From NCBI GenBank assembly GCA_963761305.1, contig CAVXGK010000001.1, forward strand, positions 384,001-448,000: 64,000 bases of DNA. The letters run 5' to 3'. Of the stretch, positions 1 to 64,000 are shown one piece after another. The translations under genes and the position numbers were made by a program. Origin of the DNA: an uncultured Gemmatimonadaceae bacterium. GTDB taxonomy: Bacteria > Gemmatimonadota > Gemmatimonadetes > Gemmatimonadales > Gemmatimonadaceae. Every line of letters starts with the position of its first letter. The first letter of the stretch is position 1. The notes under the pieces are model-generated. The model searched no databases. It worked only from the letters and a program-made list of their open reading frames with translations, and had not been told where the DNA came from.

Positions 1-458
1 TTCAACGCGCCGACCAGCGGCGTGAATACCGCAACGAAGATCCAGAGGTAGACCGGCGCCGACAATCCCCAGGCCGTCGCCACGCCGATGAGCGTGATGA
101 TGGAGATGAGGCGCCATGCATCGCGCCGTCGCTCGAGCCTGCCCGCGAACGATGCTGCGTACACGAAGAACGTCGCCGCGCCGGCGTTGACCGGCGAGAA
201 CGCCAGGCCGAGGGCGACCTGCACACCGATCACAGCGAGCAGCTTGCGGCCACTGACCCAATAACCCGCGAAGTATGAGAGGAGAAAGACGATCGTCGCG
301 CCGGCCGTCGCGATCCATTCCGTCAGCGATGCACGCTGAAGGACCGGAAAGACGAAGAACCCGGACAGATAAATGAGCCACACGTACGGCACCCAGCCAA
401 GCGAGGTGCTGCTCGGCAGGAGACGGAACGCCGGCCTGTCAGCGGAAGCGAACGTCAT
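1..458 (-). CDS. DesK/YvfT-like membrane sensor histidine kinase, N-terminal transmembrane part (runs off window start)
   Basis: Manual translation from ATG at 458: MTFASADRPAFRLLPSSTSLGWVPYVWLIYLSGFFVFPVL...AATFFVYAASF..., several TM helices. The start overlaps the stop of the upstream amidohydrolase. The kinase domain is outside the window and this ORF is absent from the ORF track. Confidence 0.65.
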   Translation of the reverse strand, partial: MTFASADRPAFRLLPSSTSLGWVPYVWLIYLSGFFVFPVLQRASLTEWIATAGATIVFLLSYFAGYWVSGRKLLAVIGVQVALGLAFSPVNAGAATFFVYAASFAGRLERRRDAWRLISIITLIGVATAWGLSAPVYLWIFVAVFTPLVGAL

Positions 459-2289
459 CAATCCGGAACGAGAACGGACCGGCGGCTGGCCCGCCGGCGA
501 AGATGATCGCCATGAGATCGTGGCCGTCGCTGCCGCCAAAGTCCGAGAACGGGAAGGTGAATTCCTTCCATTCCGGCCCGGCGACAAAGGTCACCGCGAG
601 CGGAGCGAAGCCCTTGCTCTCGACAAAGGCCAGAACACGGTACGTCTTGCCGTCGCCTTGTGCCCAGAATCGCAGCTCCTTTTTTGACGACAGGTTGACG
701 GGTGACATCGGCTGCGCGCCCGGCGAGTACATCGCCCCCGCCCACGCATACGGAATTTCGGCCGAGATGGTTCCGCTGATCCCCAGTGACTTCTTCGTTC
801 CGGCGGCTCCACCATCGACGACCGCCATCTCGGCCGTGGACTTGCCGTTCGCCATGGCGTCGGTCGAGACCATCCATCCGGCGCCGAACGCAACCCCAAT
901 CGTCCCATCATCAAAGTCGCTGATCAGTCCCGACTCCGATCCACGCGGCGGGCGTGTTGCGTCAGCGAGCGCCTTCGCGATCGTTGCCGCGAACGCCGCG
1001 CGATCGACACGCCGGCCCAGCTTCCATACGCCATCGATGGCGCGGGTCGCCGTGATGTCGGAGGTCGGGTCGCCAGATACCAACACGAGGTCCGCGCGCA
1101 TGCCGGCAACAATGCGACCGCGGTCGTCGAGGTGGAAGATGCGCGCCGGAGTGCTGGTGGCGGCGGCCAGGGCTTCCGTGGGTGTGAGTCCGGCCTGCAC
1201 GAGCAGCTCCAGCTCGCCGTGCAACGAGATGCCGTGGGTCGTTCCGGGGTTGCCGGCGTCAGTCCCGGCAAGGAGTGGCACGCCCGCCTGCTTCAAGGCG
1301 CGCACGGTCGTGGTAGCGGCGTCGTAGGTGGCGGCGGGCGTCCCAGGACGGCGCGAAAAACCCTGTCCGAGCATTGTCGCGTCCGTACGAGAGATGTACG
1401 GCGCGAGGCGCGGATCCTTCACGAGCGCCGCGCCACCATGCCCACCGGCAATGCTTTGGAGAACACTGAGTGTCGGGATGACAAATGCGTGATGCCCGGC
1501 GACAAAGCCGGCAAACGCCGAGTCGGGCGCACGATCCACGAAGAGGTGCGCGAGGCCGTCGGCGCCGGCGTCGATCGCGTCGCGCGCACCCATCAGGCTT
1601 CCGATGTGCACCAGCGCGAGCTTGTGTCGAGCATGCGCGGCCGCAATCACGGCCCGCATCGTTTCCTTGTCGAGCGTTGGAAGGTTCAAGCCATACGTGT
1701 GCCCGTCATCGTAAACGATCTTGATGTAGTCCGATCCCTCGGCGATGCGCGCGTCGACAAACGCCTGCGCGCCCGCCGGCGAGTTGATCGTGGGAATGGG
1801 CCTTCCGTATTCGGTGCCGTGTCCGCCCGGCGCGGTGGCGAGCGTTCCCGCAGAAAGCATGTCGGCGCGCGCCATCGCGGTACCGGCGGCCTGCTCTGCG
1901 CGAAGCGTCTTCGCCAGGACGGTGTCGGTGAACATGTCCAACTCGGTCGTGACTCCGAAGACGACGGCCGACTCGAGCGATCCCGGCCAGACATGGGTAT
2001 GCGAGTCGATCAGCCCGGGCATCAGCGTCTTGCCTTGACCGTCGATTGTCTCGGCGCCCGGCGGCGCGGCCAGTGACTTGCCGATCCTGGCGATTCGTCC
2101 GTTCTCTATGAGGACATCCTCGTTGGCTGTGGCGCGCGTGCCATCGAAGACGCGGACGTTTCGAAACAACGTCGGGACGGACTGTGCGGCCGCGGAAGTC
2201 CGGAGCAGAGCGAGAGCGGCCACCGCGACGGCGACGTGCGCAATGGCGTGAGCGTGGGGAGAGCGGCGAATTGGCATCCAGGTATCCAT
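439..2289 (-). CDS. Secreted amidohydrolase with C-terminal CIA30/CBM-like domain
   Basis: Signal peptide (..AAAQ), PGLIDSHTH metal site, GTDAG, G.RADLVLV. C-terminal ISDFDDG...GDGKTYRV...WKEFTFPFSDF...FRIDDVRF resembles CIA30. Start uncertain (2274-2355). Confidence 0.85.
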   Translation of the reverse strand: MDTWMPIRRSPHAHAIAHVAVAVAALALLRTSAAAQSVPTLFRNVRVFDGTRATANEDVLIENGRIARIGKSLAAPPGAETIDGQGKTLMPGLIDSHTHVWPGSLESAVVFGVTTELDMFTDTVLAKTLRAEQAAGTAMARADMLSAGTLATAPGGHGTEYGRPIPTINSPAGAQAFVDARIAEGSDYIKIVYDDGHTYGLNLPTLDKETMRAVIAAAHARHKLALVHIGSLMGARDAIDAGADGLAHLFVDRAPDSAFAGFVAGHHAFVIPTLSVLQSIAGGHGGAALVKDPRLAPYISRTDATMLGQGFSRRPGTPAATYDAATTTVRALKQAGVPLLAGTDAGNPGTTHGISLHGELELLVQAGLTPTEALAAATSTPARIFHLDDRGRIVAGMRADLVLVSGDPTSDITATRAIDGVWKLGRRVDRAAFAATIAKALADATRPPRGSESGLISDFDDGTIGVAFGAGWMVSTDAMANGKSTAEMAVVDGGAAGTKKSLGISGTISAEIPYAWAGAMYSPGAQPMSPVNLSSKKELRFWAQGDGKTYRVLAFVESKGFAPLAVTFVAGPEWKEFTFPFSDFGGSDGHDLMAIIFAGGPAAGPFSFRIDDVRFR

Positions 2290-2477
2290 GGCGTGAGGTC
2301 GACAAGCGCACCTGGCTACACAATGTCGAGCCCCGCATACACAAACCATTGCCATTCGTCAGACGCCGTCGATGACAATTGTCATTCGGCACTCGGGGTG
2401 TTTAGGCGGCCGTCGCTACCCGGTTACCACGGAGCAGGAAATCACACGGCATCGGCCGGAGATCACACGCTCGGCGC

Positions 2478-2783
2478 TTGTACTGGCGGTCGCGTTGTTC
2501 CCGGCCCCTGCGCGCCTTACCTTGGCCGCGATTCGAGCTTGTGCTCCTCGTCGCTCGGAACGGTCTCGCGTTGGGCGCGGCCGGTGCGGGCGCCGGCATT
2601 CTGGTTTCGATTGCGGCGAGCCGGCTTCTGGCGGACCAGATGTTTGGCGTCTCCGCCCTGGACCCAGTCACGCTCGCGGCGACGGCGATAGGGCTTGTAG
2701 TCGTCGCGGCACTGGCGAGTCTCGTGCCGGCAATGCGAGCGGCGCGCATCGATCCCGTCAGGACGTTACGGGGGGGAGCGTAG
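2478..2783 (+). pseudogene. C-terminal fragment of an FtsX/MacB-type orphan ABC permease
   Basis: GLALGAAGAGAG...FGVSALDPVT...SLVPAMRAARIDPVRTLR matches the C-termini of the full permeases in this window; the N-terminal part is missing. Confidence 0.75.
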
Positions 2784-2894
2784 CCGATTAGCAAGCCTCA
2801 CGATCGTCGTTAGCTATCAATAATCAGGAGGCTCTATGTCTCGCGCCACTCACTACGCAATAGTCGCACTACTGGCATATGCTGGGGAGAAACA

Positions 2895-3362
2895 ATGCGA
2901 GCGAGTCGTCACTTCATCGCAGTCCTGTTGACCGCGGCTGTTGGATGGGCGTCGTCCGCCTCGGCCCAGTCCACCCCCGCGGATTCGGCGAAAACGCGAG
3001 CTCCGCGCACCCACACCTGCGTGAAAGGCCTCGAGGAATATCAAAGGACCGCTGACATTCCACCGCCGTTCGAGATCCTCAGACCGAACGTGCGGCCGAC
3101 CGCGGTGGATCCGTCGAATTTCCGCGCCTTCATGCTTGGCGTATTCGCCGAGGCCGGTGCAACCGGATTCGTGGCGCAGTCGCAAACGACCGGGCTACAG
3201 CAGTCCTTCGTCGCCATTCCCGTGTTCGTGCCCGCCGACTCCGCGCGCGTCGCGGCGGCGTGTCGCGACTCCGCCTCGCCGAAAAGGTCAACGCTGGGGT
3301 TCATGCTCCGCACAGGTTGGCTTCGCGCACCTTACGTGATGTATGCAGCCACGATTCGGTAA
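2895..3362 (+). CDS. Hypothetical exported protein
   Basis: RBS GGGGAGA, signal peptide ending ASAQ, 155 aa. Confidence 0.55.
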   Translation: MRASRHFIAVLLTAAVGWASSASAQSTPADSAKTRAPRTHTCVKGLEEYQRTADIPPPFEILRPNVRPTAVDPSNFRAFMLGVFAEAGATGFVAQSQTTGLQQSFVAIPVFVPADSARVAAACRDSASPKRSTLGFMLRTGWLRAPYVMYAATIR

Positions 3363-3762
3363 GGCCATCGTCGTCGCGCCGCTAGCAGGGCCGGTAGCCA
3401 TTTTCTCAGTGCTTCTATTGCGCGAGGCGTTCGGGTCGGTGCATGAAGGTTCGATCGCAGCGATCCCCGTGTGGCTGTTCGCACTCGTTCTGTTTGGCGC
3501 CCCACCGGCGTACCTCTCGGCGCTGGTCATCCTCTGGCCGGTGTCGCGGGCGTTGGCCAGTGCGGAGCGTTTCACGTGGCCCGTTGTCACGTCCGTCTCG
3601 GCTCTCGCCGGCGCGATCATCATGCCCACCTATCTTCGCGCCCTCGAGCCGCGAGGTCGAATTGATCTGTTTCCGGGCGCAGGCGTTCTCGCCGGTGCGG
3701 CGACCGGACTCGCGTTCTGGGTAATCGCCACGCGGCCTCGCACGGAGACGACTTTCATATGA
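3343..3762 (+). CDS. Hypothetical 4-TM membrane protein
   Basis: Four hydrophobic segments, 139 aa. Confidence 0.55.
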   Translation: MQPRFGKAIVVAPLAGPVAIFSVLLLREAFGSVHEGSIAAIPVWLFALVLFGAPPAYLSALVILWPVSRALASAERFTWPVVTSVSALAGAIIMPTYLRALEPRGRIDLFPGAGVLAGAATGLAFWVIATRPRTETTFI

Positions 3763-4028
3763 GCGTCGCCCGCGAACGAACGATTCCCGGTTCGTTCACT
3801 TCTCCGGCGGGGCGATTTGCGGAGGGCGTTGGCAATCGGAAGGTCATTTTCGCACGTGCCTCCAAGCGGGACAACGCCGCCCGCCAGACCGAACCTCGGG
3901 CCGACAAATCACACGGGTGTGTCGGCAGATCACGCCTTCGGCGTATTTTCCGGCTGTCCCGTTGTCCTCGGCTCTGGCGCAGACTATCGTGGACCGCGTC
4001 TGCGAACTTGCCCCCGGAGTGCTGATCT

Positions 4029-4526
4029 ATGAGGCTAAGGGTGAGAGATGGCGTTGCACACAATGTCGATGGACAGCGCACCATCAGCGTCGTGCGCGCC
4101 TACCTCGCGGCGCTCGTCGAGGCGCGTCGTAGCCTCGGCTCAACGGCTAGCGCGACAGAACTAGAATATGGGGCAGCCGCTCTGGATTTTCACATGCCGG
4201 TTGCAGTGTTGCGACGACTTGGATCTGTTCGCTCGTCAGTCGGCACCCCACTACCGCTGATCGTCGCCGTCGACGTCGTGCGCCGCGGAGTTCCGATGGA
4301 TTCGGTTGGCCGCCGCTTTGTGGAGCTCGTCCAGGTTCATGCCACCGACACCGAGTTCATCGAGCTGTTGCTGCGCGTCGGAGTTGCGAGAGCACAGGGA
4401 TCCTCGGTGCTGGCCGCCTATCGCGCAGGATTGGACGCGATCCGGTCGGCTCATCGGTCCCAGTGGGAGCGGTTCATCGAAGTGATCGAGACTCTGTCCG
4501 TACCCAAAGCAAAGGCGGGTATATGA
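4029..4526 (+). CDS. Hypothetical protein
   Basis: 165-aa ORF whose stop overlaps the ATG of the next permease (ATGA). Confidence 0.4.
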   Translation: MRLRVRDGVAHNVDGQRTISVVRAYLAALVEARRSLGSTASATELEYGAAALDFHMPVAVLRRLGSVRSSVGTPLPLIVAVDVVRRGVPMDSVGRRFVELVQVHATDTEFIELLLRVGVARAQGSSVLAAYRAGLDAIRSAHRSQWERFIEVIETLSVPKAKAGI

Positions 4527-7162
4527 GAGCGATTCGCCTCTGGCTGCGCCGCGATCGGGAGCGCGCGCTGCGCGACGAGATCAACGCCCATCTCGAGATG
4601 GACCGCGCCGACCGTATCGCGCGCGGCGAATCGCCGAGCGACGCCGAGCTCAACGCGCGCGCCGACTTCGGCAACGTCGGTCTGGTCCAGGAGGTGACGC
4701 GTGACGCCTGGGCCGGCATCTGGCTGGACCGCCTCGGACAAGATGTTCGATTCGGCGCCCGCATGTTGTGGCGAACCCCCGGCTTCACGACGCTGGCCGT
4801 CGTCTGCCTCGCCTTGGGGATCGGAGGAAACGCCGCCGTCTTCAGTTGGGTGGAGAGCATTCTCCTTCGACCGTACCCGGGCGTGGCCGACCAGAGTCGA
4901 CTCGTCGCGATTGCCGGCACCGGCAAGGGCGAACCCGGCTACTCGGACATGTCGTGGCCGGACTTCACAGATCTCTCGCGAAGCTCGAATCTCTTCTCGG
5001 CCTTCGTCGCCACTAAGATCATCGGCGCCGCGCTCACCGGCGGCGATCGCGCCGAGCGCGCCGTCGGGCAACTCGTGTCGGCGAACTACTTCGACGCGCT
5101 GGGCGTCCATCCGATCCTCGGCCGCGGGTTCCTGCCGGACGAGGAAACCGGTGCCAACGCGCACCCGGTCACCGTCATCAGCTTCCGCCTGTGGCGCGAT
5201 CGATTCGCCGGCGACCGCGCCGTGATCGGCAAGACGATCATGCTCAATCGCGTCGCGCACACAATCGTCGGCGTGGCGCCGGAATCGTTTGCCGGCACCT
5301 TCGTCGGCTACGCGATGCAATTCTGGGTGCCCGCGTCGATGCAGGCCGCATTCAACGGAACGTACCAGCTCGACGACCGCTCGGCGCGGTGGATCGAGGG
5401 GTTGGCGGTTCTCGCGCCGGGGGTGAGCGTCGCGCGCGCGCAGGCCGCGATGTCCACCGCGGCCGGGCGGCTCGAGTCGCAATTTCCGAACGCGGATCGC
5501 GGGCGGGGCGTGCGCGTGCTGCCTCTCTGGAAAGCGCCATTCGACAATGCGCAAGAGCTCCTGCCCATGATCCGCATCGCATTCATCGTCGTCGTTCTCG
5601 TTCTGCTCGTCGCGTGCGCGAACGTCGCCAACCTTCTCCTCGTGCGATCCGTCGCCAGACGCCAGGAAATGACGGCGCGTTTGGCGCTCGGCGCGAGCCG
5701 AGGGCGGCTGCTCCGCCAGTTGATCACCGAGGGCGTCCTCCTGTCGTTGCTCGCGACGGCGGTCGGGCTCGTCGTCGCGTACTGGAGCCGTCACGCGCTC
5801 GTGCTGTTCTTTGCGCCGCGCGGCGGCGTGAATCTGACGTTCTCGGTCGACCTCGATTGGCGGGTGTTGGCGCTGAGCGGACTCCTCGGGTTGACATCGA
5901 CGCTCGCGTTCGCGCTCGTTCCCGCCCTGCGTGGAACCCGGGTCGATCTCGCGAGCGCGCTCAAAGCCGATTCACGTTCGGCGTCGGGCGGCGCCGGCGT
6001 GCGGCTGCGTGGCGGTCTCGTCATCCTTCAAGTCGCCGTGAGCCTGGTTCTCGTCGTCGGCGCCGGCCTCCTTGCGAGTAGCCTTCAACGCATCGGCGAC
6101 GCGGATCCGGGGTTCCGCGAGGACGGCGTGTTCACGACGCGCGTCGGGCTCCTCTCCGCCGGGTACGACACGACGCGCGCCAAGCGCTTCGCGCAGGATC
6201 TCGTCGATCGGCTTCACGGCGTCGCAGGCATAGACTCCGTCGCCATCGCGCGCACGATTCCGTTCGAGCCGTCCGGACCGTTCGCGTCGGCTCCCGTCGC
6301 CACCGACGCGTATCGTCCGGAGCAGGATGAGCAGCCGTCGGCGAACTACAACGCCGTCACACCGGGATACTTCGCCACACTCGGCATTCCGCTCCTTCGC
6401 GGCCGAGACTTCACGCGCGCCGACGACGACACGACGGCACCGGTGGCGATCGTGAGCGAAGCGATGGCGGCGAAGTACTGGCCCGGCGCCGATCCCGTCG
6501 GCAAGCGCCTTCGCGTTCGCGATCGATGGATGCAGGTCGTCGGGCTGGCAAAGAACATTCAGTATCAATCCTTACTCACACCACCGGAACCGCTCTTCTA
6601 CCTACCGTTTCGCCAGAGCGTGGCGCTGTCGTTTGCGGTCCAGGTTCGCACGCGCGACGGCGCCGCGACGCTCCGACCGGCGTTCGTGCGCGTCCTTCGC
6701 GAGCTCGATCCGAACGTGGTCCCCTATGAGCTGCTTTCCATGCGCGAGCAGGTCGCGCGATCCACGTCTACCCAACACGTCGCCGGCGCCTTTCTCGGCG
6801 TCTTTGCCGCTGTGGCGCTCGCATTGGCCGCGCTCGGCGTCTACGGCGTCATGTCGTACGTGGTGACGCAGAGCAGGCGCGAGCTCGGGCTTCGCATGGC
6901 GCTCGGCGCCGCGCCGCGCGACGTGCTCGGTCTCGTGCTTTATCGGGGCCTCGCGCTCACGGGCGTGGGAATCATCGTCGGTCTGGCCGTAGCGCTCGGC
7001 ACGACGCGCCTCCTCGGCGACCTTCTATATAAGGTGAGCCCGCGCGATCCCCGGATCTTCGCCCTCGCCCTCGCGGTCATGGTCGTCGGGGCCGTCGCGG
7101 CATGCGCGGTTCCGGCGTGGCGAGCCGTACGAACGGACCTCGTGAACGCCCTACGCGTGTAG
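4523..7162 (+). CDS. Duplicated orphan ABC permease (ADOP / MacB-FtsX type)
   Basis: Permease prefix (EINAHLEM..DRIARG..ADFG), LALGIGGNAAVFS, LLVACANVANLLL, RLALGASRGRL, duplicated halves. Confidence 0.93.
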   Translation: MRAIRLWLRRDRERALRDEINAHLEMDRADRIARGESPSDAELNARADFGNVGLVQEVTRDAWAGIWLDRLGQDVRFGARMLWRTPGFTTLAVVCLALGIGGNAAVFSWVESILLRPYPGVADQSRLVAIAGTGKGEPGYSDMSWPDFTDLSRSSNLFSAFVATKIIGAALTGGDRAERAVGQLVSANYFDALGVHPILGRGFLPDEETGANAHPVTVISFRLWRDRFAGDRAVIGKTIMLNRVAHTIVGVAPESFAGTFVGYAMQFWVPASMQAAFNGTYQLDDRSARWIEGLAVLAPGVSVARAQAAMSTAAGRLESQFPNADRGRGVRVLPLWKAPFDNAQELLPMIRIAFIVVVLVLLVACANVANLLLVRSVARRQEMTARLALGASRGRLLRQLITEGVLLSLLATAVGLVVAYWSRHALVLFFAPRGGVNLTFSVDLDWRVLALSGLLGLTSTLAFALVPALRGTRVDLASALKADSRSASGGAGVRLRGGLVILQVAVSLVLVVGAGLLASSLQRIGDADPGFREDGVFTTRVGLLSAGYDTTRAKRFAQDLVDRLHGVAGIDSVAIARTIPFEPSGPFASAPVATDAYRPEQDEQPSANYNAVTPGYFATLGIPLLRGRDFTRADDDTTAPVAIVSEAMAAKYWPGADPVGKRLRVRDRWMQVVGLAKNIQYQSLLTPPEPLFYLPFRQSVALSFAVQVRTRDGAATLRPAFVRVLRELDPNVVPYELLSMREQVARSTSTQHVAGAFLGVFAAVALALAALGVYGVMSYVVTQSRRELGLRMALGAAPRDVLGLVLYRGLALTGVGIIVGLAVALGTTRLLGDLLYKVSPRDPRIFALALAVMVVGAVAACAVPAWRAVRTDLVNALRV

Positions 7163-7222
7163 CGCAGCCGTCTGACCCGTCTCAATACGTCAGACCCCGC
7201 TTTTTTCCACGGGCCCACCGGG

Positions 7223-7696
7223 CTAGCGTGTCCTTTGCATTCGAAACGGCGTCGCCGTCGGGTCGGTGGTTACGTAGAACACCAGCATTTCGTTCTGCGC
7301 GATGAGCGTGCCGACGTAGTGTGCGGCCTGATCCGTGGAACGAAACGGGCCGCCGCCGCTTGACGTTATCGCCAGAACGATGCTGTCCCCACGCACCCGC
7401 CCGAGAATCTGCAACGAGGCGCCACAGCATGCTTCGAAGCTTACCCCTCCGGTGCCGGTGATGACGGTGTCATCCACCGAGAGACTCCATTCTTGGGAGC
7501 TCCCGGGAACCTCATCCTCCTCGTCCCATGTCCCACTCAAGAGCGCGGGCGTCACGTGAAATGGCGCCGGGTTCGTCACATCGCGACACCCGACAAGCGT
7601 CGCCGCGGCCAATGCGGCCCCAACGGTGAATACGAACGCGAACCGCAGCGTTCTGCAAATTCGGACAGCGTCATGCATGATAGTTAAAGCTGACAC
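7223..7696 (-). CDS. Putative lipoprotein with EACC-motif beta domain
   Basis: Lipobox LVGC; domain similar to the N-terminus of 11737..13338. Confidence 0.6.
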   Translation of the reverse strand: MSALTIMHDAVRICRTLRFAFVFTVGAALAAATLVGCRDVTNPAPFHVTPALLSGTWDEEDEVPGSSQEWSLSVDDTVITGTGGVSFEACCGASLQILGRVRGDSIVLAITSSGGGPFRSTDQAAHYVGTLIAQNEMLVFYVTTDPTATPFRMQRTR

Positions 7697-7873
7697 GTTG
7701 GAGTCTCTCCGCGGGCCTAGAGACTTTCGTCATCCGTCGCCCGACGATCCCCTGAGACCGGCCTAACTGGCTTCTTCGTCAGGACGTCACACCTCAGGGC
7801 TCACGCGGACGCATGATGCCGTGCATCCCGGTAGCTCGCCTGATACACGCCGAACCAGTCGGCGCGCGCAGCT

Positions 7874-10501
7874 TTACTCGGTTCGCAGAACCTCCGCCGG
7901 ATCAACGCTCCCTGCCTTCCTCGCCGGTATCCAACTGGCGAGCGTCGCCGTCGACAACAACAACAGCGTCGCGGCCGCAATCGTGAGCGGATCCCACGGC
8001 GCCACGCCGAACAGAAGGCTCCGCATGAACCGCGAGGCCCCGACGAACAGTGCCATGCCGACCGCAACGCCAATCCCGGTGAGCGCGAGCCCCTGGCGCG
8101 TCGTCGCCGCAGCCACACTGCTCGGCGTGGCGCCAAGCGCGATGCGAATGCTCAGCTCTCGGCGGCGAAGCGTGACCACGTACGCCATCACGCCATATAG
8201 CCCCACCGCCCCCAGAACCAGCGTGACGATTGCCGCCCCGCCGAGGATGAGGATGACGAAAGCGAGGCGAGCAGTCGCCGCTCCAAGAGCGGTTTCCATC
8301 GTTCGCACGTCGAACGTCGGTAGCGCGGGGTCGAGCTCGCGAATGATCTGCCGCACGGCGGGCACGCTCGACGTCGGCTCGCCACTCGTTCGCACCACGA
8401 CCGCCATGGTCCGCGCGGGCCGGCGACTCGGCGTCTCCTTCGACACTGTCTCCGGGAAATAGACCGTCGGCGACGGGGACGCGGCGAGCGCCGTGTCGCG
8501 GGCGTCGCCGACGACGCCGACGACCGTGAACAGCGTGCCGCCCGGCAACGGTCGAAATTGCTTTCCGAGAGCCGCCGCGCCGGTCGAATCCTTCCAGAAA
8601 AGCTGCGCAGTGCGGCTCGACACGATCGCCTCGCTGCCGCGCTGCGCATCCATTCGGTCGAACAGCTTGCCCGCGAGCAACGGTATTCTCAGCGCACGAA
8701 AGTAGTCGCCACCCACGATCGTGAACACCACGAGCGGCGGCAGCTTGGAGACATACGACTGATCGTCTTCCGGATACAGCGGATTGGGGTCTATGCCTCG
8801 GTCCTCGAGCGGCAGGCGCGACGTGACGGCGACATTCGTCACGCCCGGGAGCTGCGCAACGCGATCGACGAGCGTCGAATAAAAGCGTCCGACATCCCCG
8901 TCGGCCGGGTAGCGCGTCTTGGAGAGTGACATCCAGAGTGTTTCGACGTGGTTGGGGTCGAATCCCGGTCGCACCGCGTGCAGCCGTTGGAACGAACGGA
9001 GCAACAGCCCTGACGCACCGAGCACGACGAGGCAGAGCGCGATCTGCCCGACGGCCAGCACGGCCCGTGCGCGGTGTTGCCTGCGGCCCGCGGTGCTGCT
9101 CCGCCCCCCCTCGCGAAGCGCCGGCGCGCCCAGCCCGACGCGAAGCATCGGCATGACGCTGCAAACGAGCGCACTGAGCGTCGTGATCACGGCGGCGACC
9201 AACACCGCTCGGCCGTCGATTCTGAGCTCGGTGAGCCGCGGAAAGTCGGTCGGTCCCAGAGACACGAGCGCGCGAACGGTGAGCCACGCCGCGCCGAGCC
9301 CGAGGATGCCGGCGACAACCGCGAGAACAACGGCCTCCGATATGAAGAATTGCATCACGCGCCACCGACCCGCGCCGAGGGCCTCACGAACCCCGATCTC
9401 TCGCTGGCGCGCGTCCGCCCTGACGAGTGTAAGGTTCGCCACGTTCGCGCAGGCGACGAGAAGGAGCACGAAACCGGCGCCGGCCATGACCCACAGCGCG
9501 CCGGCGATTCCACCCGTGATGTCGTCGCGCCAGGGATTCAGCACCGGCTGCGGTTTGACCTGTGCCAGCATCTGACTGGTCGTGAGGCCTCGCACGAACG
9601 AGGGAAACAATTCGGCCGCGCGCGGCAGCACGGCGGCGAAGTCGCGTTGCGCATCCGCCACCGAGACGCCCGGCTTGAGGCGGGCCACGCCGTTGTAGCT
9701 GAACGCGACCGGTGGAGGATCGACCGGATCCAACGCCAGCGGCATCCAGATTTGCGTCGCCGCGGAGGGGAACTGGAAGTCCGGCGGCATCACGCCGATG
9801 ATCTCGCGGCTCACGTCGTCGACGCGAAGCCGCCGACCGATGATCGCCGCGTCGCCGCCGAAATCGCGGCGCCACATGGCATCGCTGATCACGACGACGG
9901 GTGGCGCGTTCGGAGTGTCCTCTGACTCGGTGAAAACGTGCCCGCGGCCGGCTGATACGCCGAGCACTCGAAACAGGCTCGCCGAAAACAGCGCCGTTGT
10001 TACGCGGCGCGGCGTCACTGTCGCGCCGTTCGACAGGTCGGCGTTGGCCGCACCTTCGTCGTAGACGCCGATCTCCTCGATCGTGTGGGCCTGCGTTCGG
10101 TACGTGAAATACGTTGTCGGCGCCTGTTGCCCGTGCGTCATCCCCAGCAATGGAAAGTCGTGCCATGCACCGACGAGTCGATCAGGAGTCTTGTACGGCA
10201 ACGGCCGCAGCAGGACGCCGTCGATGACGGCGAAGATCGCTACGACGGCGCCGATCCCCATGAAGAGCGTCAGAACGGCCGTGACCGTGAACGCGGGCCA
10301 TCGCCGCAACGAGCGAATGGCGTACCGAACGTCCTGCGCGAGCGCCTCGCCCCAGCGCGATATCCGCTGCCGCCGCGGACGCCGCCGGTCGACCGCAACC
10401 AGTTCGCGCCGCGACGCGTCAAGGTCGCCGAACTCCGACTCGGCGGCCTGCCGCGCTTCGCTCTCTGTCGGCCCGCTCTCGACGAGCCGTCGAGCGCGCA
10501 T
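7874..10501 (-). CDS. Duplicated orphan ABC permease, N-terminal prefix truncated
   Basis: QDVRYAIRSLRR, LLVACANVANL, IRIALGA, PARKAGSVDP. Homology begins at MRARRLVESG; the upstream 258 codons of the listed ORF are unrelated. Confidence 0.85.
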   Translation of the reverse strand: MRARRLVESGPTESEARQAAESEFGDLDASRRELVAVDRRRPRRQRISRWGEALAQDVRYAIRSLRRWPAFTVTAVLTLFMGIGAVVAIFAVIDGVLLRPLPYKTPDRLVGAWHDFPLLGMTHGQQAPTTYFTYRTQAHTIEEIGVYDEGAANADLSNGATVTPRRVTTALFSASLFRVLGVSAGRGHVFTESEDTPNAPPVVVISDAMWRRDFGGDAAIIGRRLRVDDVSREIIGVMPPDFQFPSAATQIWMPLALDPVDPPPVAFSYNGVARLKPGVSVADAQRDFAAVLPRAAELFPSFVRGLTTSQMLAQVKPQPVLNPWRDDITGGIAGALWVMAGAGFVLLLVACANVANLTLVRADARQREIGVREALGAGRWRVMQFFISEAVVLAVVAGILGLGAAWLTVRALVSLGPTDFPRLTELRIDGRAVLVAAVITTLSALVCSVMPMLRVGLGAPALREGGRSSTAGRRQHRARAVLAVGQIALCLVVLGASGLLLRSFQRLHAVRPGFDPNHVETLWMSLSKTRYPADGDVGRFYSTLVDRVAQLPGVTNVAVTSRLPLEDRGIDPNPLYPEDDQSYVSKLPPLVVFTIVGGDYFRALRIPLLAGKLFDRMDAQRGSEAIVSSRTAQLFWKDSTGAAALGKQFRPLPGGTLFTVVGVVGDARDTALAASPSPTVYFPETVSKETPSRRPARTMAVVVRTSGEPTSSVPAVRQIIRELDPALPTFDVRTMETALGAATARLAFVILILGGAAIVTLVLGAVGLYGVMAYVVTLRRRELSIRIALGATPSSVAAATTRQGLALTGIGVAVGMALFVGASRFMRSLLFGVAPWDPLTIAAATLLLLSTATLASWIPARKAGSVDPAEVLRTE

Positions 10502-11252
10502 GGCGAGTGATTCTACTTCCGGACCGTCATGAGCCGCGATCGCTCGCCGCACAATGATCGCGGCCTCGGTGAGTGCGAAGGAGAGTTCCACCTCATGCTG
10601 CGATCGCGTCCCGATGCGCCGCAGTTCGTCCAGGATGAACCCGGCCACCAGGAGGCTACAGCCGATTCGCGTTTCGTCAGCCGACTCGCTGTCTTCGAAT
10701 TCGATCTCGGAATCACCCAAGCCAAACAACGACTCGCGCGCGAAGACCGCTTCGTCGAGTAGGGCATGAGCTGCCATAAGCGGCAGGACGACACGAATTG
10801 CAGTCATGGCAGGCTGGGCACCCGGGCCAGACAAGGCCTCATCGACCCAGCATCGTTCCTGAACTGCCGCCCACAAGCGCTGGGAGAGGCCGGATCGCGA
10901 ATTGCCGTGGTGATCATTGCCTGCCCCGCGCGAAGGCGAACGGGCGAATCGAATGGCGACAGGATAGACGCGAGCTGTTCCGGTGCACAATGCAGTGCTG
11001 ATCGATTGCAATTCTCGCGTGATTTCCGGCCCCCTTCCCGTGATCTGTTGCCCGTTGATCCCGCCGAGTTCCGCCGACTTCTTCATCCCTCGGCGTCGTA
11101 GCATCGATCTTCGACGCACCGAATCACAACCGAGGCACCGAGAATCACGCGTTAGGCACGACATGTCGCGCCCGCGTTGTGGTCTGGCATCCGCACGTGC
11201 TACCGTGCCCTGCAGAACGCAATCCGGAGTTTCATCGCCCGCCGCCAGTCTG

Positions 11253-11300
11253 GGTCCACCGGTCCACCGGTCCACAGGTCCACCGGTCTACTGGTCCACT
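11253..11300 (-). repeat. GGTGGACC octamer tandem array
   Basis: ggtccaccggtccaccggtccacaggtccaccggtctactggtccact. Confidence 0.85.
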
Positions 11301-11736
11301 GTCGTCTTCTGCCTCGCTCTCGCCTTGCACTCCGCACAGCCGCAGCGCGCCGATTCGCTGGGGCCCGAGGTCCGCACTGGGATGGTTCCAGTGATACCCA
11401 GGTTATCGCGGCCGGCTCCGCTTCGCTGTGGGCAACACACGGTCTGTTCGCCGCGTCCGTGCGCTACGCCGGCACGTCCCAATTAGAGGCCGGGACATGA
11501 GCGACGGTTCTCTGCTTGTCGGTGTTCACCCGATTCGCGACCCGAACGTCAACGGCGTGATTGCGATCGGAGCGGGGCTGAGCTCCGGACACGACGGTCT
11601 CATTCGGTTGCCGCAGAATCGCGATCTTCTGCTCGTCCGTCCTCGATCTCGGGCTCTATTCGGACGCGTCTGCCGTGACGCGCCGTGAGGAGGCGTGGTT
11701 ATGCAATCATCGTCATCTGAGCGTTGACCGGAAGTC

Positions 11737-13338
11737 ATGATGACCCTGTTGTTCCGTTGGAGACGGCACGTGACGCCATGGTGCAGGCCGGTGGTCGCAT
11801 CTCTCGTCGCCGTCTGTGGAGCGTGCGCACACGAGCCGACGGCGCCCGTGCAACACGCACCGCTGTTCGATACGCTCAGCGTCATACCGAATCCGACGCG
11901 AGATCTTCCGGGAACATGGATGGCGCCGTTTGGGCTTGCCGGGTCTGGCGAGCAGTGGACGCTTGTTCTTTCCGGTGCCGTTGTCTCCGGCACAGGAACT
12001 TGGTCGGGCGAGGCTTGCTGCAGTGGCGCGGTCTCGCTCACGGGGCTCTTGAGTGGCGATTCGGTGCATCTCGACCTGGTCTACACCCAAACGGCGCCGG
12101 ATCGCGGCCTGCCGCCGCGGGCGGTACACATCGACGGCGTGATCGACCGACCGATCGATCTCGCGGGTATAGCACGCGATGCCAGCGGGAGCACAAGTCC
12201 TGTTCGTTACGTGAAGTCGACCGCGGTGTCGCCGGCCGGCGCCGCGCTGCGCCGGCTCGCATGGTGGAACGAGAAGGTTACGCGATCGGTCGGCTTGGCC
12301 GCTGACGGCGCCAACATCTACGCACTGAGCGAGGATCACGTGGTTTCAGCGGTCGGCAAGATTTCCGGAACGGTCCTTTGGCAGACGCGGACCACGCCGG
12401 GCTTCAACTCCACGGTGGGGTCTGGGCTCGCGCTGGTCGGAGGATTGCTCGTTGTGGGCGATGTCGATCTGCTCGCACTGGATCCCAACACCGGCAAGGA
12501 GGTCTGGCGCATCCGAGCCTCGGCGGCCAGCTCACCCGGCTTCCCATTCGTGGTGGACGGCACAACGATCTTTGGCACCACGACGGCCGGGCAAGTCTAC
12601 GCCCTGGACGCCAGAACAAGCGCCACCAAGTGGGTCGCGCATGTCGTGAGCGATTCAGTAACGGTGACTGAGACTGACGTCTTCTCGCCACGAGTCGCTA
12701 ACGGCGTGGTCTACGTCGCCTTCACAAGCATCAACTCGTCGGCGTTTTTCGCTAGCAGTGGGGTCGCGGCGGTAGATGAGAATTCTGGAAAGCTGCTTTG
12801 GTCTACGCGGCTGCCGCGTAGCGGCACCACTAACACGGTGATTTCTTCTATGGCTGTTGCGCCGGCCAGTGTCCTGGCCGTCGCTGATGATTCCCTCCGT
12901 GTACTGGATCGTCAAACGGGTCAGCTTACGGCATCAATAGCGCCTACGGCGTTCTCGTTGACAGGATCGGTCGCGGGGACATTCGCCAACCTTTCCGTGA
13001 TCATGACCTTCGGGAATACCGTCATCGTGGGGATAGAGGGAGCGGCATCGGTCAGCCTCACCGCTCTTGATGCCGCGACGCTGGTTCCGCTCTGGAGAGC
13101 ACCGTTCCAAGATGTTGAAATTGGCTTGCTCGCTTCAGACGTCGGACGGGTCTATGCGATCGCGGCGGACGCGCGCGAGCTGGGCGTCTACGATATCGGC
13201 ACCGGACAACTTGTTTGGCAGCTGGAGGCGTCGGATCTGCGCCCGGCCGATAAGCGTATCGGCGCGGCGCCCGTGTTCGATGATCAATACGTGTATCTGG
13301 GCGGCGACCAAGGCCTCTACGCGTTGAGAAAGAACTAA
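11737..13338 (+). CDS. Lipoprotein with PQQ/BamB-like beta-propeller
   Basis: Repeats LLALDPNTGKEVW, VYALDARTSATKW, AVDENSGKLLW, YDIGTGQLVW; N-terminal lipobox-like GAC and EACC domain. Confidence 0.8.
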   Translation: MMTLLFRWRRHVTPWCRPVVASLVAVCGACAHEPTAPVQHAPLFDTLSVIPNPTRDLPGTWMAPFGLAGSGEQWTLVLSGAVVSGTGTWSGEACCSGAVSLTGLLSGDSVHLDLVYTQTAPDRGLPPRAVHIDGVIDRPIDLAGIARDASGSTSPVRYVKSTAVSPAGAALRRLAWWNEKVTRSVGLAADGANIYALSEDHVVSAVGKISGTVLWQTRTTPGFNSTVGSGLALVGGLLVVGDVDLLALDPNTGKEVWRIRASAASSPGFPFVVDGTTIFGTTTAGQVYALDARTSATKWVAHVVSDSVTVTETDVFSPRVANGVVYVAFTSINSSAFFASSGVAAVDENSGKLLWSTRLPRSGTTNTVISSMAVAPASVLAVADDSLRVLDRQTGQLTASIAPTAFSLTGSVAGTFANLSVIMTFGNTVIVGIEGAASVSLTALDAATLVPLWRAPFQDVEIGLLASDVGRVYAIAADARELGVYDIGTGQLVWQLEASDLRPADKRIGAAPVFDDQYVYLGGDQGLYALRKN

Positions 13339-13430
13339 GGGGTCGCCGCTGCGACTCCGCCTTCGGGAGCTCGTCGTCGCGCGGCCGAGGTTCGGCTAAA
13401 TTCCCCAGACCGCCTCTGGGTTGCAGAACG

Positions 13431-15842
13431 ATGTTGCGAGATTGTCGCTTCGCATACCGATCCCTTGTCCGTCGGCCCGCGTTCACGCTCGTTGTCACGG
13501 GCCTCTTGGCCCTCGGCATTGGACTGACCACAGCCGCATTCGGCGTGGTCGACGGCCTCCTCCTACAGCCGCCGCCCTACGACCACCCCGAGCGCATCGT
13601 CGTGCTCTCCGCAGCAGACCCTGCCCGCGGCCTCGCGGATGCGGCGCTGTCATACCCCTCCGCACTCGACTTGCGCGCGAGCCGTTCACTCGAGGCGGTC
13701 TCGGTGGTGCGAGTGCAGCGCGCGCTGGTGACCGACGGACCGCCAACGAGCCGCTCCACCGGTGCGCGCGTTGCGCCCGAATTCTTCCGGGTGCTCGGGG
13801 TCAAGCCACTCCTCGGACGCTCGCTCCTCCCAGGCGAAGACGCGCCGAGCGCTGAACGGTCGATCGTGCTCTCGGAGCACGCGTGGCAGGACTGGTACGC
13901 AGGCCAGCCGTCCGCCGTCGGACGAACGCTCGCGCTCGACGGAACACGCTACACGGTCGTAGGGGTCATGCCGCGGTGGTTCGACTATCCGACTGGCGCC
14001 GAATTCTGGATCCCGTTTGTCCCGGGATCTGCCGGCGCCGATCGCACCAGCCACTTCGTCTCGGCGATCGGTCGCCTCGTCCCGCACACATCGGTCGAGG
14101 AAACGCGGGCCGAGCTCCACGCGATCGCGGATCGGCTGGCGCAGGCGTATCCCGCGTCTGACGCCGGGTGGCAATTGCGCGCCACGCCCATTCACGAGTT
14201 CCTCGTGGGAGACACTCGCTCGCGCATCGCGCTGGGTGGAGCGGCCGCCCTCGTGGTGCTCCTCATTGCCTGCGCGAACGTGGCGAGCTTGCTGCTCGCT
14301 CGCGGCGCATCCCGACAGACCGAGACCGCTGTGCGCCGCGCGCTCGGTGCCTCGAATGGCCAGCTCATTCGGCAAGTGCTCGTCGAGAGTCTCCTGATCG
14401 CCTTGGCTGGAGCGGTTGTCGGGGCAGTCGGTGCTCAAGGAGTGGCTGGCCTGCTGCGGCGCGCGATGCCCGGACCCATTCCGGCGTGGGTGTCATTCTC
14501 GGTCGACTTGAAGACGCTCAGCTTCGTCGCGGCCGCGGCCATATTGTCGACCATCGTGGCGGGCATCGCGCCAGCGCTGAGTATCGTGCGCGCTCCGACG
14601 CCGGCTCACTTCGGTGCCCGCGCTACAATTTCGACGCATCAGCGCCGGACTCGGCGAGGCATCGTGGTCGCGCAGATCGCGCTCGCCACCATGCTGCTCG
14701 CGGGTGCGGGATTGCTGAGCGAGAGTCTCTTCCGGCTCCGCGGGGTCCAACCGGGATTCGACCCGAAGGGAGTCGTCACGGCCCGCGTCACGCTCATTGA
14801 CCCGCGATACACGAAGCCCGCCGCGAGGGAGCGTTTCTACGAGGATGCGTTGGCGCGCCTCCGCACACTACCCGGCGTTGAAGCTGTAGGAGCGGTCGAT
14901 GACCTTCCCCTCGCAAGCGGCGCGAACCGGTTTGCGTTCACGCTCGACGGGGAGCCACGGCCGGCAAAGGGCAGCGAGCCAATCGCGAGAGACGCGTTGA
15001 TCACACCAGGCTATTTCACGGCGCTCCGCATCCCTGTGCGTCGTGGGCGCGACATCGACGCCACCGATGATGCCACGCATCCACGAGTGGCGCTCGTGAG
15101 CGCATCGTGGGTGAGGCAGTTCGTCAAGGGTCGCGACCCCATCGGGCAGCGACTCCGCACGCTCGACGGCACTGTCGCAACGACGATCGTTGGCGTGGTT
15201 GACGACGTACGACACGACGGGCTCGAGACGCCAGGCGAACCGACCGTCTATATGCCGCTGGCTCAGAGTCCCGCGGCGGAGATGACCTTGGTGGTCCGCA
15301 CCGCGTGCGACGCACGGGGTCGTGACGCATGCAACGACGCTGCACCGCTCGCACCCGAGATCCGTCGCATCGTGACAGAGACTGATCCCAGTGTCTCGGC
15401 GTACTCAGTGGAGGCAATGTCGGATGTGGTGAGCCAGTCGCTCTCAGGCCGGCGCGTCGGTGCCACCCTTAGCCTGGTATTAGCGCTCCTGGCGTTGCTC
15501 CTCGCCAGCGCCGGTATCTACGGGCTCATGGTCTTGCACCTGGCACTCGGGCGGCGCGACGTAGGCATCCGGCTCGCTCTTGGCGCGCAACCGCGGGAGG
15601 TGCGGCGACGGCTTCTCGGTGAGGCGCTTCGGCTTGCGGCCATTGGCGCGACCGTGGGACTCGCAATCACCGCGCTTGGCGGACGGGCGATGGCGAGCGT
15701 GTTGTACGGCGTGACGCAGACCCATCCGCAGACGCTGTTGATGGCGGGGCTGGTCATGGTCTGCGTCGGTGTGCTGGCGAGCTGGGGTCCGGCGGATCGC
15801 GCTGCGCGCATTTCGCCGGCGAGTGCTTTACGATCGGAGTGA
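13431..15842 (+). CDS. Duplicated orphan ABC permease
   Basis: LALGIGLTTA, LLIACANVASLLL, RRALGAS, GIRLALGA. Confidence 0.92.
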   Translation: MLRDCRFAYRSLVRRPAFTLVVTGLLALGIGLTTAAFGVVDGLLLQPPPYDHPERIVVLSAADPARGLADAALSYPSALDLRASRSLEAVSVVRVQRALVTDGPPTSRSTGARVAPEFFRVLGVKPLLGRSLLPGEDAPSAERSIVLSEHAWQDWYAGQPSAVGRTLALDGTRYTVVGVMPRWFDYPTGAEFWIPFVPGSAGADRTSHFVSAIGRLVPHTSVEETRAELHAIADRLAQAYPASDAGWQLRATPIHEFLVGDTRSRIALGGAAALVVLLIACANVASLLLARGASRQTETAVRRALGASNGQLIRQVLVESLLIALAGAVVGAVGAQGVAGLLRRAMPGPIPAWVSFSVDLKTLSFVAAAAILSTIVAGIAPALSIVRAPTPAHFGARATISTHQRRTRRGIVVAQIALATMLLAGAGLLSESLFRLRGVQPGFDPKGVVTARVTLIDPRYTKPAARERFYEDALARLRTLPGVEAVGAVDDLPLASGANRFAFTLDGEPRPAKGSEPIARDALITPGYFTALRIPVRRGRDIDATDDATHPRVALVSASWVRQFVKGRDPIGQRLRTLDGTVATTIVGVVDDVRHDGLETPGEPTVYMPLAQSPAAEMTLVVRTACDARGRDACNDAAPLAPEIRRIVTETDPSVSAYSVEAMSDVVSQSLSGRRVGATLSLVLALLALLLASAGIYGLMVLHLALGRRDVGIRLALGAQPREVRRRLLGEALRLAAIGATVGLAITALGGRAMASVLYGVTQTHPQTLLMAGLVMVCVGVLASWGPADRAARISPASALRSE

Positions 15843-16025
15843 ACGCGGCACACCGGCTGCGCTCGACTCGCGTCGGTTGGCGATGCGCACGCCGAAGCCG
15901 CCGACTAGAGGTGGCGCTGAGGTGGCGATGATGACATATAGACATCTCACGTGTTAGATCTGTGCCGTGCGGGCATTACGTCAACGGATCGTTGGCCCGC
16001 TCCAGCCACGATAAGATCGACACCG

Positions 16026-16845
16026 ATGCGCGGCCCTGCACTCCTCAGTCTCGCGGCAGCGTCGGCGATCGCCGCCGCGCGGCCGGCGCTGGTCCAACCT
16101 CAATCTCCGCGGCCTGCGGGAAGCGCTCGAGCGAATCGATGTCAGCGCCGCGGCTGCCAGGGCGATGGCCTACCTGCCAGCGGGAACACGACTTCGCGCC
16201 GTTCTCTATCTCGAGATCAAGCCAATCACGAACAGTTTTGTGTTCACCGGTCGCGACTCGGTCCCCTCGATTTTCCTTTACGTGAACACTGAGGACACCC
16301 CCGCCCAGCTCGAGAACACAATGGCGCACGAGCTGCACCACATCGGCTTGAACGCGGCCTGTCCCGACATACCGCACCCACATGCGACGGCCGCGCAGGG
16401 AATGCTCATGCGGTTTCTCGGAGCGTACGGCGAGGGACAAGCGATGCTCGCCGCGGCCGGCGGACCTGACGTCCACCCGCACGCCACCGATGCCGATTCC
16501 ATCAAGCGCCGCTGGGACGCCGATGTCTCGCGCGCTCCGACCGATGTCGAAGTGCAGTCGGCCTTCTTCGCGAGCGTCCTCGACGGCCGCATCGCGAACG
16601 CCGACTCTGTGCGCGAGATTGCCTCATCGTACTTCGGCGTGCAGGGCCCTTGGTACACGGTCGGTTGGCTGATGGCATCGACGATCGAGCGCGAACTGGG
16701 CCGCCCAGTGCTCATCGCGACGCTGTGCAATCCCGTCGATTTCCTGGCGACTTACAATGAAGCAGCGCGCCGCGCCAACAACCGCGGCCTGGCATTGCCG
16801 CTCTGGGACTCGACGTTGCTCTCGCGCCTCAAACAGATGCAGTAG
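16026..16845 (+). pseudogene. DUF5700-like Zn-dependent protease, disrupted
   Basis: Signal peptide from ATG 16026 in one frame; catalytic part (YLPAGT..IKP.TNSFVF..AHELHHIG..GEGQA) in another frame from ~16110, implying a deletion or frameshift. Confidence 0.65.
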
Positions 16846-16913
16846 TCGGCTTCTCGCAGCACAATTCGCGCGGGCCGACGCGAAGACACTCGGTGATTGG
16901 TCGAGATCGCGCT

Positions 16914-16986
16914 CCCATCGCCTATCGATGGGGGTTGCGGAACGGATTGTCGGATGATAGTGTCTTACCCGTCGACTATCGATGGG
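16914..16986. promoter_or_regulatory. Two palindromic operators for PadR
   Basis: CCCATCG-cctat-CGATGGG (16914-16932) and CCCGTCG-actat-CGATGGG (16968-16986, overlapping the ATG). Confidence 0.7.
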
Positions 16987-17329
16987 AGACACTGTGCCAC
17001 CCAAAGAGGCAGCGGAACTCCTGCCCGGCACGCTCGACGTGCTGGTCCTCCGCACGCTCGTCCGCGGACCGAGGCACGGCTACGGCATCGCCGAGCGGCT
17101 CAAGGAGCTGTCGAACGACGTGCTGCAGGTCGGGGAGAGCTCCCTCTACCCCGCTCTTCAGCGCCTCCTGCTCGACGGATATGTCGCCGCCGAGTGGGGG
17201 ACATCGGAGAACAATCGCCGGGCCCGGTATTACACGCTCACGCCTGCCGGCCGAAAGCACCTCGCCGCCGAGCGCAAGGAGTTCGAGCGCGTCGTCACCG
17301 CCATCCAGGCCGTCCTCAAATTTGCGTGA
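16982..17329 (+). CDS. PadR-family transcriptional regulator
   Basis: GTLDVLVL..RHGYGI..SLYPALQRL..WGTSENNRRARYYTLT. Confidence 0.95.
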   Translation: MGDTVPPKEAAELLPGTLDVLVLRTLVRGPRHGYGIAERLKELSNDVLQVGESSLYPALQRLLLDGYVAAEWGTSENNRRARYYTLTPAGRKHLAAERKEFERVVTAIQAVLKFA

Positions 17330-17341
17330 GGTGCCATCGCG

Positions 17342-20020
17342 ATGCGCTTGCTGAGACGAATCGCTTACCTGTTCCGCCGGGCCGACAACGCCCGCGACGT
17401 GGCCGACGAGATGGCATTCCACCGTTCGATGATCGAGGACCGGCTGGTGCAGCGCGGCATGTCGGCGACGGATGCGCGCGACGCCGCGCGGCGGGCGATG
17501 GGCAACGAGACATACATGCGCGAGGAGTCACATCACGCCTGGCTGTCGCCGGCGTTCGAGGCCGTGCGGCAGGATGCGGCGCACGCGCTGCGCGGGCTCC
17601 GCCGCACGCCCACCTTCGCCATCGGCGTGACGCTCACGCTCGGCCTCGGCATCGGCGCGAATGCGGCGATGTTCTCGCTGGTCGACCGTCTGCTCTTTCG
17701 GCCGCCGGCGCGCATGATCGACCCATCGTCCGTGCATCGCGTGTACACGTATCGAACATCGCGCGGCGTGGAGGAAGAGCGGGGCGGGCAGTATGCGCGA
17801 TACAAGGATCTCGCGACCTACTCGACGCAGCTCTCCCAGGTCGCCGCCTTCTCGCGCAAGTCACTCGCCATCGGAGTCGGACAAGACACGCGGGTCGACC
17901 CGGTCGGCGTGGTGAGCGCAAACTTTTTCGGGTTCTTCGACGCGCCGCCCGCGGTCGGCCGCTACTTCACGCCGAGCGAAGACTCGCCGGAGCAGCGCGC
18001 GCCGGTGGCGGTGCTGTCCTACGAAGCATGGAAGAATGAATTCGGCGGGCGCACGAACGTCGTCGGGCTCGTCGTCCAGATCGATGCGGCAACGTATACG
18101 ATCATTGGCGTGACGCCCCGGAATTTCGTCGGTCTGTGGACGTTTCTTCCGCCGGTGGCGTACATCCCCGTGTCGACGTATGCCTCGACCGTGGTGCGGA
18201 AGAACTGGGCGACGACTTACTCGACGTTGATCGGATTGAACACGATCGTGCGGAGAAAGCCGGGCGTCAGCGTCGACGCCGCGACCGCGGATCTCACGAA
18301 TGCGCTCCGCCGCAGCTATCAGAAGCAGATCGATCAGGATCCGCGCGATGGGCCATTGAGCGAGCTGCGTCCGCGCGCGCTCGCCGCCTCGGTGCTGGTC
18401 GAGCGCGGACCGGACGCGTCGAACACCACACCGGCGGCGAAATGGCTGAGCGGGGTGACGCTCATCGTGCTGTTGATCGCCTGCGCGAACGTCGTGAATC
18501 TCGTGCTCGCTCGCGCGGTGGGCCGCAAGCGCGAGACCGCGGTACGGGTCGCACTGGGCGCGAGTCGACGCCGGCTCCTGGGCCAACTTCTCACCGAGGG
18601 CATGGTGCTCGCCGCACTCGGTGGGACGGCGGGAATCATCATCGCGATCTGGGCGAGCGGTGTATTGAGCGCGACGTTCCTTCCGAGCTCGGCGCCGCAA
18701 TCGATTCTCGGCGATTGGAGAACGCTGAGCTTCGCCGGCGTCATCACGATCGTTGCGGGCGTGGTGGCTGGACTGGCGCCGCTCGCACAGATCCGGCGCG
18801 GCGATCTCACCGGCGATCTCAAATCCGGCGCGCGCGAGGGAGGACACCGTAGCAATACGTTGAGGATCTCGCTGCTGATGCTCCAGAGCGCGCTCTCCGT
18901 CGTGCTGCTCGTCGGAGCTGGGCTCTTCGTCGAGAGTTTGCGCAGCGTGCGTAACGTGCACATCGGGTTCGACGCGGATTCGGTCCTGCAGGTGAACCTC
19001 AAGATGCGCGACGTTCGGCTGGACAGCGCGACGAAGGCCACGTTGCGGCTGCGACTTCTCGACGCCGTCGCCACCGTACCCGGCGTGACGCACGCGACGC
19101 TCCAGGAATCGACGCCCTTCGATGGCGAATCATCCTTCCCCGTTTTCGTGGCCGGCATCGATTCCACGGAGGTACTGGGCCAGTTCGACCTCAACGCCGT
19201 CTCGGCGGACTACTTCGCGACGATGGGCACGCGCATTCTGCGCGGGCGGGGGATCAACAGCACCGACACCGACCGGGCGCCGCGCGTCGCCGTGGTGGGG
19301 CAGTCCATGGCGAACGTGCTGTGGCCTGGGCAGGACCCGATCGGCAAATGCATGCGCGTCGGGTTGGCAGACACGGTGCCGTGCACCTACGTCGTCGGCG
19401 TGGCCGAGGACATTCACTCGCAGTCGATCGGGCCCGAGCCCAGGCTTTACTACTACTACATCTCGGCGGCCCAGGCGTGGCCGCAGGACGGCGGCCTGTT
19501 CGTGCGTGGCCGCAACGCGACGCAACTGATCGAACCGCTGCGAAAGCGTCTCCAACAGGAGATGCCGGGTCGGTCCTATGTCACCGTTGGACGGCTTGGC
19601 GACTTCGTGGACGCGCAGCTGCGATCGTGGATCGTGGGCGCCACGGTGTTCACGACCTTCGGCGTGCTCGCACTGATCCTGGCGGCGGTGGGACTCTACA
19701 GCGTCGTCGCCTACAGCGTCACGCAGCGCAAGCACGAATTGGGTGTGCGTCTCGCGCTCGGTGCGGGTCAGTCGCGCCTGGTTGGCCTTGTCCTGATGGA
19801 AGGCCTCCGGATCGCCGCGGCCGGTGTCGCGATCGGAAGCGTGATCGCGCTCGCCGCCGGACGATGGATCGGACCACTGCTCTTCGATCACGGGCCCAAG
19901 GATCCCCGCGTCTTCGGCGTGGTGATAACAACGATGCTGGTCGTGGCGGCGGCGGCAAGTCTGATTCCAGCGGCTCGCGCGGCGCGGCTCGACCCGAAGA
20001 CCGCACTACAATCGGACTAG
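17342..20020 (+). CDS. Duplicated orphan ABC permease
   Basis: Prefix DEMAFHR..RRAMGN, LGLGIGANAAMFS, LLIACANVVNL, GVRLALGA; directly behind PadR. Confidence 0.93.
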   Translation: MRLLRRIAYLFRRADNARDVADEMAFHRSMIEDRLVQRGMSATDARDAARRAMGNETYMREESHHAWLSPAFEAVRQDAAHALRGLRRTPTFAIGVTLTLGLGIGANAAMFSLVDRLLFRPPARMIDPSSVHRVYTYRTSRGVEEERGGQYARYKDLATYSTQLSQVAAFSRKSLAIGVGQDTRVDPVGVVSANFFGFFDAPPAVGRYFTPSEDSPEQRAPVAVLSYEAWKNEFGGRTNVVGLVVQIDAATYTIIGVTPRNFVGLWTFLPPVAYIPVSTYASTVVRKNWATTYSTLIGLNTIVRRKPGVSVDAATADLTNALRRSYQKQIDQDPRDGPLSELRPRALAASVLVERGPDASNTTPAAKWLSGVTLIVLLIACANVVNLVLARAVGRKRETAVRVALGASRRRLLGQLLTEGMVLAALGGTAGIIIAIWASGVLSATFLPSSAPQSILGDWRTLSFAGVITIVAGVVAGLAPLAQIRRGDLTGDLKSGAREGGHRSNTLRISLLMLQSALSVVLLVGAGLFVESLRSVRNVHIGFDADSVLQVNLKMRDVRLDSATKATLRLRLLDAVATVPGVTHATLQESTPFDGESSFPVFVAGIDSTEVLGQFDLNAVSADYFATMGTRILRGRGINSTDTDRAPRVAVVGQSMANVLWPGQDPIGKCMRVGLADTVPCTYVVGVAEDIHSQSIGPEPRLYYYYISAAQAWPQDGGLFVRGRNATQLIEPLRKRLQQEMPGRSYVTVGRLGDFVDAQLRSWIVGATVFTTFGVLALILAAVGLYSVVAYSVTQRKHELGVRLALGAGQSRLVGLVLMEGLRIAAAGVAIGSVIALAAGRWIGPLLFDHGPKDPRVFGVVITTMLVVAAAASLIPAARAARLDPKTALQSD

Positions 20021-20059
20021 TGTGACCAGCCTCGAACCGTGAGTTCGCATCGTTGCCTA

Positions 20060-20120
20060 TCGCTATCTACGCCCGAGTGCAGCTGCGAACGAGTCAAATA
20101 GAAGGGCGTGCGCGTCTCAA
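20060..20120 (-). mobile_element. Degenerate right half of an attC site
   Basis: Minus strand ...gactcgttcgcagctgcactcgggcgtagat resembles the 3' arm of the other attC sites. Confidence 0.4.
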
Positions 20121-20124
20121 TCCG

Positions 20125-20694
20125 TCAGGCCAGCTCTGGCGGTACCGGATGTTCCGGCTGGTTGATGGCCCTGATTGCCGCGAGCTCTTCACCCGTGAGT
20201 CCGATCTGCCCGAGGATGCCAAGAATGAATTCGGTCTTGCCCGCGATGTAGCTGTCGATGTCCTCGGGGAATCGTTTGGCCAGCTTCTCCTTCAAGTCGC
20301 CGTACTCATGGGCGGCTTCGGGATGGGCTCGGAGATAGTCGCGCAGACCGATTTGGTTCTTCAAGTTGAGACTGCCCCGATGGCTTGCGTAGAGATTGTG
20401 CCTCGGGCAGCCTGCCGATTCTTTGAACGCCTCGCGGCCCGGCACGCCAAGATCGCCGCGGTGGACGTACCCGACGTTTGCCAGGCCCTTCACGACGTGC
20501 GGAATGTCGCGCCGGGAGGCAACCACAATGCAAGCGTCGATGATAGGCTTGGCGCGGAGCCCGGGCACGGACGTGCTGCCGACGTGCTCGATGCTCATTG
20601 CCGCGTGTTGGACGGCTGGCCACACCTGTGCGCGGATGCGCTCAAACGTGCGCGGCCATTCGGGATCATATGCGTTTACTACTACCAGGGACAT
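20125..20694 (-). CDS. GrpB/UPF0157 family protein
   Basis: YDPEWP..FE, IEHVGSTSVPGLRAKPIID, RDYLRAHP..YGDLK. Confidence 0.9.
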   Translation of the reverse strand: MSLVVVNAYDPEWPRTFERIRAQVWPAVQHAAMSIEHVGSTSVPGLRAKPIIDACIVVASRRDIPHVVKGLANVGYVHRGDLGVPGREAFKESAGCPRHNLYASHRGSLNLKNQIGLRDYLRAHPEAAHEYGDLKEKLAKRFPEDIDSYIAGKTEFILGILGQIGLTGEELAAIRAINQPEHPVPPELA

Positions 20695-20724
20695 TTGGCT
20701 CAGGTTTTTGGAGTCCGCCTGGGA

Positions 20725-21516
20725 CTACCGGATCCATGTCCCGAGGCGGCGCCATCGAATTGCGGTGACAGCCCGAACGTAGTCGAGGCCCGACTCCGGA
20801 TCGTAAGAGTAGTAGACGAACATCGGCGTTCCACGCAGGTTGGCGCGCGGCACGGGCCCGTAGTACCGACTATCGACAGAGTTATCCCGGTTGTCGCCCA
20901 TCATGAAATATGAACCATCGGGCACGATGAGCGGCCCCCATTCGTGCAAGCTCGGCGCGGCGACGGGAGGACCGAATCGTGAGTCATTGACCTCAATCCC
21001 GTGTTGCCACGCGAAGATGGGTTGTGGTTGCTCCGCAATCGAGTCTGGCAGAACAAACGAGTTGGGTGAGCCGACCGAGACCCCATTCACGAGCAGCTGT
21101 CCATGTCGCATGAGGAGCGTATCGCCGGCGATGCCAACGATGCGCTTCACGAGGGTCGGCGTAATCTCATCCGGAGAGATTCGGATCGAGAAATCCTGGG
21201 GCGGCGAGATGAATACCGCGACCTCTCCACGTTTCGGTGTAGCGTAGCCGGGCAGAGATGCGTGGGTGAACGGAATATGCGGTCCGTACCGAAGCTTGTT
21301 GACGAAGAGCCAGTCTCCGACGAGCAGCGTCGGCTCCATACTGCCGCTTGGAATCCGGAAGGCCTCCGCCAGCAGTTGACGCGTACCAAGAAAGATCGCG
21401 ATCACGGGCAGGAGAGCGATGATCTGCGCACGGACGCGCGCAGCGGCCGACGGCCGCGGCTTTTGTGCGGGGCGGCCGCGAGCTGGGGCAGCCTTCTTCT
21501 GGCGAGCTTTACCCAT
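20725..21516 (-). CDS. lepB: Signal peptidase I
   Basis: IPSGSMEPTLLVGD (Ser), LVKRIVG (Lys), GDNRDNSVDSRYYG. Confidence 0.92.
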   Translation of the reverse strand: MGKARQKKAAPARGRPAQKPRPSAAARVRAQIIALLPVIAIFLGTRQLLAEAFRIPSGSMEPTLLVGDWLFVNKLRYGPHIPFTHASLPGYATPKRGEVAVFISPPQDFSIRISPDEITPTLVKRIVGIAGDTLLMRHGQLLVNGVSVGSPNSFVLPDSIAEQPQPIFAWQHGIEVNDSRFGPPVAAPSLHEWGPLIVPDGSYFMMGDNRDNSVDSRYYGPVPRANLRGTPMFVYYSYDPESGLDYVRAVTAIRWRRLGTWIR

Positions 21517-21586
21517 CGTGATGCCTCCGAGCGAGTATCGAGTCGGACGTGCAAGTCGTACGCGAGAAGGTGATGTGCGAATAACG

Positions 21587-21868
21587 TTAGGGGGTCCGAT
21601 TGTGAAGGACGGCGAGCACAAGCCCGATGACGGTCGCAATACCGGCTCCGATGTACACGACGCGGACCGGTAATCGCCATCGAGTGCCGGTCACCAGGTT
21701 GCGCGCGGCGCTCGCGGCGATCATGAGGAAGAGGGTCCAGACGAACCAATCCACACGGTGGCCGCGTAGCGCCTGCACGAGAAGGACTGTGGAGAGGCAA
21801 GCCGCGGCGCCGATCTGAAAGATCGCAGATCCGCGGCTTGGACGCGTTTGGAGTTCAGGCGTAGTCAT
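21587..21868 (-). CDS. Small 3-TM membrane protein (gene cassette)
   Basis: Hydrophobic 93 aa; the stop TAA lies in CCCTAAC directly followed by GTTATTC. Confidence 0.6.
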   Translation of the reverse strand: MTTPELQTRPSRGSAIFQIGAAACLSTVLLVQALRGHRVDWFVWTLFLMIAASAARNLVTGTRWRLPVRVVYIGAGIATVIGLVLAVLHNRTP

Positions 21869-21893
21869 GGGCCTTCCGGGATGCGTGAGATCC

Positions 21894-21991
21894 GCCTACC
21901 GCCAAAAGCTAGGCTGCGAACGAAAGCAAAAGAGCGCGTGCGCAGCACGCGCAATCCTCAGATCGTTCGACAGCTTCAACGATCGTCAGGC
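21894..21991 (-). mobile_element. attC site with degenerate cores
   Basis: Minus strand GCCTGAC gatcgttgaagctgtc...cgcagcctagcttttggc GGTAGGC; central palindrome gcgcgtgctgcgcacgcgc. Confidence 0.7.
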
Positions 21992-21992
21992 G

Positions 21993-22526
21993 TCACGGGT
22001 GACGGGACCCCGACATGCCATCGCCAACCCGCTCAAACTCCACCGTCCACTCCGACACGCCTGCGGGGAGGTCGAGCGGCCGCAGCACGAGCCGGTTGCC
22101 AGTTACGGTTGCGAGCCGCGTCCGGCTGGTGCCTATCACCGCAGGCTCGCGATCAGCCTCAATGTGATGGATCACGTATTGTTTCTCTTCATTCGTCTCG
22201 TAGGCGCCACAGTAAGCGACGAGGCCTTCGAAGGCCGAACGGAGTTCGACATCGGTGGGAGAGTTCGGTGCCTTCCACGCTGGTCGGTCGGGATTTGCGA
22301 GGACGACGCACATGTGCCCCGTTGCATCGTACATGATGTAGCCCAAGCCGCGTGCGCCAGGTTGTGGGTCCGGCCGCACGGAACCGTCCGTCAACCGCTG
22401 ACGGGCGGCGACAAGCCGCCATGTACCGACGAGCATTTGGCGCAGCGTCTGCGGGGCTTGCCCACTGAGGCAGGCATCTGGAGTGCACGCGGCAAGTACG
22501 GCCATCACGATGAGCGTGCGTTTCAT
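21993..22526 (-). CDS. Lipocalin-like domain exported protein (gene cassette)
   Basis: LVGTWRLV, GYIMYDATGHM, AYCGAYE, typical of the Lipocalin_5 type. Confidence 0.8.
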   Translation of the reverse strand: MKRTLIVMAVLAACTPDACLSGQAPQTLRQMLVGTWRLVAARQRLTDGSVRPDPQPGARGLGYIMYDATGHMCVVLANPDRPAWKAPNSPTDVELRSAFEGLVAYCGAYETNEEKQYVIHHIEADREPAVIGTSRTRLATVTGNRLVLRPLDLPAGVSEWTVEFERVGDGMSGSRHP

Positions 22527-22549
22527 GTCGATTTCCACTGTGTGCGTAC

Positions 22550-22658
22550 GCCTAACGAGGCTGTAGAAAAACGCCAAAGTTGAGCTGCCGGCGAGTTCAC
22601 AAAAGCGAGCGAAGCGCGCCTACCTTAAATCGCCCGACAGCTTCACCGTCCGTTGGCT
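22550..22658 (-). mobile_element. attC site with a short insertion at the crossover
   Basis: Minus strand AGCCAAC ggacggtgaagctg...cagctcaactttggcGTT tttctacagcctc GTTAGGC. Confidence 0.75.
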
Positions 22659-22769
22659 GGCGCATCGGGATTTGTAACGCCACATCCTAGCACACGGACA
22701 ATGCGTCGCCGCCCGTATCTGGGAGCCGCTCTGGCCGCGAGGAGCGATCCGACGCGTGCAACCTTGTCC

Positions 22770-23216
22770 TTAGCGCCGCCGTCGGGACACGAATCTCCAA
22801 ATGATGAAGATGATCACCAGGATTAGAATGATCACAGGAATTCGATCGCCAATCATTATCGCTCTCCGGGTCGTTGCCGGCGACTCTTGATCTTGCCACG
22901 GCGCCGGCGGAAGGAAGTTCACAAAGAAGAGGAACTCGGCGCCCTCTTTTAGGAAGCGGTCAGTGATCGCCTCGTATTCAACGCGAGTGAACGGCGTTGC
23001 GCCCCATCCGTCGCGATAGAGCACGACGACAAGCCGAGAGCGAGAACGGAATACGGCTCGAAACGACTCCGTCCCATCTGTGCCGGCGAGGTCCTTCTGC
23101 TCCCTCGTGTAGAGAAAGACGCGAAGCCCGTCGATCAGTCGCTGATGGAGCTCGGTGGCAATACCCAAATCCTGATGCACAAACGACATCGCGACATCGA
23201 AGTTAAATTCTGCCAA
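22770..23216 (-). pseudogene. Truncated TIR-domain gene cassette fused to a short TM peptide
   Basis: FNFDVAMSFVHQD..RVFLY..LAGTDG..SRLVVVLYRDGWGATPFTRVEYEAI; homology ends at ~FLFFVNF. Confidence 0.65.
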
Positions 23217-23235
23217 AAGCGGAAGTCCGGTTGCC

Positions 23236-23330
23236 ATCTAACGCGTTAGCTAGCTGCAAAGGAACATATAAACGTGCGCGCGGAGCGCCACAATCAACAG
23301 CTCCTTTGTCAGCTTCAGCGTTCGTTAGGT
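23236..23330 (-). mobile_element. attC site
   Basis: Minus strand ACCTAAC gaacgctgaagctgacaaaggagc...cctttgcagctagctaacgc GTTAGAT; same consensus as the + strand sites. Confidence 0.9.
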
Positions 23331-23357
23331 TGCCGGCGTCGGAAAGGTCGACGGCAA

Positions 23358-23765
23358 TCACTCAACCTCAACGAAAGCTGAAGATGAGGGTGAAGGAGCC
23401 GGGCGCGCGATCCGCAGTGAGACGAGCGCGCACGCGATCGCGAAAAGCGCGAAGACAAACGCGGCTCCGTAGCCCGGTTCGGCTCGAGCGCCGAGGACGA
23501 ATCCCGCGATACTGGCTAAGGCAGTACTTGCCGCGGTCGTTAGTCGACCAGCCGACCTCAAACGGCCGATTAGGAGCAGCGCGAGGCCGAACGCGAGGCC
23601 GACCAAAGAGCCTTCGATTGCGCACACGACGCCTAGCACGAGCATGATGGCGACCGGCGTATGACCCATCGCGACGAACCGCGCGCCGAGCAGAGCGCCG
23701 AGGGCAAACCACGGAACGGCCCACAGCAGAGCGATCGTGAGCACGGATCGAAGTCGGCGGAGCAT
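23358..23765 (-). CDS. 4-TM membrane protein (first cassette of the left array)
   Basis: Hydrophobic 135 aa; cassette ends ggcaacctaac/gttaggttgcc are complementary over 11 bp. Confidence 0.7.
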   Translation of the reverse strand: MLRRLRSVLTIALLWAVPWFALGALLGARFVAMGHTPVAIMLVLGVVCAIEGSLVGLAFGLALLLIGRLRSAGRLTTAASTALASIAGFVLGARAEPGYGAAFVFALFAIACALVSLRIARPAPSPSSSAFVEVE

Positions 23766-23792
23766 TCAGACGTCTTTGCGATGCAGGTGGCA

Positions 23793-23978
23793 ACCTAACT
23801 GTGTTTATACAGGGAGTTTACCCTGCGAACAATCATGCTACGCTGCGAAGCCACCGCCAGATAATCTTCGGCGGCCGGTCGACACCGTGCCGCACATCGT
23901 CGCCGGACAACCACTTGCAGACAACGCTCGAAACGACATGAGAGCGTTATACTGCGAAACTCTTGCAGTATAACGCGC
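23793..23978 (-). mobile_element. attI-like (or long attC) recombination element, left copy
   Basis: Palindrome GCGTTATACTGC-N9-GCAGTATAACGC (23944-23976), TTCGCAG direct repeats, ends CCCTGTATAA-ACACA-GTTAGGT on the minus strand. Confidence 0.6.
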
Positions 23979-24046
23979 ACCGACGCCGTTTGCGCCGGGA
24001 GGACGGCGCACGTCCCGGGCCAACGATCGCCTCCTTCGCGCGGCCG

Positions 24047-24622
24047 TCATTTGCGAACGGCCGCCCTTCTCCGCCTCGGCGCCTCGATCCCCTTCCGCTC
24101 CAACACTGACCGAAACGTCCGCTGCGCCCGAAGGACGTTCGCCCTCACCGCCGCCGTCGTCACTCCGAGCCGCGCCGCGGCACTCTCGTAAGACAGATTC
24201 TCAGTTCGCACCAAGTCGAACGACGCCCGGCATGCCGGCGGTAGCTGCCCCAGCGCCTCGTCGCGGGCCGACTCCAGCTCCGTGGCGTCGAAGCTCGCTT
24301 CGGGATCCATCCACCCGTGCACGCTGCTCTCGAGATCGCGCAAATACTCGCGGTCGCGCTCCATCGAGCGCCGCCGCTGGCGCTTGAGTACCGCAATGCG
24401 CCGCCGCACCAGGCAACAGATGTGCGCGTCGAGCGTGCGATCCCCGATGTCCCATCGCTGCTCTCGCAGCTTCCCTAGACACCACAGCACGACGTCCTGG
24501 GCGGCATCCTCGGCGTCGCACCGCGGCTTGAGCAGTCGCGCCGCGTGCCGGTGCGCGAGAACGTGAATCTCGAGCGCCAACGCGTTCTGTCCCGCTTCCG
24601 TTCCTAGATCGATCCCTTCCAT
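24047..24622 (-). CDS. ECF (sigma-70 group 4) RNA polymerase sigma factor
   Basis: Region 2 DAEDAAQDV; region 4 LGQLPPACRASFDLVRTENLSYESAAARLGVTTAAVRANVLRA. Confidence 0.85.
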   Translation of the reverse strand: MEGIDLGTEAGQNALALEIHVLAHRHAARLLKPRCDAEDAAQDVVLWCLGKLREQRWDIGDRTLDAHICCLVRRRIAVLKRQRRRSMERDREYLRDLESSVHGWMDPEASFDATELESARDEALGQLPPACRASFDLVRTENLSYESAAARLGVTTAAVRANVLRAQRTFRSVLERKGIEAPRRRRAAVRK

Positions 24623-24793
24623 CGCCAGCCCCCCGGTTTGAAGTCCGTTGCGGAGCGCGACGCCGGCGGCGAACCAAAACATCGCGAGGCGTGCCCTCCT
24701 ACTTGGGTCTTATCCGCCGAGGGTGTTTTAGCTATATGGAAAGAATTTTGACAGTTCTCTTAACTCGTCCTAAACGCGGTTAAGCGTTTTGCA

Positions 24794-24881
24794 TTGTCAG
24801 CACGTTGTCAGCACCAGATCGTGCTGACCGTAAGCTGACAATCTCGGGCTATTTTGGACGGTTGCGATATAGTCAAAATGG
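24794..24881. promoter_or_regulatory. Direct and inverted repeat operator cluster in the divergent promoter region
   Basis: TTGTCAGCAC twice, then inverted GTGCTGAC and GCTGACAA; also imperfect ctattttggac..gtcaaaatgg; AT-rich context. Confidence 0.5.
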
Positions 24882-25502
24882 GGTCCGCGGATATAACACT
24901 AGTAGAGGGCCTCGTCTCGCAGGTTTGTTCGGCGGCCTCTCTGGATCCGACGGCCATCAGACCCTTCCACGCATTTCAGGGCTGCCGGCTCCGCGCGCTC
25001 GGATGCGGTTAGTGAACGCGCCGGACGTGCAGGTGAATTCGCCGCACCTGTAAGTGATCGCGGAGAATCGTTGCCGGCATCTGCGCGCAACGGTTTAGCC
25101 GAGCGCCGCATTTGCTCGGTCGAGCGACGATGCGCTTCGCAGTTCACACATAGTAGACCCGGTCGCCACGAGTGCCAGTGCGGCGGTTTGCCGAACCGTC
25201 GTCACGTCCAGGCGACGGGATCGTGCGGCCAGTCGATTCGCGCGCACGCTCGAAACTTCCGCCAAGTGATCGGGAAAGTCCGCGCACAACCGCCGACTTG
25301 ACCGGTACCCGCGGCCAGCTCGCCTGCAATCACGGCGACCACACGCATCGACGCTGTCGGCGAATCACTCGCGTCGATCAACCCATCACCCTCACCACGG
25401 AGGTCATTCCCACGCCCATCCACGCAGTTCCCTCCTCGCTCGGCGCGGCGCCGCCGGCGAACGAGACACTCGACGCGCCAACTCTCTCACACAGGAGACG
25501 CT

Positions 25503-26279
25503 TTGCAAACCAAGCAGGGAAAAATGTTGGAGTCGCTCCGTTCCGTCGAGCAATTCCTCGACGCCAACGCCGACAAGCTCGCCACCGTCGTGAACACCGG
25601 TGCTCGGCAACGCCTCACCGCCGCCATCGCCGCGCTGTCCACCCACGTCAGCGAGCAGACTGGCAGCAACCTCGCGGCGCAGGGCGCCACGCAGAAAAAG
25701 GAGGCACTCCGCCAATCGTTGCTGCGCGATCACATGGCACCGATCGCCCGCATCGCCGCGGCGGACATCCCCAATCTGCCGGAGCTCTCGCCACTCAGAA
25801 TGCCGCGCGGCAAGCCCACTGCCGAGAAGCTCGCCGGCTTCGCGTACGGCATGGGGGCCGCGGCCACGCCGTTCACCGACACGTTCACTACCGCCGGCTT
25901 GCCGGCCGACTTCATCGCGCAGTTGAACGCCGCCGCCGACGCCGTCGTCGGTGTCGTCGCCAACCGCACGAACAGTCGCGGTAAACGCCGAGGTGCCACG
26001 GATGGGCTCAAGGCGAAGCTCACCGAGGGACGCAAGGTCGTGCACATCTTGGACGCGCTCGTCAGAAGTGCGCTCAAGGACGACCCCGCGCTGCTCGGGA
26101 ACTGGAACCTCGTCAAGCGCGTCACGAAGACCGCGCCGAACCGAGTGGCGAGCCCGCCCGCGGCAACCCCGTCGCCGGCGCCTCCGCCAGCACCGGCGAC
26201 AACCCCGTCTCCGGCACCGACGCCAGCGCCAGCGCCGGCTCTTCCGACCATAGAAACGCTGACACCGGCGGTCGGATGA
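25503..26279 (+). CDS. Hypothetical alpha-helical protein with Pro/Ala-rich tail
   Basis: Strong RBS ACAGGAGA before TTG, GC-rich third positions, (PA)n tail. Confidence 0.8.
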   Translation: MQTKQGKMLESLRSVEQFLDANADKLATVVNTGARQRLTAAIAALSTHVSEQTGSNLAAQGATQKKEALRQSLLRDHMAPIARIAAADIPNLPELSPLRMPRGKPTAEKLAGFAYGMGAAATPFTDTFTTAGLPADFIAQLNAAADAVVGVVANRTNSRGKRRGATDGLKAKLTEGRKVVHILDALVRSALKDDPALLGNWNLVKRVTKTAPNRVASPPAATPSPAPPPAPATTPSPAPTPAPAPALPTIETLTPAVG

Positions 26280-26527
26280 GACAGCGCGCTCGCGTTGGTC
26301 CCATCGACGGCTGTCCGCCGCTTCGACGGTTCGGCCCGAACGTCTGGGTCGTGCGTTTCGGCCGGCGCTTCTCGGTGACGGAGGAAGGAACGCGCATTCA
26401 CCTCGTTCCGCCCATTCCGCAGCGCGCCGCGATAGTGCTCGCGCGGGCCCTCGCGCGCGCCAACCGTGGCGACCTGATCGTGCAAAGTCGCCACGGCTGC
26501 ATCCGATTCCGCAGCAGCGAGGGCTGA
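26276..26527 (+). CDS. Small basic hypothetical protein
   Basis: ATGA overlap with the upstream stop; 3 bp before the next ATG. Confidence 0.5.
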   Translation: MRQRARVGPIDGCPPLRRFGPNVWVVRFGRRFSVTEEGTRIHLVPPIPQRAAIVLARALARANRGDLIVQSRHGCIRFRSSEG

Positions 26528-26530
26528 ACG

Positions 26531-26809
26531 ATGCGAACCATCGTTCTCCCCAGCGCCGCCTGGCTCGGCGTGCTCCAGGCATTTGTGCCACCCGGCACGT
26601 ACGGCCTTGGCTTCGAGACGATCTCTCGTCTCGTCGCCATCGCCAGCGTGTTCGGCACGCTCACGGTGATGATCTACCGACTCGGCGTGTGGCACCAGGA
26701 GATGGCGAACACCAAGAACAGCGTGGGCTCGGGCATCGAGCGCATCGAGCGTCGTCTCGAGGCGATCGAGCGGCGGCTGCATTGGCTCGAGACGGAGGAA
26801 GTGCCATGA
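26531..26809 (+). CDS. Holin/XhlA-like membrane protein with coiled coil
   Basis: One TM helix followed by IERIERRLEAIERRL; upstream of an amidase. Confidence 0.55.
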   Translation: MRTIVLPSAAWLGVLQAFVPPGTYGLGFETISRLVAIASVFGTLTVMIYRLGVWHQEMANTKNSVGSGIERIERRLEAIERRLHWLETEEVP

Positions 26810-27246
26810 CTGCGGGTGGACAGGTGGACGGGACCGCGGGTGGACCGGTAGACCGGTGGACCGGTGGACCGGTACTGCAAACGGCGAAACGGATCTCGTT
26901 CGTCGTCCTCACACCGTTGCTCGAGAAGAATGTCATCAAGACGTTGTCGCTCGACGTCCCCGTTGTGTTCTCGATGAGCCGAGTGATCGTGTTGGCGTTC
27001 GCGATCGGAGAGTTGCGGCAGATCTGGCTGGCCGGGATTGCCGGCTGGCCGGAGGCGACGCTGTCGATTGCGATCGTGCTCGCGCTGCCGCTCTTGGGCG
27101 CATTGGAACGTGTCCGTCCCACCGACGTGGTCGAGCTCGCGAAGACGCTCATCACGCGATTCGGTGAGGGCGGCGTGCGCCCCATGCGCAGCGTGTACGA
27201 GCCGGCGGAGCCGTCCAAGTTCGACGATCACCGCAACGACGGATGA
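26806..27246 (+). CDS. Holin-like 2-TM membrane protein
   Basis: FSMSRVIVLAFA..WPEATLSIAIVLALPLL; ATGA coupling on both sides; start uncertain because an octamer repeat fills the 5' end. Confidence 0.55.
   Translation: MTAGGQVDGTAGGPVDRWTGGPVLQTAKRISFVVLTPLLEKNVIKTLSLDVPVVFSMSRVIVLAFAIGELRQIWLAGIAGWPEATLSIAIVLALPLLGALERVRPTDVVELAKTLITRFGEGGVRPMRSVYEPAEPSKFDDHRNDG
26815..26873 (+). repeat. GGTGGACC octamer tandem array
   Basis: ggtggacaggtggacggg...ggtggaccggtagaccggtggaccggtggaccggt. Confidence 0.8.
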
Positions 27247-27812
27247 ACATTCCCGGGATCCCGGTCTCGGACCGTCGTCACTCGCACGTCTTGCAGTCCC
27301 CACTCGCCGTCCCTCGCGCGGGGCTCATGCTCCACTACGACGATTCGTCGCGCGATGACTGGGCGGTCGAGTGGTTTCATGATCCACGGTGCACGAACGG
27401 ATACACCTGGCTGGTGCTCGATGACGGACGCGTCGTCGAGCTGGCCGACCCGGCGTTCCGGACGCCCCATGCGGGACCGTGTCGCACGCCGAACGCGAAC
27501 TCCGCGTTCTACGGCGTCGCCGCGGCGACGAATGGACTCGTGCCCGTGACCAAGCCGCAGCTTGCCGTGATCACGGCGATCTGCGTCGCAGTGCTCAAGT
27601 ATCACGACTGTTTCGGCGATGACTCCGACGGCGCGCTTGATCACCGCCTCGTCGGGCACGACGAACAGGCCATCTGGACGCGAGCCTACACCCCGGACCG
27701 AGCTCTCTGGGGACGCCTCGGCCGCAAGGTCGATCCGCGTGGGCAGCGCCGCGATGGCGAACCGATCCTCGACCTGTCCGCGCTCCGTGCACGGGTGCGC
27801 GAGGCGTTGTGA
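27243..27812 (+). CDS. N-acetylmuramoyl-L-alanine amidase (Amidase_2, endolysin-like)
   Basis: LMLHYD, YTWLVLDDGRVVEL, TPHAG, NANSAFYGV, LVGHDE, RKVDP; no signal peptide. Confidence 0.85.
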   Translation: MNIPGIPVSDRRHSHVLQSPLAVPRAGLMLHYDDSSRDDWAVEWFHDPRCTNGYTWLVLDDGRVVELADPAFRTPHAGPCRTPNANSAFYGVAAATNGLVPVTKPQLAVITAICVAVLKYHDCFGDDSDGALDHRLVGHDEQAIWTRAYTPDRALWGRLGRKVDPRGQRRDGEPILDLSALRARVREAL

Positions 27813-27912
27813 TCGGCGCAGCAACCAGAAGCAACCACAACTGAAGGGCCAGCAGGTACAGACGGTTTCAGGCAGTCAACCCATCACACACATATATAAG
27901 GAAGGGGAGGCA

Positions 27913-27981
27913 ATGATCGATTTGTTCAGCGGTTTCGTCTCGTGCGCGCTCGTGCTCGCCGGTCTCATGAGCTGGGTGTGA
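27913..27981 (+). CDS. 22-aa hydrophobic micropeptide MIDLFSGFVSCALVLAGLMSWV
   Basis: Strong RBS AAGGAAGGGGAGG immediately upstream; stop overlaps the GTG of the next gene; C-terminus matches the 43180..43230 peptide. Confidence 0.6.
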   Translation: MIDLFSGFVSCALVLAGLMSWV

Positions 27982-28766
27982 TCGCGACTCGGAAACGAGG
28001 CATGGGGAGGGGCGCAATCGCGCCCCTCCCCATGCTGGTCGGCGCGCTCGTCGCCGCTCTCATTTTGACCGTGAAGGTCGAAGAGACGCGACTCGCAGCG
28101 CAACGCCGCCGCGCCGCGGCGGCCATTCTCACCGCATCGAACCGCAGCGCCGAGCGTGACACGACGCGCGACGTCGCGCGGACGAACGCGCAGGTAGCAA
28201 AGCTCCTCGGCGATTCCCTGCACTTGGTCGAGAAGCAAGTGGTGCAGACGACGCAGACGCGCGACGCGCTCGACCGCGCGTTGGGTCGCGAGCGCGCGGC
28301 GCATTATGCGGCGACCGCGGTCGTCGATTCGCTCGAGCGCCTCGTCGCGGCGACGGACTCCGTGTCGCGCAATGCGCGAGACGTGCGGGCGGCGAACTTC
28401 AATGTGCGGCAGGCGCCGTACACGATCGTGGCCGAGGTGGAGGTGCCGCCTCCGCCGGATTCGGCTCGGCTGCGCGTGAAGGTAGCGGTCGATCCGATTC
28501 CGATCGAGGCGCGGGTCACGTGTGCGGACGTGGGGAGTGGAGCGCGCGAAGCGAACGTGTCGGTGGAGACGCCGGCGTGGGTGCGCGTAAAACTCGGGAC
28601 GGTCGCGCAGGCGCCTGAGGTTTGTGCGCGGTCGCCGACTCAGAGTGACGCGAGGCGCTTGCCGTGGCTCGCGACTCGGCGGCTGGTGCTCGGCGTCGGA
28701 CGAGCGTGGGGTGTGGATCGGCGCGGGAGGTGGGCGATATTCGTCGGAGCGGGAGTCGCCCTCTAG
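27978..28766 (+). CDS. Spanin-like / lysis accessory protein
   Basis: N-terminal TM helix, coiled coil, beta region, C-terminal amphipathic strands LVLGVGRAWG..WAIFVGAGVAL; last gene of the lysis-like operon. Confidence 0.45.
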   Translation: MIATRKRGMGRGAIAPLPMLVGALVAALILTVKVEETRLAAQRRRAAAAILTASNRSAERDTTRDVARTNAQVAKLLGDSLHLVEKQVVQTTQTRDALDRALGRERAAHYAATAVVDSLERLVAATDSVSRNARDVRAANFNVRQAPYTIVAEVEVPPPPDSARLRVKVAVDPIPIEARVTCADVGSGAREANVSVETPAWVRVKLGTVAQAPEVCARSPTQSDARRLPWLATRRLVLGVGRAWGVDRRGRWAIFVGAGVAL

Positions 28767-28800
28767 CCTGGTCTCTCACGGAGGCTCGGGCGCCAAACAG

Positions 28801-28980
28801 CGCCAACTCGCGCGTTATACTGCGAGATTTCGCAGTATAACGCGCGGGGTTCGACGGACCGCCCTCGTAAGTGATTGTCAGTGCGAGACGTGTCCGCGGC
28901 GCTTGCCCGGCATCGGAATATTATCCAACATTCTTTGCTCATTTTCGCAGCATAACGTCCCCGTATAATTGGCGTTAGCC
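28801..28980 (+). mobile_element. attI-like (or long attC) recombination element, right copy
   Basis: Perfect 17-bp-arm palindrome CGCGCGTTATACTGCGA-gatt-TCGCAGTATAACGCGCG, repeat TTTTCGCAGCATAAC, ends CCCCGTATAA-TTGGC-GTTAGCC. Confidence 0.6.
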
Positions 28981-29005
28981 GGCCATCACGCATCACTCAA
29001 TCGTC

Positions 29006-29533
29006 ATGAACCGCAATCAGGCACTGCTGCGCCACTTTCTTGCCGCGATTGCATATCGAACCGCGAAGGCGTTGCGCGACGCACCGGCCGCCTACGCGGC
29101 GTTTCAGCCGGGTAATGAGGTACGCGCGCCACGCCAATTGGTTCGCCACATGAGCGGTGTGCTGAACTACGCGGTCGGGCTCCTGAGTGAGCCGCGTGAC
29201 GTACTAACCGACTGCGCGACGTACGCGGCCGAGGTTGAGCGCCTTTTCGCCACGCTCCGCGAACTCGCGGATATGATTCGGCGCACGCCGAACCTCCCGG
29301 ACGTGATTGCCGAGCAGCTCCTTCAGGGCCCGCTCGCCGATGCGATGGCGCACGCAGGACAACTGGCACTCCTACGGCGATTAAGCGGCAGCCCCATCCC
29401 GCCGGAGAACTTCTTCGTCGCGGCGATTCATCCCGATCGCCTTGGCCTTGACCAGGTGGAGGCGCGTAGTCCCGATGCGCAATGGCCGGAAGCGCCAGAT
29501 GGTTGGTCGGACCGGCCGGCTAACGAACGCTGA
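29006..29533 (+). CDS. DinB-like protein (first cassette of the right array)
   Basis: LLRHFLAAIAYRT, LVRHM, QLLQGPLADAMAHAGQL; stop inside attC; cassette ends gttagccggcc/ggccggctaac are complementary. Confidence 0.8.
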   Translation: MNRNQALLRHFLAAIAYRTAKALRDAPAAYAAFQPGNEVRAPRQLVRHMSGVLNYAVGLLSEPRDVLTDCATYAAEVERLFATLRELADMIRRTPNLPDVIAEQLLQGPLADAMAHAGQLALLRRLSGSPIPPENFFVAAIHPDRLGLDQVEARSPDAQWPEAPDGWSDRPANER

Positions 29534-29615
29534 AGCCGACAAAGGGGCTATTGAATACGCTCGCTGCGCGAGCGTTCTTATATGATCCCTTTGCAGCTTA
29601 GCTATGGCGTTAGCT
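29518..29615 (+). mobile_element. attC site
   Basis: GGCTAAC gaacgctgaagccgacaaagggg...ccctttgcagcttagctatggc GTTAGCT; central palindrome acgctcgc..gcgagcgt. Confidence 0.92.
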
Positions 29616-29630
29616 GGACGTCCGACATCC

Positions 29631-29981
29631 ATGACAAATCAGATCGGCCTCAGCGTCTTGCTGATACTGGCTAGCGTGGCCGCGCCCCTTGCGGCGCAAT
29701 CAGCGCCGACGGACAGGCGTGCCGCATCGCATCCGTCTGCTCGCTGTTTTCGCCTGGATTTCAGCCACGACTCTAGCACCGCCCTCCTTCCCGACAGGCT
29801 TCAGTGGACGGCCTCAGACTCGATCGCTCGGCTGGCCTGGGATACGACATCGGCCGACGCGCGAGAGCTCAGCCGACAGACTCGAGGTCGAGCACGATGG
29901 CGTCGAACCGGCAAAGACTCCGTCCCGTCGAGATCACGAATGAATCGCTTGGTATCTTTCCTTCTTGGCCCTGCAGCTTAG
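29631..29981 (+). pseudogene. Exported protein cassette, 3'-truncated
   Basis: Signal peptide (..LAAQ); runs into the right half of an attC. Confidence 0.5.
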
Positions 29982-29995
29982 CTAACGCGTTAGAT
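29971..29995 (+). mobile_element. Right half of an attC site
   Basis: ctgcagcttagctaacgcGTTAGAT, nearly identical to the 3' arm at 30774-30797. Confidence 0.8.
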
Positions 29996-30026
29996 GACTA
30001 ACGGGCATCTTCGGCATGAGGGCATC

Positions 30027-30713
30027 GTGATCCGCCGCCTCACCGCGCTTCTCGCTTGTGCCGTGATCGTTGGCTGTTCGACGAGGCCGGATCGCCGCCC
30101 CGTTCAGGCTGACGGCGAAACTGCCGCGGACAGCATTCCCCTCGACTCCTGCGCGAAGCTCGATCAACTCGGAACTCCTCAAGCCAGGGTGCTTCAGCCC
30201 GGCGAAGTCATTCCCGGCCCTCAGCCAGGCTCTTGGGCCGACGTTAAGCGCGTCGCCTTCGGCGCCTTCAGCATCGAAGTGCCAGCAGTGACGACGCTGG
30301 GGCGAATCGATTCCGCATTCGTTTCCGTGGTCGACTTCCCTACCTGCCGGTATTTCTGCGGCATCAACGTCGACCTGGTTCATGATTCGGTCTACACATC
30401 TCTCGACGCGTACGTTGCGCACTGGCGAGATCTCGACACTGTCGGCGACCCGAACGCCGAGCGGTCAGGCCCCCCGCGTCCTATCAGAGTTGGTCCTGAC
30501 CGCGGTCTGGTGATGGAGACTCCGTGTGGCGATTGCGGATCTGAGGACCTCGTCGTAAAACGCGGCAATACTGTCGCGCACATCAGTTTCAGCATGGATG
30601 ACCGCGAGGGGAACCAACCCGGCGTGAGGTGCCGCCTGACGCGAGCCGCCACCACCTTCCGGTGGATTGATCCCAGGGCCGGCATCTCGGTGCGGTCATC
30701 TAACGAACGCTGA
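30027..30713 (+). CDS. Cys-rich lipoprotein (gene cassette)
   Basis: Lipobox IVGC; stop inside attC; cassette ends gttagatgac/gtcatctaac are complementary. Confidence 0.7.
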   Translation: MIRRLTALLACAVIVGCSTRPDRRPVQADGETAADSIPLDSCAKLDQLGTPQARVLQPGEVIPGPQPGSWADVKRVAFGAFSIEVPAVTTLGRIDSAFVSVVDFPTCRYFCGINVDLVHDSVYTSLDAYVAHWRDLDTVGDPNAERSGPPRPIRVGPDRGLVMETPCGDCGSEDLVVKRGNTVAHISFSMDDREGNQPGVRCRLTRAATTFRWIDPRAGISVRSSNER

Positions 30714-30797
30714 AGCTGACAAGCGAGCCATTGATTGCGCTGCGCTTCGCGCAGCGACCTTTTATGATTCGCTTGCAGCTTAGCTAACGCGTTGGGC
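30698..30797 (+). mobile_element. attC site
   Basis: ATCTAAC gaacgctgaagctgacaagcga...tcgcttgcagcttagctaacgc GTTGGGC; central cgctgcgcttcgcgcagcg. Confidence 0.92.
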
Positions 30798-30812
30798 GGA
30801 CCACACGCATCT

Positions 30813-31319
30813 ATGGCAGTACGGTTGACCAAATCCGAATCCTACCTTCGTGAAGTCTGCCTGCGCCGAGCTCAGGTACCTGATTTCACTCGGTATCCCT
30901 TCGCGTTGCCGGCGGTTGTGCACCTGGAGTGCCTGGCATTTCCGCAACCCATCACGTTCCTCATTGGCGAGAACGGCTCTGGGAAATCGACGCTGCTCGA
31001 AGCCATCGCGGTCGCGCTGGGCTTCAATGCGGAAGGTGGCTCGCGCAATTTTCGTTTCGGTACTCGCGAATCGCACTCGGACCTCCACGCCTACCTGCGT
31101 CCGGTACGGGGCGTAAGTCGCTCTCGCGACGGATTCTTCCTTCGTGCGGAGAGCTATTACAACGTGGCGACCGAAATCGAGAACCTGGATCGAGTTCCTG
31201 GAGCGGGCCCACCGGTCGCTCCAGCGTACGGGCCACGTGCTCTCCATGAGCAGTCGCACGGCGAATCGTTTCTCGCGCTCCTCCAACATCGGTTTCGCGG
31301 CAACGGACTGTATTTGATT
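30813..31319 (+). pseudogene. COG3910-type predicted ATPase cassette, truncated at Walker B
   Basis: YPFALPAV, GENGSGKSTLLEAIA, GFFLRAES, LHEQSHGESF, GNGLYLI then unrelated sequence. Confidence 0.85.
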
Positions 31320-31711
31320 CGCTCGGCGTGCGGGAACGGGAGGGGCCGCAGGACGACCGCATCGAGCGCGCCGAACACGGCGGTCGTCGCGCCAATGCCG
31401 AGCGCGAGCGTGGCGATGGCAACCAACGAGAATCCGGGTGCGCCGGCGAGCTGCCGCCATGCGAAGGTGAGATCCTGGCGCAATTCGTCACGATACTCGG
31501 CGCGGCGCGCGCGCCGGTCGCGCTCCTCGCCGAATCGCTGGCATTCCTCGCTCGCCGAGCGTGTGTCGCCAAATCGTCGCTCGGCCTCGGCGCGCGCTTG
31601 TTGTCGCGTCATGCCGGACTCCATCAGCTCGCGCGTGGTCATCTCGAGATGGAACGCGAGCTCCGTTTCCACCTCGTCGCGCACACTGCGGCGCCAGAAG
31701 GCCTGTTTCAT
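31317..31711 (-). pseudogene. N-terminal fragment of an orphan ABC permease
   Basis: EVETELAFHLEM..RRFGD..QDLTFAWRQL..TLALGIGATTAVF..LRPLPFPHAERI, then it reads into antisense ATPase sequence. Confidence 0.85.
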
Positions 31712-32037
31712 TCGGGAAGCAGCAACGGCGTAATCGCCGTCACGAAGCTCGCGAGCTCTTTCGTCTGGGCGCGCAGCTCGCGGCGGCCGGCGGTAGTGAT
31801 GGCGTAGACCTTGGCTTTTCGTCCGAGCTCCGAGGTGCCCCAGTCGGCCTCGATCAAGCCGTCGCGCTCCAGGCGGTAGAGGGCCGGGTACAGCGATCCT
31901 TCCTCGACCTGGAGCGAGTCTCCGGTTTGTTCGCGAATCCAGCGGACGATGGCGTAACCGTGCCGGGGACCGAACGAGAGGGTCTTGAGGATCAGGGCGT
32001 CGAGCGTGCCGTGGAGGCGGTCTTTGGTGGGTGCCAT
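31708..32037 (-). CDS. PadR-family transcriptional regulator
   Basis: GTLDALIL..RHGYAI..EEGSLYPALYRLE..WGTSELGRKAKVY. Confidence 0.95.
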   Translation of the reverse strand: MAPTKDRLHGTLDALILKTLSFGPRHGYAIVRWIREQTGDSLQVEEGSLYPALYRLERDGLIEADWGTSELGRKAKVYAITTAGRRELRAQTKELASFVTAITPLLLPE

Positions 32038-32042
32038 TGGGC

Positions 32043-32094
32043 CTAGCCTAGAGGTCTAGGCTAGTATTTATCTCGGAATACCTAGATGTCAAGG
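32043..32094. promoter_or_regulatory. Palindromic operators for the second PadR
   Basis: CTAGCCTAGA-gg-TCTAGGCTAG (32043-32064) and CCTAG-atgt-CAAGG (32081-32094). Confidence 0.7.
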
Positions 32095-32138
32095 GTCATA
32101 GTGCGTGGTCGTGGCTTCCGCTATTGCTTCGCTGGCCG

Positions 32139-32237
32139 GCCTAACGAACGCTGAAGCTGAGAAAGGAGCTATTGATGTTTTGCGGCTGCGCGGCAAAACA
32201 CTTATATGTCCTTTGCAGCCTGGCTAACCCGTTACGC
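32139..32237 (+). mobile_element. attC site
   Basis: GCCTAAC gaacgctgaagctgagaaaggagc...cctttgcagcctggctaaccc GTTACGC. Confidence 0.85.
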
Positions 32238-32503
32238 GGCACCTCGAGGATTCATGCGAGAGCACATTGCGATTTCAATGGTGTTGATCGTCGCCAGCAC
32301 CCCACTGGCCGCCCAGACCCAAGGGTGTGGGCCGGTACCAGTAGTCGTGACCGTCGCGGACGCATGTGTCTATTTCGGAATTGGCCCAGAGGTTGACGAC
32401 CTAGTGCGCCCCGATCGATGAGGCACCTGGTTCCGTTTCGGGACATGGGCTAGGATCGTGCGTGCTGCGCGCGCACTCTTGTGTGTTCCTTTCCGGAGGG
32501 GAT

Positions 32504-32917
32504 ATGAGGAGGATCGCGGTCGTCGGATTCGCTATCTGGCTCGCTGCGACGATCGCGCTTCGCGTGTTCGGCCAGCTTGTGTTTCGTGGTCCCGAGGTGT
32601 GGAGAATTCTGGCCGTGTTGCTCGCCTCCGTTCCGTTGATGATCCTGGTCGCGCGGGCGGTCCTCGGCGCCCTGGCCCCCGCTGAGCGAGCGCTGGGATC
32701 GATCGCGCTCGTCGCGCCGGGCATGCTACTCGACACGGTCAGCACCATCTGGTTCACGCGTGTCTTCCCAAACATTCGCCCTGATGCGGCAGCGGTGTTC
32801 GGCGGCTGGCTCCTCCTGTGCAATGCCGTGGTGCTGCTCACAGCGGCGCTATGGCGCCCGCGAACCACCAGCAGTCACGAGGCGAGACCCGTAGCTGCCC
32901 TAGGGAGTCTTAGTTGA
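32504..32917 (+). CDS. DUF5367-like membrane protein
   Basis: GFAIWLAATIALR..PGMLLD..VFPN..FGGWLL; RBS GGAGGGG. Confidence 0.7.
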   Translation: MRRIAVVGFAIWLAATIALRVFGQLVFRGPEVWRILAVLLASVPLMILVARAVLGALAPAERALGSIALVAPGMLLDTVSTIWFTRVFPNIRPDAAAVFGGWLLLCNAVVLLTAALWRPRTTSSHEARPVAALGSLS

Positions 32918-34447
32918 CTTTGTCAGATGTTCGCGTACGGCGTTGAGCACTCGCATAGCGAACGCCGCGCCTGGCTCGCCCCCGAGAGCGGGCACCGGCA
33001 GGTCGGGCGCGACGCCCGCCACTTCGTCCGTTCCGTCCGCGCGGAGTCGCACGCAGTTGGGCACTCGAAAGCGCATTCCCGAGTGGGGCAACCGCGCGAG
33101 CCCGTCGCTGTCCAGGAATCCACAGCCGTCCCCACCCGTCCGCGAGCCCACGACGGTGGCGGCGCGGTTGTTCTGCAACAGAGCGGCGAACATCTCGGCG
33201 GATGAATACGTGCGGCGGTCGGTGAGCACGTAGAGCGGTCCGGTCCACGATCCCCAGAATTCCCCGACCCCCGACGGCCAGTAGAGCTCTTTGGCGATGC
33301 CGGCGTTGGAAACGGCGTGCGGGTCGAGCAGCGCAAGTGGGCCGCCGCTGGAGCCGGCGTCGATGAGGCGCTTGCAGTCGTTGGTCGACCAGCTTCGCCG
33401 CTCACTCCAGACCCAGCTCAGGTCGCACGAGGGTTTCTGAACCTGCTGCCGCCGCGATCGGAACAGGGCGAGCTGCTCGCGCACGACCGGCGATGAAGAA
33501 TCGGCTTTGGCCGCGGCTTCCAGCGCTTCCACTTCCTCCTGCATGTAGGGGGTCGCGGCCGCGGAGTCCCAGCTGATCAGTAACGTCGAAGATCGCAGCG
33601 GATTGGCCGAGAAAAGGCTCGGCGCGATATCGCCCGAATCGTCGCCGCCGGAATTGTTGCCGACGTCGATGATCACGGCGGCTGCGCTGTCGGCGCGAAA
33701 CCGGCCGAGCAGCGCCGCCATCGTGGCGTACCACTGGTGCTCGACGTATTGGTGGAGAACGCCACGACGCATCCGGCCTGTTGGTCCCCAAAACTCATCG
33801 CGCGCCCAGGCCGCCCGACACAGCCCTTGGTCTGCCGTCTCCTCGAACGACGGGATGCGCAAGATTCCGATCGGGTGCGGGTCGCCGCTCGCGCGAATCT
33901 CTCCCGCGCGGAAGGGCGTGTCGATGCCATCGGCGAGCAGCCGGAATCCGGGCAGCTGCTCGAAGACGCGCGAGAATTGCGGGAGACCGTCTGGGGCGAA
34001 TCCCAGTGCGGCGCAGCCCGTCGCTGGATCGGCGCGGTCGTAGGTCGGGTCGGCCGGCCGCGCGACGGAATCCCGCCTCGGAAGCTCCGCCGGCGGTAGC
34101 TCGGAAAAGTGCCCGTCGTGAAATGCGGCAACGAAGTTCTGAATGGCCAGGCGGGCTTCTTCATTGCTCGTCGCCGCGGCCAGGGCGGCCGTGGTTCTTC
34201 GATCGAGCGCCGGAAGGTCGACGCCCCCCTCAGGTGCGGCGAACCAGGCGAGGTTGGAGTACCGTTGCTCCAACACCCGCTTGAAAAACGCATAATCGTC
34301 CCGCCAGGCGCCGCGGTCGAATGGCGCCGCGGGCACCTGCGCGAGCGCGATGGACGCCGCCCCAACGGACAAGCACACCGCTTGGAGGCAGCGCCGGGGC
34401 CAGCGCCATCCGCACCCTTCGCGCCCCCTCGAGTGAACGAATCGCAT
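32900..34447 (-). CDS. S41-family peptidase, secreted
   Basis: FHDGHF, IIDVGNNSGG, TYSSAEMFA, VVGSRTGG, GVAPD. Confidence 0.8.
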   Translation of the reverse strand: MRFVHSRGREGCGWRWPRRCLQAVCLSVGAASIALAQVPAAPFDRGAWRDDYAFFKRVLEQRYSNLAWFAAPEGGVDLPALDRRTTAALAAATSNEEARLAIQNFVAAFHDGHFSELPPAELPRRDSVARPADPTYDRADPATGCAALGFAPDGLPQFSRVFEQLPGFRLLADGIDTPFRAGEIRASGDPHPIGILRIPSFEETADQGLCRAAWARDEFWGPTGRMRRGVLHQYVEHQWYATMAALLGRFRADSAAAVIIDVGNNSGGDDSGDIAPSLFSANPLRSSTLLISWDSAAATPYMQEEVEALEAAAKADSSSPVVREQLALFRSRRQQVQKPSCDLSWVWSERRSWSTNDCKRLIDAGSSGGPLALLDPHAVSNAGIAKELYWPSGVGEFWGSWTGPLYVLTDRRTYSSAEMFAALLQNNRAATVVGSRTGGDGCGFLDSDGLARLPHSGMRFRVPNCVRLRADGTDEVAGVAPDLPVPALGGEPGAAFAMRVLNAVREHLTKSTKTP

Positions 34448-34508
34448 GTCGCGGAGTCTAAAGAAGTATCCGCCGCGGCGCTTTCATCCTGCGAACCACT
34501 TTGCACGC

Positions 34509-35270
34509 ATGAAACACATCGACGCGCTCACCCCGCTGAGAGTGACCGACTATCCGGCCCGCGGCGCGATGGCGCCGCACTGGCACGAGGAGCCGTCGCT
34601 CATCGTCGTTGCGGCTGGAACCTACCTGGAGCGCATCGCCGGGCGGGAAGCCGAGCAACGGCGCGGATCCATGTTGCTGTATCCGGCAGGCGCGGTCCAC
34701 TCACAGCGATTCGGTCCGCGTGGCGTTCGCAAGATCGTGTTTTCGCCCGACGCATCGTGTTTGGAGTATCTGCGTGAGCACAACGTCGTGCTCGATCGCC
34801 CGCGATCGGTGAAGCTCGAAGGAACGACGTACTTGGCCGAGCGCGTCATCGCCGAATCGCGCCGGACCGATGCCTTCGCGCCCATGGCACTGGAAGGACT
34901 CACGATGGAGCTGGTCGCCGCCTTCGCTCGTTGGAATGAGGGCCCTCGGCGCCCCACGGCGCCCGGGTGGATCGGCGCCGTCCGTGACGCGGTGGACGAC
35001 GCCACAGCCGAGGCTCCGTCGCTCGCGGCGCTCGGCGAGATGGTCGGCAAGCACCCGGTTCACGTCGCGCGCGAGTTTCGCCGTCAGTTCGGAATCTCAA
35101 TTGGCGAGTTCCGGCGGAGGCGACGACTCGAGCGCGCCGCGGAGCTGCTTCAGAGCCGTATTCCGCTCACGGAAATCGCGTTCACGTGCGGCTTCGCGAG
35201 CCAGTCGCATTTCTGCAGGGCGTTCAAGGCGGCCTACGGAGTGACGCCGTCGCAGCGTCGACGCGGCTAG
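34509..35270 (+). CDS. AraC-family transcriptional regulator
   Basis: Cupin HWH; HPVHVAREFRRQFG; EIAFTCGFASQSHFCRAFK. Confidence 0.93.
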   Translation: MKHIDALTPLRVTDYPARGAMAPHWHEEPSLIVVAAGTYLERIAGREAEQRRGSMLLYPAGAVHSQRFGPRGVRKIVFSPDASCLEYLREHNVVLDRPRSVKLEGTTYLAERVIAESRRTDAFAPMALEGLTMELVAAFARWNEGPRRPTAPGWIGAVRDAVDDATAEAPSLAALGEMVGKHPVHVAREFRRQFGISIGEFRRRRRLERAAELLQSRIPLTEIAFTCGFASQSHFCRAFKAAYGVTPSQRRRG

Positions 35271-35739
35271 CATGCAGTGCACGTCGGGCATCTCTCTGTG
35301 ATTCACCCATCGGCCCACGGCGGCGCGGGCAAGACCGTACCAGGCCGGGAAAAATTGTCGACGGAAACTTCTCGGAGGCAGCACGGTTTCACGACCTCGA
35401 CCGCCTCTTCGAGGAGCGTCACGGCAGCATTGACGAGTATCGTCGCGCTAGCACGGTACCCAGCCTACGCGCGGCGCAATGTCGAGACGTGAGAAATTGA
35501 CGCCGGGCCCTCGAGTTCAGGGTCGCCTTCCTCGGGTTGCATGACGTACCACCGACGAAGCGTTCATCGGCGGCGCCGACCATTCGGCGATCGATCGCAA
35601 CGCGAATCGACTTTCTCACCGCGGCACCGATCTACGGCGGGCTCGCCGCAGGAGCGAGTTAGCCCGCCCCGCGCCGCTGGTTGCCGGGTTTCACATCGGG
35701 GCCATCGTGCTTACCGATCAGATCATTCGACGGCCGATA

Positions 35740-36000
35740 GTCACCCGTGTGGGACGAGGCGCTGATTCCTCCGAGCGCTCCGTGACCCAAGTAGCCGGGA
35801 TGTGTTTCACCGACGGCAGCGAGATCGCTGTCCTCAGGTGACGGCTCGGTGGGGCCTCCCCGGCGGCCATCCCGAACCCGGCGAGTCATGGGGTGCCATC
35901 AACGAAGCGCCGCACTACCAGCTGCGCTTCTGGGCGCGCGTTGAGCTACGCACATTCGCGCCGCGGCACGAGATGATGGAGCGCACGCTACGTTCTGCCG
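35740..36000 (+). pseudogene. NUDIX hydrolase remnant
   Basis: WGLPGGHPEPGES half Nudix box followed by PHYQLRFWARV; the REExE part is missing. Confidence 0.5.
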
Positions 36001-36351
36001 ACCGAGTTCGAAGACAGGCTTGTGGGGAAGTGTCCCATCGCAACTGAACTTCACGCGGTCGCGCTCAAATCGACGTCAAATCTTTGAGATGCGCGCGCGC
36101 CCTTCAGTTCGGGGTAGGTTCTCCGCCGTGCGATCAGCGCAAGAACGAGTCGGCTTCGGTCGGTTCAAAGCTCAGATGTGGGGCCTTGCGGCAATGTCCT
36201 GGCGCCACGGTCGCCGTGCGCGGGGCGGGTGGTCATTCAATCGACCGCACGAGCGCGGACTAGGCCCGCTCGATGCCAGCATTATGAGATCGTCACTCAA
36301 CGCTCAGGGGCGATGCGGAATAGCGAACGCTAGTCGTACCATTCGCCCTTC

Positions 36352-36849
36352 ATGTACACCATCCGTTGCACGCAGCGTCTCCTCGATCGGCTCGGCAAGC
36401 CCGCGGTCGAGCCGGTAGAACCAACGACGGTCCTCGGCGACTGGTACGCCAACGTCCTGAGCGTTGGCCGCCTGCGGCTCGTGCTGTGCACGAGCGAGCG
36501 CACGCTCCTCACGGTGCTCGTTCCGGCCAAGGACCTCCCCTCGCTGCCCGCGCGGCTTACCGCCGCCGCGGGTCGGATGCTCGCCCGCCTCGACGTTCCT
36601 TCTCGTGAAATCGCGCGTGAAGAGCGCGAGATGAGTTGGCATCAACTGGGGCGCACCGCCAGCCGCCAAATCCTCGGATCGATGAACGACTTCGCGTTTC
36701 TGGCCGAGACGTACATTCGCGACGACGGTCCCGAGGCCGACCTCGATGACATCGCGAGCGCCTTGAACCGTGCGCCCTGTCGGCCCATTCAGTACGATTC
36801 GCCAGAACGGGCCACCCAGGCGATCTTTCGCCGTGACAACATCCTATAG
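36352..36849 (+). CDS. DUF6933-like protein
   Basis: IRCTQRLL, TTVLGDWYAN, SERTLLTVLVP, TASRQILGSMNDF. Confidence 0.75.
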   Translation: MYTIRCTQRLLDRLGKPAVEPVEPTTVLGDWYANVLSVGRLRLVLCTSERTLLTVLVPAKDLPSLPARLTAAAGRMLARLDVPSREIAREEREMSWHQLGRTASRQILGSMNDFAFLAETYIRDDGPEADLDDIASALNRAPCRPIQYDSPERATQAIFRRDNIL

Positions 36850-36863
36850 AGGAGTTCTCCATC

Positions 36864-37157
36864 GTGCCCCGTTCCCGCACCCGCCGTCCCCGCGCCGTCT
36901 CGGAATCCGTGATTCCGAAGACAGTTTTCGCCAAGGAAATCGCAACGATTCTCGACGACGAGCAACTTACTCAGACTGAGGCGGCGTACATCATGCGCGA
37001 CGCGCCGTCGCAGATCTCGCTCGTCGTGACGGGAAAGCTGCGCGGCTTCGCCGTCGATCGACTCGTTCGCATGCTGCTCCGTTTGGGCCGTGACGTCGAC
37101 ATCACCACGCGCCCGGCGCGCGGCCGGACGGGCAAGGTGACAGTCAGCCGGCGATAG
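36864..37157 (+). CDS. XRE/HTH_37 DNA-binding protein (antitoxin-like)
   Basis: LTQTEAA..PSQISL..GKLRGFAVDRLVRMLLRLGRDVDI; RBS AGAGGAG. Confidence 0.85.
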   Translation: MPRSRTRRPRAVSESVIPKTVFAKEIATILDDEQLTQTEAAYIMRDAPSQISLVVTGKLRGFAVDRLVRMLLRLGRDVDITTRPARGRTGKVTVSRR

Positions 37158-37164
37158 CGGTCAG

Positions 37165-38168
37165 GTGCGCACGATACGGACGGCAGCCTGTCTCTTGATC
37201 GCCGCGGCGGCGTTGTCGGCGCGCCCCGTCATCGCCCAGTCGATTCGAGTCACCACGGCGGACCTGAACCTTCGCCCGCAGCCGACCACGGCTTCGCACG
37301 CTATCTCCGTCATCCCTGAGGGCGACACAGTGCGTGTCATCCCCGGGCCGGACTCGATCCGTTCAGGCTATTACCACGTGGTGCGGGCGAACGGCGATTC
37401 GGGCTGGGCGTACGGTCACTACCTGCACTCTCCGACCACGGCCGTTGCGGAGAACGTCACGACGACGACCGTTCCGTCGAGCGCAATCTCGCCGAGTTGG
37501 GATAAGAAAGATCCCAACCACGTACCGATGCCGAAGGAGGACACGGCGTCGAAGGTCTGCGCATGGAGCGGGCAGCCGGGGAACACGGAAACGATCGTCG
37601 CCGGCCTCAAGAACCGAACCGACACGGCCGCGGTGTATCACGCCGTGACCTGGGATGCGCTGGCGCATCTTCCTTGGCCGAGGGCGCGACGACGCATCGG
37701 CAACCCTCGGCGGACGGGACACCGGGATGGACGCAGGCGCAGCTCGATTCCATCGCGCCGTATGAGCGCGAGGCCCTCGTCGTCACGGGGTTCGTCGCCA
37801 AGATTCGAAAACAGTCCTCGAACCAGGAGGCCACGAACTGCAAGTGGAACGGCGAGCTGAATACCGATTGGCACATCGAGTTCGTAGGAAACTTCTCCAA
37901 TGGCCAGGTCGAGAGCGAGAAGGAGGCGGTCGTCGTCGAAACAACGCCGAGGTTCAAACGCGTGCACCCGAAATGGGCCAATCTCGAGCAGTTCGCCAAT
38001 CCGGCCCATTCGACGGACTCGGTACGGGTGAGCGGATGGCTGATGCTCGATCCGGAGCACAAGGCGCACCTGGGACTGTATCGTCAGACGTTGTGGGAGA
38101 TTCACCCGATCACGAGACTCGAGGTTTTCCAGAACGGGAAGTGGGTCGATCTCGACAGCCTGCCCTAG
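37165..38168 (+). pseudogene. Secreted SH3b + WEIHP-motif domain protein, frameshift near 37680
   Basis: SH3b LNLRPQP..YYHV..GWAY in one frame; continues EGATTH..DWHIE..VETTPR..GWLMLDPEH..LWEIHPIT in another. Confidence 0.7.
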
Positions 38169-38474
38169 GGCGGCGGGAGCCGACATGGAATCGGCGATCG
38201 GGCTCGATGCCGCACCGGGCGCGCGGTTTCCGCGGGATCGCCTGGCTCGGTTCCGACGAAAGATTAGAGCGATCTAATGTTTGGGCCCATATGAATCCGC
38301 CCCCGCCCCACCCTGGCTCCCTCCCCCGTCCCTCGCCAAGATTTGCTCCCCTTCGCGGCGACGTGCTGACCGTCGGCTGACGCTCGCGCCGAGATTGGGG
38401 GGCGCGGGCACGGAATGCGGCCCGCGGCCAGACAGACGGAACGACTTTCCATGCCTACCGGGGGGAGGGCGCGG

Positions 38475-41400
38475 ATGATCATCCTGAAGACGCTTGGCGC
38501 CGTTTCGATCGAGATCGAGGACGTCGTGTCGGCCTACCGCCGCCAACTCGCCAAGCCGACCCAGTCCTGTACGACGCCTCGCGCATGGCGGCGCTTCGCG
38601 CTCTTGCTCTATCTCGCTGCGGAGCATGGACGCTCGGCGTCGCGAGATCAGCTGACGACCCTGATCTTTCCCGACAAGGCCCCGCCCGCGGATGCGCACT
38701 CGCTTCGCGAGCTGATCTACCAACTGCGACGCGCCGGCGTGCCGATCGTGAGCACTGGGCGCCAATACATAATCGAGTCGCGGTTCGTGCGCGCCGACTA
38801 CGACGAAGCGCTTTCCGCGCCCACGCTCGACGACGAAACGCTGAACGCCATGCTGGGTGGATTCCTTCCCACCGTCACGGCGCCGTGGAGCGAGGCGTAC
38901 ACGGAGTGGCTCGACGCGTGGCGTGCCGCCCGGATCGGCGAGCTCACTCGCCGCACGGTCGTGCAGATCGAGCAGGCTACCCATGCCGGTAGCTGGGAGG
39001 CCGTCGAGCGAGCCGCACGGGCGTGCCTCGGGGTCGATCCGTGGAACGAGACGGCGACGTTCTCGTTGGCCGAGGGTCTCGCCGTGGGTGGATCGAAGGC
39101 CGCCGCATTCCAGCTTCTCGACCGGTACATCGCCGAGGTGGCGCCGCAGTCCGCGGACCTCGCCGGGCGCGCCACGCGCCGCCGGCGCCGCATGAGCGAC
39201 GGGCCGTCGACTACGGTTCTTCGAGGCACAGGCTCCGGCGCCATCGACGACAACGGGGCGGCTTCGCCGCGTCTTATAGGTCGGGCCGGTGAACTGGGTA
39301 CGCTCATCGCCACATTCGATCGCGCCGAAGCCGGCGAGTCCCAATGCTTCGTCGTCGCCGGCGAGGCGGGCATCGGCAAGACTCGGCTCGTCGCCGACTT
39401 TTCGGCGGCCGCGCAGCTGCGTCAGGCGCACGTCGAACGCGTGACCATCCAGCCGCACGATGGCGACCGCCCGATGGGCGCCTTCGTCGACCTCGTTCCC
39501 GGGCTGCTCGAGGCCAACGGCGCGCTCGGCTGCTCCGAGGCGTCGATGGCGGCGCTCAGGAATCTCATCGGCCAGCGAGGCGCGGACGACGCGTCGCCCC
39601 AGACCGCCGGATCCGACGAGCACGAGCAGCGATGGTCGGCCGTGTCACGCGCTGTGGTGGACCTCTGCGACGCGATCGCGTCCGAGCAAACGCTGGTGCT
39701 GGTGATCGAAGACGCCCACTGGCTGGACGCGCTGTCGGCGAACACGATCGGACGCATCGTCGGCACCAAGCGCAAGGCGCGCATTCTGGTCGTCGCCACG
39801 ACGCGCGATCCGCGGCCGCTGGTGCGCGAGATCCGATTGACCGAGCGATGCCAGACCATCTCGCTGGGACAGTTGACGCCCGTCGCGGCGGCCGAGTTGC
39901 TCGACATCGTGCTTCCCATACAGGACCGCCGCGTGCGCGAGGACTGGATCGGCGAATCCCTTCAGTCGCTCAAAGACCGCATCGCCTCGATCTCGGCGGG
40001 CAATCCGCTGTTCTTGATCTCGCTCGCCGCCCACTCGCGCGCCCATCGCGGGCCGTTCGAGGTGCCGGGCACGATCGTCGAGACCTTCGCCCAGCGCATC
40101 GACGCCCTCTCGCACCGAGCGATGACCCTTCTCGCGACGTGCGCCCAGTTGGGGAAGCACAGCACGATCAAGCGTCTCGTGCTTGCCATGGAGATGAAGA
40201 AGCACGCGCTGGTGGAGGCGCTGCTGGAGCTCACCGACAGCGGCCTGGTCCTCCGCGACGCGCAGGCCGCGAACCTCACGCATCCGCTGGTGTCGGAAGC
40301 GCTTCGCACGCGCCTCCACGAACTCGCCCGCCGCGCGGTTGCCGACGCGGTCGCGGGCACGCTGGAGAAGGAAGCCGAAGGCGGCCAGTCGCCGGCTCTG
40401 TGGTGGGACGTAGCCGAGAGCTGGCGTGTGGCGGACAATCCGGAGAAGGCGATCCATGCGCTCAAGCGGTGCGCACAGCATGCCCTCGAGATTGGTCGGC
40501 CGGGGGAGGCGGCGAGAATTCTCTACGAGGCGGCGGCGCTTCCACAGCCGGTAGAATATTTGCTCGAGATGAGCGAAATACTGATTCGCGCCGCCGACGA
40601 AGCCGCCGAATATCCGTTGGTGTTGCGAGGATTCCAATTGCGCCGCCAAGCTCACCCGGCTCCACGACACGACGAAATCGAGGAGCTCGAGTGGAGGGCT
40701 CTACTCGCCCTCGACCATTCGGAGCGACCGTTCGCCCAGAGGCTCCACCAGTGCTTGTTGGCTCAAGAAGCAAGCCCGCGGCATCGGACTGCTGCAGCGA
40801 TAATGCTTCTCAAATGCGCTGACATGTTCGGACGACGGGACCTCGGTCTGTTCGCTACCAAACACGTGTCCGCAAATGACCTCGCTATGGTTGATCCATT
40901 GGTCGCTCTTGAGTTTGAGCTCCTCAAGGCATCCGTGCGAGGGCGCCGCGCCGCCGCTGCAGCCGTTGGACGTAAGATCCTAGAGAAGTCCGCGAGATCG
41001 CTCGAGCCGGCCCCACTTCACCTTCAGCGCAATGCCGCGACGGCGATCCGGCTAGCGGGCGACGCGACGGGCGCTATCGAAGCCTTCGAGGAGCTCTATC
41101 GGAAAGCGGATCGGGGGCGTTCGCCGAAAGCACAGCTCTACTCGTGCCTGCAGCTCTCCTCGACCTATCGAGATCTAGGCGTGGATACGGACGCGGACGT
41201 GTGGCTGAGCCGTGCCATGAGCATCGCCGCGGACTCCGACCATTTGACAACTGACTTTGAATTGGTAGCCGCACGAATCGAGACGGCCATCGGCCACGGT
41301 CATTTTGAGAGGGCAGAGATCGCGATGCGGGAGGGAGACGCCGCGGCGACGTTCTCTGGCGCCATATGCCGGCGCTTCCGCCGCGCCGCTGAGCTGGCGA

Positions 41401-41744
41401 TTCAAGTGGCGGCGGGCCACCGTGGTCAGTCCACGCGTGAACTCGTTCGCGCGATCGCGGACGACGACTTGAGAAGCATGACGGGCATCCGCGAATTTGA
41501 AATCGCGGTCCTGGTTGACGCGCTTGGGCGTCTCGGTCTCGCGGACGACGCTAAGGCAACACTGGCGGCTTACCTTGCAGCGCGAGATGAACTGCGGCCT
41601 CTATCCGCACTCCTTACACGATCCGCGCATGTAGCGGGCTGCGAAGCCCTCACCGAACGGTTCAACCGTTCTTCAGCAGCCAGGTGGCGACAGAGCAAGA
41701 AGAGAAAGCGCGCCCCGGAAGAGGCAATCGAGTTGCAGGCCTAG
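38475..41744 (+). CDS. SARP-like regulator: wHTH + BTAD + AAA_16/STAND NTPase + helical repeat C-terminus
   Basis: ALLLYL..SRDQL..LRELIYQLR; CLGVDPWNE; LIGRAGEL; Walker A GEAGIGKT; Walker B VIEDAHWLD; GNPLFL. Confidence 0.88.
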   Translation: MIILKTLGAVSIEIEDVVSAYRRQLAKPTQSCTTPRAWRRFALLLYLAAEHGRSASRDQLTTLIFPDKAPPADAHSLRELIYQLRRAGVPIVSTGRQYIIESRFVRADYDEALSAPTLDDETLNAMLGGFLPTVTAPWSEAYTEWLDAWRAARIGELTRRTVVQIEQATHAGSWEAVERAARACLGVDPWNETATFSLAEGLAVGGSKAAAFQLLDRYIAEVAPQSADLAGRATRRRRRMSDGPSTTVLRGTGSGAIDDNGAASPRLIGRAGELGTLIATFDRAEAGESQCFVVAGEAGIGKTRLVADFSAAAQLRQAHVERVTIQPHDGDRPMGAFVDLVPGLLEANGALGCSEASMAALRNLIGQRGADDASPQTAGSDEHEQRWSAVSRAVVDLCDAIASEQTLVLVIEDAHWLDALSANTIGRIVGTKRKARILVVATTRDPRPLVREIRLTERCQTISLGQLTPVAAAELLDIVLPIQDRRVREDWIGESLQSLKDRIASISAGNPLFLISLAAHSRAHRGPFEVPGTIVETFAQRIDALSHRAMTLLATCAQLGKHSTIKRLVLAMEMKKHALVEALLELTDSGLVLRDAQAANLTHPLVSEALRTRLHELARRAVADAVAGTLEKEAEGGQSPALWWDVAESWRVADNPEKAIHALKRCAQHALEIGRPGEAARILYEAAALPQPVEYLLEMSEILIRAADEAAEYPLVLRGFQLRRQAHPAPRHDEIEELEWRALLALDHSERPFAQRLHQCLLAQEASPRHRTAAAIMLLKCADMFGRRDLGLFATKHVSANDLAMVDPLVALEFELLKASVRGRRAAAAAVGRKILEKSARSLEPAPLHLQRNAATAIRLAGDATGAIEAFEELYRKADRGRSPKAQLYSCLQLSSTYRDLGVDTDADVWLSRAMSIAADSDHLTTDFELVAARIETAIGHGHFERAEIAMREGDAAATFSGAICRRFRRAAELAIQVAAGHRGQSTRELVRAIADDDLRSMTGIREFEIAVLVDALGRLGLADDAKATLAAYLAARDELRPLSALLTRSAHVAGCEALTERFNRSSAARWRQSKKRKRAPEEAIELQA

Positions 41745-41781
41745 GAATGAGCGCGGGACTCCTCGAATTGCGGTTAGGGCG

Positions 41782-43179
41782 CTACGCGCCCAACCGCAAT
41801 CTGTTCCGCCGCGGGGCGGTTGCACGAGCCGAGCGCGTCGTTAGGACGGCAAGCGACGCAATCGAAGCATCGCTAGCAACCGGCGCGAAAAGGGTGGACC
41901 ATAGCGGGCTCGCAAGCAGGCGATCAGTTATCTCGGGATCGAATTGCGTTGCCCGACAGCGGACAATTTCATTTTTGACCTGAGTCTCGCTAAGCGGCCC
42001 TCGGTATGGCCGCTCTGTGGTCATCGCATCGATAGTGTCAGCGAAGCGTATGATTCTGGCTGCGAGAGGAATGTTGTCCTCGGCCAGCCCCGTCGGGTAA
42101 CCGGTGCCATCCCAATTCTCGTGGTGATGGCGCACGGCGGGGACCAAGGCGCGCAGTTTGGTCATCGTCGCGATAAGGTTCGCGCCGTCGTCAGGATGGT
42201 CGCGAATAATCGCCCATTCTTCGGGCGTCAACTTATCCTGCTTTGAGAGAACTGACGCATACTTCTCATAGATTTTTCCAACGTCATGAAGCAATGCCGC
42301 ACGCCCAATCTCTTCAACTTGTCGGTCAGATAGCCCAATCGCACGGCCGATTGTCGTTGAAAACTGCTGCACCCGACGCGAGTGTCCAGATGTATAGGGA
42401 TCGCGTGCTTCAAGCGACTTGACCATCAGTTCAAGCAACTCCTCGTTGGTTCGCTCAAGGTCCAGATTCGCCTGCTGCACCTGGCGCAGCCCGAGGATCG
42501 GCACCCAGCACGTCGCTGCCGCGATAGCGCCGAATACGGCGTAGACCCATCCGAAGACAAAGACGAGCGGCACAACAAGGAAGTCGAGTCCGATCGTGGC
42601 TCGATGGTTCTCTTGAAGGACGGCCTTGACGCGCCGACCGTTGCTCGTCGCGATGGCGACCGCAACGATGAGGTTGTTTGCAACAAGGGCCAGGGCGAAC
42701 GCGGTGAGCGCTGGCAATCCGGCGACCCGAGTCACGTGCGTCAGGCTGTGTGAATCGGTGATGCTACCTAGTGCAATTCCACCGAGTGCCAGGTAGACCG
42801 CGACGGCAACCAATTCCATTATCGCGTGCGACGAGATGTTCAGCAGCGCTTTAATCGGTGCTCGTCGCTGCCACAGCTCGACAACGGCCTTCACCAGCAC
42901 AACGCAAGCAACGCTTGGCCAAGCGGGTACTACGACAGCAGCCGCAAAATACGGAATGAACCCGATGGACCCGCTTGCAGACGCGGGTAGCAGAAAGGTG
43001 AGCAGTTCGGCTGTAACGGCCAGCGCGCATAGAGCGAGAGCGTCGGAAACCATCGCCTCCGGAACCGATGGCGCATGCAAGTATAGGGCGGCCGTCCCGA
43101 GGACTGCCGCTGCTACAACGCAGCTCACGAACGCTAGGGTTGCTCGACGCATAGGAAAACTTCGACCCCCTTCTCTCAC
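41782..43179 (-). CDS. HD-GYP phosphodiesterase with N-terminal multi-TM sensor
   Basis: About 6-7 TM helices; RDPYTSGHSRRV, LLHDVGK, HHHENWDGTGYP, ARII..ADTIDAMTTERPYR; start GTG 43179 or ATG 43152. Confidence 0.93.
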   Translation of the reverse strand: MREGGRSFPMRRATLAFVSCVVAAAVLGTAALYLHAPSVPEAMVSDALALCALAVTAELLTFLLPASASGSIGFIPYFAAAVVVPAWPSVACVVLVKAVVELWQRRAPIKALLNISSHAIMELVAVAVYLALGGIALGSITDSHSLTHVTRVAGLPALTAFALALVANNLIVAVAIATSNGRRVKAVLQENHRATIGLDFLVVPLVFVFGWVYAVFGAIAAATCWVPILGLRQVQQANLDLERTNEELLELMVKSLEARDPYTSGHSRRVQQFSTTIGRAIGLSDRQVEEIGRAALLHDVGKIYEKYASVLSKQDKLTPEEWAIIRDHPDDGANLIATMTKLRALVPAVRHHHENWDGTGYPTGLAEDNIPLAARIIRFADTIDAMTTERPYRGPLSETQVKNEIVRCRATQFDPEITDRLLASPLWSTLFAPVASDASIASLAVLTTRSARATAPRRNRLRLGA

Positions 43180-43230
43180 CTAAACCCAGGTCACATTCCC
43201 TGCAAACAAGCAAAGCAGGAATGCCAGCAT
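43180..43230 (-). CDS. 16-aa micropeptide MLAFLLCLFAGNVTWV
   Basis: RBS AAGGGGGTGA 5 nt before the ATG; its TAG abuts the GTG of the HD-GYP frame. Confidence 0.7.
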   Translation of the reverse strand: MLAFLLCLFAGNVTWV

Positions 43231-43254
43231 ACGCGTCACCCCCTTGGTACGTCA

Positions 43255-43350
43255 GTCACGGGTTGTTTCCCGTGCTCCAAAGTGAGCTTCGCTCAAATAC
43301 CCTGGACGGAATTGTCCTCCGCTCGTCTTCGCTTTCAGCGAGGGAGGGGG
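43255..43350 (-). ncRNA. Candidate structured 5' leader (four hairpins)
   Basis: Minus strand TCGCT-gaa-AGCGA, GGAC-aattcc-GTCC, GAGC-gaa-GCTC, CACGGG-aaacaa-CCCGTG directly upstream of the peptide RBS. Confidence 0.4.
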
Positions 43351-43598
43351 TCGTTTTCTAGTTTTTTAAATAGTGAATTATGAGGATGGTGGACGTTCGC
43401 CGCGCTGTGTAACTCGCTCCGCGAACCCGCGCCCAGGACACGCTCTCGCGCCCCGCGCCGGGCTCGATCAGTCTGTCACTCTTCCTCAAGTATCGGCGAA
43501 GCGGTATACCACGCTGTCGACCATGATACGATTCGTTACAGAAACCGCGAGTATTCTACAATTTTGTAAACGACCCGCCGAACCTGCTCGCCCTCAAT

Positions 43599-43678
43599 CC
43601 GGTCCACCGGTCCACCGGTCCACCGGTCCACCGGTCCACCGGTCCACCGGTCCACCGGTCCACCGGTCTACCGATCCA
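43599..43678 (-). repeat. GGTGGACC octamer tandem array (8 perfect units plus variants)
   Basis: (ccggtcca)x8, ccggtcta, ccgatcca; supplies the TAG of 43668..44504. Confidence 0.95.
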
Positions 43679-44504
43679 GCCACCGGTTCGTCGCGTCCAG
43701 GATCGCCAGCACGCTCGCCGTCTCGGGACTCTCGCGCACTTCCGCGCTCCCCGTCATCAGCGCCGTCTCGCGGCCGTGCTTCGTCGACACACCGACGAAC
43801 ACGAAATTGCGGTCGAATGCCTCGAGGAAACGGCAGCCCTCCAACCCCAGCACGCGCTCGTCGCCCTCGGCAAGCTTGATCGCCATGAGCGAGGCGCGCG
43901 CGGCGAGCTCGATCCGAAGTCGTTCGTTCTCAATGCCTTCGGCCTCGCCCACGTACGACTCATCGCCTTTTCGCAGGGTCACGCGACACATCACGCCGCG
44001 TGTCCGGGATCTCCTGACTTCAACATCCTCGAAATAGATCCGCCGCTTGTTCAACACAGCGATCGCTTCCACGCTCGCCGGCGTAAACTGTCGCGGTGCA
44101 CTGGACAAAATGGCCGATGCCGGCGCCGAGGGCTTCAGCGGCAATGCCGGCGCGCTCCCGCTGCCGTTGCCATTGCCATTGGCGATGCCGTTGCCGTTCC
44201 CGTTGCGAGAACCCTTCTGGCTCTCGTCCGACGTCGCCACCGAAATCTTCTTGTGCGACACGTGCATGCCGAGATGCGCGATCAACGCGCTCTCCACGTT
44301 TCGAACCGTCTGCTTCGGCGTGACTTCGGTCGTCGTCAGGATGTGAATTTCGTCCACCGCTCCGTTGGGGCTGGCGACGATGCGCGCGGATATCACCCCG
44401 GGCAGCGTGGCCAAAAGCTCCTCGGCGCGCTGAATGGGTAGCACACTACCGGCGATCAGTGACGACTCGGCCGTTGGCGCAGAATTGGTGTTGGGCAGCG
44501 GCAA
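43668..44504 (-). CDS. Conserved hypothetical two-domain protein
   Basis: EELLATLPGVISARIV..DEIHIL..PKQTVRNVESAL..KKISVA; NG-rich linker; C-domain ..TGSAEV..LAILDATNRW. Confidence 0.8.
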   Translation of the reverse strand: MPLPNTNSAPTAESSLIAGSVLPIQRAEELLATLPGVISARIVASPNGAVDEIHILTTTEVTPKQTVRNVESALIAHLGMHVSHKKISVATSDESQKGSRNGNGNGIANGNGNGSGSAPALPLKPSAPASAILSSAPRQFTPASVEAIAVLNKRRIYFEDVEVRRSRTRGVMCRVTLRKGDESYVGEAEGIENERLRIELAARASLMAIKLAEGDERVLGLEGCRFLEAFDRNFVFVGVSTKHGRETALMTGSAEVRESPETASVLAILDATNRWLDR

Positions 44505-44762
44505 CGCAGTACTCCGGCGTCGAAAAGGCGGGGACTTCCTCGGTAAAGACGACGCGTTCTACGCCGCGTCACGTCCCCCCGGGTAAGTATTGCCCGCATG
44601 GGACCTTAAAGGGGGCGTGAACATACCCCTCCTTGACCGATTTTTCAAGCACAACGTGCGCGTCTTAGCACGAATGTGAACAACTCGTTCGCGTACGTGA
44701 ATAACTCGTCGCGAACGTGCATAAGTTCCGCACGCACCGCTGAATTTGGATGCTATTGCCCG

Positions 44763-46331
44763 CTACTCGAAGTTCTCTTCGGGCATCCGGTATTCTTTGA
44801 TCTTGCGATACAGGGTTCGCTCGCCGATTCCCAGCATGTCGGCGGCGCGCCGGCGATTGCCGCGCGATTCGCGCAGCGCGAGCTCGATGGCCGCACGTTC
44901 GATCTCGGCCATCGTCATGCCCGGCGTGATGCTGATGATGTTCGGCGGCGGCGGCTGATCGCGCGGCTCGATGCCCGGCACGCTCGGAACGGTTGATACA
45001 CTTGGCACACTCGGCACGCTCCCACCGGGCTGCACTTCGCCGATCCATCCGTCGTTCGGCCGGTGGTCGATGCGACGGCGCAGCTCTTCGACTTGCAGCT
45101 TGAGCTCGAGCAAGCTGCGCACGATGAACTCCAGCTCTCGTCCGCCCGCGGCGGCGGCATCCTGCGCGCGCAGCAATGGGCCGACGTGCACCGGCAACAG
45201 TCGTCCGCCGCCACCCTCCCGGATGTGCCGAGGCAGATCGTTCGGCTCGATCTCGTGATCGGGCGCGAGCACGACCATGCTCTCGATGAGATTGCGCAGC
45301 TCGCGCACGTTCCCCGGCCACGGATACTCGGCCAACCGCTGCATCGCGTCGGCCGAGATGCCGTGAAACTTGCGGTCGTGCTGGGCCGAGTAGTCGGTGA
45401 TGAAGCGGCGCACGAGCATGGGGATGTCTTCGGGACGTTCGCGCAGCGGCGGGAGATAGATGCGGAGAACGTTGAGTCGATAAAACAGATCGGCGCGAAA
45501 GCGCCCGTCGTCCACCAGCTCGCGAATCGGCTGGTTGGTGGCGGCGATCACGCGCACGTTCACCGAGATGGGCGACACGCCGCCGACGCGCATGAACTCG
45601 CGCTCCTCGAGCACGCGCAGGAGCTTGACCTGCGTGGCCGGCGGAATTTCGCCGATCTCGTCGAGAAAGAGCGTTCCCGTATCAGCAAGCTCGAATCTGC
45701 CGAGCCGGCGCTCGGCGGCGCCGGTAAAGGCGCCCTTCTCGTGGCCGAACAACTCGCTCTCGAGGAGGCTCTCCGGCAGCGCGCCCACGTTCTCGGCGAT
45801 GAACGGCTTGCTGCGGCGGTTCGACAGCATGTGGATGGCGCGGGCGACGAGCTCCTTCCCCGTTCCGCTCTCGCCTTCGATGAGCACCGTGCTCGACACG
45901 GGCGCCATCTGCTCGACCTGCACCATCACCTCGCGCATCCCGTCGCTCTCGCCGATGAGCCCCGTGATGCGCTGAAGCCGGCGGCGCTCGAGGATGCGCT
46001 TGAGCCCCGCGACGACTTCGTCGACGTCGATCGGCTTCGTGAATACCTCTATGTACCCGATGGCCCGGAGACGCACGATGAGATCGGGATCGCTCGACTC
46101 GGCCAACCCGACCGACGGCGCGCCGTCCCATAGCTGCTCCTTCACTAGCGACACGGTGAGCGGATCGGTGAGGTCGCCGGTGAATACGAGGACGTCGGGC
46201 TTTGCGCGTCTGATGGACGAGCGGATGTCGTCGAGCGGCGAGACGAGCGCTGTTTCCACGCCATCGCGCTCGAGCACGGCGTTGATGCGGACCGCCGGCT
46301 CGACGTCCTGCAACGTGAGAAGAGCTCTCAT
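44763..46331 (-). CDS. Sigma-54-dependent activator (degenerate receiver, AAA+, Fis HTH)
   Basis: GESGTGKE, ESELFGHEKGAFTGA, FLDEIGE, WPGNVREL, GNRRRAADMLGIGERTLYRK. Confidence 0.95.
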   Translation of the reverse strand: MRALLTLQDVEPAVRINAVLERDGVETALVSPLDDIRSSIRRAKPDVLVFTGDLTDPLTVSLVKEQLWDGAPSVGLAESSDPDLIVRLRAIGYIEVFTKPIDVDEVVAGLKRILERRRLQRITGLIGESDGMREVMVQVEQMAPVSSTVLIEGESGTGKELVARAIHMLSNRRSKPFIAENVGALPESLLESELFGHEKGAFTGAAERRLGRFELADTGTLFLDEIGEIPPATQVKLLRVLEEREFMRVGGVSPISVNVRVIAATNQPIRELVDDGRFRADLFYRLNVLRIYLPPLRERPEDIPMLVRRFITDYSAQHDRKFHGISADAMQRLAEYPWPGNVRELRNLIESMVVLAPDHEIEPNDLPRHIREGGGGRLLPVHVGPLLRAQDAAAAGGRELEFIVRSLLELKLQVEELRRRIDHRPNDGWIGEVQPGGSVPSVPSVSTVPSVPGIEPRDQPPPPNIISITPGMTMAEIERAAIELALRESRGNRRRAADMLGIGERTLYRKIKEYRMPEENFE

Positions 46332-46825
46332 CGGCCGGGTGCGGGTGTATGATCGGTCGCGTCACCGCGCAGGATGGCAACCGCGTGGGCGACGATCGGA
46401 TCGAGCGCGGCGAGTCCGTCGCGCACGCCGCTGGTCGAGCCGGGCAGATTCACAATGAGAGTTTTGTGACGGACGCCGGCCACGCCGCGGGCGAGGGCGG
46501 CGCGCGGCATGTCGGTCAGCGACAGCACCCGGATTCGCTCGGCGATCCCGGGCGCTTCGCGATCGAGCACGGCGCGGGTGGCTTCGGGGGTTATGTCGGT
46601 GGGGCTGAGACCGGTGCCGCCGGTGGTAAGGATCAGGTCGGCTTGGTCCTCGTCGGCCCAGGTTGTGAGGGCGTCGACGATCTGGAGGGAGTCGTCGGGG
46701 ACGACGGCCCGCACCGCGAGCTGATAGGCGTGGGCCGAGGCCCACGCTTCTATAGTATCGCCGGACGTGTCGGCACGGTCGCCGAGCGCGGCGGAGGAGG
46801 AGATTGTCAGGATGGCAACCCGCAT
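46328..46825 (-). CDS. Molybdopterin adenylyltransferase, MogA/MoaB family
   Basis: DTSG, VVPDD, LILTTGGTGLSPTDITPEAT, APGIAE, VNLPGS. Confidence 0.92.
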   Translation of the reverse strand: MRVAILTISSSAALGDRADTSGDTIEAWASAHAYQLAVRAVVPDDSLQIVDALTTWADEDQADLILTTGGTGLSPTDITPEATRAVLDREAPGIAERIRVLSLTDMPRAALARGVAGVRHKTLIVNLPGSTSGVRDGLAALDPIVAHAVAILRGDATDHTPAPGR

Positions 46826-46879
46826 CTGCCTAATTTGCGGGCTCTGGGAACGGCGTGAAAGACCAAAGGCGCGAAACTG

Positions 46880-46940
46880 CCGGTAGCCGAGAGCGGGTAG
46901 CCGAGAGCGGGTTCCGAGAGCTGGCAGCCGACAGCTGGTT
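46880..46940. repeat. Short intergenic 14-bp (2x7) tandem repeat
   Basis: ggtagccgagagcg ggtagccgagagcg ggttccgagagctg gcagccgacagctg. Confidence 0.7.
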
Positions 46941-47027
46941 ATCAGTACTTCTAGGACCATAGTCCCGTCGACCAACCACTGTGTGTCTGTCTACGATGTT
47001 CGCGTGTGGCCGACGTTGGGGATTCCG

Positions 47028-49043
47028 ATGCGGATGGTCCTCGCACTTGTGCTCGAGGTCGCGACCGTGGGTTCGGCCGCGGCCCAGCAACAGCCCTCGT
47101 TACAACCGCTGGGCTACTCCAGCACCTGGATCGAGCCCACTGCACCCCAGCACATAGTCGGACCGATCTATTATGTCGGGACCCGTGGGCTCGCCGCATA
47201 TCTCATCACGACGCCGGCCGGCCACATCCTGATCGACGGCGCGCTGCCGCAGTCGGCGGCGGACGTGGCCGCATCGATTCGACAAGCGGGATTCAAACCC
47301 GAAGACATCCGCTGGCTGCTCATCACCCACGCGCGCATCGACGACGCGGGGACGCTGTCGTACTTCAAGGAACTGTCGCACGCGCACGTGGCGGTGATGG
47401 CGGGCGATACAGGTCTCGTCGCGTCGGGCGGGAAGACGGATCTCATCTACGGCACGCAGAGCTCGTTCTACTTCCCGCCCGTCACCGTCGATCGCGTGCT
47501 GCGCGATCGCGACACTGTCTCGCTCGGCAACGTGCGCCTCACGGCTCGGCTCACCGCCGGCTACACGCGCGGCGCGACGACGTGGACCATGACGGTGGGC
47601 GACAGCGGACAGACGTACAACGTCGTGTTCCCTTGCTGCACGCAGGTCGACGCGGCGTCTCGCCTCATGGACCAGCCGACGTATCCAGAGATCACCGACG
47701 ACTATCTGCACACGTTCGCGCTGCTCGACTCGCTCCAGCCGGACATCTGGCTCACGTCCCGAGCAGCCGCGTTCGACTTCGATCGCAAACGCCGAGTCGC
47801 CACGACCGAGGGTGTGGACGCGTGGATCGACCCCAACGGCTATGATCGATGGCTCGCCGGCGAAAAGGGTAAGTACGCCGCGCGCGTGCAGAAGGAGTTG
47901 CGAGCCGAAGCCGGCGGAACGCTCGCCGCGCCGGATCCCTTCTACGACCCGCCCGACTCGGTGCCGCCGCGGCCGGGCATGCTCATTCGCAGCGAAGTAT
48001 TGGCGAATCGTGATATCCCGCCGGGCACGCGGGTGTATCGGATTCTCTACACGACGACGCTCAACGACACGATGCCGGCCGTGGCCAGCGCGACGGTCAT
48101 GGCCCCGCTCAACGCGTCATCCACACCTCGCCCGGTGATCTCGTGGGCGCACGGTTCAGTCGGCATCGCCCCCAAGTGCGCGCCGTCGCTCAGAAAGAAT
48201 CCGATCGACGACGTGCCCGGGCTCGACGAGGTCATCGCCCACGGTTGGGTGCTCGTCGCGCCGGACTACACGGGACTCGGCACTGTCGAACCGAATCCGT
48301 ATCTCATCGGCGAAGGCGAGGCACGCTCGGCGCTCGATGCGGTGCGCGCGGCGCGCCAGATGAGAGGTCTCACTCTCGACCCGCGAACGGTCGTGTGGGG
48401 ACACTCGCAGGGCGGACACGCCGCGCTGTGGGAAGGCATCATCGCGCCGCACTATGCGTCGAACGCGAACGTCATCGGCGTCATCGCCGACTCGCCGCCG
48501 ACCGACATGGGCGCGCTACTCACGATCCACCGCGGCGACCCGATCGAGGCGAGCGTCGGCAGCTTCGTCGCCACCGCATACTCGCGGTTCTATCCAGACG
48601 TCGTGTTCAACCAGATCGTTCGCGCGACCGGCCGCGAGATCGCCCACAAGATGGCCGCGCTCTGCTTCGACGACGACGGCATGCGCGCCGCGCAGCCGCT
48701 GCTCGAAGAGCTCGGCAGTACTCCGCTACTGGCGAACCCGGACAGCGACGGCCTCGGCAACCGCCTGCGCCAAAACGATCCGCGCGGACTCATCACGGTG
48801 CCGCTGTTGATCGTGCAGGGACTGTCGGATCAGATGGTGAGTCCGGAGATCACGAGCCGATACGTCGAAGAGCGATGCCTGGCCGGGCAGAACCTCGAGT
48901 ATCTGACGTTCGTCGGGCTCGATCACTTGACGATCGACGGAGCCGGAACGGCGGTAGGGCCGACGCTCGTGCGATGGACGCAGGATCGGTTGGAGGGCAA
49001 GATGCAGAAGCCGGGGTGCGATCGGAAGACGATCGGGCGATAG
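47028..49043 (+). CDS. Fusion of a B3 metallo-beta-lactamase-like domain (ligands lost) and a secretory lipase alpha/beta hydrolase
   Basis: IYYVGTRGLAAYLITTPAGHILIDG, THARIDDAG; lipase AHGSVG, PDYTGLG, GHSQGG, QGLSDQMV, LDH. Confidence 0.85.
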   Translation: MRMVLALVLEVATVGSAAAQQQPSLQPLGYSSTWIEPTAPQHIVGPIYYVGTRGLAAYLITTPAGHILIDGALPQSAADVAASIRQAGFKPEDIRWLLITHARIDDAGTLSYFKELSHAHVAVMAGDTGLVASGGKTDLIYGTQSSFYFPPVTVDRVLRDRDTVSLGNVRLTARLTAGYTRGATTWTMTVGDSGQTYNVVFPCCTQVDAASRLMDQPTYPEITDDYLHTFALLDSLQPDIWLTSRAAAFDFDRKRRVATTEGVDAWIDPNGYDRWLAGEKGKYAARVQKELRAEAGGTLAAPDPFYDPPDSVPPRPGMLIRSEVLANRDIPPGTRVYRILYTTTLNDTMPAVASATVMAPLNASSTPRPVISWAHGSVGIAPKCAPSLRKNPIDDVPGLDEVIAHGWVLVAPDYTGLGTVEPNPYLIGEGEARSALDAVRAARQMRGLTLDPRTVVWGHSQGGHAALWEGIIAPHYASNANVIGVIADSPPTDMGALLTIHRGDPIEASVGSFVATAYSRFYPDVVFNQIVRATGREIAHKMAALCFDDDGMRAAQPLLEELGSTPLLANPDSDGLGNRLRQNDPRGLITVPLLIVQGLSDQMVSPEITSRYVEERCLAGQNLEYLTFVGLDHLTIDGAGTAVGPTLVRWTQDRLEGKMQKPGCDRKTIGR

Positions 49044-49054
49044 CGCCACTGCGG

Positions 49055-50200
49055 TTACAGGTGACTTCCTTCTTTATAGAAGGGCATCTTGACCACTGTT
49101 GCCGGAACTCGCTTGCCGCGTATCTCGACCTCGAATCCAGTTCCCTCTTTGGCGAGCGCGGTAGGGAGATAGCACGTTCCGATCGGAATCCCGAGCGTGG
49201 GGCTCATGGTGCCGCTGCACACGTTGCCGCTCGCGGCGCCCTCGGCGAACACGGCGTATCCGTGCCGCGCGATGTTGCGGTCGCCGAGTGTGAATCCCAT
49301 CAGCTTCTTTGAAAGCCCCTCGGCCTTTTGCCGATTGAGCACGTCGCTGCCGACGAACTCGCCTTTCTTGAGCTTCACCAGCCAGCCGAGATTTGCCTCG
49401 AGCGGTGTGACCGTGTCGTCGATGTCGTTGCCGTAGAGCGCCATTCCCATCTCGAGGCGCAGCGTATCGCGCGCGCCGAGTCCGGCGGGGGTTATGTCGC
49501 CGGCGGCCATGAGGGCGTCCCAGAGACGCGTCGAGTATTGCACGTCGTGGTACAGCTCGAATCCGTCTTCGCCGGTGTAGCCGGTGCGCGAGACGATCAT
49601 CGGCATGCCGGAGACTTTGCCTTCGGCGAAGTGGTAGTAGCCGATCGCCGAGAGATCGACGTCGGTGAGCGGCTGGAGAATTGACGCGGCGGCGGGGCCT
49701 TGAAGGGCGAGCAATCCCATCTGGTCGCTGACGTCTTCCAACTGAACGCCGAATCGCGCGGCGTGACGGGAGATGTGCGCGAAGTCCTTGGCGACGTTGG
49801 ACGCGTTCACGACCATCATCACGCGGTCGGCGAAACGGTAGACGAGGCAGTCGTCTTCGATCGTGCCGCGGTCGTTGAGGATGGTGGAGTAGTGCACCTG
49901 GCCGATCGTGAGCGCGGCGACGTCGTTCGTCGTTACATAGTTGACGAAATCGACTGCCGAGGAACCGGGTCCTCGGATAATGAATTCACCCATGTGCGAG
50001 ACGTCGAATAGTCCGCAGCGTTCGCGGACGGCCTTGTGTTCGACGGTGATGCCGGCGGGATACTGCACCGGCATCTCGTAGCCCGCGAAGGGGACGATCT
50101 TCGCGCCCAGGGCGACGTGTTTTTCGTAGAAGGGCGTGCGCTTGAGCACGCCGGGCTCGGCGTCGTGCGAGGCCGTGGGTGAAGGGGCTGATGTCGTCAT
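49055..50200 (-). CDS. gcvT: Glycine cleavage system aminomethyltransferase
   Basis: FAGYEMPVQY, FDVSHMGE, SRTGYTGEDGFE, GLGARDTLRLEMG. Confidence 0.97.
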   Translation of the reverse strand: MTTSAPSPTASHDAEPGVLKRTPFYEKHVALGAKIVPFAGYEMPVQYPAGITVEHKAVRERCGLFDVSHMGEFIIRGPGSSAVDFVNYVTTNDVAALTIGQVHYSTILNDRGTIEDDCLVYRFADRVMMVVNASNVAKDFAHISRHAARFGVQLEDVSDQMGLLALQGPAAASILQPLTDVDLSAIGYYHFAEGKVSGMPMIVSRTGYTGEDGFELYHDVQYSTRLWDALMAAGDITPAGLGARDTLRLEMGMALYGNDIDDTVTPLEANLGWLVKLKKGEFVGSDVLNRQKAEGLSKKLMGFTLGDRNIARHGYAVFAEGAASGNVCSGTMSPTLGIPIGTCYLPTALAKEGTGFEVEIRGKRVPATVVKMPFYKEGSHL

Positions 50201-50351
50201 GAGGGGAATATGGGGCGGGCGTGTCCCCGGGTGAAGGTTGTGGCGGACCGGCGCGGAACAGTCGCAAGACGGCCCGCCGACAACTGTAAGAATCGTGTCC
50301 GGGAACCGGCGATCGGAAAACTTTTTCGGCTCGTCCCCCGTCTAAGCCTCA

Positions 50352-53081
50352 ATGCGACGACTCCTCCTCATTTCGCCGCTCTTTTTTGCGGCCTCGATCG
50401 CCTCGGCCCAGGCGACGATCTCCGCCCAAGCCCCCGCCGAAACGCTCGCCTACGGGCACAAGGTGCCGGTCCCCATGGCGGTCGCCGTGAAGCGGAACGG
50501 GCCGGTGGTCCTCGACGGCAAGCTGGACGAAACGGCGTGGCAGGCGGCGACGCCGATCACCGAGTTCCGCCAGATCGACCCGAACGAAGGCGAGAAAGCG
50601 TCGCAGCGCACGGAAGTGCGCTTTCTGTTCGACGACGATGCGCTCTACGTCGGCGCCAAGATGTACGACACCGAGGGCGGCAAAGGCGTCATGACGCGCC
50701 TCGTGCGGCGCGACGCGACATTCGACTCGGACTACCTCGAGCTGGTGATCGACAGCTATCACGATCATTTGAGCCGAGCATTCTTTGATTTGAATCCGTC
50801 GGGGTCGAAGGGCGACAATATCGGGATCGGGACGTCGTGCTGTGACGCGTCGTGGGATCCTATATGGGAAGGCGTGACCCACATCGACGAAGACGGCTGG
50901 ACGGCGGAGATTCGCATTCCGTACAGCCAACTGCGCTTTCCACGGGCCGAGCTGCAGACGTGGGGGTTGCAGGTGCGGCGCTTCATCAAGCGCAACAACG
51001 AGCAGGATCAGTGGTCGTGGTGGGGCAAGACCGACGCCGGCGGTCCGCCGCGGTTCGGGCATCTCACCGGCATGCAGATCCCCGCATCCACTGGACACCT
51101 CGAGCTGCTGCCCTACGTCGTGACCAAGTCGTCGGCCGTCGCGACGGCGTCGGGCGATCCGTTCGACACGCACGGCCGTCCGACGCTGCGGGCGGGGCTC
51201 GACCTCAAGGATCGTTTGACGTCGAACCTCACACTCGACGCGACCTTCAATCCGGATTTCGGGCAGGTCGAGGTCGATCCGGCGGTGCTCAACCTGTCGG
51301 CGTTCGAGACGTTCTACCAGGAGAAGCGCCCGTTCTTCGTCGAGGGCTCGCAGGTGTTCGACTTCGGCAGCGCGGGTTGCAATTTCTGTAGCAACGCCGA
51401 GTTCATGAGCGCGTTCTATTCACGCCGCGTGGGACGCGCGCCGACGGGCGCGTCGCTGGCCACCGACCCAAACCTCTACGCCGACGTTCCTGACGCCACC
51501 ACCATACTCGGCGCGGGCAAGATCACCGGACGAACGTCGAGCGGATACACGATCGGTCTGCTCGATGCGCTCACGGGTCAGGCGAACGCACGGATCGAGA
51601 CGTTGACGGGCGCGCGAGGCAAGCAGGAAGTCGAGCCGCTGGCGAACTACTTCGTGGCCCGCGTCAAGCACGACTACGACGACGGGAATCTCGTCGTCGG
51701 CGCTGTGGCGAGCGGCATTCAGCGCAACATCGACACGACCTTCGCGCCGCTTCTCGCGCGCCACGCCGAGATGTACGGCAACGACATTTATTACACGTGG
51801 AAGCAGCAGATGTACGCGTTCCAGGCGTCGGCCGCGGTGACGAACGTGTCGGGGACGCCGCAGGAGATTCTGCTGCGCGAGGAGTCGAGCGCGCGGTATC
51901 TGCAACGGCCGGATCGCGGCGCGGGGTCCGGCGGGTTCCTGTCCAATCGACTCGATTCGAGCGCCACGTCGATGGGCGGAGCCGGCGCCTATGCGCGCGT
52001 GTCGAAGCAGACCGGCGATTGGTTCGGCGAGCTTCAGACCAACATCCGCACGCCCGGCTACGAGACCAACGACTACGCGTTCCAGCAGCGCGCCGACTAC
52101 ATCTGGTTCAACGGCAATATCGGCCACATGTGGACGAAGCCGACGAACTGGTATCGTCAGATCGTCACGATCGCCGGCGGGCAGGACCAACACAACTTCG
52201 AGGGCGATCGTACGCAGCAGCAACTGCACGCGTACTGGTCGGAGACGACGCCACAGTTCTGGAACGTGACGGTCTTCGGGATCCACCGACCGGCGGTGTT
52301 GGACGACAAGGCATTGCGAGGCGGACCGGATGTGCTCGACCCGCGCGCCGAGTACGCCGAGCTCGACGTCTCGAGCGACTCGCGCACGAAGCTGATCGGT
52401 AACGCGAGCATCAGCCGCTACTCCGACGCGGGCGGGACCCTGACGCCAGCAATGTCGCTGAGCGCGACGTACAGGCCCGCGTCGAACATCAGCATGTCGC
52501 TCGGCCCCTCATGGAATCCCGCACGCACGCCGACGCAATACGTGCAGGCGATCGCTGACACGACGGCGAAAGCGTTTTATGGAACGAGATACGTTGTCTC
52601 GTCTCTGCGGCAGCGGACGCTCGCTCTCGACACACGATTGAACGTGACGTTCTCGCCGACGATGACACTCGAGCTGTACATGCAACCGTTCTTCGCGGCC
52701 GGACATTACTACGACTTCAAGGAGTACGTCGGGCCGCGCACCGACATCACCGCGACCTACGGCCGAGACCGAGGCACGATCGCGGCGACGCGAGATGCGA
52801 CCGGAACGATCTCGACCTATACCATAGATCCGGACGGCACCGGGCCGGCCGCGCCGTTCACGATCGGCAATCCCGATTTCACCGAACAGTCGCTGCGCGG
52901 CAACGCTGTGTTCCGGTGGGAATATCGGCCGGGCTCCGTGCTGTACGTGGCGTGGACGCAGTCGCGGCTCAACGACACGGCGTTCGGCGATCTGGAGTTC
53001 GAGCGCGACCGGAGCGCGCTGCTCGCCACTCGGCCTGACAACATCCTGCTCGTCAAAGCCAGTTGGTGGTTGCCGAGGTAA
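50352..53081 (+). CDS. CBM9-like + DUF5916 outer-membrane protein
   Basis: LDGKLDETAW, WTAEIRIPYSQLRF, TFNPDFGQVEVD, QEKRPFFVEG, RWEYRPGS, C-terminal KASWW. Confidence 0.88.
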   Translation: MRRLLLISPLFFAASIASAQATISAQAPAETLAYGHKVPVPMAVAVKRNGPVVLDGKLDETAWQAATPITEFRQIDPNEGEKASQRTEVRFLFDDDALYVGAKMYDTEGGKGVMTRLVRRDATFDSDYLELVIDSYHDHLSRAFFDLNPSGSKGDNIGIGTSCCDASWDPIWEGVTHIDEDGWTAEIRIPYSQLRFPRAELQTWGLQVRRFIKRNNEQDQWSWWGKTDAGGPPRFGHLTGMQIPASTGHLELLPYVVTKSSAVATASGDPFDTHGRPTLRAGLDLKDRLTSNLTLDATFNPDFGQVEVDPAVLNLSAFETFYQEKRPFFVEGSQVFDFGSAGCNFCSNAEFMSAFYSRRVGRAPTGASLATDPNLYADVPDATTILGAGKITGRTSSGYTIGLLDALTGQANARIETLTGARGKQEVEPLANYFVARVKHDYDDGNLVVGAVASGIQRNIDTTFAPLLARHAEMYGNDIYYTWKQQMYAFQASAAVTNVSGTPQEILLREESSARYLQRPDRGAGSGGFLSNRLDSSATSMGGAGAYARVSKQTGDWFGELQTNIRTPGYETNDYAFQQRADYIWFNGNIGHMWTKPTNWYRQIVTIAGGQDQHNFEGDRTQQQLHAYWSETTPQFWNVTVFGIHRPAVLDDKALRGGPDVLDPRAEYAELDVSSDSRTKLIGNASISRYSDAGGTLTPAMSLSATYRPASNISMSLGPSWNPARTPTQYVQAIADTTAKAFYGTRYVVSSLRQRTLALDTRLNVTFSPTMTLELYMQPFFAAGHYYDFKEYVGPRTDITATYGRDRGTIAATRDATGTISTYTIDPDGTGPAAPFTIGNPDFTEQSLRGNAVFRWEYRPGSVLYVAWTQSRLNDTAFGDLEFERDRSALLATRPDNILLVKASWWLPR

Positions 53082-53115
53082 ATCGCCGGCTCTCGGGACT
53101 CGGCGAATCTACGCG

Positions 53116-54429
53116 TCAACGCAGAAAACGAATTGCCGCGACCAAGTCTCCCGAATCGAACGGCTTGCAGAGAAACGCGTTGCAGCCGGCGTCGATGGCG
53201 GCCGTTCGGGTGCCCGGCGTCGCGTCGGCGCTGATCGCGATCACCGGCACGCGACTACCGGCGGCACGGATCGAGCGCGTGGCGTCCAGGCCGTTCATTG
53301 ACGGCATGAGCAGGTCCATCACGACGACATCGAACTTGGATTGCTCCGCCAGCGCGATGGCCTCGCGCCCATTGGCCGCATATTGGAGGTGAGCGCCCTC
53401 GAGTCCCAGCGCGCGACCGATCGCCACCCGCAAATCGGCGTGGTCCTCGGCAAGAAGAACCTGGAGACCGACGAGGGTTGGCGCCGCGGCCGGCACGCGA
53501 TCCGAGTCGCGGGAAGACGCGCGATTCTCCTCCGCGACTCGCGCGACAGGCGCGCCGATCGTGATCCTGAACGTCGTGCCGCGGCCAACTTCGCTCGCGA
53601 CCAGCTCGAGGGAACCGCCCAATTGCTCGGCAAGCCGGCGAGAGAGGGCGAGGCCGAGTCCCGTTCCGCCGTGCACCCGCGCCACCGCGTCCGCCTGACC
53701 GAACGGCTCGAACAGGCTCGCTATCTGATCGGGCGGGATACCGATGCCTGTATCCGCCACGTCGATCCTCAGACGCTCGCCGTCGGCCGCATGATGAATC
53801 CCCAGCGAGATTCGAATTTCACCGGACGACGTAAACTTCACGGCGTTGGCGATCACGTTCACAAGAATCTGACGCAGTCGCAACCGGTCCGTCGAAATCA
53901 TCGTCGACGACCCCATCTCGAACTCGATCCGGACGGCGACTCCTTTCGCGCGAGCGTCCTGCTCGAGGCTTCGGACGACTTCCTGCACGAGCTCCAGCGG
54001 CGAGACGGGCTCGCGCGTGAGCACGATCCGGTCCGCCTCGATGCGCGAGAGATCGAGCACGTTGGCGACGAGTGAGAGCAGCGCCTGGCAATTTGCGCGG
54101 AGCCTCGACATGAGGTCGGCACGGTCGGCGTCGCTGAGACGATCGTGGACGAGCAAGTCGGCGATGCCGAGGATGGATGCGATCGGCGTGCGAATCTCGT
54201 GGCTCGCCGTGCGCAGAAAGGCCGTCTTGGCCTGGCTCGCGCGCGCGTTCGCCCAGCGGAGCTCGTCCGCCAGGACGTTGATGCCATAGGCGATCGCGTC
54301 CAACTCGTCGCGTGACGGCGAGAGCGGGATCATCTCCGTCTCGTCGCCCGCGGCCATCCGCTCCAATCGCTCCAACAGCGCCGGGAGTCGTCGTGCGTCG
54401 AGCACCGGCGTCGGCCTCGAACCGATCAA
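53116..54429 (-). CDS. Hybrid histidine kinase / receiver with short HAMP-like N-terminus
   Basis: SHEIRTP, NVIANAVKFT, DTGIGI, GGTGLGL; receiver LLAED..MDLLMP..KP. Confidence 0.92.
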   Translation of the reverse strand: MIGSRPTPVLDARRLPALLERLERMAAGDETEMIPLSPSRDELDAIAYGINVLADELRWANARASQAKTAFLRTASHEIRTPIASILGIADLLVHDRLSDADRADLMSRLRANCQALLSLVANVLDLSRIEADRIVLTREPVSPLELVQEVVRSLEQDARAKGVAVRIEFEMGSSTMISTDRLRLRQILVNVIANAVKFTSSGEIRISLGIHHAADGERLRIDVADTGIGIPPDQIASLFEPFGQADAVARVHGGTGLGLALSRRLAEQLGGSLELVASEVGRGTTFRITIGAPVARVAEENRASSRDSDRVPAAAPTLVGLQVLLAEDHADLRVAIGRALGLEGAHLQYAANGREAIALAEQSKFDVVVMDLLMPSMNGLDATRSIRAAGSRVPVIAISADATPGTRTAAIDAGCNAFLCKPFDSGDLVAAIRFLR

Positions 54430-54803
54430 GCGATATGCTCCCTCAACCAGCGTGTCGCCTCGTCGGCGTTGGTGAACAGTCGCGTCGGGATGCCAGCGCG
54501 GGCCACGCGAAAATAGACGTTCCCCATCATCCGGCCAAGGGGAGTCGCGTCGACGAGAAGGCCGAGTGCGGTGAATCCATCGACCAGGACCTGGCCCGAA
54601 TAGTAGTGTCGCACTTGCGCGTCGAGCGGTTGGCCGCCGCGAATGTCGATGAGGAGCGGCCTCCGTTGTCCTCCGCGCGTCGCCAGCGCGGCCGCCAGGT
54701 TTTCCTTCGCGTTGTCGAGCGTCTGTTTCGCCGTCGGCTGAATCCAGACCGTGAGCACGCCGTCGTCGCCAAGCGCCACACGTGCCGTCTTCGTTTCACG
54801 CAT
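54426..54803 (-). CDS. Small STAS/SEC14-like protein
   Basis: AKENL..PLLIDIR..VRHYY..RMMGNVYF..PTRLFTNADEATRWL; ATGA overlap with the kinase. Confidence 0.7.
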   Translation of the reverse strand: MRETKTARVALGDDGVLTVWIQPTAKQTLDNAKENLAAALATRGGQRRPLLIDIRGGQPLDAQVRHYYSGQVLVDGFTALGLLVDATPLGRMMGNVYFRVARAGIPTRLFTNADEATRWLREHIA

Positions 54804-54985
54804 CCGATCGATGCTTGATTCAGTGAGAGTGGTGGGGGCCAGCGGGGGAGGAGGACCAGCTCGCGTCCAAATAGACAACGGCCATGCGGCGCCCGAAAGA
54901 AGCGGCGACGTCGGCACCGTCAGCCGCCAATGTTGCGTCGGCCTGTTCAGGCCGCCACACTTCAGGCGTCCCCCTCTCCCACAAA

Positions 54986-57580
54986 ATGCGACTTCGACTT
55001 CTCTTGGCCGCCGCGGCCCTCGCCGCAGCGTGCAGCAAGCCCGCGCCGGCCCCAGCGCCAACCCCGGCGCCGACCCAGCCGACCAATCCGAACGCCGGCC
55101 GCGGCGGTCCGCCGCCCGGCAATCCGCAATTGCCGGGCGGCCTGCCGGCAGGCTTGGATAGCCTCGCCGGCCGCGGCGGAATCACGCCGCCGACTCCCGC
55201 GCCGCGGCCGTACAATCGCGTGATCACGGCCGAGGCGAAGACGCGGGTGGGGATGTTCAAGGTGCACAGAGTTGGCGATCGGCTGTATTTCGAGATTCCT
55301 AAAAAGGAGCTCGACAAGGACGAGCTGGTCGTCGGCCGTCTGGCGCGGGCAGCGGCGGGGAATCAGACGCCGGGACCGGGCAATCCGGGCTTCGGCGACT
55401 ACGCCGGCGACGAGTTCGGGTCGCGGACGTTGCGTTGGGATCGCGCCAGCAATCGCGTCATTCTTCGCTCGCCGTCGTACGCGATCAGCGCCGACACCGG
55501 CGCGGCGGTGTTTCGCTCGGTGCAGAACTCGAACTACGCGCCGATCATCGCGACGTTCAACGTCGAGGCGTACGGGCCGGACAGCGCGCCGGTCATCGAC
55601 GTCACACGACTCTTCACGACGAGCATTCCTGAGTTCGCGGCGATTCGCGGTGCGCTCGACCCGACGCGCTCGTACGTCGAGCGCGACATCGCGTTCCCGG
55701 ACAACATCGAGATCGAAGCCACGCAGACCGGTACGCCCACCCCCACGCCGACGCTCGGCGCTCCGGTCATCCTCGGCATCGCCCCGCGTCCGGCGCAGAG
55801 CGTGATCGCGCACTGGAGCATCGTGCGTCTGCCCGAGCATCCGATGAAGCCGCGCTACGCCGACGAACGCACCGGATTCTTCACCGTCGGCACGGTGGAC
55901 TTCAGCACGAGCGACCAGGTCGCGAAGCGCAAGCGATACATCACGCGCTGGCGGCTCGAATGCTCGGACCGCAAGCAGGGCAATCTCTGCTATCCGAAAC
56001 AGCCGATCGTCTATTACGTCGATCCGGATACGCCAGACGCGTGGAAGCCGTGGATTCGGAAGGCGATTCTCGACTGGCAGCCGGCGTTCGAGGCCGCGGG
56101 CTTCAAGGACGGCATCATTCCCGGCGACGTGCCGGCGAACGATCCGGATTGGTCGCCGGAAGACATCCGCCACACGATGGTGCGGTGGCTGCCGTCGACG
56201 GTCGAGAACTCGGTCGGTCCGAGCGTGCAGGATCCGCGCACGGGTGAGACACTCAATGGCTCGTCGATGATCTTCCACAATCTCATCGAGCTGATGGAGT
56301 TCTGGTATTTCACGCAGGCCTCACAGGTCGACGTGCGCGCCCGCACGATCCCCTTCCCCGACTCGCTCATGGGCAGGCTGCTCGAGTGGGGCGTGGCGCA
56401 CGAGATCGGCCACACGCTCGGCCTCCAGCACGACCAGATCGGCAGCTCGACGTATCCCGCCGACTCGATGCGGAGCCCGAGCTGGAACAAGGCGATGGGC
56501 CACAGTCCGAGCATCATGGACTACTCGCGCATGAACTACGTCGCGCAGCCCGAGGACCACGTCGCGCTCGACGACCTGCTCCCGCGCGTGGGCCCGTGGG
56601 ACAAGTATTCGATCATGTGGGGCTATAAGGAAATCTCGAACGCCCGCACGCCGGAAGACGAGCGCGCCACGCTGGAGAAGTGGTCGGACATGCAGGACTC
56701 GATTCCGTGGTACCGCTTCTCGGCCGGGAATCCGTTCGGCGGGTATGGGACGCTCAGCGAGGCGGTGGGTGACGGCGATCCGGTGAAGTCCACCGGGCTC
56801 GGGTTCAAGAACATCGCCCGCGTCATGAACTACGTCGCCAGCGCCGGTACGCGTCCGGGCGATGACAATACGCTGTTGCAGAATCTCTACGATCGCACGG
56901 TCGGGCAGTGGGCAACCGAGGCTGCCCATCCCGCGACGATGATCGGCGGCGGGACGGTCGTCTACAAGTCCGGAACGCAGAAGGGCAGCGTGTTCACGGC
57001 CATCTCCAAGCCGCGCCAGCAGGCGGCGATGCGATTCCTCAACGACAGTGTGTTCACGACGCCGACGTATCTGATTCGCCCCGACATCGCGGCGCGCATC
57101 GAACCGGGCGGGATGCTGACGCGCATCGGCAGCGCACAGAACCGCGTGCTCGCCCAGGTGCTCGTGGACCAACGGCTCAACTTCCTGCTCGACGGCGAGG
57201 CGACGGCCAAGAACCAGAGCGACGTCTACACGCTGGCCGACATGCTCGACGACCTGCAGCGAGGGATTTGGTCCGAGCTGTGGAATCCCGCGCCGAAGAT
57301 CGACCCGTACCGGCGCGCGCTGCAGGACAACTATTTGACGCAGATGAACGCCAAGCTGAATCCGTCAGCCGCGCAACTGGCGCAGATTCAGCAGCTTCAG
57401 GCGCTCGGGATCACGATCTCGCCGTTGGCGGAGGACGCGCGTTCGGAGATTCGGGGCGAGGTGGTGGCGCTGCGAGACAAAGTGCGCGCGGCCGAGGCGC
57501 GGACGACGGACCGCGAGACGAAGTTGCACCTGGCGGGGGTGGATCATCGGATTGGGGACATACTCGATCCCAGGCGATAG
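54986..57580 (+). CDS. Zn-dependent metalloprotease lipoprotein (DUF5117/DUF4953, EcxA-like)
   Basis: Lipobox [42 protein letters not shown]. Confidence 0.92.
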
Positions 57581-57605
57581 TCGAACAACTGACGGCGTAA
57601 CGGGT

Positions 57606-57984
57606 GAAGGGCGCAACGGCCGAAGGGCGCAACGGCCGAAGAGCGCAACGGCCGAAGAGCGCAACGGCCGAAGGGCGCGACGGCCAAAGAGCGCAACGGC
57701 CGAAGAGCGGTAACTTCGAGACGGCGGCAAGGGCGTAGCAACCGGCCGCCCGTGCCGTGGCGTCGGAGTCGCCGCCTCTTCGAGGTTGGCGTCGTTTGGC
57801 CGTTGCGCCGTTTGGCCGTTGCGCCGTTTGGCCGTTGCGCCGTTTGGCCGTTGCGCCGTTTGGCCGTTGCGCCGTTTGGCCGTTGCGCCGTTTGGCCGTT
57901 GCGCCGTTTGGCCGTTGCGCCGTTTGGCCGTTGCGCCGTTTGGCCGTTGCGCCGTTTGGCCGTTGCGCCGTTTGGCCGTTGCGC
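57606..57984. repeat. Inverted pair of 16-bp tandem arrays
   Basis: 6 x GAAGRGCGCAACGGCC (57606-57701, slightly variable) facing 12 perfect CGTTTGGCCGTTGCGC (57793-57984). Confidence 0.95.
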
Positions 57985-58015
57985 CGTTTGCCGTTAAAGC
58001 AGCTGATATATAATC

Positions 58016-58753
58016 ATGTCGATCGATCGCCCCATTCTGTCTGTTTCGATCTTGGCCGTGGGCCTCGCGCTCGGCGGCCTGCTCGCCGGCAACGGCTTCG
58101 CGCGCGCGCGAGCGGCTGACCGGTACGTCACGGTCAAGGGTGTGTCCGAACGCGAGGTGCGGGCCGATCTGGCGATTTGGCCGCTCCACCTCGTGGGTGC
58201 GGACAACGATCTGGCGGCGGCGAACGGGAAGCTCAGTACGAGCATCGGCGGCGTGCGCGCGTTCCTCGTCCGGCATGGGATCGACACGAGCCAGATCCAG
58301 ATGACCGAGTTTTCGGCGACCGACGCGTACGCGAATCAATTCATGTCGGACCGAAAGCCCGCCAACCGGTACATCGTTCATCAGACCGTGCTGGTGCGGT
58401 CCAATCGTCCCGATCAGGTGCTCGCGGCAAGCCAGCAGATCAGTGAGCTGGCGGCGGTCGGCGTGGTGATCTCGTCCGGCGAGGGTGAGGGCGGCGATCG
58501 TGGGGGACCGACGTTCGTCTTCACGCAGCTCAACAAGCTCAAGCCGGAGATGATCGCCGACGCGACGGCGCGGGCGCGTGAGGCGGCGACACAGTTCGCG
58601 CGCGACTCGCACAGCGACCTCGGCGCGATTCGTCAGGCGAATCAGGGGGTGTTCGAGATCCTGCCGCGCGACGAGGCGCCGGGGATCAGCGAGTCGAGCC
58701 AGATCGCGAAGGTCGTTCGGGTGGTGTCGACGATCGACTACTACCTGAGATAG
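58016..58753 (+). CDS. SIMPL (DUF541) domain protein
   Basis: VTVKGVSEREVRADLAIW, LKPEMIADAT, GAIRQANQGVF, VRVVSTIDY. Confidence 0.92.
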   Translation: MSIDRPILSVSILAVGLALGGLLAGNGFARARAADRYVTVKGVSEREVRADLAIWPLHLVGADNDLAAANGKLSTSIGGVRAFLVRHGIDTSQIQMTEFSATDAYANQFMSDRKPANRYIVHQTVLVRSNRPDQVLAASQQISELAAVGVVISSGEGEGGDRGGPTFVFTQLNKLKPEMIADATARAREAATQFARDSHSDLGAIRQANQGVFEILPRDEAPGISESSQIAKVVRVVSTIDYYLR

Positions 58754-58839
58754 GATCCGTCGCCAGGATCCTTTTGGTCGGTACGGAGTACATCGCGCCG
58801 TGGCTGGCTCCCCCCCGACCTTCACGATGAGAGGTTAGT

Positions 58840-59244
58840 GTGGCGCGAAGTCTCACCAGTGTTTGCGGCCTGGCGTTGGCATTGGCATTGACCGGGTGGA
58901 CCACGGCGTGCGGCGGCGCCGGCGGATCGGCGGTCACCGAAACGAACACTCCGCAACCGACGGCCATCAGGCTCGACTCATCGGCCATCACCGTCGCCGT
59001 GGGCGCGAGTCATCCGCTGGTCGTGACGGTGACCGGCGCGGGCGGCATGGTCCTCACGAAAGCGCCCGTCTCATGGAATACGCTCAACGGCACGATCGCG
59101 TCGGTGTCCCAGAGCGGCGTCGTCCACGGAGTGTCCGCCGGTATGACCCAGGTTACCGTTGTATCGGGCCCGACGATCGCGCTCACGATCGTCAGAGTCG
59201 TCCCCACGCCGTCCGCCGCCCGGGTGTCGTTTGCGGTGAGGTAG
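58840..59244 (+). CDS. Ig-like (Big_2) lipoprotein
   Basis: Lipobox TAC; VSWNT..IASVSQSGVVHGVSAG.T.VTV. Confidence 0.75.
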   Translation: MARSLTSVCGLALALALTGWTTACGGAGGSAVTETNTPQPTAIRLDSSAITVAVGASHPLVVTVTGAGGMVLTKAPVSWNTLNGTIASVSQSGVVHGVSAGMTQVTVVSGPTIALTIVRVVPTPSAARVSFAVR

Positions 59245-59286
59245 CGCACGTTTCATCGCGGTGGGTTTGCGTATCTTGAGATCCTG

Positions 59287-59646
59287 ATGAGAATCTCGGC
59301 TGTTGTCGTCGCGGTTACGGCCGTCGTCGGTGGCTGTAGCAAGACCACTGCGCCGAAGACCGAGTCGTCCATTGACTGCGCCGTCGGTGAAGTCCGCGCT
59401 TCACCGGCCGAGGCGACGCTGCACCCGGGCGACACGGTTGGCGTACACGCCATTGTCTCGTTCTGCCCCGGCGACCCGCTTACACCGACGTTCCTCTGGC
59501 GATCGAGCGACACGAGCGTCGCGATCGTGGACTCGGTGGCGGGCCTCGCTCGGGCAAAGAGCGCCGGCAGAGCAACGCTCGTCGCCGCCGCTACGGTCAA
59601 TCCGCAAATCAGCGTGGCGACGGTGCTGACGGTCGTGCCGCAGTAG
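59287..59646 (+). CDS. Ig-like (Big_2) lipoprotein
   Basis: Lipobox VGGC; WRSSDTSVAIVDS..GLARAKSAGRATL. Confidence 0.78.
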   Translation: MRISAVVVAVTAVVGGCSKTTAPKTESSIDCAVGEVRASPAEATLHPGDTVGVHAIVSFCPGDPLTPTFLWRSSDTSVAIVDSVAGLARAKSAGRATLVAAATVNPQISVATVLTVVPQ

Positions 59647-59680
59647 CCACGGCTGTCCTGATTCTTTGCACAAGCGTGCG

Positions 59681-60254
59681 GTGAACATCGAGGTTGTACC
59701 CGAAGACTCCCGGTCGCTCGCGTCGTACGCGTCGATCACTATCGCATATCCAGTCGACTCGACGCTCGACGTAGACGTCTTGGAGGCCAGCGGCGGTTCG
59801 CACCTCGAGTCGCGACCGGTCGATCGCCCGTATCTCAAGGACTACGACGCGTACGCCGGCAACAGCCCGCTCGACTGGCCAGCTCGGTTCAACGTCTCGG
59901 CGTGGGGGTTGTTTGGTGCCTTCATGGACGGTCGGCGTGTCGGCGGCGCGGCCGTCGCGAATCGTGATCCCGGCGTCGATCTTGTCGGCGCCGACGATGA
60001 TGTCGGCCATCCTATTCGATCTACGAGTCGACCCAGCGGCGCGGCGCAGCGGTGTCGGCAGCGCCTTGCTTCGCGCCGCCGAAGCGTGGGCGAAGACCCG
60101 CGGTCTCCGTCGACTCATCGTCGAGACGCAGCACGTCAACGTGCCAGCCTGTCGTTTCTACGCCAAGCACGGATTCACGCTGGACGCCGTGAATCGGGGC
60201 GCGTATCGTGACTTGCCTAACGAGATTCAACTCCTCTGGCGCCGCGACGTGTAG
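59681..60254 (+). pseudogene. GNAT acetyltransferase (streptothricin acetyltransferase-like), frameshift near 60006
   Basis: PYLKDYD..WPARF..VGGAAVA in one frame; LFDLRVDPAARRSGVGSALL..ETQHVNVPACRFY in the next. Confidence 0.8.
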
Positions 60255-60273
60255 TGATCCTCGAAAGGACGTT

Positions 60274-60798
60274 ATGGACTTCGACTTGACGAACGGCATC
60301 GCGGTTCTCGAGCGCACGCCGGCGACGGTGCGCGCGATGCTCGACGGACTTCCGGCGGCATGGATCGACGCGGACGAGGGGCCGGACACGTGGAGCCCGT
60401 ACGTCATCGTCGGCCATCTCATCCAGGGCGAGCGGAGCGATTGGATTCCGCGCGCGAAAATCATTCTCGCGCAGGGGCCGCAGCGGCGATTCGAACCCTT
60501 TGACCGAAACGCGCAATTCCGTGAAAGCGAGGGGAAGTCGCTTGCTCAATTGCTCGATGAATTCACGCGACTGCGCGTGGAAAATCTCGCAACGCTCGCC
60601 GATTGGAACATCACCGATCGAGAGCTCGCGCTCGAGGGAGAGCACCCGGCGTTCGGGCTCGTCACGCTTCGCCAATTGCTCGCCACCTGGGTCGTCCACG
60701 ACCTCGGGCACATCGCACAGGCGGCGCGCGTGATGGCGAAGCAGTACAAGAGTGCGATCGGGCCGTGGCGGGCGTATCTTCCCGTCGTGGACAGGTAG
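60274..60798 (+). CDS. DinB family protein
   Basis: LERTP, WSPYVIVGHL, HPAFGLVTLRQLLATWVVHDLGHIAQ. Confidence 0.9.
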   Translation: MDFDLTNGIAVLERTPATVRAMLDGLPAAWIDADEGPDTWSPYVIVGHLIQGERSDWIPRAKIILAQGPQRRFEPFDRNAQFRESEGKSLAQLLDEFTRLRVENLATLADWNITDRELALEGEHPAFGLVTLRQLLATWVVHDLGHIAQAARVMAKQYKSAIGPWRAYLPVVDR

Positions 60799-60826
60799 AC
60801 GGGTGGACCGGTGGACCGGTGGACCG
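60794..60826 (+). repeat. GGTGGACC octamer tandem array
   Basis: ggtagacgggtggaccggtggaccggtggacc, containing the DinB stop. Confidence 0.85.
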
Positions 60827-60857
60827 CCAAACGGCGCGACAGCGAGGAGAGCCTCAC

Positions 60858-62588
60858 ATGAGCAAGCGTCAGAGCCGTAGGGAGTTCATGGGGTTGGCGG
60901 CGGCGAGTGCGGCGGGGATCCTCACTCGGCCGACATTTGGCGACGCGCATCCGTTCACGGCGGCGCCCTTCTCTCTCGCGGCAGATCCGGATCTGCTCGT
61001 CGTCAACGCGAAGGTCTATACGATGGACCCGGCGGCGCCGCGCGCCGAGGCGTTTTCGATCAGCGGTGGGAGGATCGTCGCGGTCGGCAGCAGTGCCGAC
61101 ATTCGCGGGCTGGCGCGCAAAGGCACGCAGACGTTCGACGCCAAAGGCATGACGATCGTGCCAGGCTTCACCGACTGCCACAACCACGCCGGCGGGACGA
61201 CGCTTCTATATGAAGTCCTCGTCGGGAATCCGTTCGAGGTCGAGTTCGTCACCATCGACAGCATCGTCGAGAAGCTCCGCGCCAAGGCGCAGCAAACGCC
61301 GGCCGGCACGTGGGTCGACGGCTACTTCTTCGACGACACGAAGCTCAAGGACAAGCGGCCGCTCAACGCGCACGATCTGGATCGAGTCTCTACCGAACAT
61401 CCCGTCGTCGTGCATCATCGCGGCGGACACACGTCGTTCTACAACACGCACGCGCTCCAGCTGGCGAAGCTCGACCGCGGCACGCCGAATCCGGCGGGCG
61501 GCACGTTCGACCGCGACGAGAACGGCGACTTGAATGGCCGCGTGACCGATCGGGCGCGCAACGTGTTCAACGGCGTCGGCAATCGGCCGAAGTTCACGCC
61601 GGAACAAGCCGAGCAGCGCGGGCGAGACGGCATCGCCCACATCTCCAAACAGTTCGTCCGCTACGGGTTGACGAGCGTGCATCACGAGGGCGGTGATCTC
61701 GCCGCCATCCAGCAGGTGCGCGCGCGCGGCGAGCTGCTGCATCGCGTGAGCTATGAATCGGACGGCCGAGTGCTCGAGTCGATGATCAACGGCGGCATCA
61801 TGACCGGGTTCGGCGACGAGTGGATCAAACTCGGCGCGACGTCCGAGCGCACGGTGGACGGATCGTTCTCCGAGCGCACGATGGCGCTCAGCGTTCCCTA
61901 CCCCGGCTCGCAGTCGGGTTACAAGGGGAACATCACCGAAACGCAGGACGACCTCAACGCGTGGATCGAGCGCGTGCATCGCGCCGGCATTCAGGTCAAC
62001 TGCCACGCCAACGGCGACGTGGCGATCGACATGTTTCTCACCGCGGTCGAGCGTGCGCAGAAGGCGTTTCCGCGTGCCGATGCGCGCCCCAAGATCACGC
62101 ACTGCACGCTCATCAACGACGACCTCGTGCGTCGCATCAAGGCACTCGGCGCCGTGCCGGCGATGTTCACGACGTACGCGTATTACAACTCCGACAAGTT
62201 CGTGTTCTACGGCGAAGACCTGATGAAGCGGAGCATGGCGTATCGCACGATGCTCGACGCGGGCGTCGCTGTGGCGGCCGGGTCGGATTTCTCACCCGGA
62301 CCGTTCGCGCCGCTCATGGGCATTCAGGGGATGGTGACGCGCACGGGATGGGACGGAAAGACGTGGGGCGCGAATCAGCGCATCACCGTGGACGAAGCGA
62401 TCCGGGTGAACACGATGAACGGCGCGTACAACTCGCACGAGGAATCGCTCAAGGGCTCGATCACGGCGGGTAAGCTCGGAGATTTCGTCGTGTTGGCGGA
62501 GGATCCTCACACGGTGAGCCCGGAGAAGATCAAGGATATTCAGATTGTGAGGACGGTGGTGGGGGGAGCGACAGTTTATCAGGGGTAG
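60858..62588 (+). CDS. Tat-exported amidohydrolase (Amidohydro_3)
   Basis: Twin-arginine SRREFMG; PGFTDCHNH, CHANGD, ITHC, GSDF, GKLGDFVVL. Confidence 0.92.
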   Translation: MSKRQSRREFMGLAAASAAGILTRPTFGDAHPFTAAPFSLAADPDLLVVNAKVYTMDPAAPRAEAFSISGGRIVAVGSSADIRGLARKGTQTFDAKGMTIVPGFTDCHNHAGGTTLLYEVLVGNPFEVEFVTIDSIVEKLRAKAQQTPAGTWVDGYFFDDTKLKDKRPLNAHDLDRVSTEHPVVVHHRGGHTSFYNTHALQLAKLDRGTPNPAGGTFDRDENGDLNGRVTDRARNVFNGVGNRPKFTPEQAEQRGRDGIAHISKQFVRYGLTSVHHEGGDLAAIQQVRARGELLHRVSYESDGRVLESMINGGIMTGFGDEWIKLGATSERTVDGSFSERTMALSVPYPGSQSGYKGNITETQDDLNAWIERVHRAGIQVNCHANGDVAIDMFLTAVERAQKAFPRADARPKITHCTLINDDLVRRIKALGAVPAMFTTYAYYNSDKFVFYGEDLMKRSMAYRTMLDAGVAVAAGSDFSPGPFAPLMGIQGMVTRTGWDGKTWGANQRITVDEAIRVNTMNGAYNSHEESLKGSITAGKLGDFVVLAEDPHTVSPEKIKDIQIVRTVVGGATVYQG

Positions 62589-62616
62589 ACCGGTGGACCG
62601 GTGGACCGGTGGACCG
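62584..62616 (+). repeat. GGTGGACC octamer tandem array
   Basis: ggtagaccggtggaccggtggaccggtggacc, containing the amidohydrolase stop. Confidence 0.88.
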
Positions 62617-62641
62617 GAACGGCAAGAAGCGAGGTGATTGC

Positions 62642-63118
62642 ATGCGTCGAATCCAATTCGTAGTCCCCGCACTAGCGGTACTCACGAGCGCCGCGAATGT
62701 GGGAGCGCAGGATGTGGAGCGGGCGGCGGTGATCGCGACGGTGCAGAAAGTGTTCGATGCGATGCGGACGCGTGACACGGCGTTGCTCAGTGTCGCGTTC
62801 GACACGACGGCGCGGCTGGTCGGGGTTCGGACGCGAGACAACACGATCTCGCTGACGACACCGGCGGCGTTCGGAGCAGCGCTGACGCGCGCGCCGGCGG
62901 GGGATGTGTGGAACGAGCGCATCTTCGACCCCGAAGTGCGGATCGATGGCGACCTAGCGCAGGTGTGGGCGTACTACACGTTCCACCGCAACAAGGAATT
63001 CACGCACTGCGGCGTCGACGCATTCATGCTCAGAAAACTCGGCACGCAATGGAAGATCACGCAGCTGTCGGACTCGCGTCGGACGACCGGCTGCACGCAT
63101 ACGGAGCCTCCGGGTTGA
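62642..63118 (+). CDS. NTF2-like (SnoaL/lumazine-binding) exported protein
   Basis: VFDAMRTRD, ERIFDPEVRIDGDLAQVWAYY, HCGVDAF, WKI. Confidence 0.88.
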   Translation: MRRIQFVVPALAVLTSAANVGAQDVERAAVIATVQKVFDAMRTRDTALLSVAFDTTARLVGVRTRDNTISLTTPAAFGAALTRAPAGDVWNERIFDPEVRIDGDLAQVWAYYTFHRNKEFTHCGVDAFMLRKLGTQWKITQLSDSRRTTGCTHTEPPG

Positions 63119-63768
63119 CGACGGCGGGAAAGCAGCCGGCGCGAAAGGGAGTCACGGCGGGGAGTCTTCTCTTCTGGCCGCTCCGGCCGTTCTGGCGACT
63201 CATGTTGCGCGTGATTCCCGCGCCGGACCCGTGGGAGCGGATCGGATACCGCGTTCCGCCGCGCAGGTTCGGCCCCGGTTCTTCGCACGGCTTCGAGTGG
63301 TACTTCGAGGGCGAGAGCACCGTGGCGGTCTCGAACGTCGACGACATCGTCGACTGGCTGCTCGGCTGCGAGTACGTGTCGGACCCCGACCTGTTTCGCG
63401 TCGACGACTACTGGCAGCACCCTCAGACGTTCGAGCAGATCCGTCGCGGCGACTGCGAGGATCACGCGCTCTGGGCATGGCGCAAGCTCATCGAGCTCGG
63501 CTACGACGCGGAGCTCGTCGCGGGGCGTTGCCTGCCGTGGACGCCGGGCGTCGAGGGCAACGACCGCACGCACGCATGGGTGATGTTTCGTCGCGATGGC
63601 GAGTCGTTCGTCTTCGAGGCGACGAGCAAAGTCAGAGAGCGCGTGGTTCGGCCGCTGGCCGAGGTGACGTCGGCATATCGCCCGGAGATCGGTGTGGATC
63701 GCCATCGCAAGAGCTTCGCCTTCGGCGGTGTCCTGGTCACGATGCGCGAGCGAGAGTTCGCGCGATGA
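63115..63768 (+). CDS. Transglutaminase-like cysteine peptidase
   Basis: DYWQHP..RGDCEDHALW..THAWV..FEAT; start uncertain. Confidence 0.8.
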   Translation: MTTAGKQPARKGVTAGSLLFWPLRPFWRLMLRVIPAPDPWERIGYRVPPRRFGPGSSHGFEWYFEGESTVAVSNVDDIVDWLLGCEYVSDPDLFRVDDYWQHPQTFEQIRRGDCEDHALWAWRKLIELGYDAELVAGRCLPWTPGVEGNDRTHAWVMFRRDGESFVFEATSKVRERVVRPLAEVTSAYRPEIGVDRHRKSFAFGGVLVTMREREFAR

Positions 63769-64000
63769 CGATGACAGGCTGCCACGAGTGTGGCGCGTCG
63801 TATGCGAGCGATGACGATTCGTGCGCGGCACGCTTCGAGCGGCTGCTCGCACTCGACCACTCGCGACAAGAGCCATGGGGAAGCCGGCACGGGCAGGCAT
63901 TCGCCGCGTTCGCCCTGCAGCACCCGCAGCGATTCGCGACGTCGCTCGATCATGCGTGGTCGGCCCTCCATCGCATCTACGTCACTGGCGACCGGCCGAG
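63765..64000 (+). CDS. DUF5946-like protein (partial, runs off window end)
   Basis: Manual translation MTMTGCHECGASY..SCAARFERLLALDHSRQEPWGSRHGQAFAAFALQHP. Confidence 0.65.
   Translation, partial: MTMTGCHECGASYASDDDSCAARFERLLALDHSRQEPWGSRHGQAFAAFALQHPQRFATSLDHAWSALHRIYVTGDRP

Follow-up and report, generated by a model that had tools for sequence, protein, structure and literature searches.

An apparently phage-derived lysis module linked to a sigma factor and a multicopy helical protein in Gemmatimonadaceae, a candidate lytic release system

We analysed a 64,000-nucleotide stretch of DNA (the window) from the genome of an uncultured Gemmatimonadaceae bacterium (5.2 Mb, 93% complete) and found that its lysis-type genes belong to a unit with the order ECF sigma factor, divergent 46-bp motif pair, 600-nt leader, protein A, DUF2188 protein (B), C, D, Amidase_2, micropeptide and E (Table 1). 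The original prediction had described a stand-alone holin-endolysin-spanin-like operon with its own sigma factor. The unit is bigger than that: the motif pair, the 21-nt array, the A paralogs and the flanking integron-type arrays had been overlooked, and the interpretation had missed the conserved, expanded core of sigma, motif, leader and A and the lysis-free state of most A copies. We propose that the module is a sigma-switched lytic release system resembling the type 10 secretion system (T10SS), with A as its likely cargo, a reading to which we give a probability of roughly 45%. If true, this would bring phage-derived lytic secretion to a soil phylum that is abundant and little studied and provide a first functional lead for the large unannotated A family; the module also supplies candidate holin and non-canonical spanin genes. 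We found no description of such a module in the open-access literature (subscription journals and supplements lay outside the scope); there, the taxon appeared in no paper among the matches listed for gemmatimonads and lysis, and nothing was found on the 21-bp repeat.

Layout of the module and its lysis genes

Table 1. Features of the module, its surroundings in the window and a related prophage.
Feature	Position	Strand	Remarks
attC-type cassette arrays	21948-23328; 29520-32240	-; +	
Left array head, landing context outside module	23794..23995	-	Palindrome at 23947
ECF-type sigma factor, no anti-sigma adjoining	24047..24622	-	ORF open to 24682; start from homolog alignment
46-bp motif copy facing sigma, predicted promoter	24693..24738	-	AAGTAG 82 nt before start
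46-bp motif copy facing A, predicted operon promoter	24866..24911	+	
Long leader, apparently non-coding, 21-nt periodicity	24912..25502	+	TRF array 25011-25062
Protein A, 258 aa, basic (pI 10.3) all-helical rod, Pro/Ala tail, candidate cargo	25503..26279	+	
Protein B, DUF2188 family	26276..26527	+	Weak match here; L062 homolog over cut-off
Protein C, one TM and coiled coil	26531..26809	+	Holin-/antiholin-like from position and shape only
Protein D, two-TM putative holin	26806..27246	+	Homolog directly before amidase in phage contig L072
Amidase_2 endolysin-type enzyme	27243..27812	+	H31, Y54, H139, K162, D164 invariant
22-aa hydrophobic micropeptide	27913..27981	+	Similar peptides precede or follow E at further loci
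Protein E, putative spanin substitute; TM at N-terminus, coiled coil, beta-hairpin-like C-terminal end	27978..28766	+	
Right array head, landing context outside module	28810..28983	+	Palindrome at 28815
GGTGGACC/16-bp tandem repeats	11237-11315, 26815-26877 (inside D start), 43577-43695, 60785-60850, 62575-62632, 57579-58000		
G009 prophage with lysis cassette of related phage type	L067, L068, L031 (G009:C18)		Basis: terminase, portal, head protein

All open reading frames of the original prediction lie at the positions it gave, and its overlaps and domain calls stand; the sigma start that it put at 24682 does not, as homologs place the probable start at 24622. Genes overlap by 4 nt at four junctions, namely A-B, C-D and D-amidase (ATGA) and micropeptide-E (GTGA), with gaps of 3 nt between B and C and 100 nt between the amidase and the micropeptide. 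By hydropathy, one TM-like segment is present in C, in the micropeptide and at the N-terminus of E, two are present in D, and none in A or B.

The sigma factor passes the TIGR02937 cut-off, with a Pfam r4_2 match over the cut-off (E 1.6e-8) and a Pfam r2 match below it, and contains regions 2 and 4 only, as an ECF factor does. At the window locus no anti-sigma adjoins it, as predicted; this does not extend to the whole family, since a FecR-like partner gene follows sigma in two members (L088 and L103). A small gene with sigma region 2 only lies beside some modules (among L022, L023, L065, L082, L088 and L103), and a 193-199-aa gene of no named family is common to the left arms of L065 and L082.

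The amidase matches Amidase_2 (E 6.7e-10), and H31, Y54, H139, K162 and D164, which we take to be its zinc ligands and catalytic residues after AmpD and T7 lysozyme, are kept in 14/14 aligned rows. Its N-terminus is polar, and the enzyme appears to be a hydrolase without an export signal, as in T10SS; the closest amidases are records from Gemmatimonadaceae or Gemmatimonadetes. Profile searches gave no holin family match for D, despite its two TMs and phage homolog. The N-terminus of D contains the GGTGGACC repeat of this genome, through which the 8-bp GGTGGACC and 16-bp tandem repeats are dispersed. For E, profile searches gave no spanin family match, a Pfam match of the coiled coil to a capsid family remained below the cut-off (E 0.0011), and visual inspection of E and the micropeptide showed no lipobox. 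The module has neither the outer-membrane lipoprotein partner of Rz/Rz1 nor the lipobox of a u-spanin, and E is spanin-like by shape and position only.

Pairwise dN/dS (Nei-Gojobori; pairs not independent) was below 1 for every gene: 0.15-0.60 for sigma, 0.05-0.33 for A, 0.08-0.37 for C, 0.04-0.24 for D, 0.11-0.23 for the amidase and 0.25-0.39 for E, with a range of 0.04-0.39 for all module genes besides sigma. Values below 1 also fit a selfish element. B, C, D and E are each absent at some module locus, and at L103 a CHAP-like gene (E 0.005, below the cut-off) occupies the amidase slot. Eroded cassettes have stops (L026 and L029), a split amidase (L090) or a missing C, D or E (L020 and L025).

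Phage origin and genomic setting

The lysis genes are apparently phage-derived, since IMG/VR contig L072 has homologs of D (E 3.7e-42) and the amidase in this order, between two TM/coiled-coil genes, and the look-alikes of E in language-model features are mostly phage proteins. Some of these carry DUF6808 or DUF6549, families that are leads at the low recognition score obtained and on which we found nothing in the open-access literature. In G009, a prophage recognised by its terminase, portal and head protein matches encodes a 42% identical amidase within a similar cassette; its holin has only a C-terminal motif in common with D, and neither C nor E matched in sequence the prophage gene of the corresponding slot. 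In the amidase tree, a long branch (SH-aLRT 100) separates 20 module amidases from 7 of phage type; the tree is rooted at the midpoint only, and L011 is classed as phage-type from its cassette alone.

A PHROGs scan of 54 window proteins (7 of the module and 47 others) gave no capsid, terminase, portal or integrase match. The sole head/tail match is an Ig-like domain at 58840-59241, 30 kb off; with this one qualification, the predicted absence of capsid, tail, terminase and integrase genes from the 64 kb holds. In 10 carrier genomes (drafts) no strong terminase match lies within 100 kb of a module, the strong matches being on other contigs or >100 kb distant, and in 5 genomes no tyrosine recombinase lies within 60 kb of one. 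Two tyrosine recombinases are encoded in this genome, and we take them for XerC and XerD by their sequences and adjoining genes; its one weak terminase match is presumably PhoH-like. A canonical-looking dif site lies at G000:C2:886794.

A decayed prophage end without function would account for the homology of D and the amidase to phage genes, for the erosion of some copies and for the location of several copies at contig ends of draft genomes. However, the amidase clade is separate, dN/dS is well below 1, phage genes are absent nearby, A was not found in phage collections and the same organisation is common to three genera; the module shows neither linked structural, packaging or integrase genes nor neutral decay. 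This explanation is largely refuted, and we consider it very improbable. The original prediction had raised the possibility that homologous modules occur only inside complete prophages, but they are found outside prophages in the draft carrier genomes; together with the amidase clade apart from the phage type and dN/dS below 1, this location supports its proposal of domestication.

The amidase was found in 12/61 near genomes and 6/201 family genomes, and D in 1/301 phylum genomes, namely that of the window, indicating that the lysis-bearing form, limited to few genera, is rare and lineage-bound. By our own gene calls, module flanks vary among pilin loci, polysaccharide loci, IS-rich regions and cassette arrays. 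The window copy lies between two outward-reading arrays of attC-type cassettes, whose hairpins flank neighbour genes on both sides; none bounds the module, which is thus not an integron cassette. No IntI over the cut-off was found in the window genome, and in G005 repeats of the family seen in these arrays come after a full IntI. We regard the array heads as a landing site, because they are present without the module in relatives; as they do not match the DNA beside the G005 IntI, attI is a tentative label for them. Array heads with a TACTG-N10/11-CAGTA palindrome, which we assume to be SOS-box-like, recur several times per genome in the genus. A satellite-like element in G005 (L111:8500-17310) has integrase, AlpA-like, primase-like and terminase genes and no capsid among our gene calls.

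Copies in cassette arrays and other variable regions would suit anti-phage suicide, in which infection triggers sigma, the cassette lyses the cell early and A and DUF2188 act as sensor or effector; DUF2188 is predicted in defence in the available part of a preprint (bioRxiv 10.1101/2022.04.27.489752). Yet B is absent from several modules, no sensor domain was seen and lysis would release the phage too, so that we hold this reading quite improbable. Two relatives (G022 and G005) carry the full module at a pilin locus, which fits explosive lysis for bulk release of DNA or vesicles (biofilm, gene exchange), in which A would be no cargo but an accessory or regulator within the cell; the set of lysis genes is complete, and no sheath or PF05065 capsid match was found in this genome as alternative cargo. 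Such lysis would explain neither the strict linkage of A nor the expansion of solo A copies (dN/dS 0.04-0.36, 15 pairs), and appears decidedly doubtful.

Protein A, the motif pair and the multicopy unit

A lies upstream on the same strand at 19/19 assessable module loci selected by their amidase, a further 4 loci being cut by contig ends. The linkage of A and amidase is therefore strict, and sigma lies <=2.2 kb upstream at 14/20 lysis-bearing A loci (L065 excluded). A is the core of a multicopy unit: this genome has 18 A loci, comprising 13 near-full genes, one truncated copy and 4 partial relics (from 39 array flanks; reversed controls gave 0 matches), and lysis genes are present at the window copy only. 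A was found in 25/61 near genomes, with a maximum of 22 matches in G028. An amidase match is missing in 14/24 relatives that have A, and lysis genes are missing at 17/18 loci here, so A is perhaps independent of release.

A quick tree of 61 A rows requires 10 changes of the lysis label, and strong branches force no fewer than 4 of these. A single clade of lysis-linked A was rejected (p 4e-48) on 48 rows, after 13 that were long-branch or unassessable had been set aside. Repeated loss of an ancestral cassette and shuffling between copies would both explain this scatter. The copies undergo birth-and-death: two loci share a 1,942-bp copy, extending from the motifs as far as the hairpin that follows A, at 97% identity, an approximately 240-bp motif-bounded piece is 94-95% identical at three, and A is absent from many motif loci, with relics of motif and leader only.

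The A family comprises 4,320 clusters at 50% identity (E<=0.001). The structure model (pLDDT 87.9, pTM 0.62) has eight helices, one of them 56 residues long. Sequence, language-model and structure-model comparisons gave no family, fold or phage match and no known toxin or enzyme resembling A, which was also not found in 50,697 phage records, 72,556 plasmid records or a pattern scan of viral contigs. A weak likeness to DUF6261/PQLLE-family helical proteins (Atlas 0.84, 32% of members; NF052641 E 7e-5) is a lead only, both matches being below thresholds and DUF6261 being matched by 0/89 A homologs; open-access literature on DUF6261 gave unrelated matches only.

The motif (consensus GTAGCCAAAA..GCGGATAA..AAGTAGRGGG) occurs between sigma and A as two copies that face outward. 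With a matrix built from 28 sites we obtained 44 matches, compared with 3 in controls, at 23 loci, 18 of them paired, and a 21-nt array follows at 20/23 loci versus 146/2,000 random window pairs. The same variant tends to be common to both copies of a locus, and at 7 loci with a full-length match the motif lies 76-89 nt before the sigma start; this sharing and spacing fit a predicted promoter read by the module's own sigma. No such pair was found in several lineages (L020, L022, L023 and L030). Lag 21 was the top period in 37/59 leaders and 37/219 long intergenic controls, some of the controls being relics of the same unit, and leaders scanned for coding had no consistent reading frame. Across G000, 78 stretches have 21-nt periodicity, many of them intergenic and away from A or motif, and four concealed A relics. 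Nested motif pairs with a leader relic lie at G000:C1:16964-17354, 334 nt upstream of a pilin gene.

How a recombinase-free unit reaches about 20 copies per genome is a question posed by the motif pair, the 21-nt array and the relics. One answer would be a self-spreading, capsid-less element in which A binds the 21-nt array or coats element DNA or RNA, lysis releases it and it lands without an integrase. The copy numbers of A, the recent 1,942-bp duplication, the association of motif and array, mutually unrelated landing sites, a median core pI of 10.25 and a period equal to two DNA turns all point this way. In contrast, the unit has no recombinase or transposase, the single recent duplication inspected showed no target-site duplication, searches of phages, plasmids and viral contigs did not find A, and the lysis-bearing form is limited to few genera; we think this unlikely. 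As regards an IS, MITE or transposon, marked by a transposase or by terminal inverted repeats with target duplication, the motif pair lies in the interior of the full unit, and the approximately 240-bp piece is bounded by the motif. A more specific version, rather improbable in our view, is a new selfish element without capsid, integrase or transposase, in which A polymerises on the 21-nt-periodic array, sigma induces and a captured phage lysis cassette releases; if true, each genome would hold dozens of its live, truncated and dead copies.

Proposed release mechanism and known systems

In the release system that we favour, we infer that a phage-derived lysis cassette, held outside phages behind A, would burst a subpopulation of cells and free A. 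Sigma would read both divergent motif copies and drive itself and the A operon, forming an on/off switch, and A, being encoded first, would build up in the cytoplasm. D (with C) would let the amidase cross the inner membrane, and breaching the outer one would fall to E. Solo A copies with the same motif could be co-induced and exit through the same lysis. The strict linkage is consistent with this candidate cargo role, and A would most likely be an extracellular polycationic protein that is antagonistic or binds nucleic acid.

The Gemmatimonadota phage cassettes (the L031 prophage and IMG/VR L069-L073) have the same series of TM/coiled-coil gene, holin, amidase and TM/coiled-coil gene, with D and the amidase homologous; unlike the module, they are without A, and the module amidases form a separate branch. 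As far as the available text of PMC9527704 describes them, the clostridial UviA-UviB-amidase-Bcn5 and TcdR-TcdE loci also combine a dedicated sigma, a holin (putative in the module), an amidase and a signal-less neighbour, a likeness drawn from layout; the module differs in its Gram-negative host, its spanin-like gene and a candidate cargo that is small, helical and without a known toxic domain. In the accessible parts of PMC10847048 and PMC9527704, the T10SS of Yersinia entomophaga (YenLC/RoeA) and Serratia (ChiWXYZ) likewise have holin-, endolysin- and spanin-type genes away from any phage; a regulator gene adjoins them, and the cargo may be encoded at another place. In YenLC/RoeA a single regulator acts in a subpopulation of cells, where it synchronises the lysis cassette with scattered cargo (PMC10847048). 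The module has an ECF sigma instead of RoeA or ChiR, an Amidase_2, no Rz/Rz1 pair, a helical first gene of no known family and a multicopy unit with relics, and it belongs to a different phylum. It is a candidate T10SS, in which the linkage of A is consistent with a putative release through holin and hydrolase.
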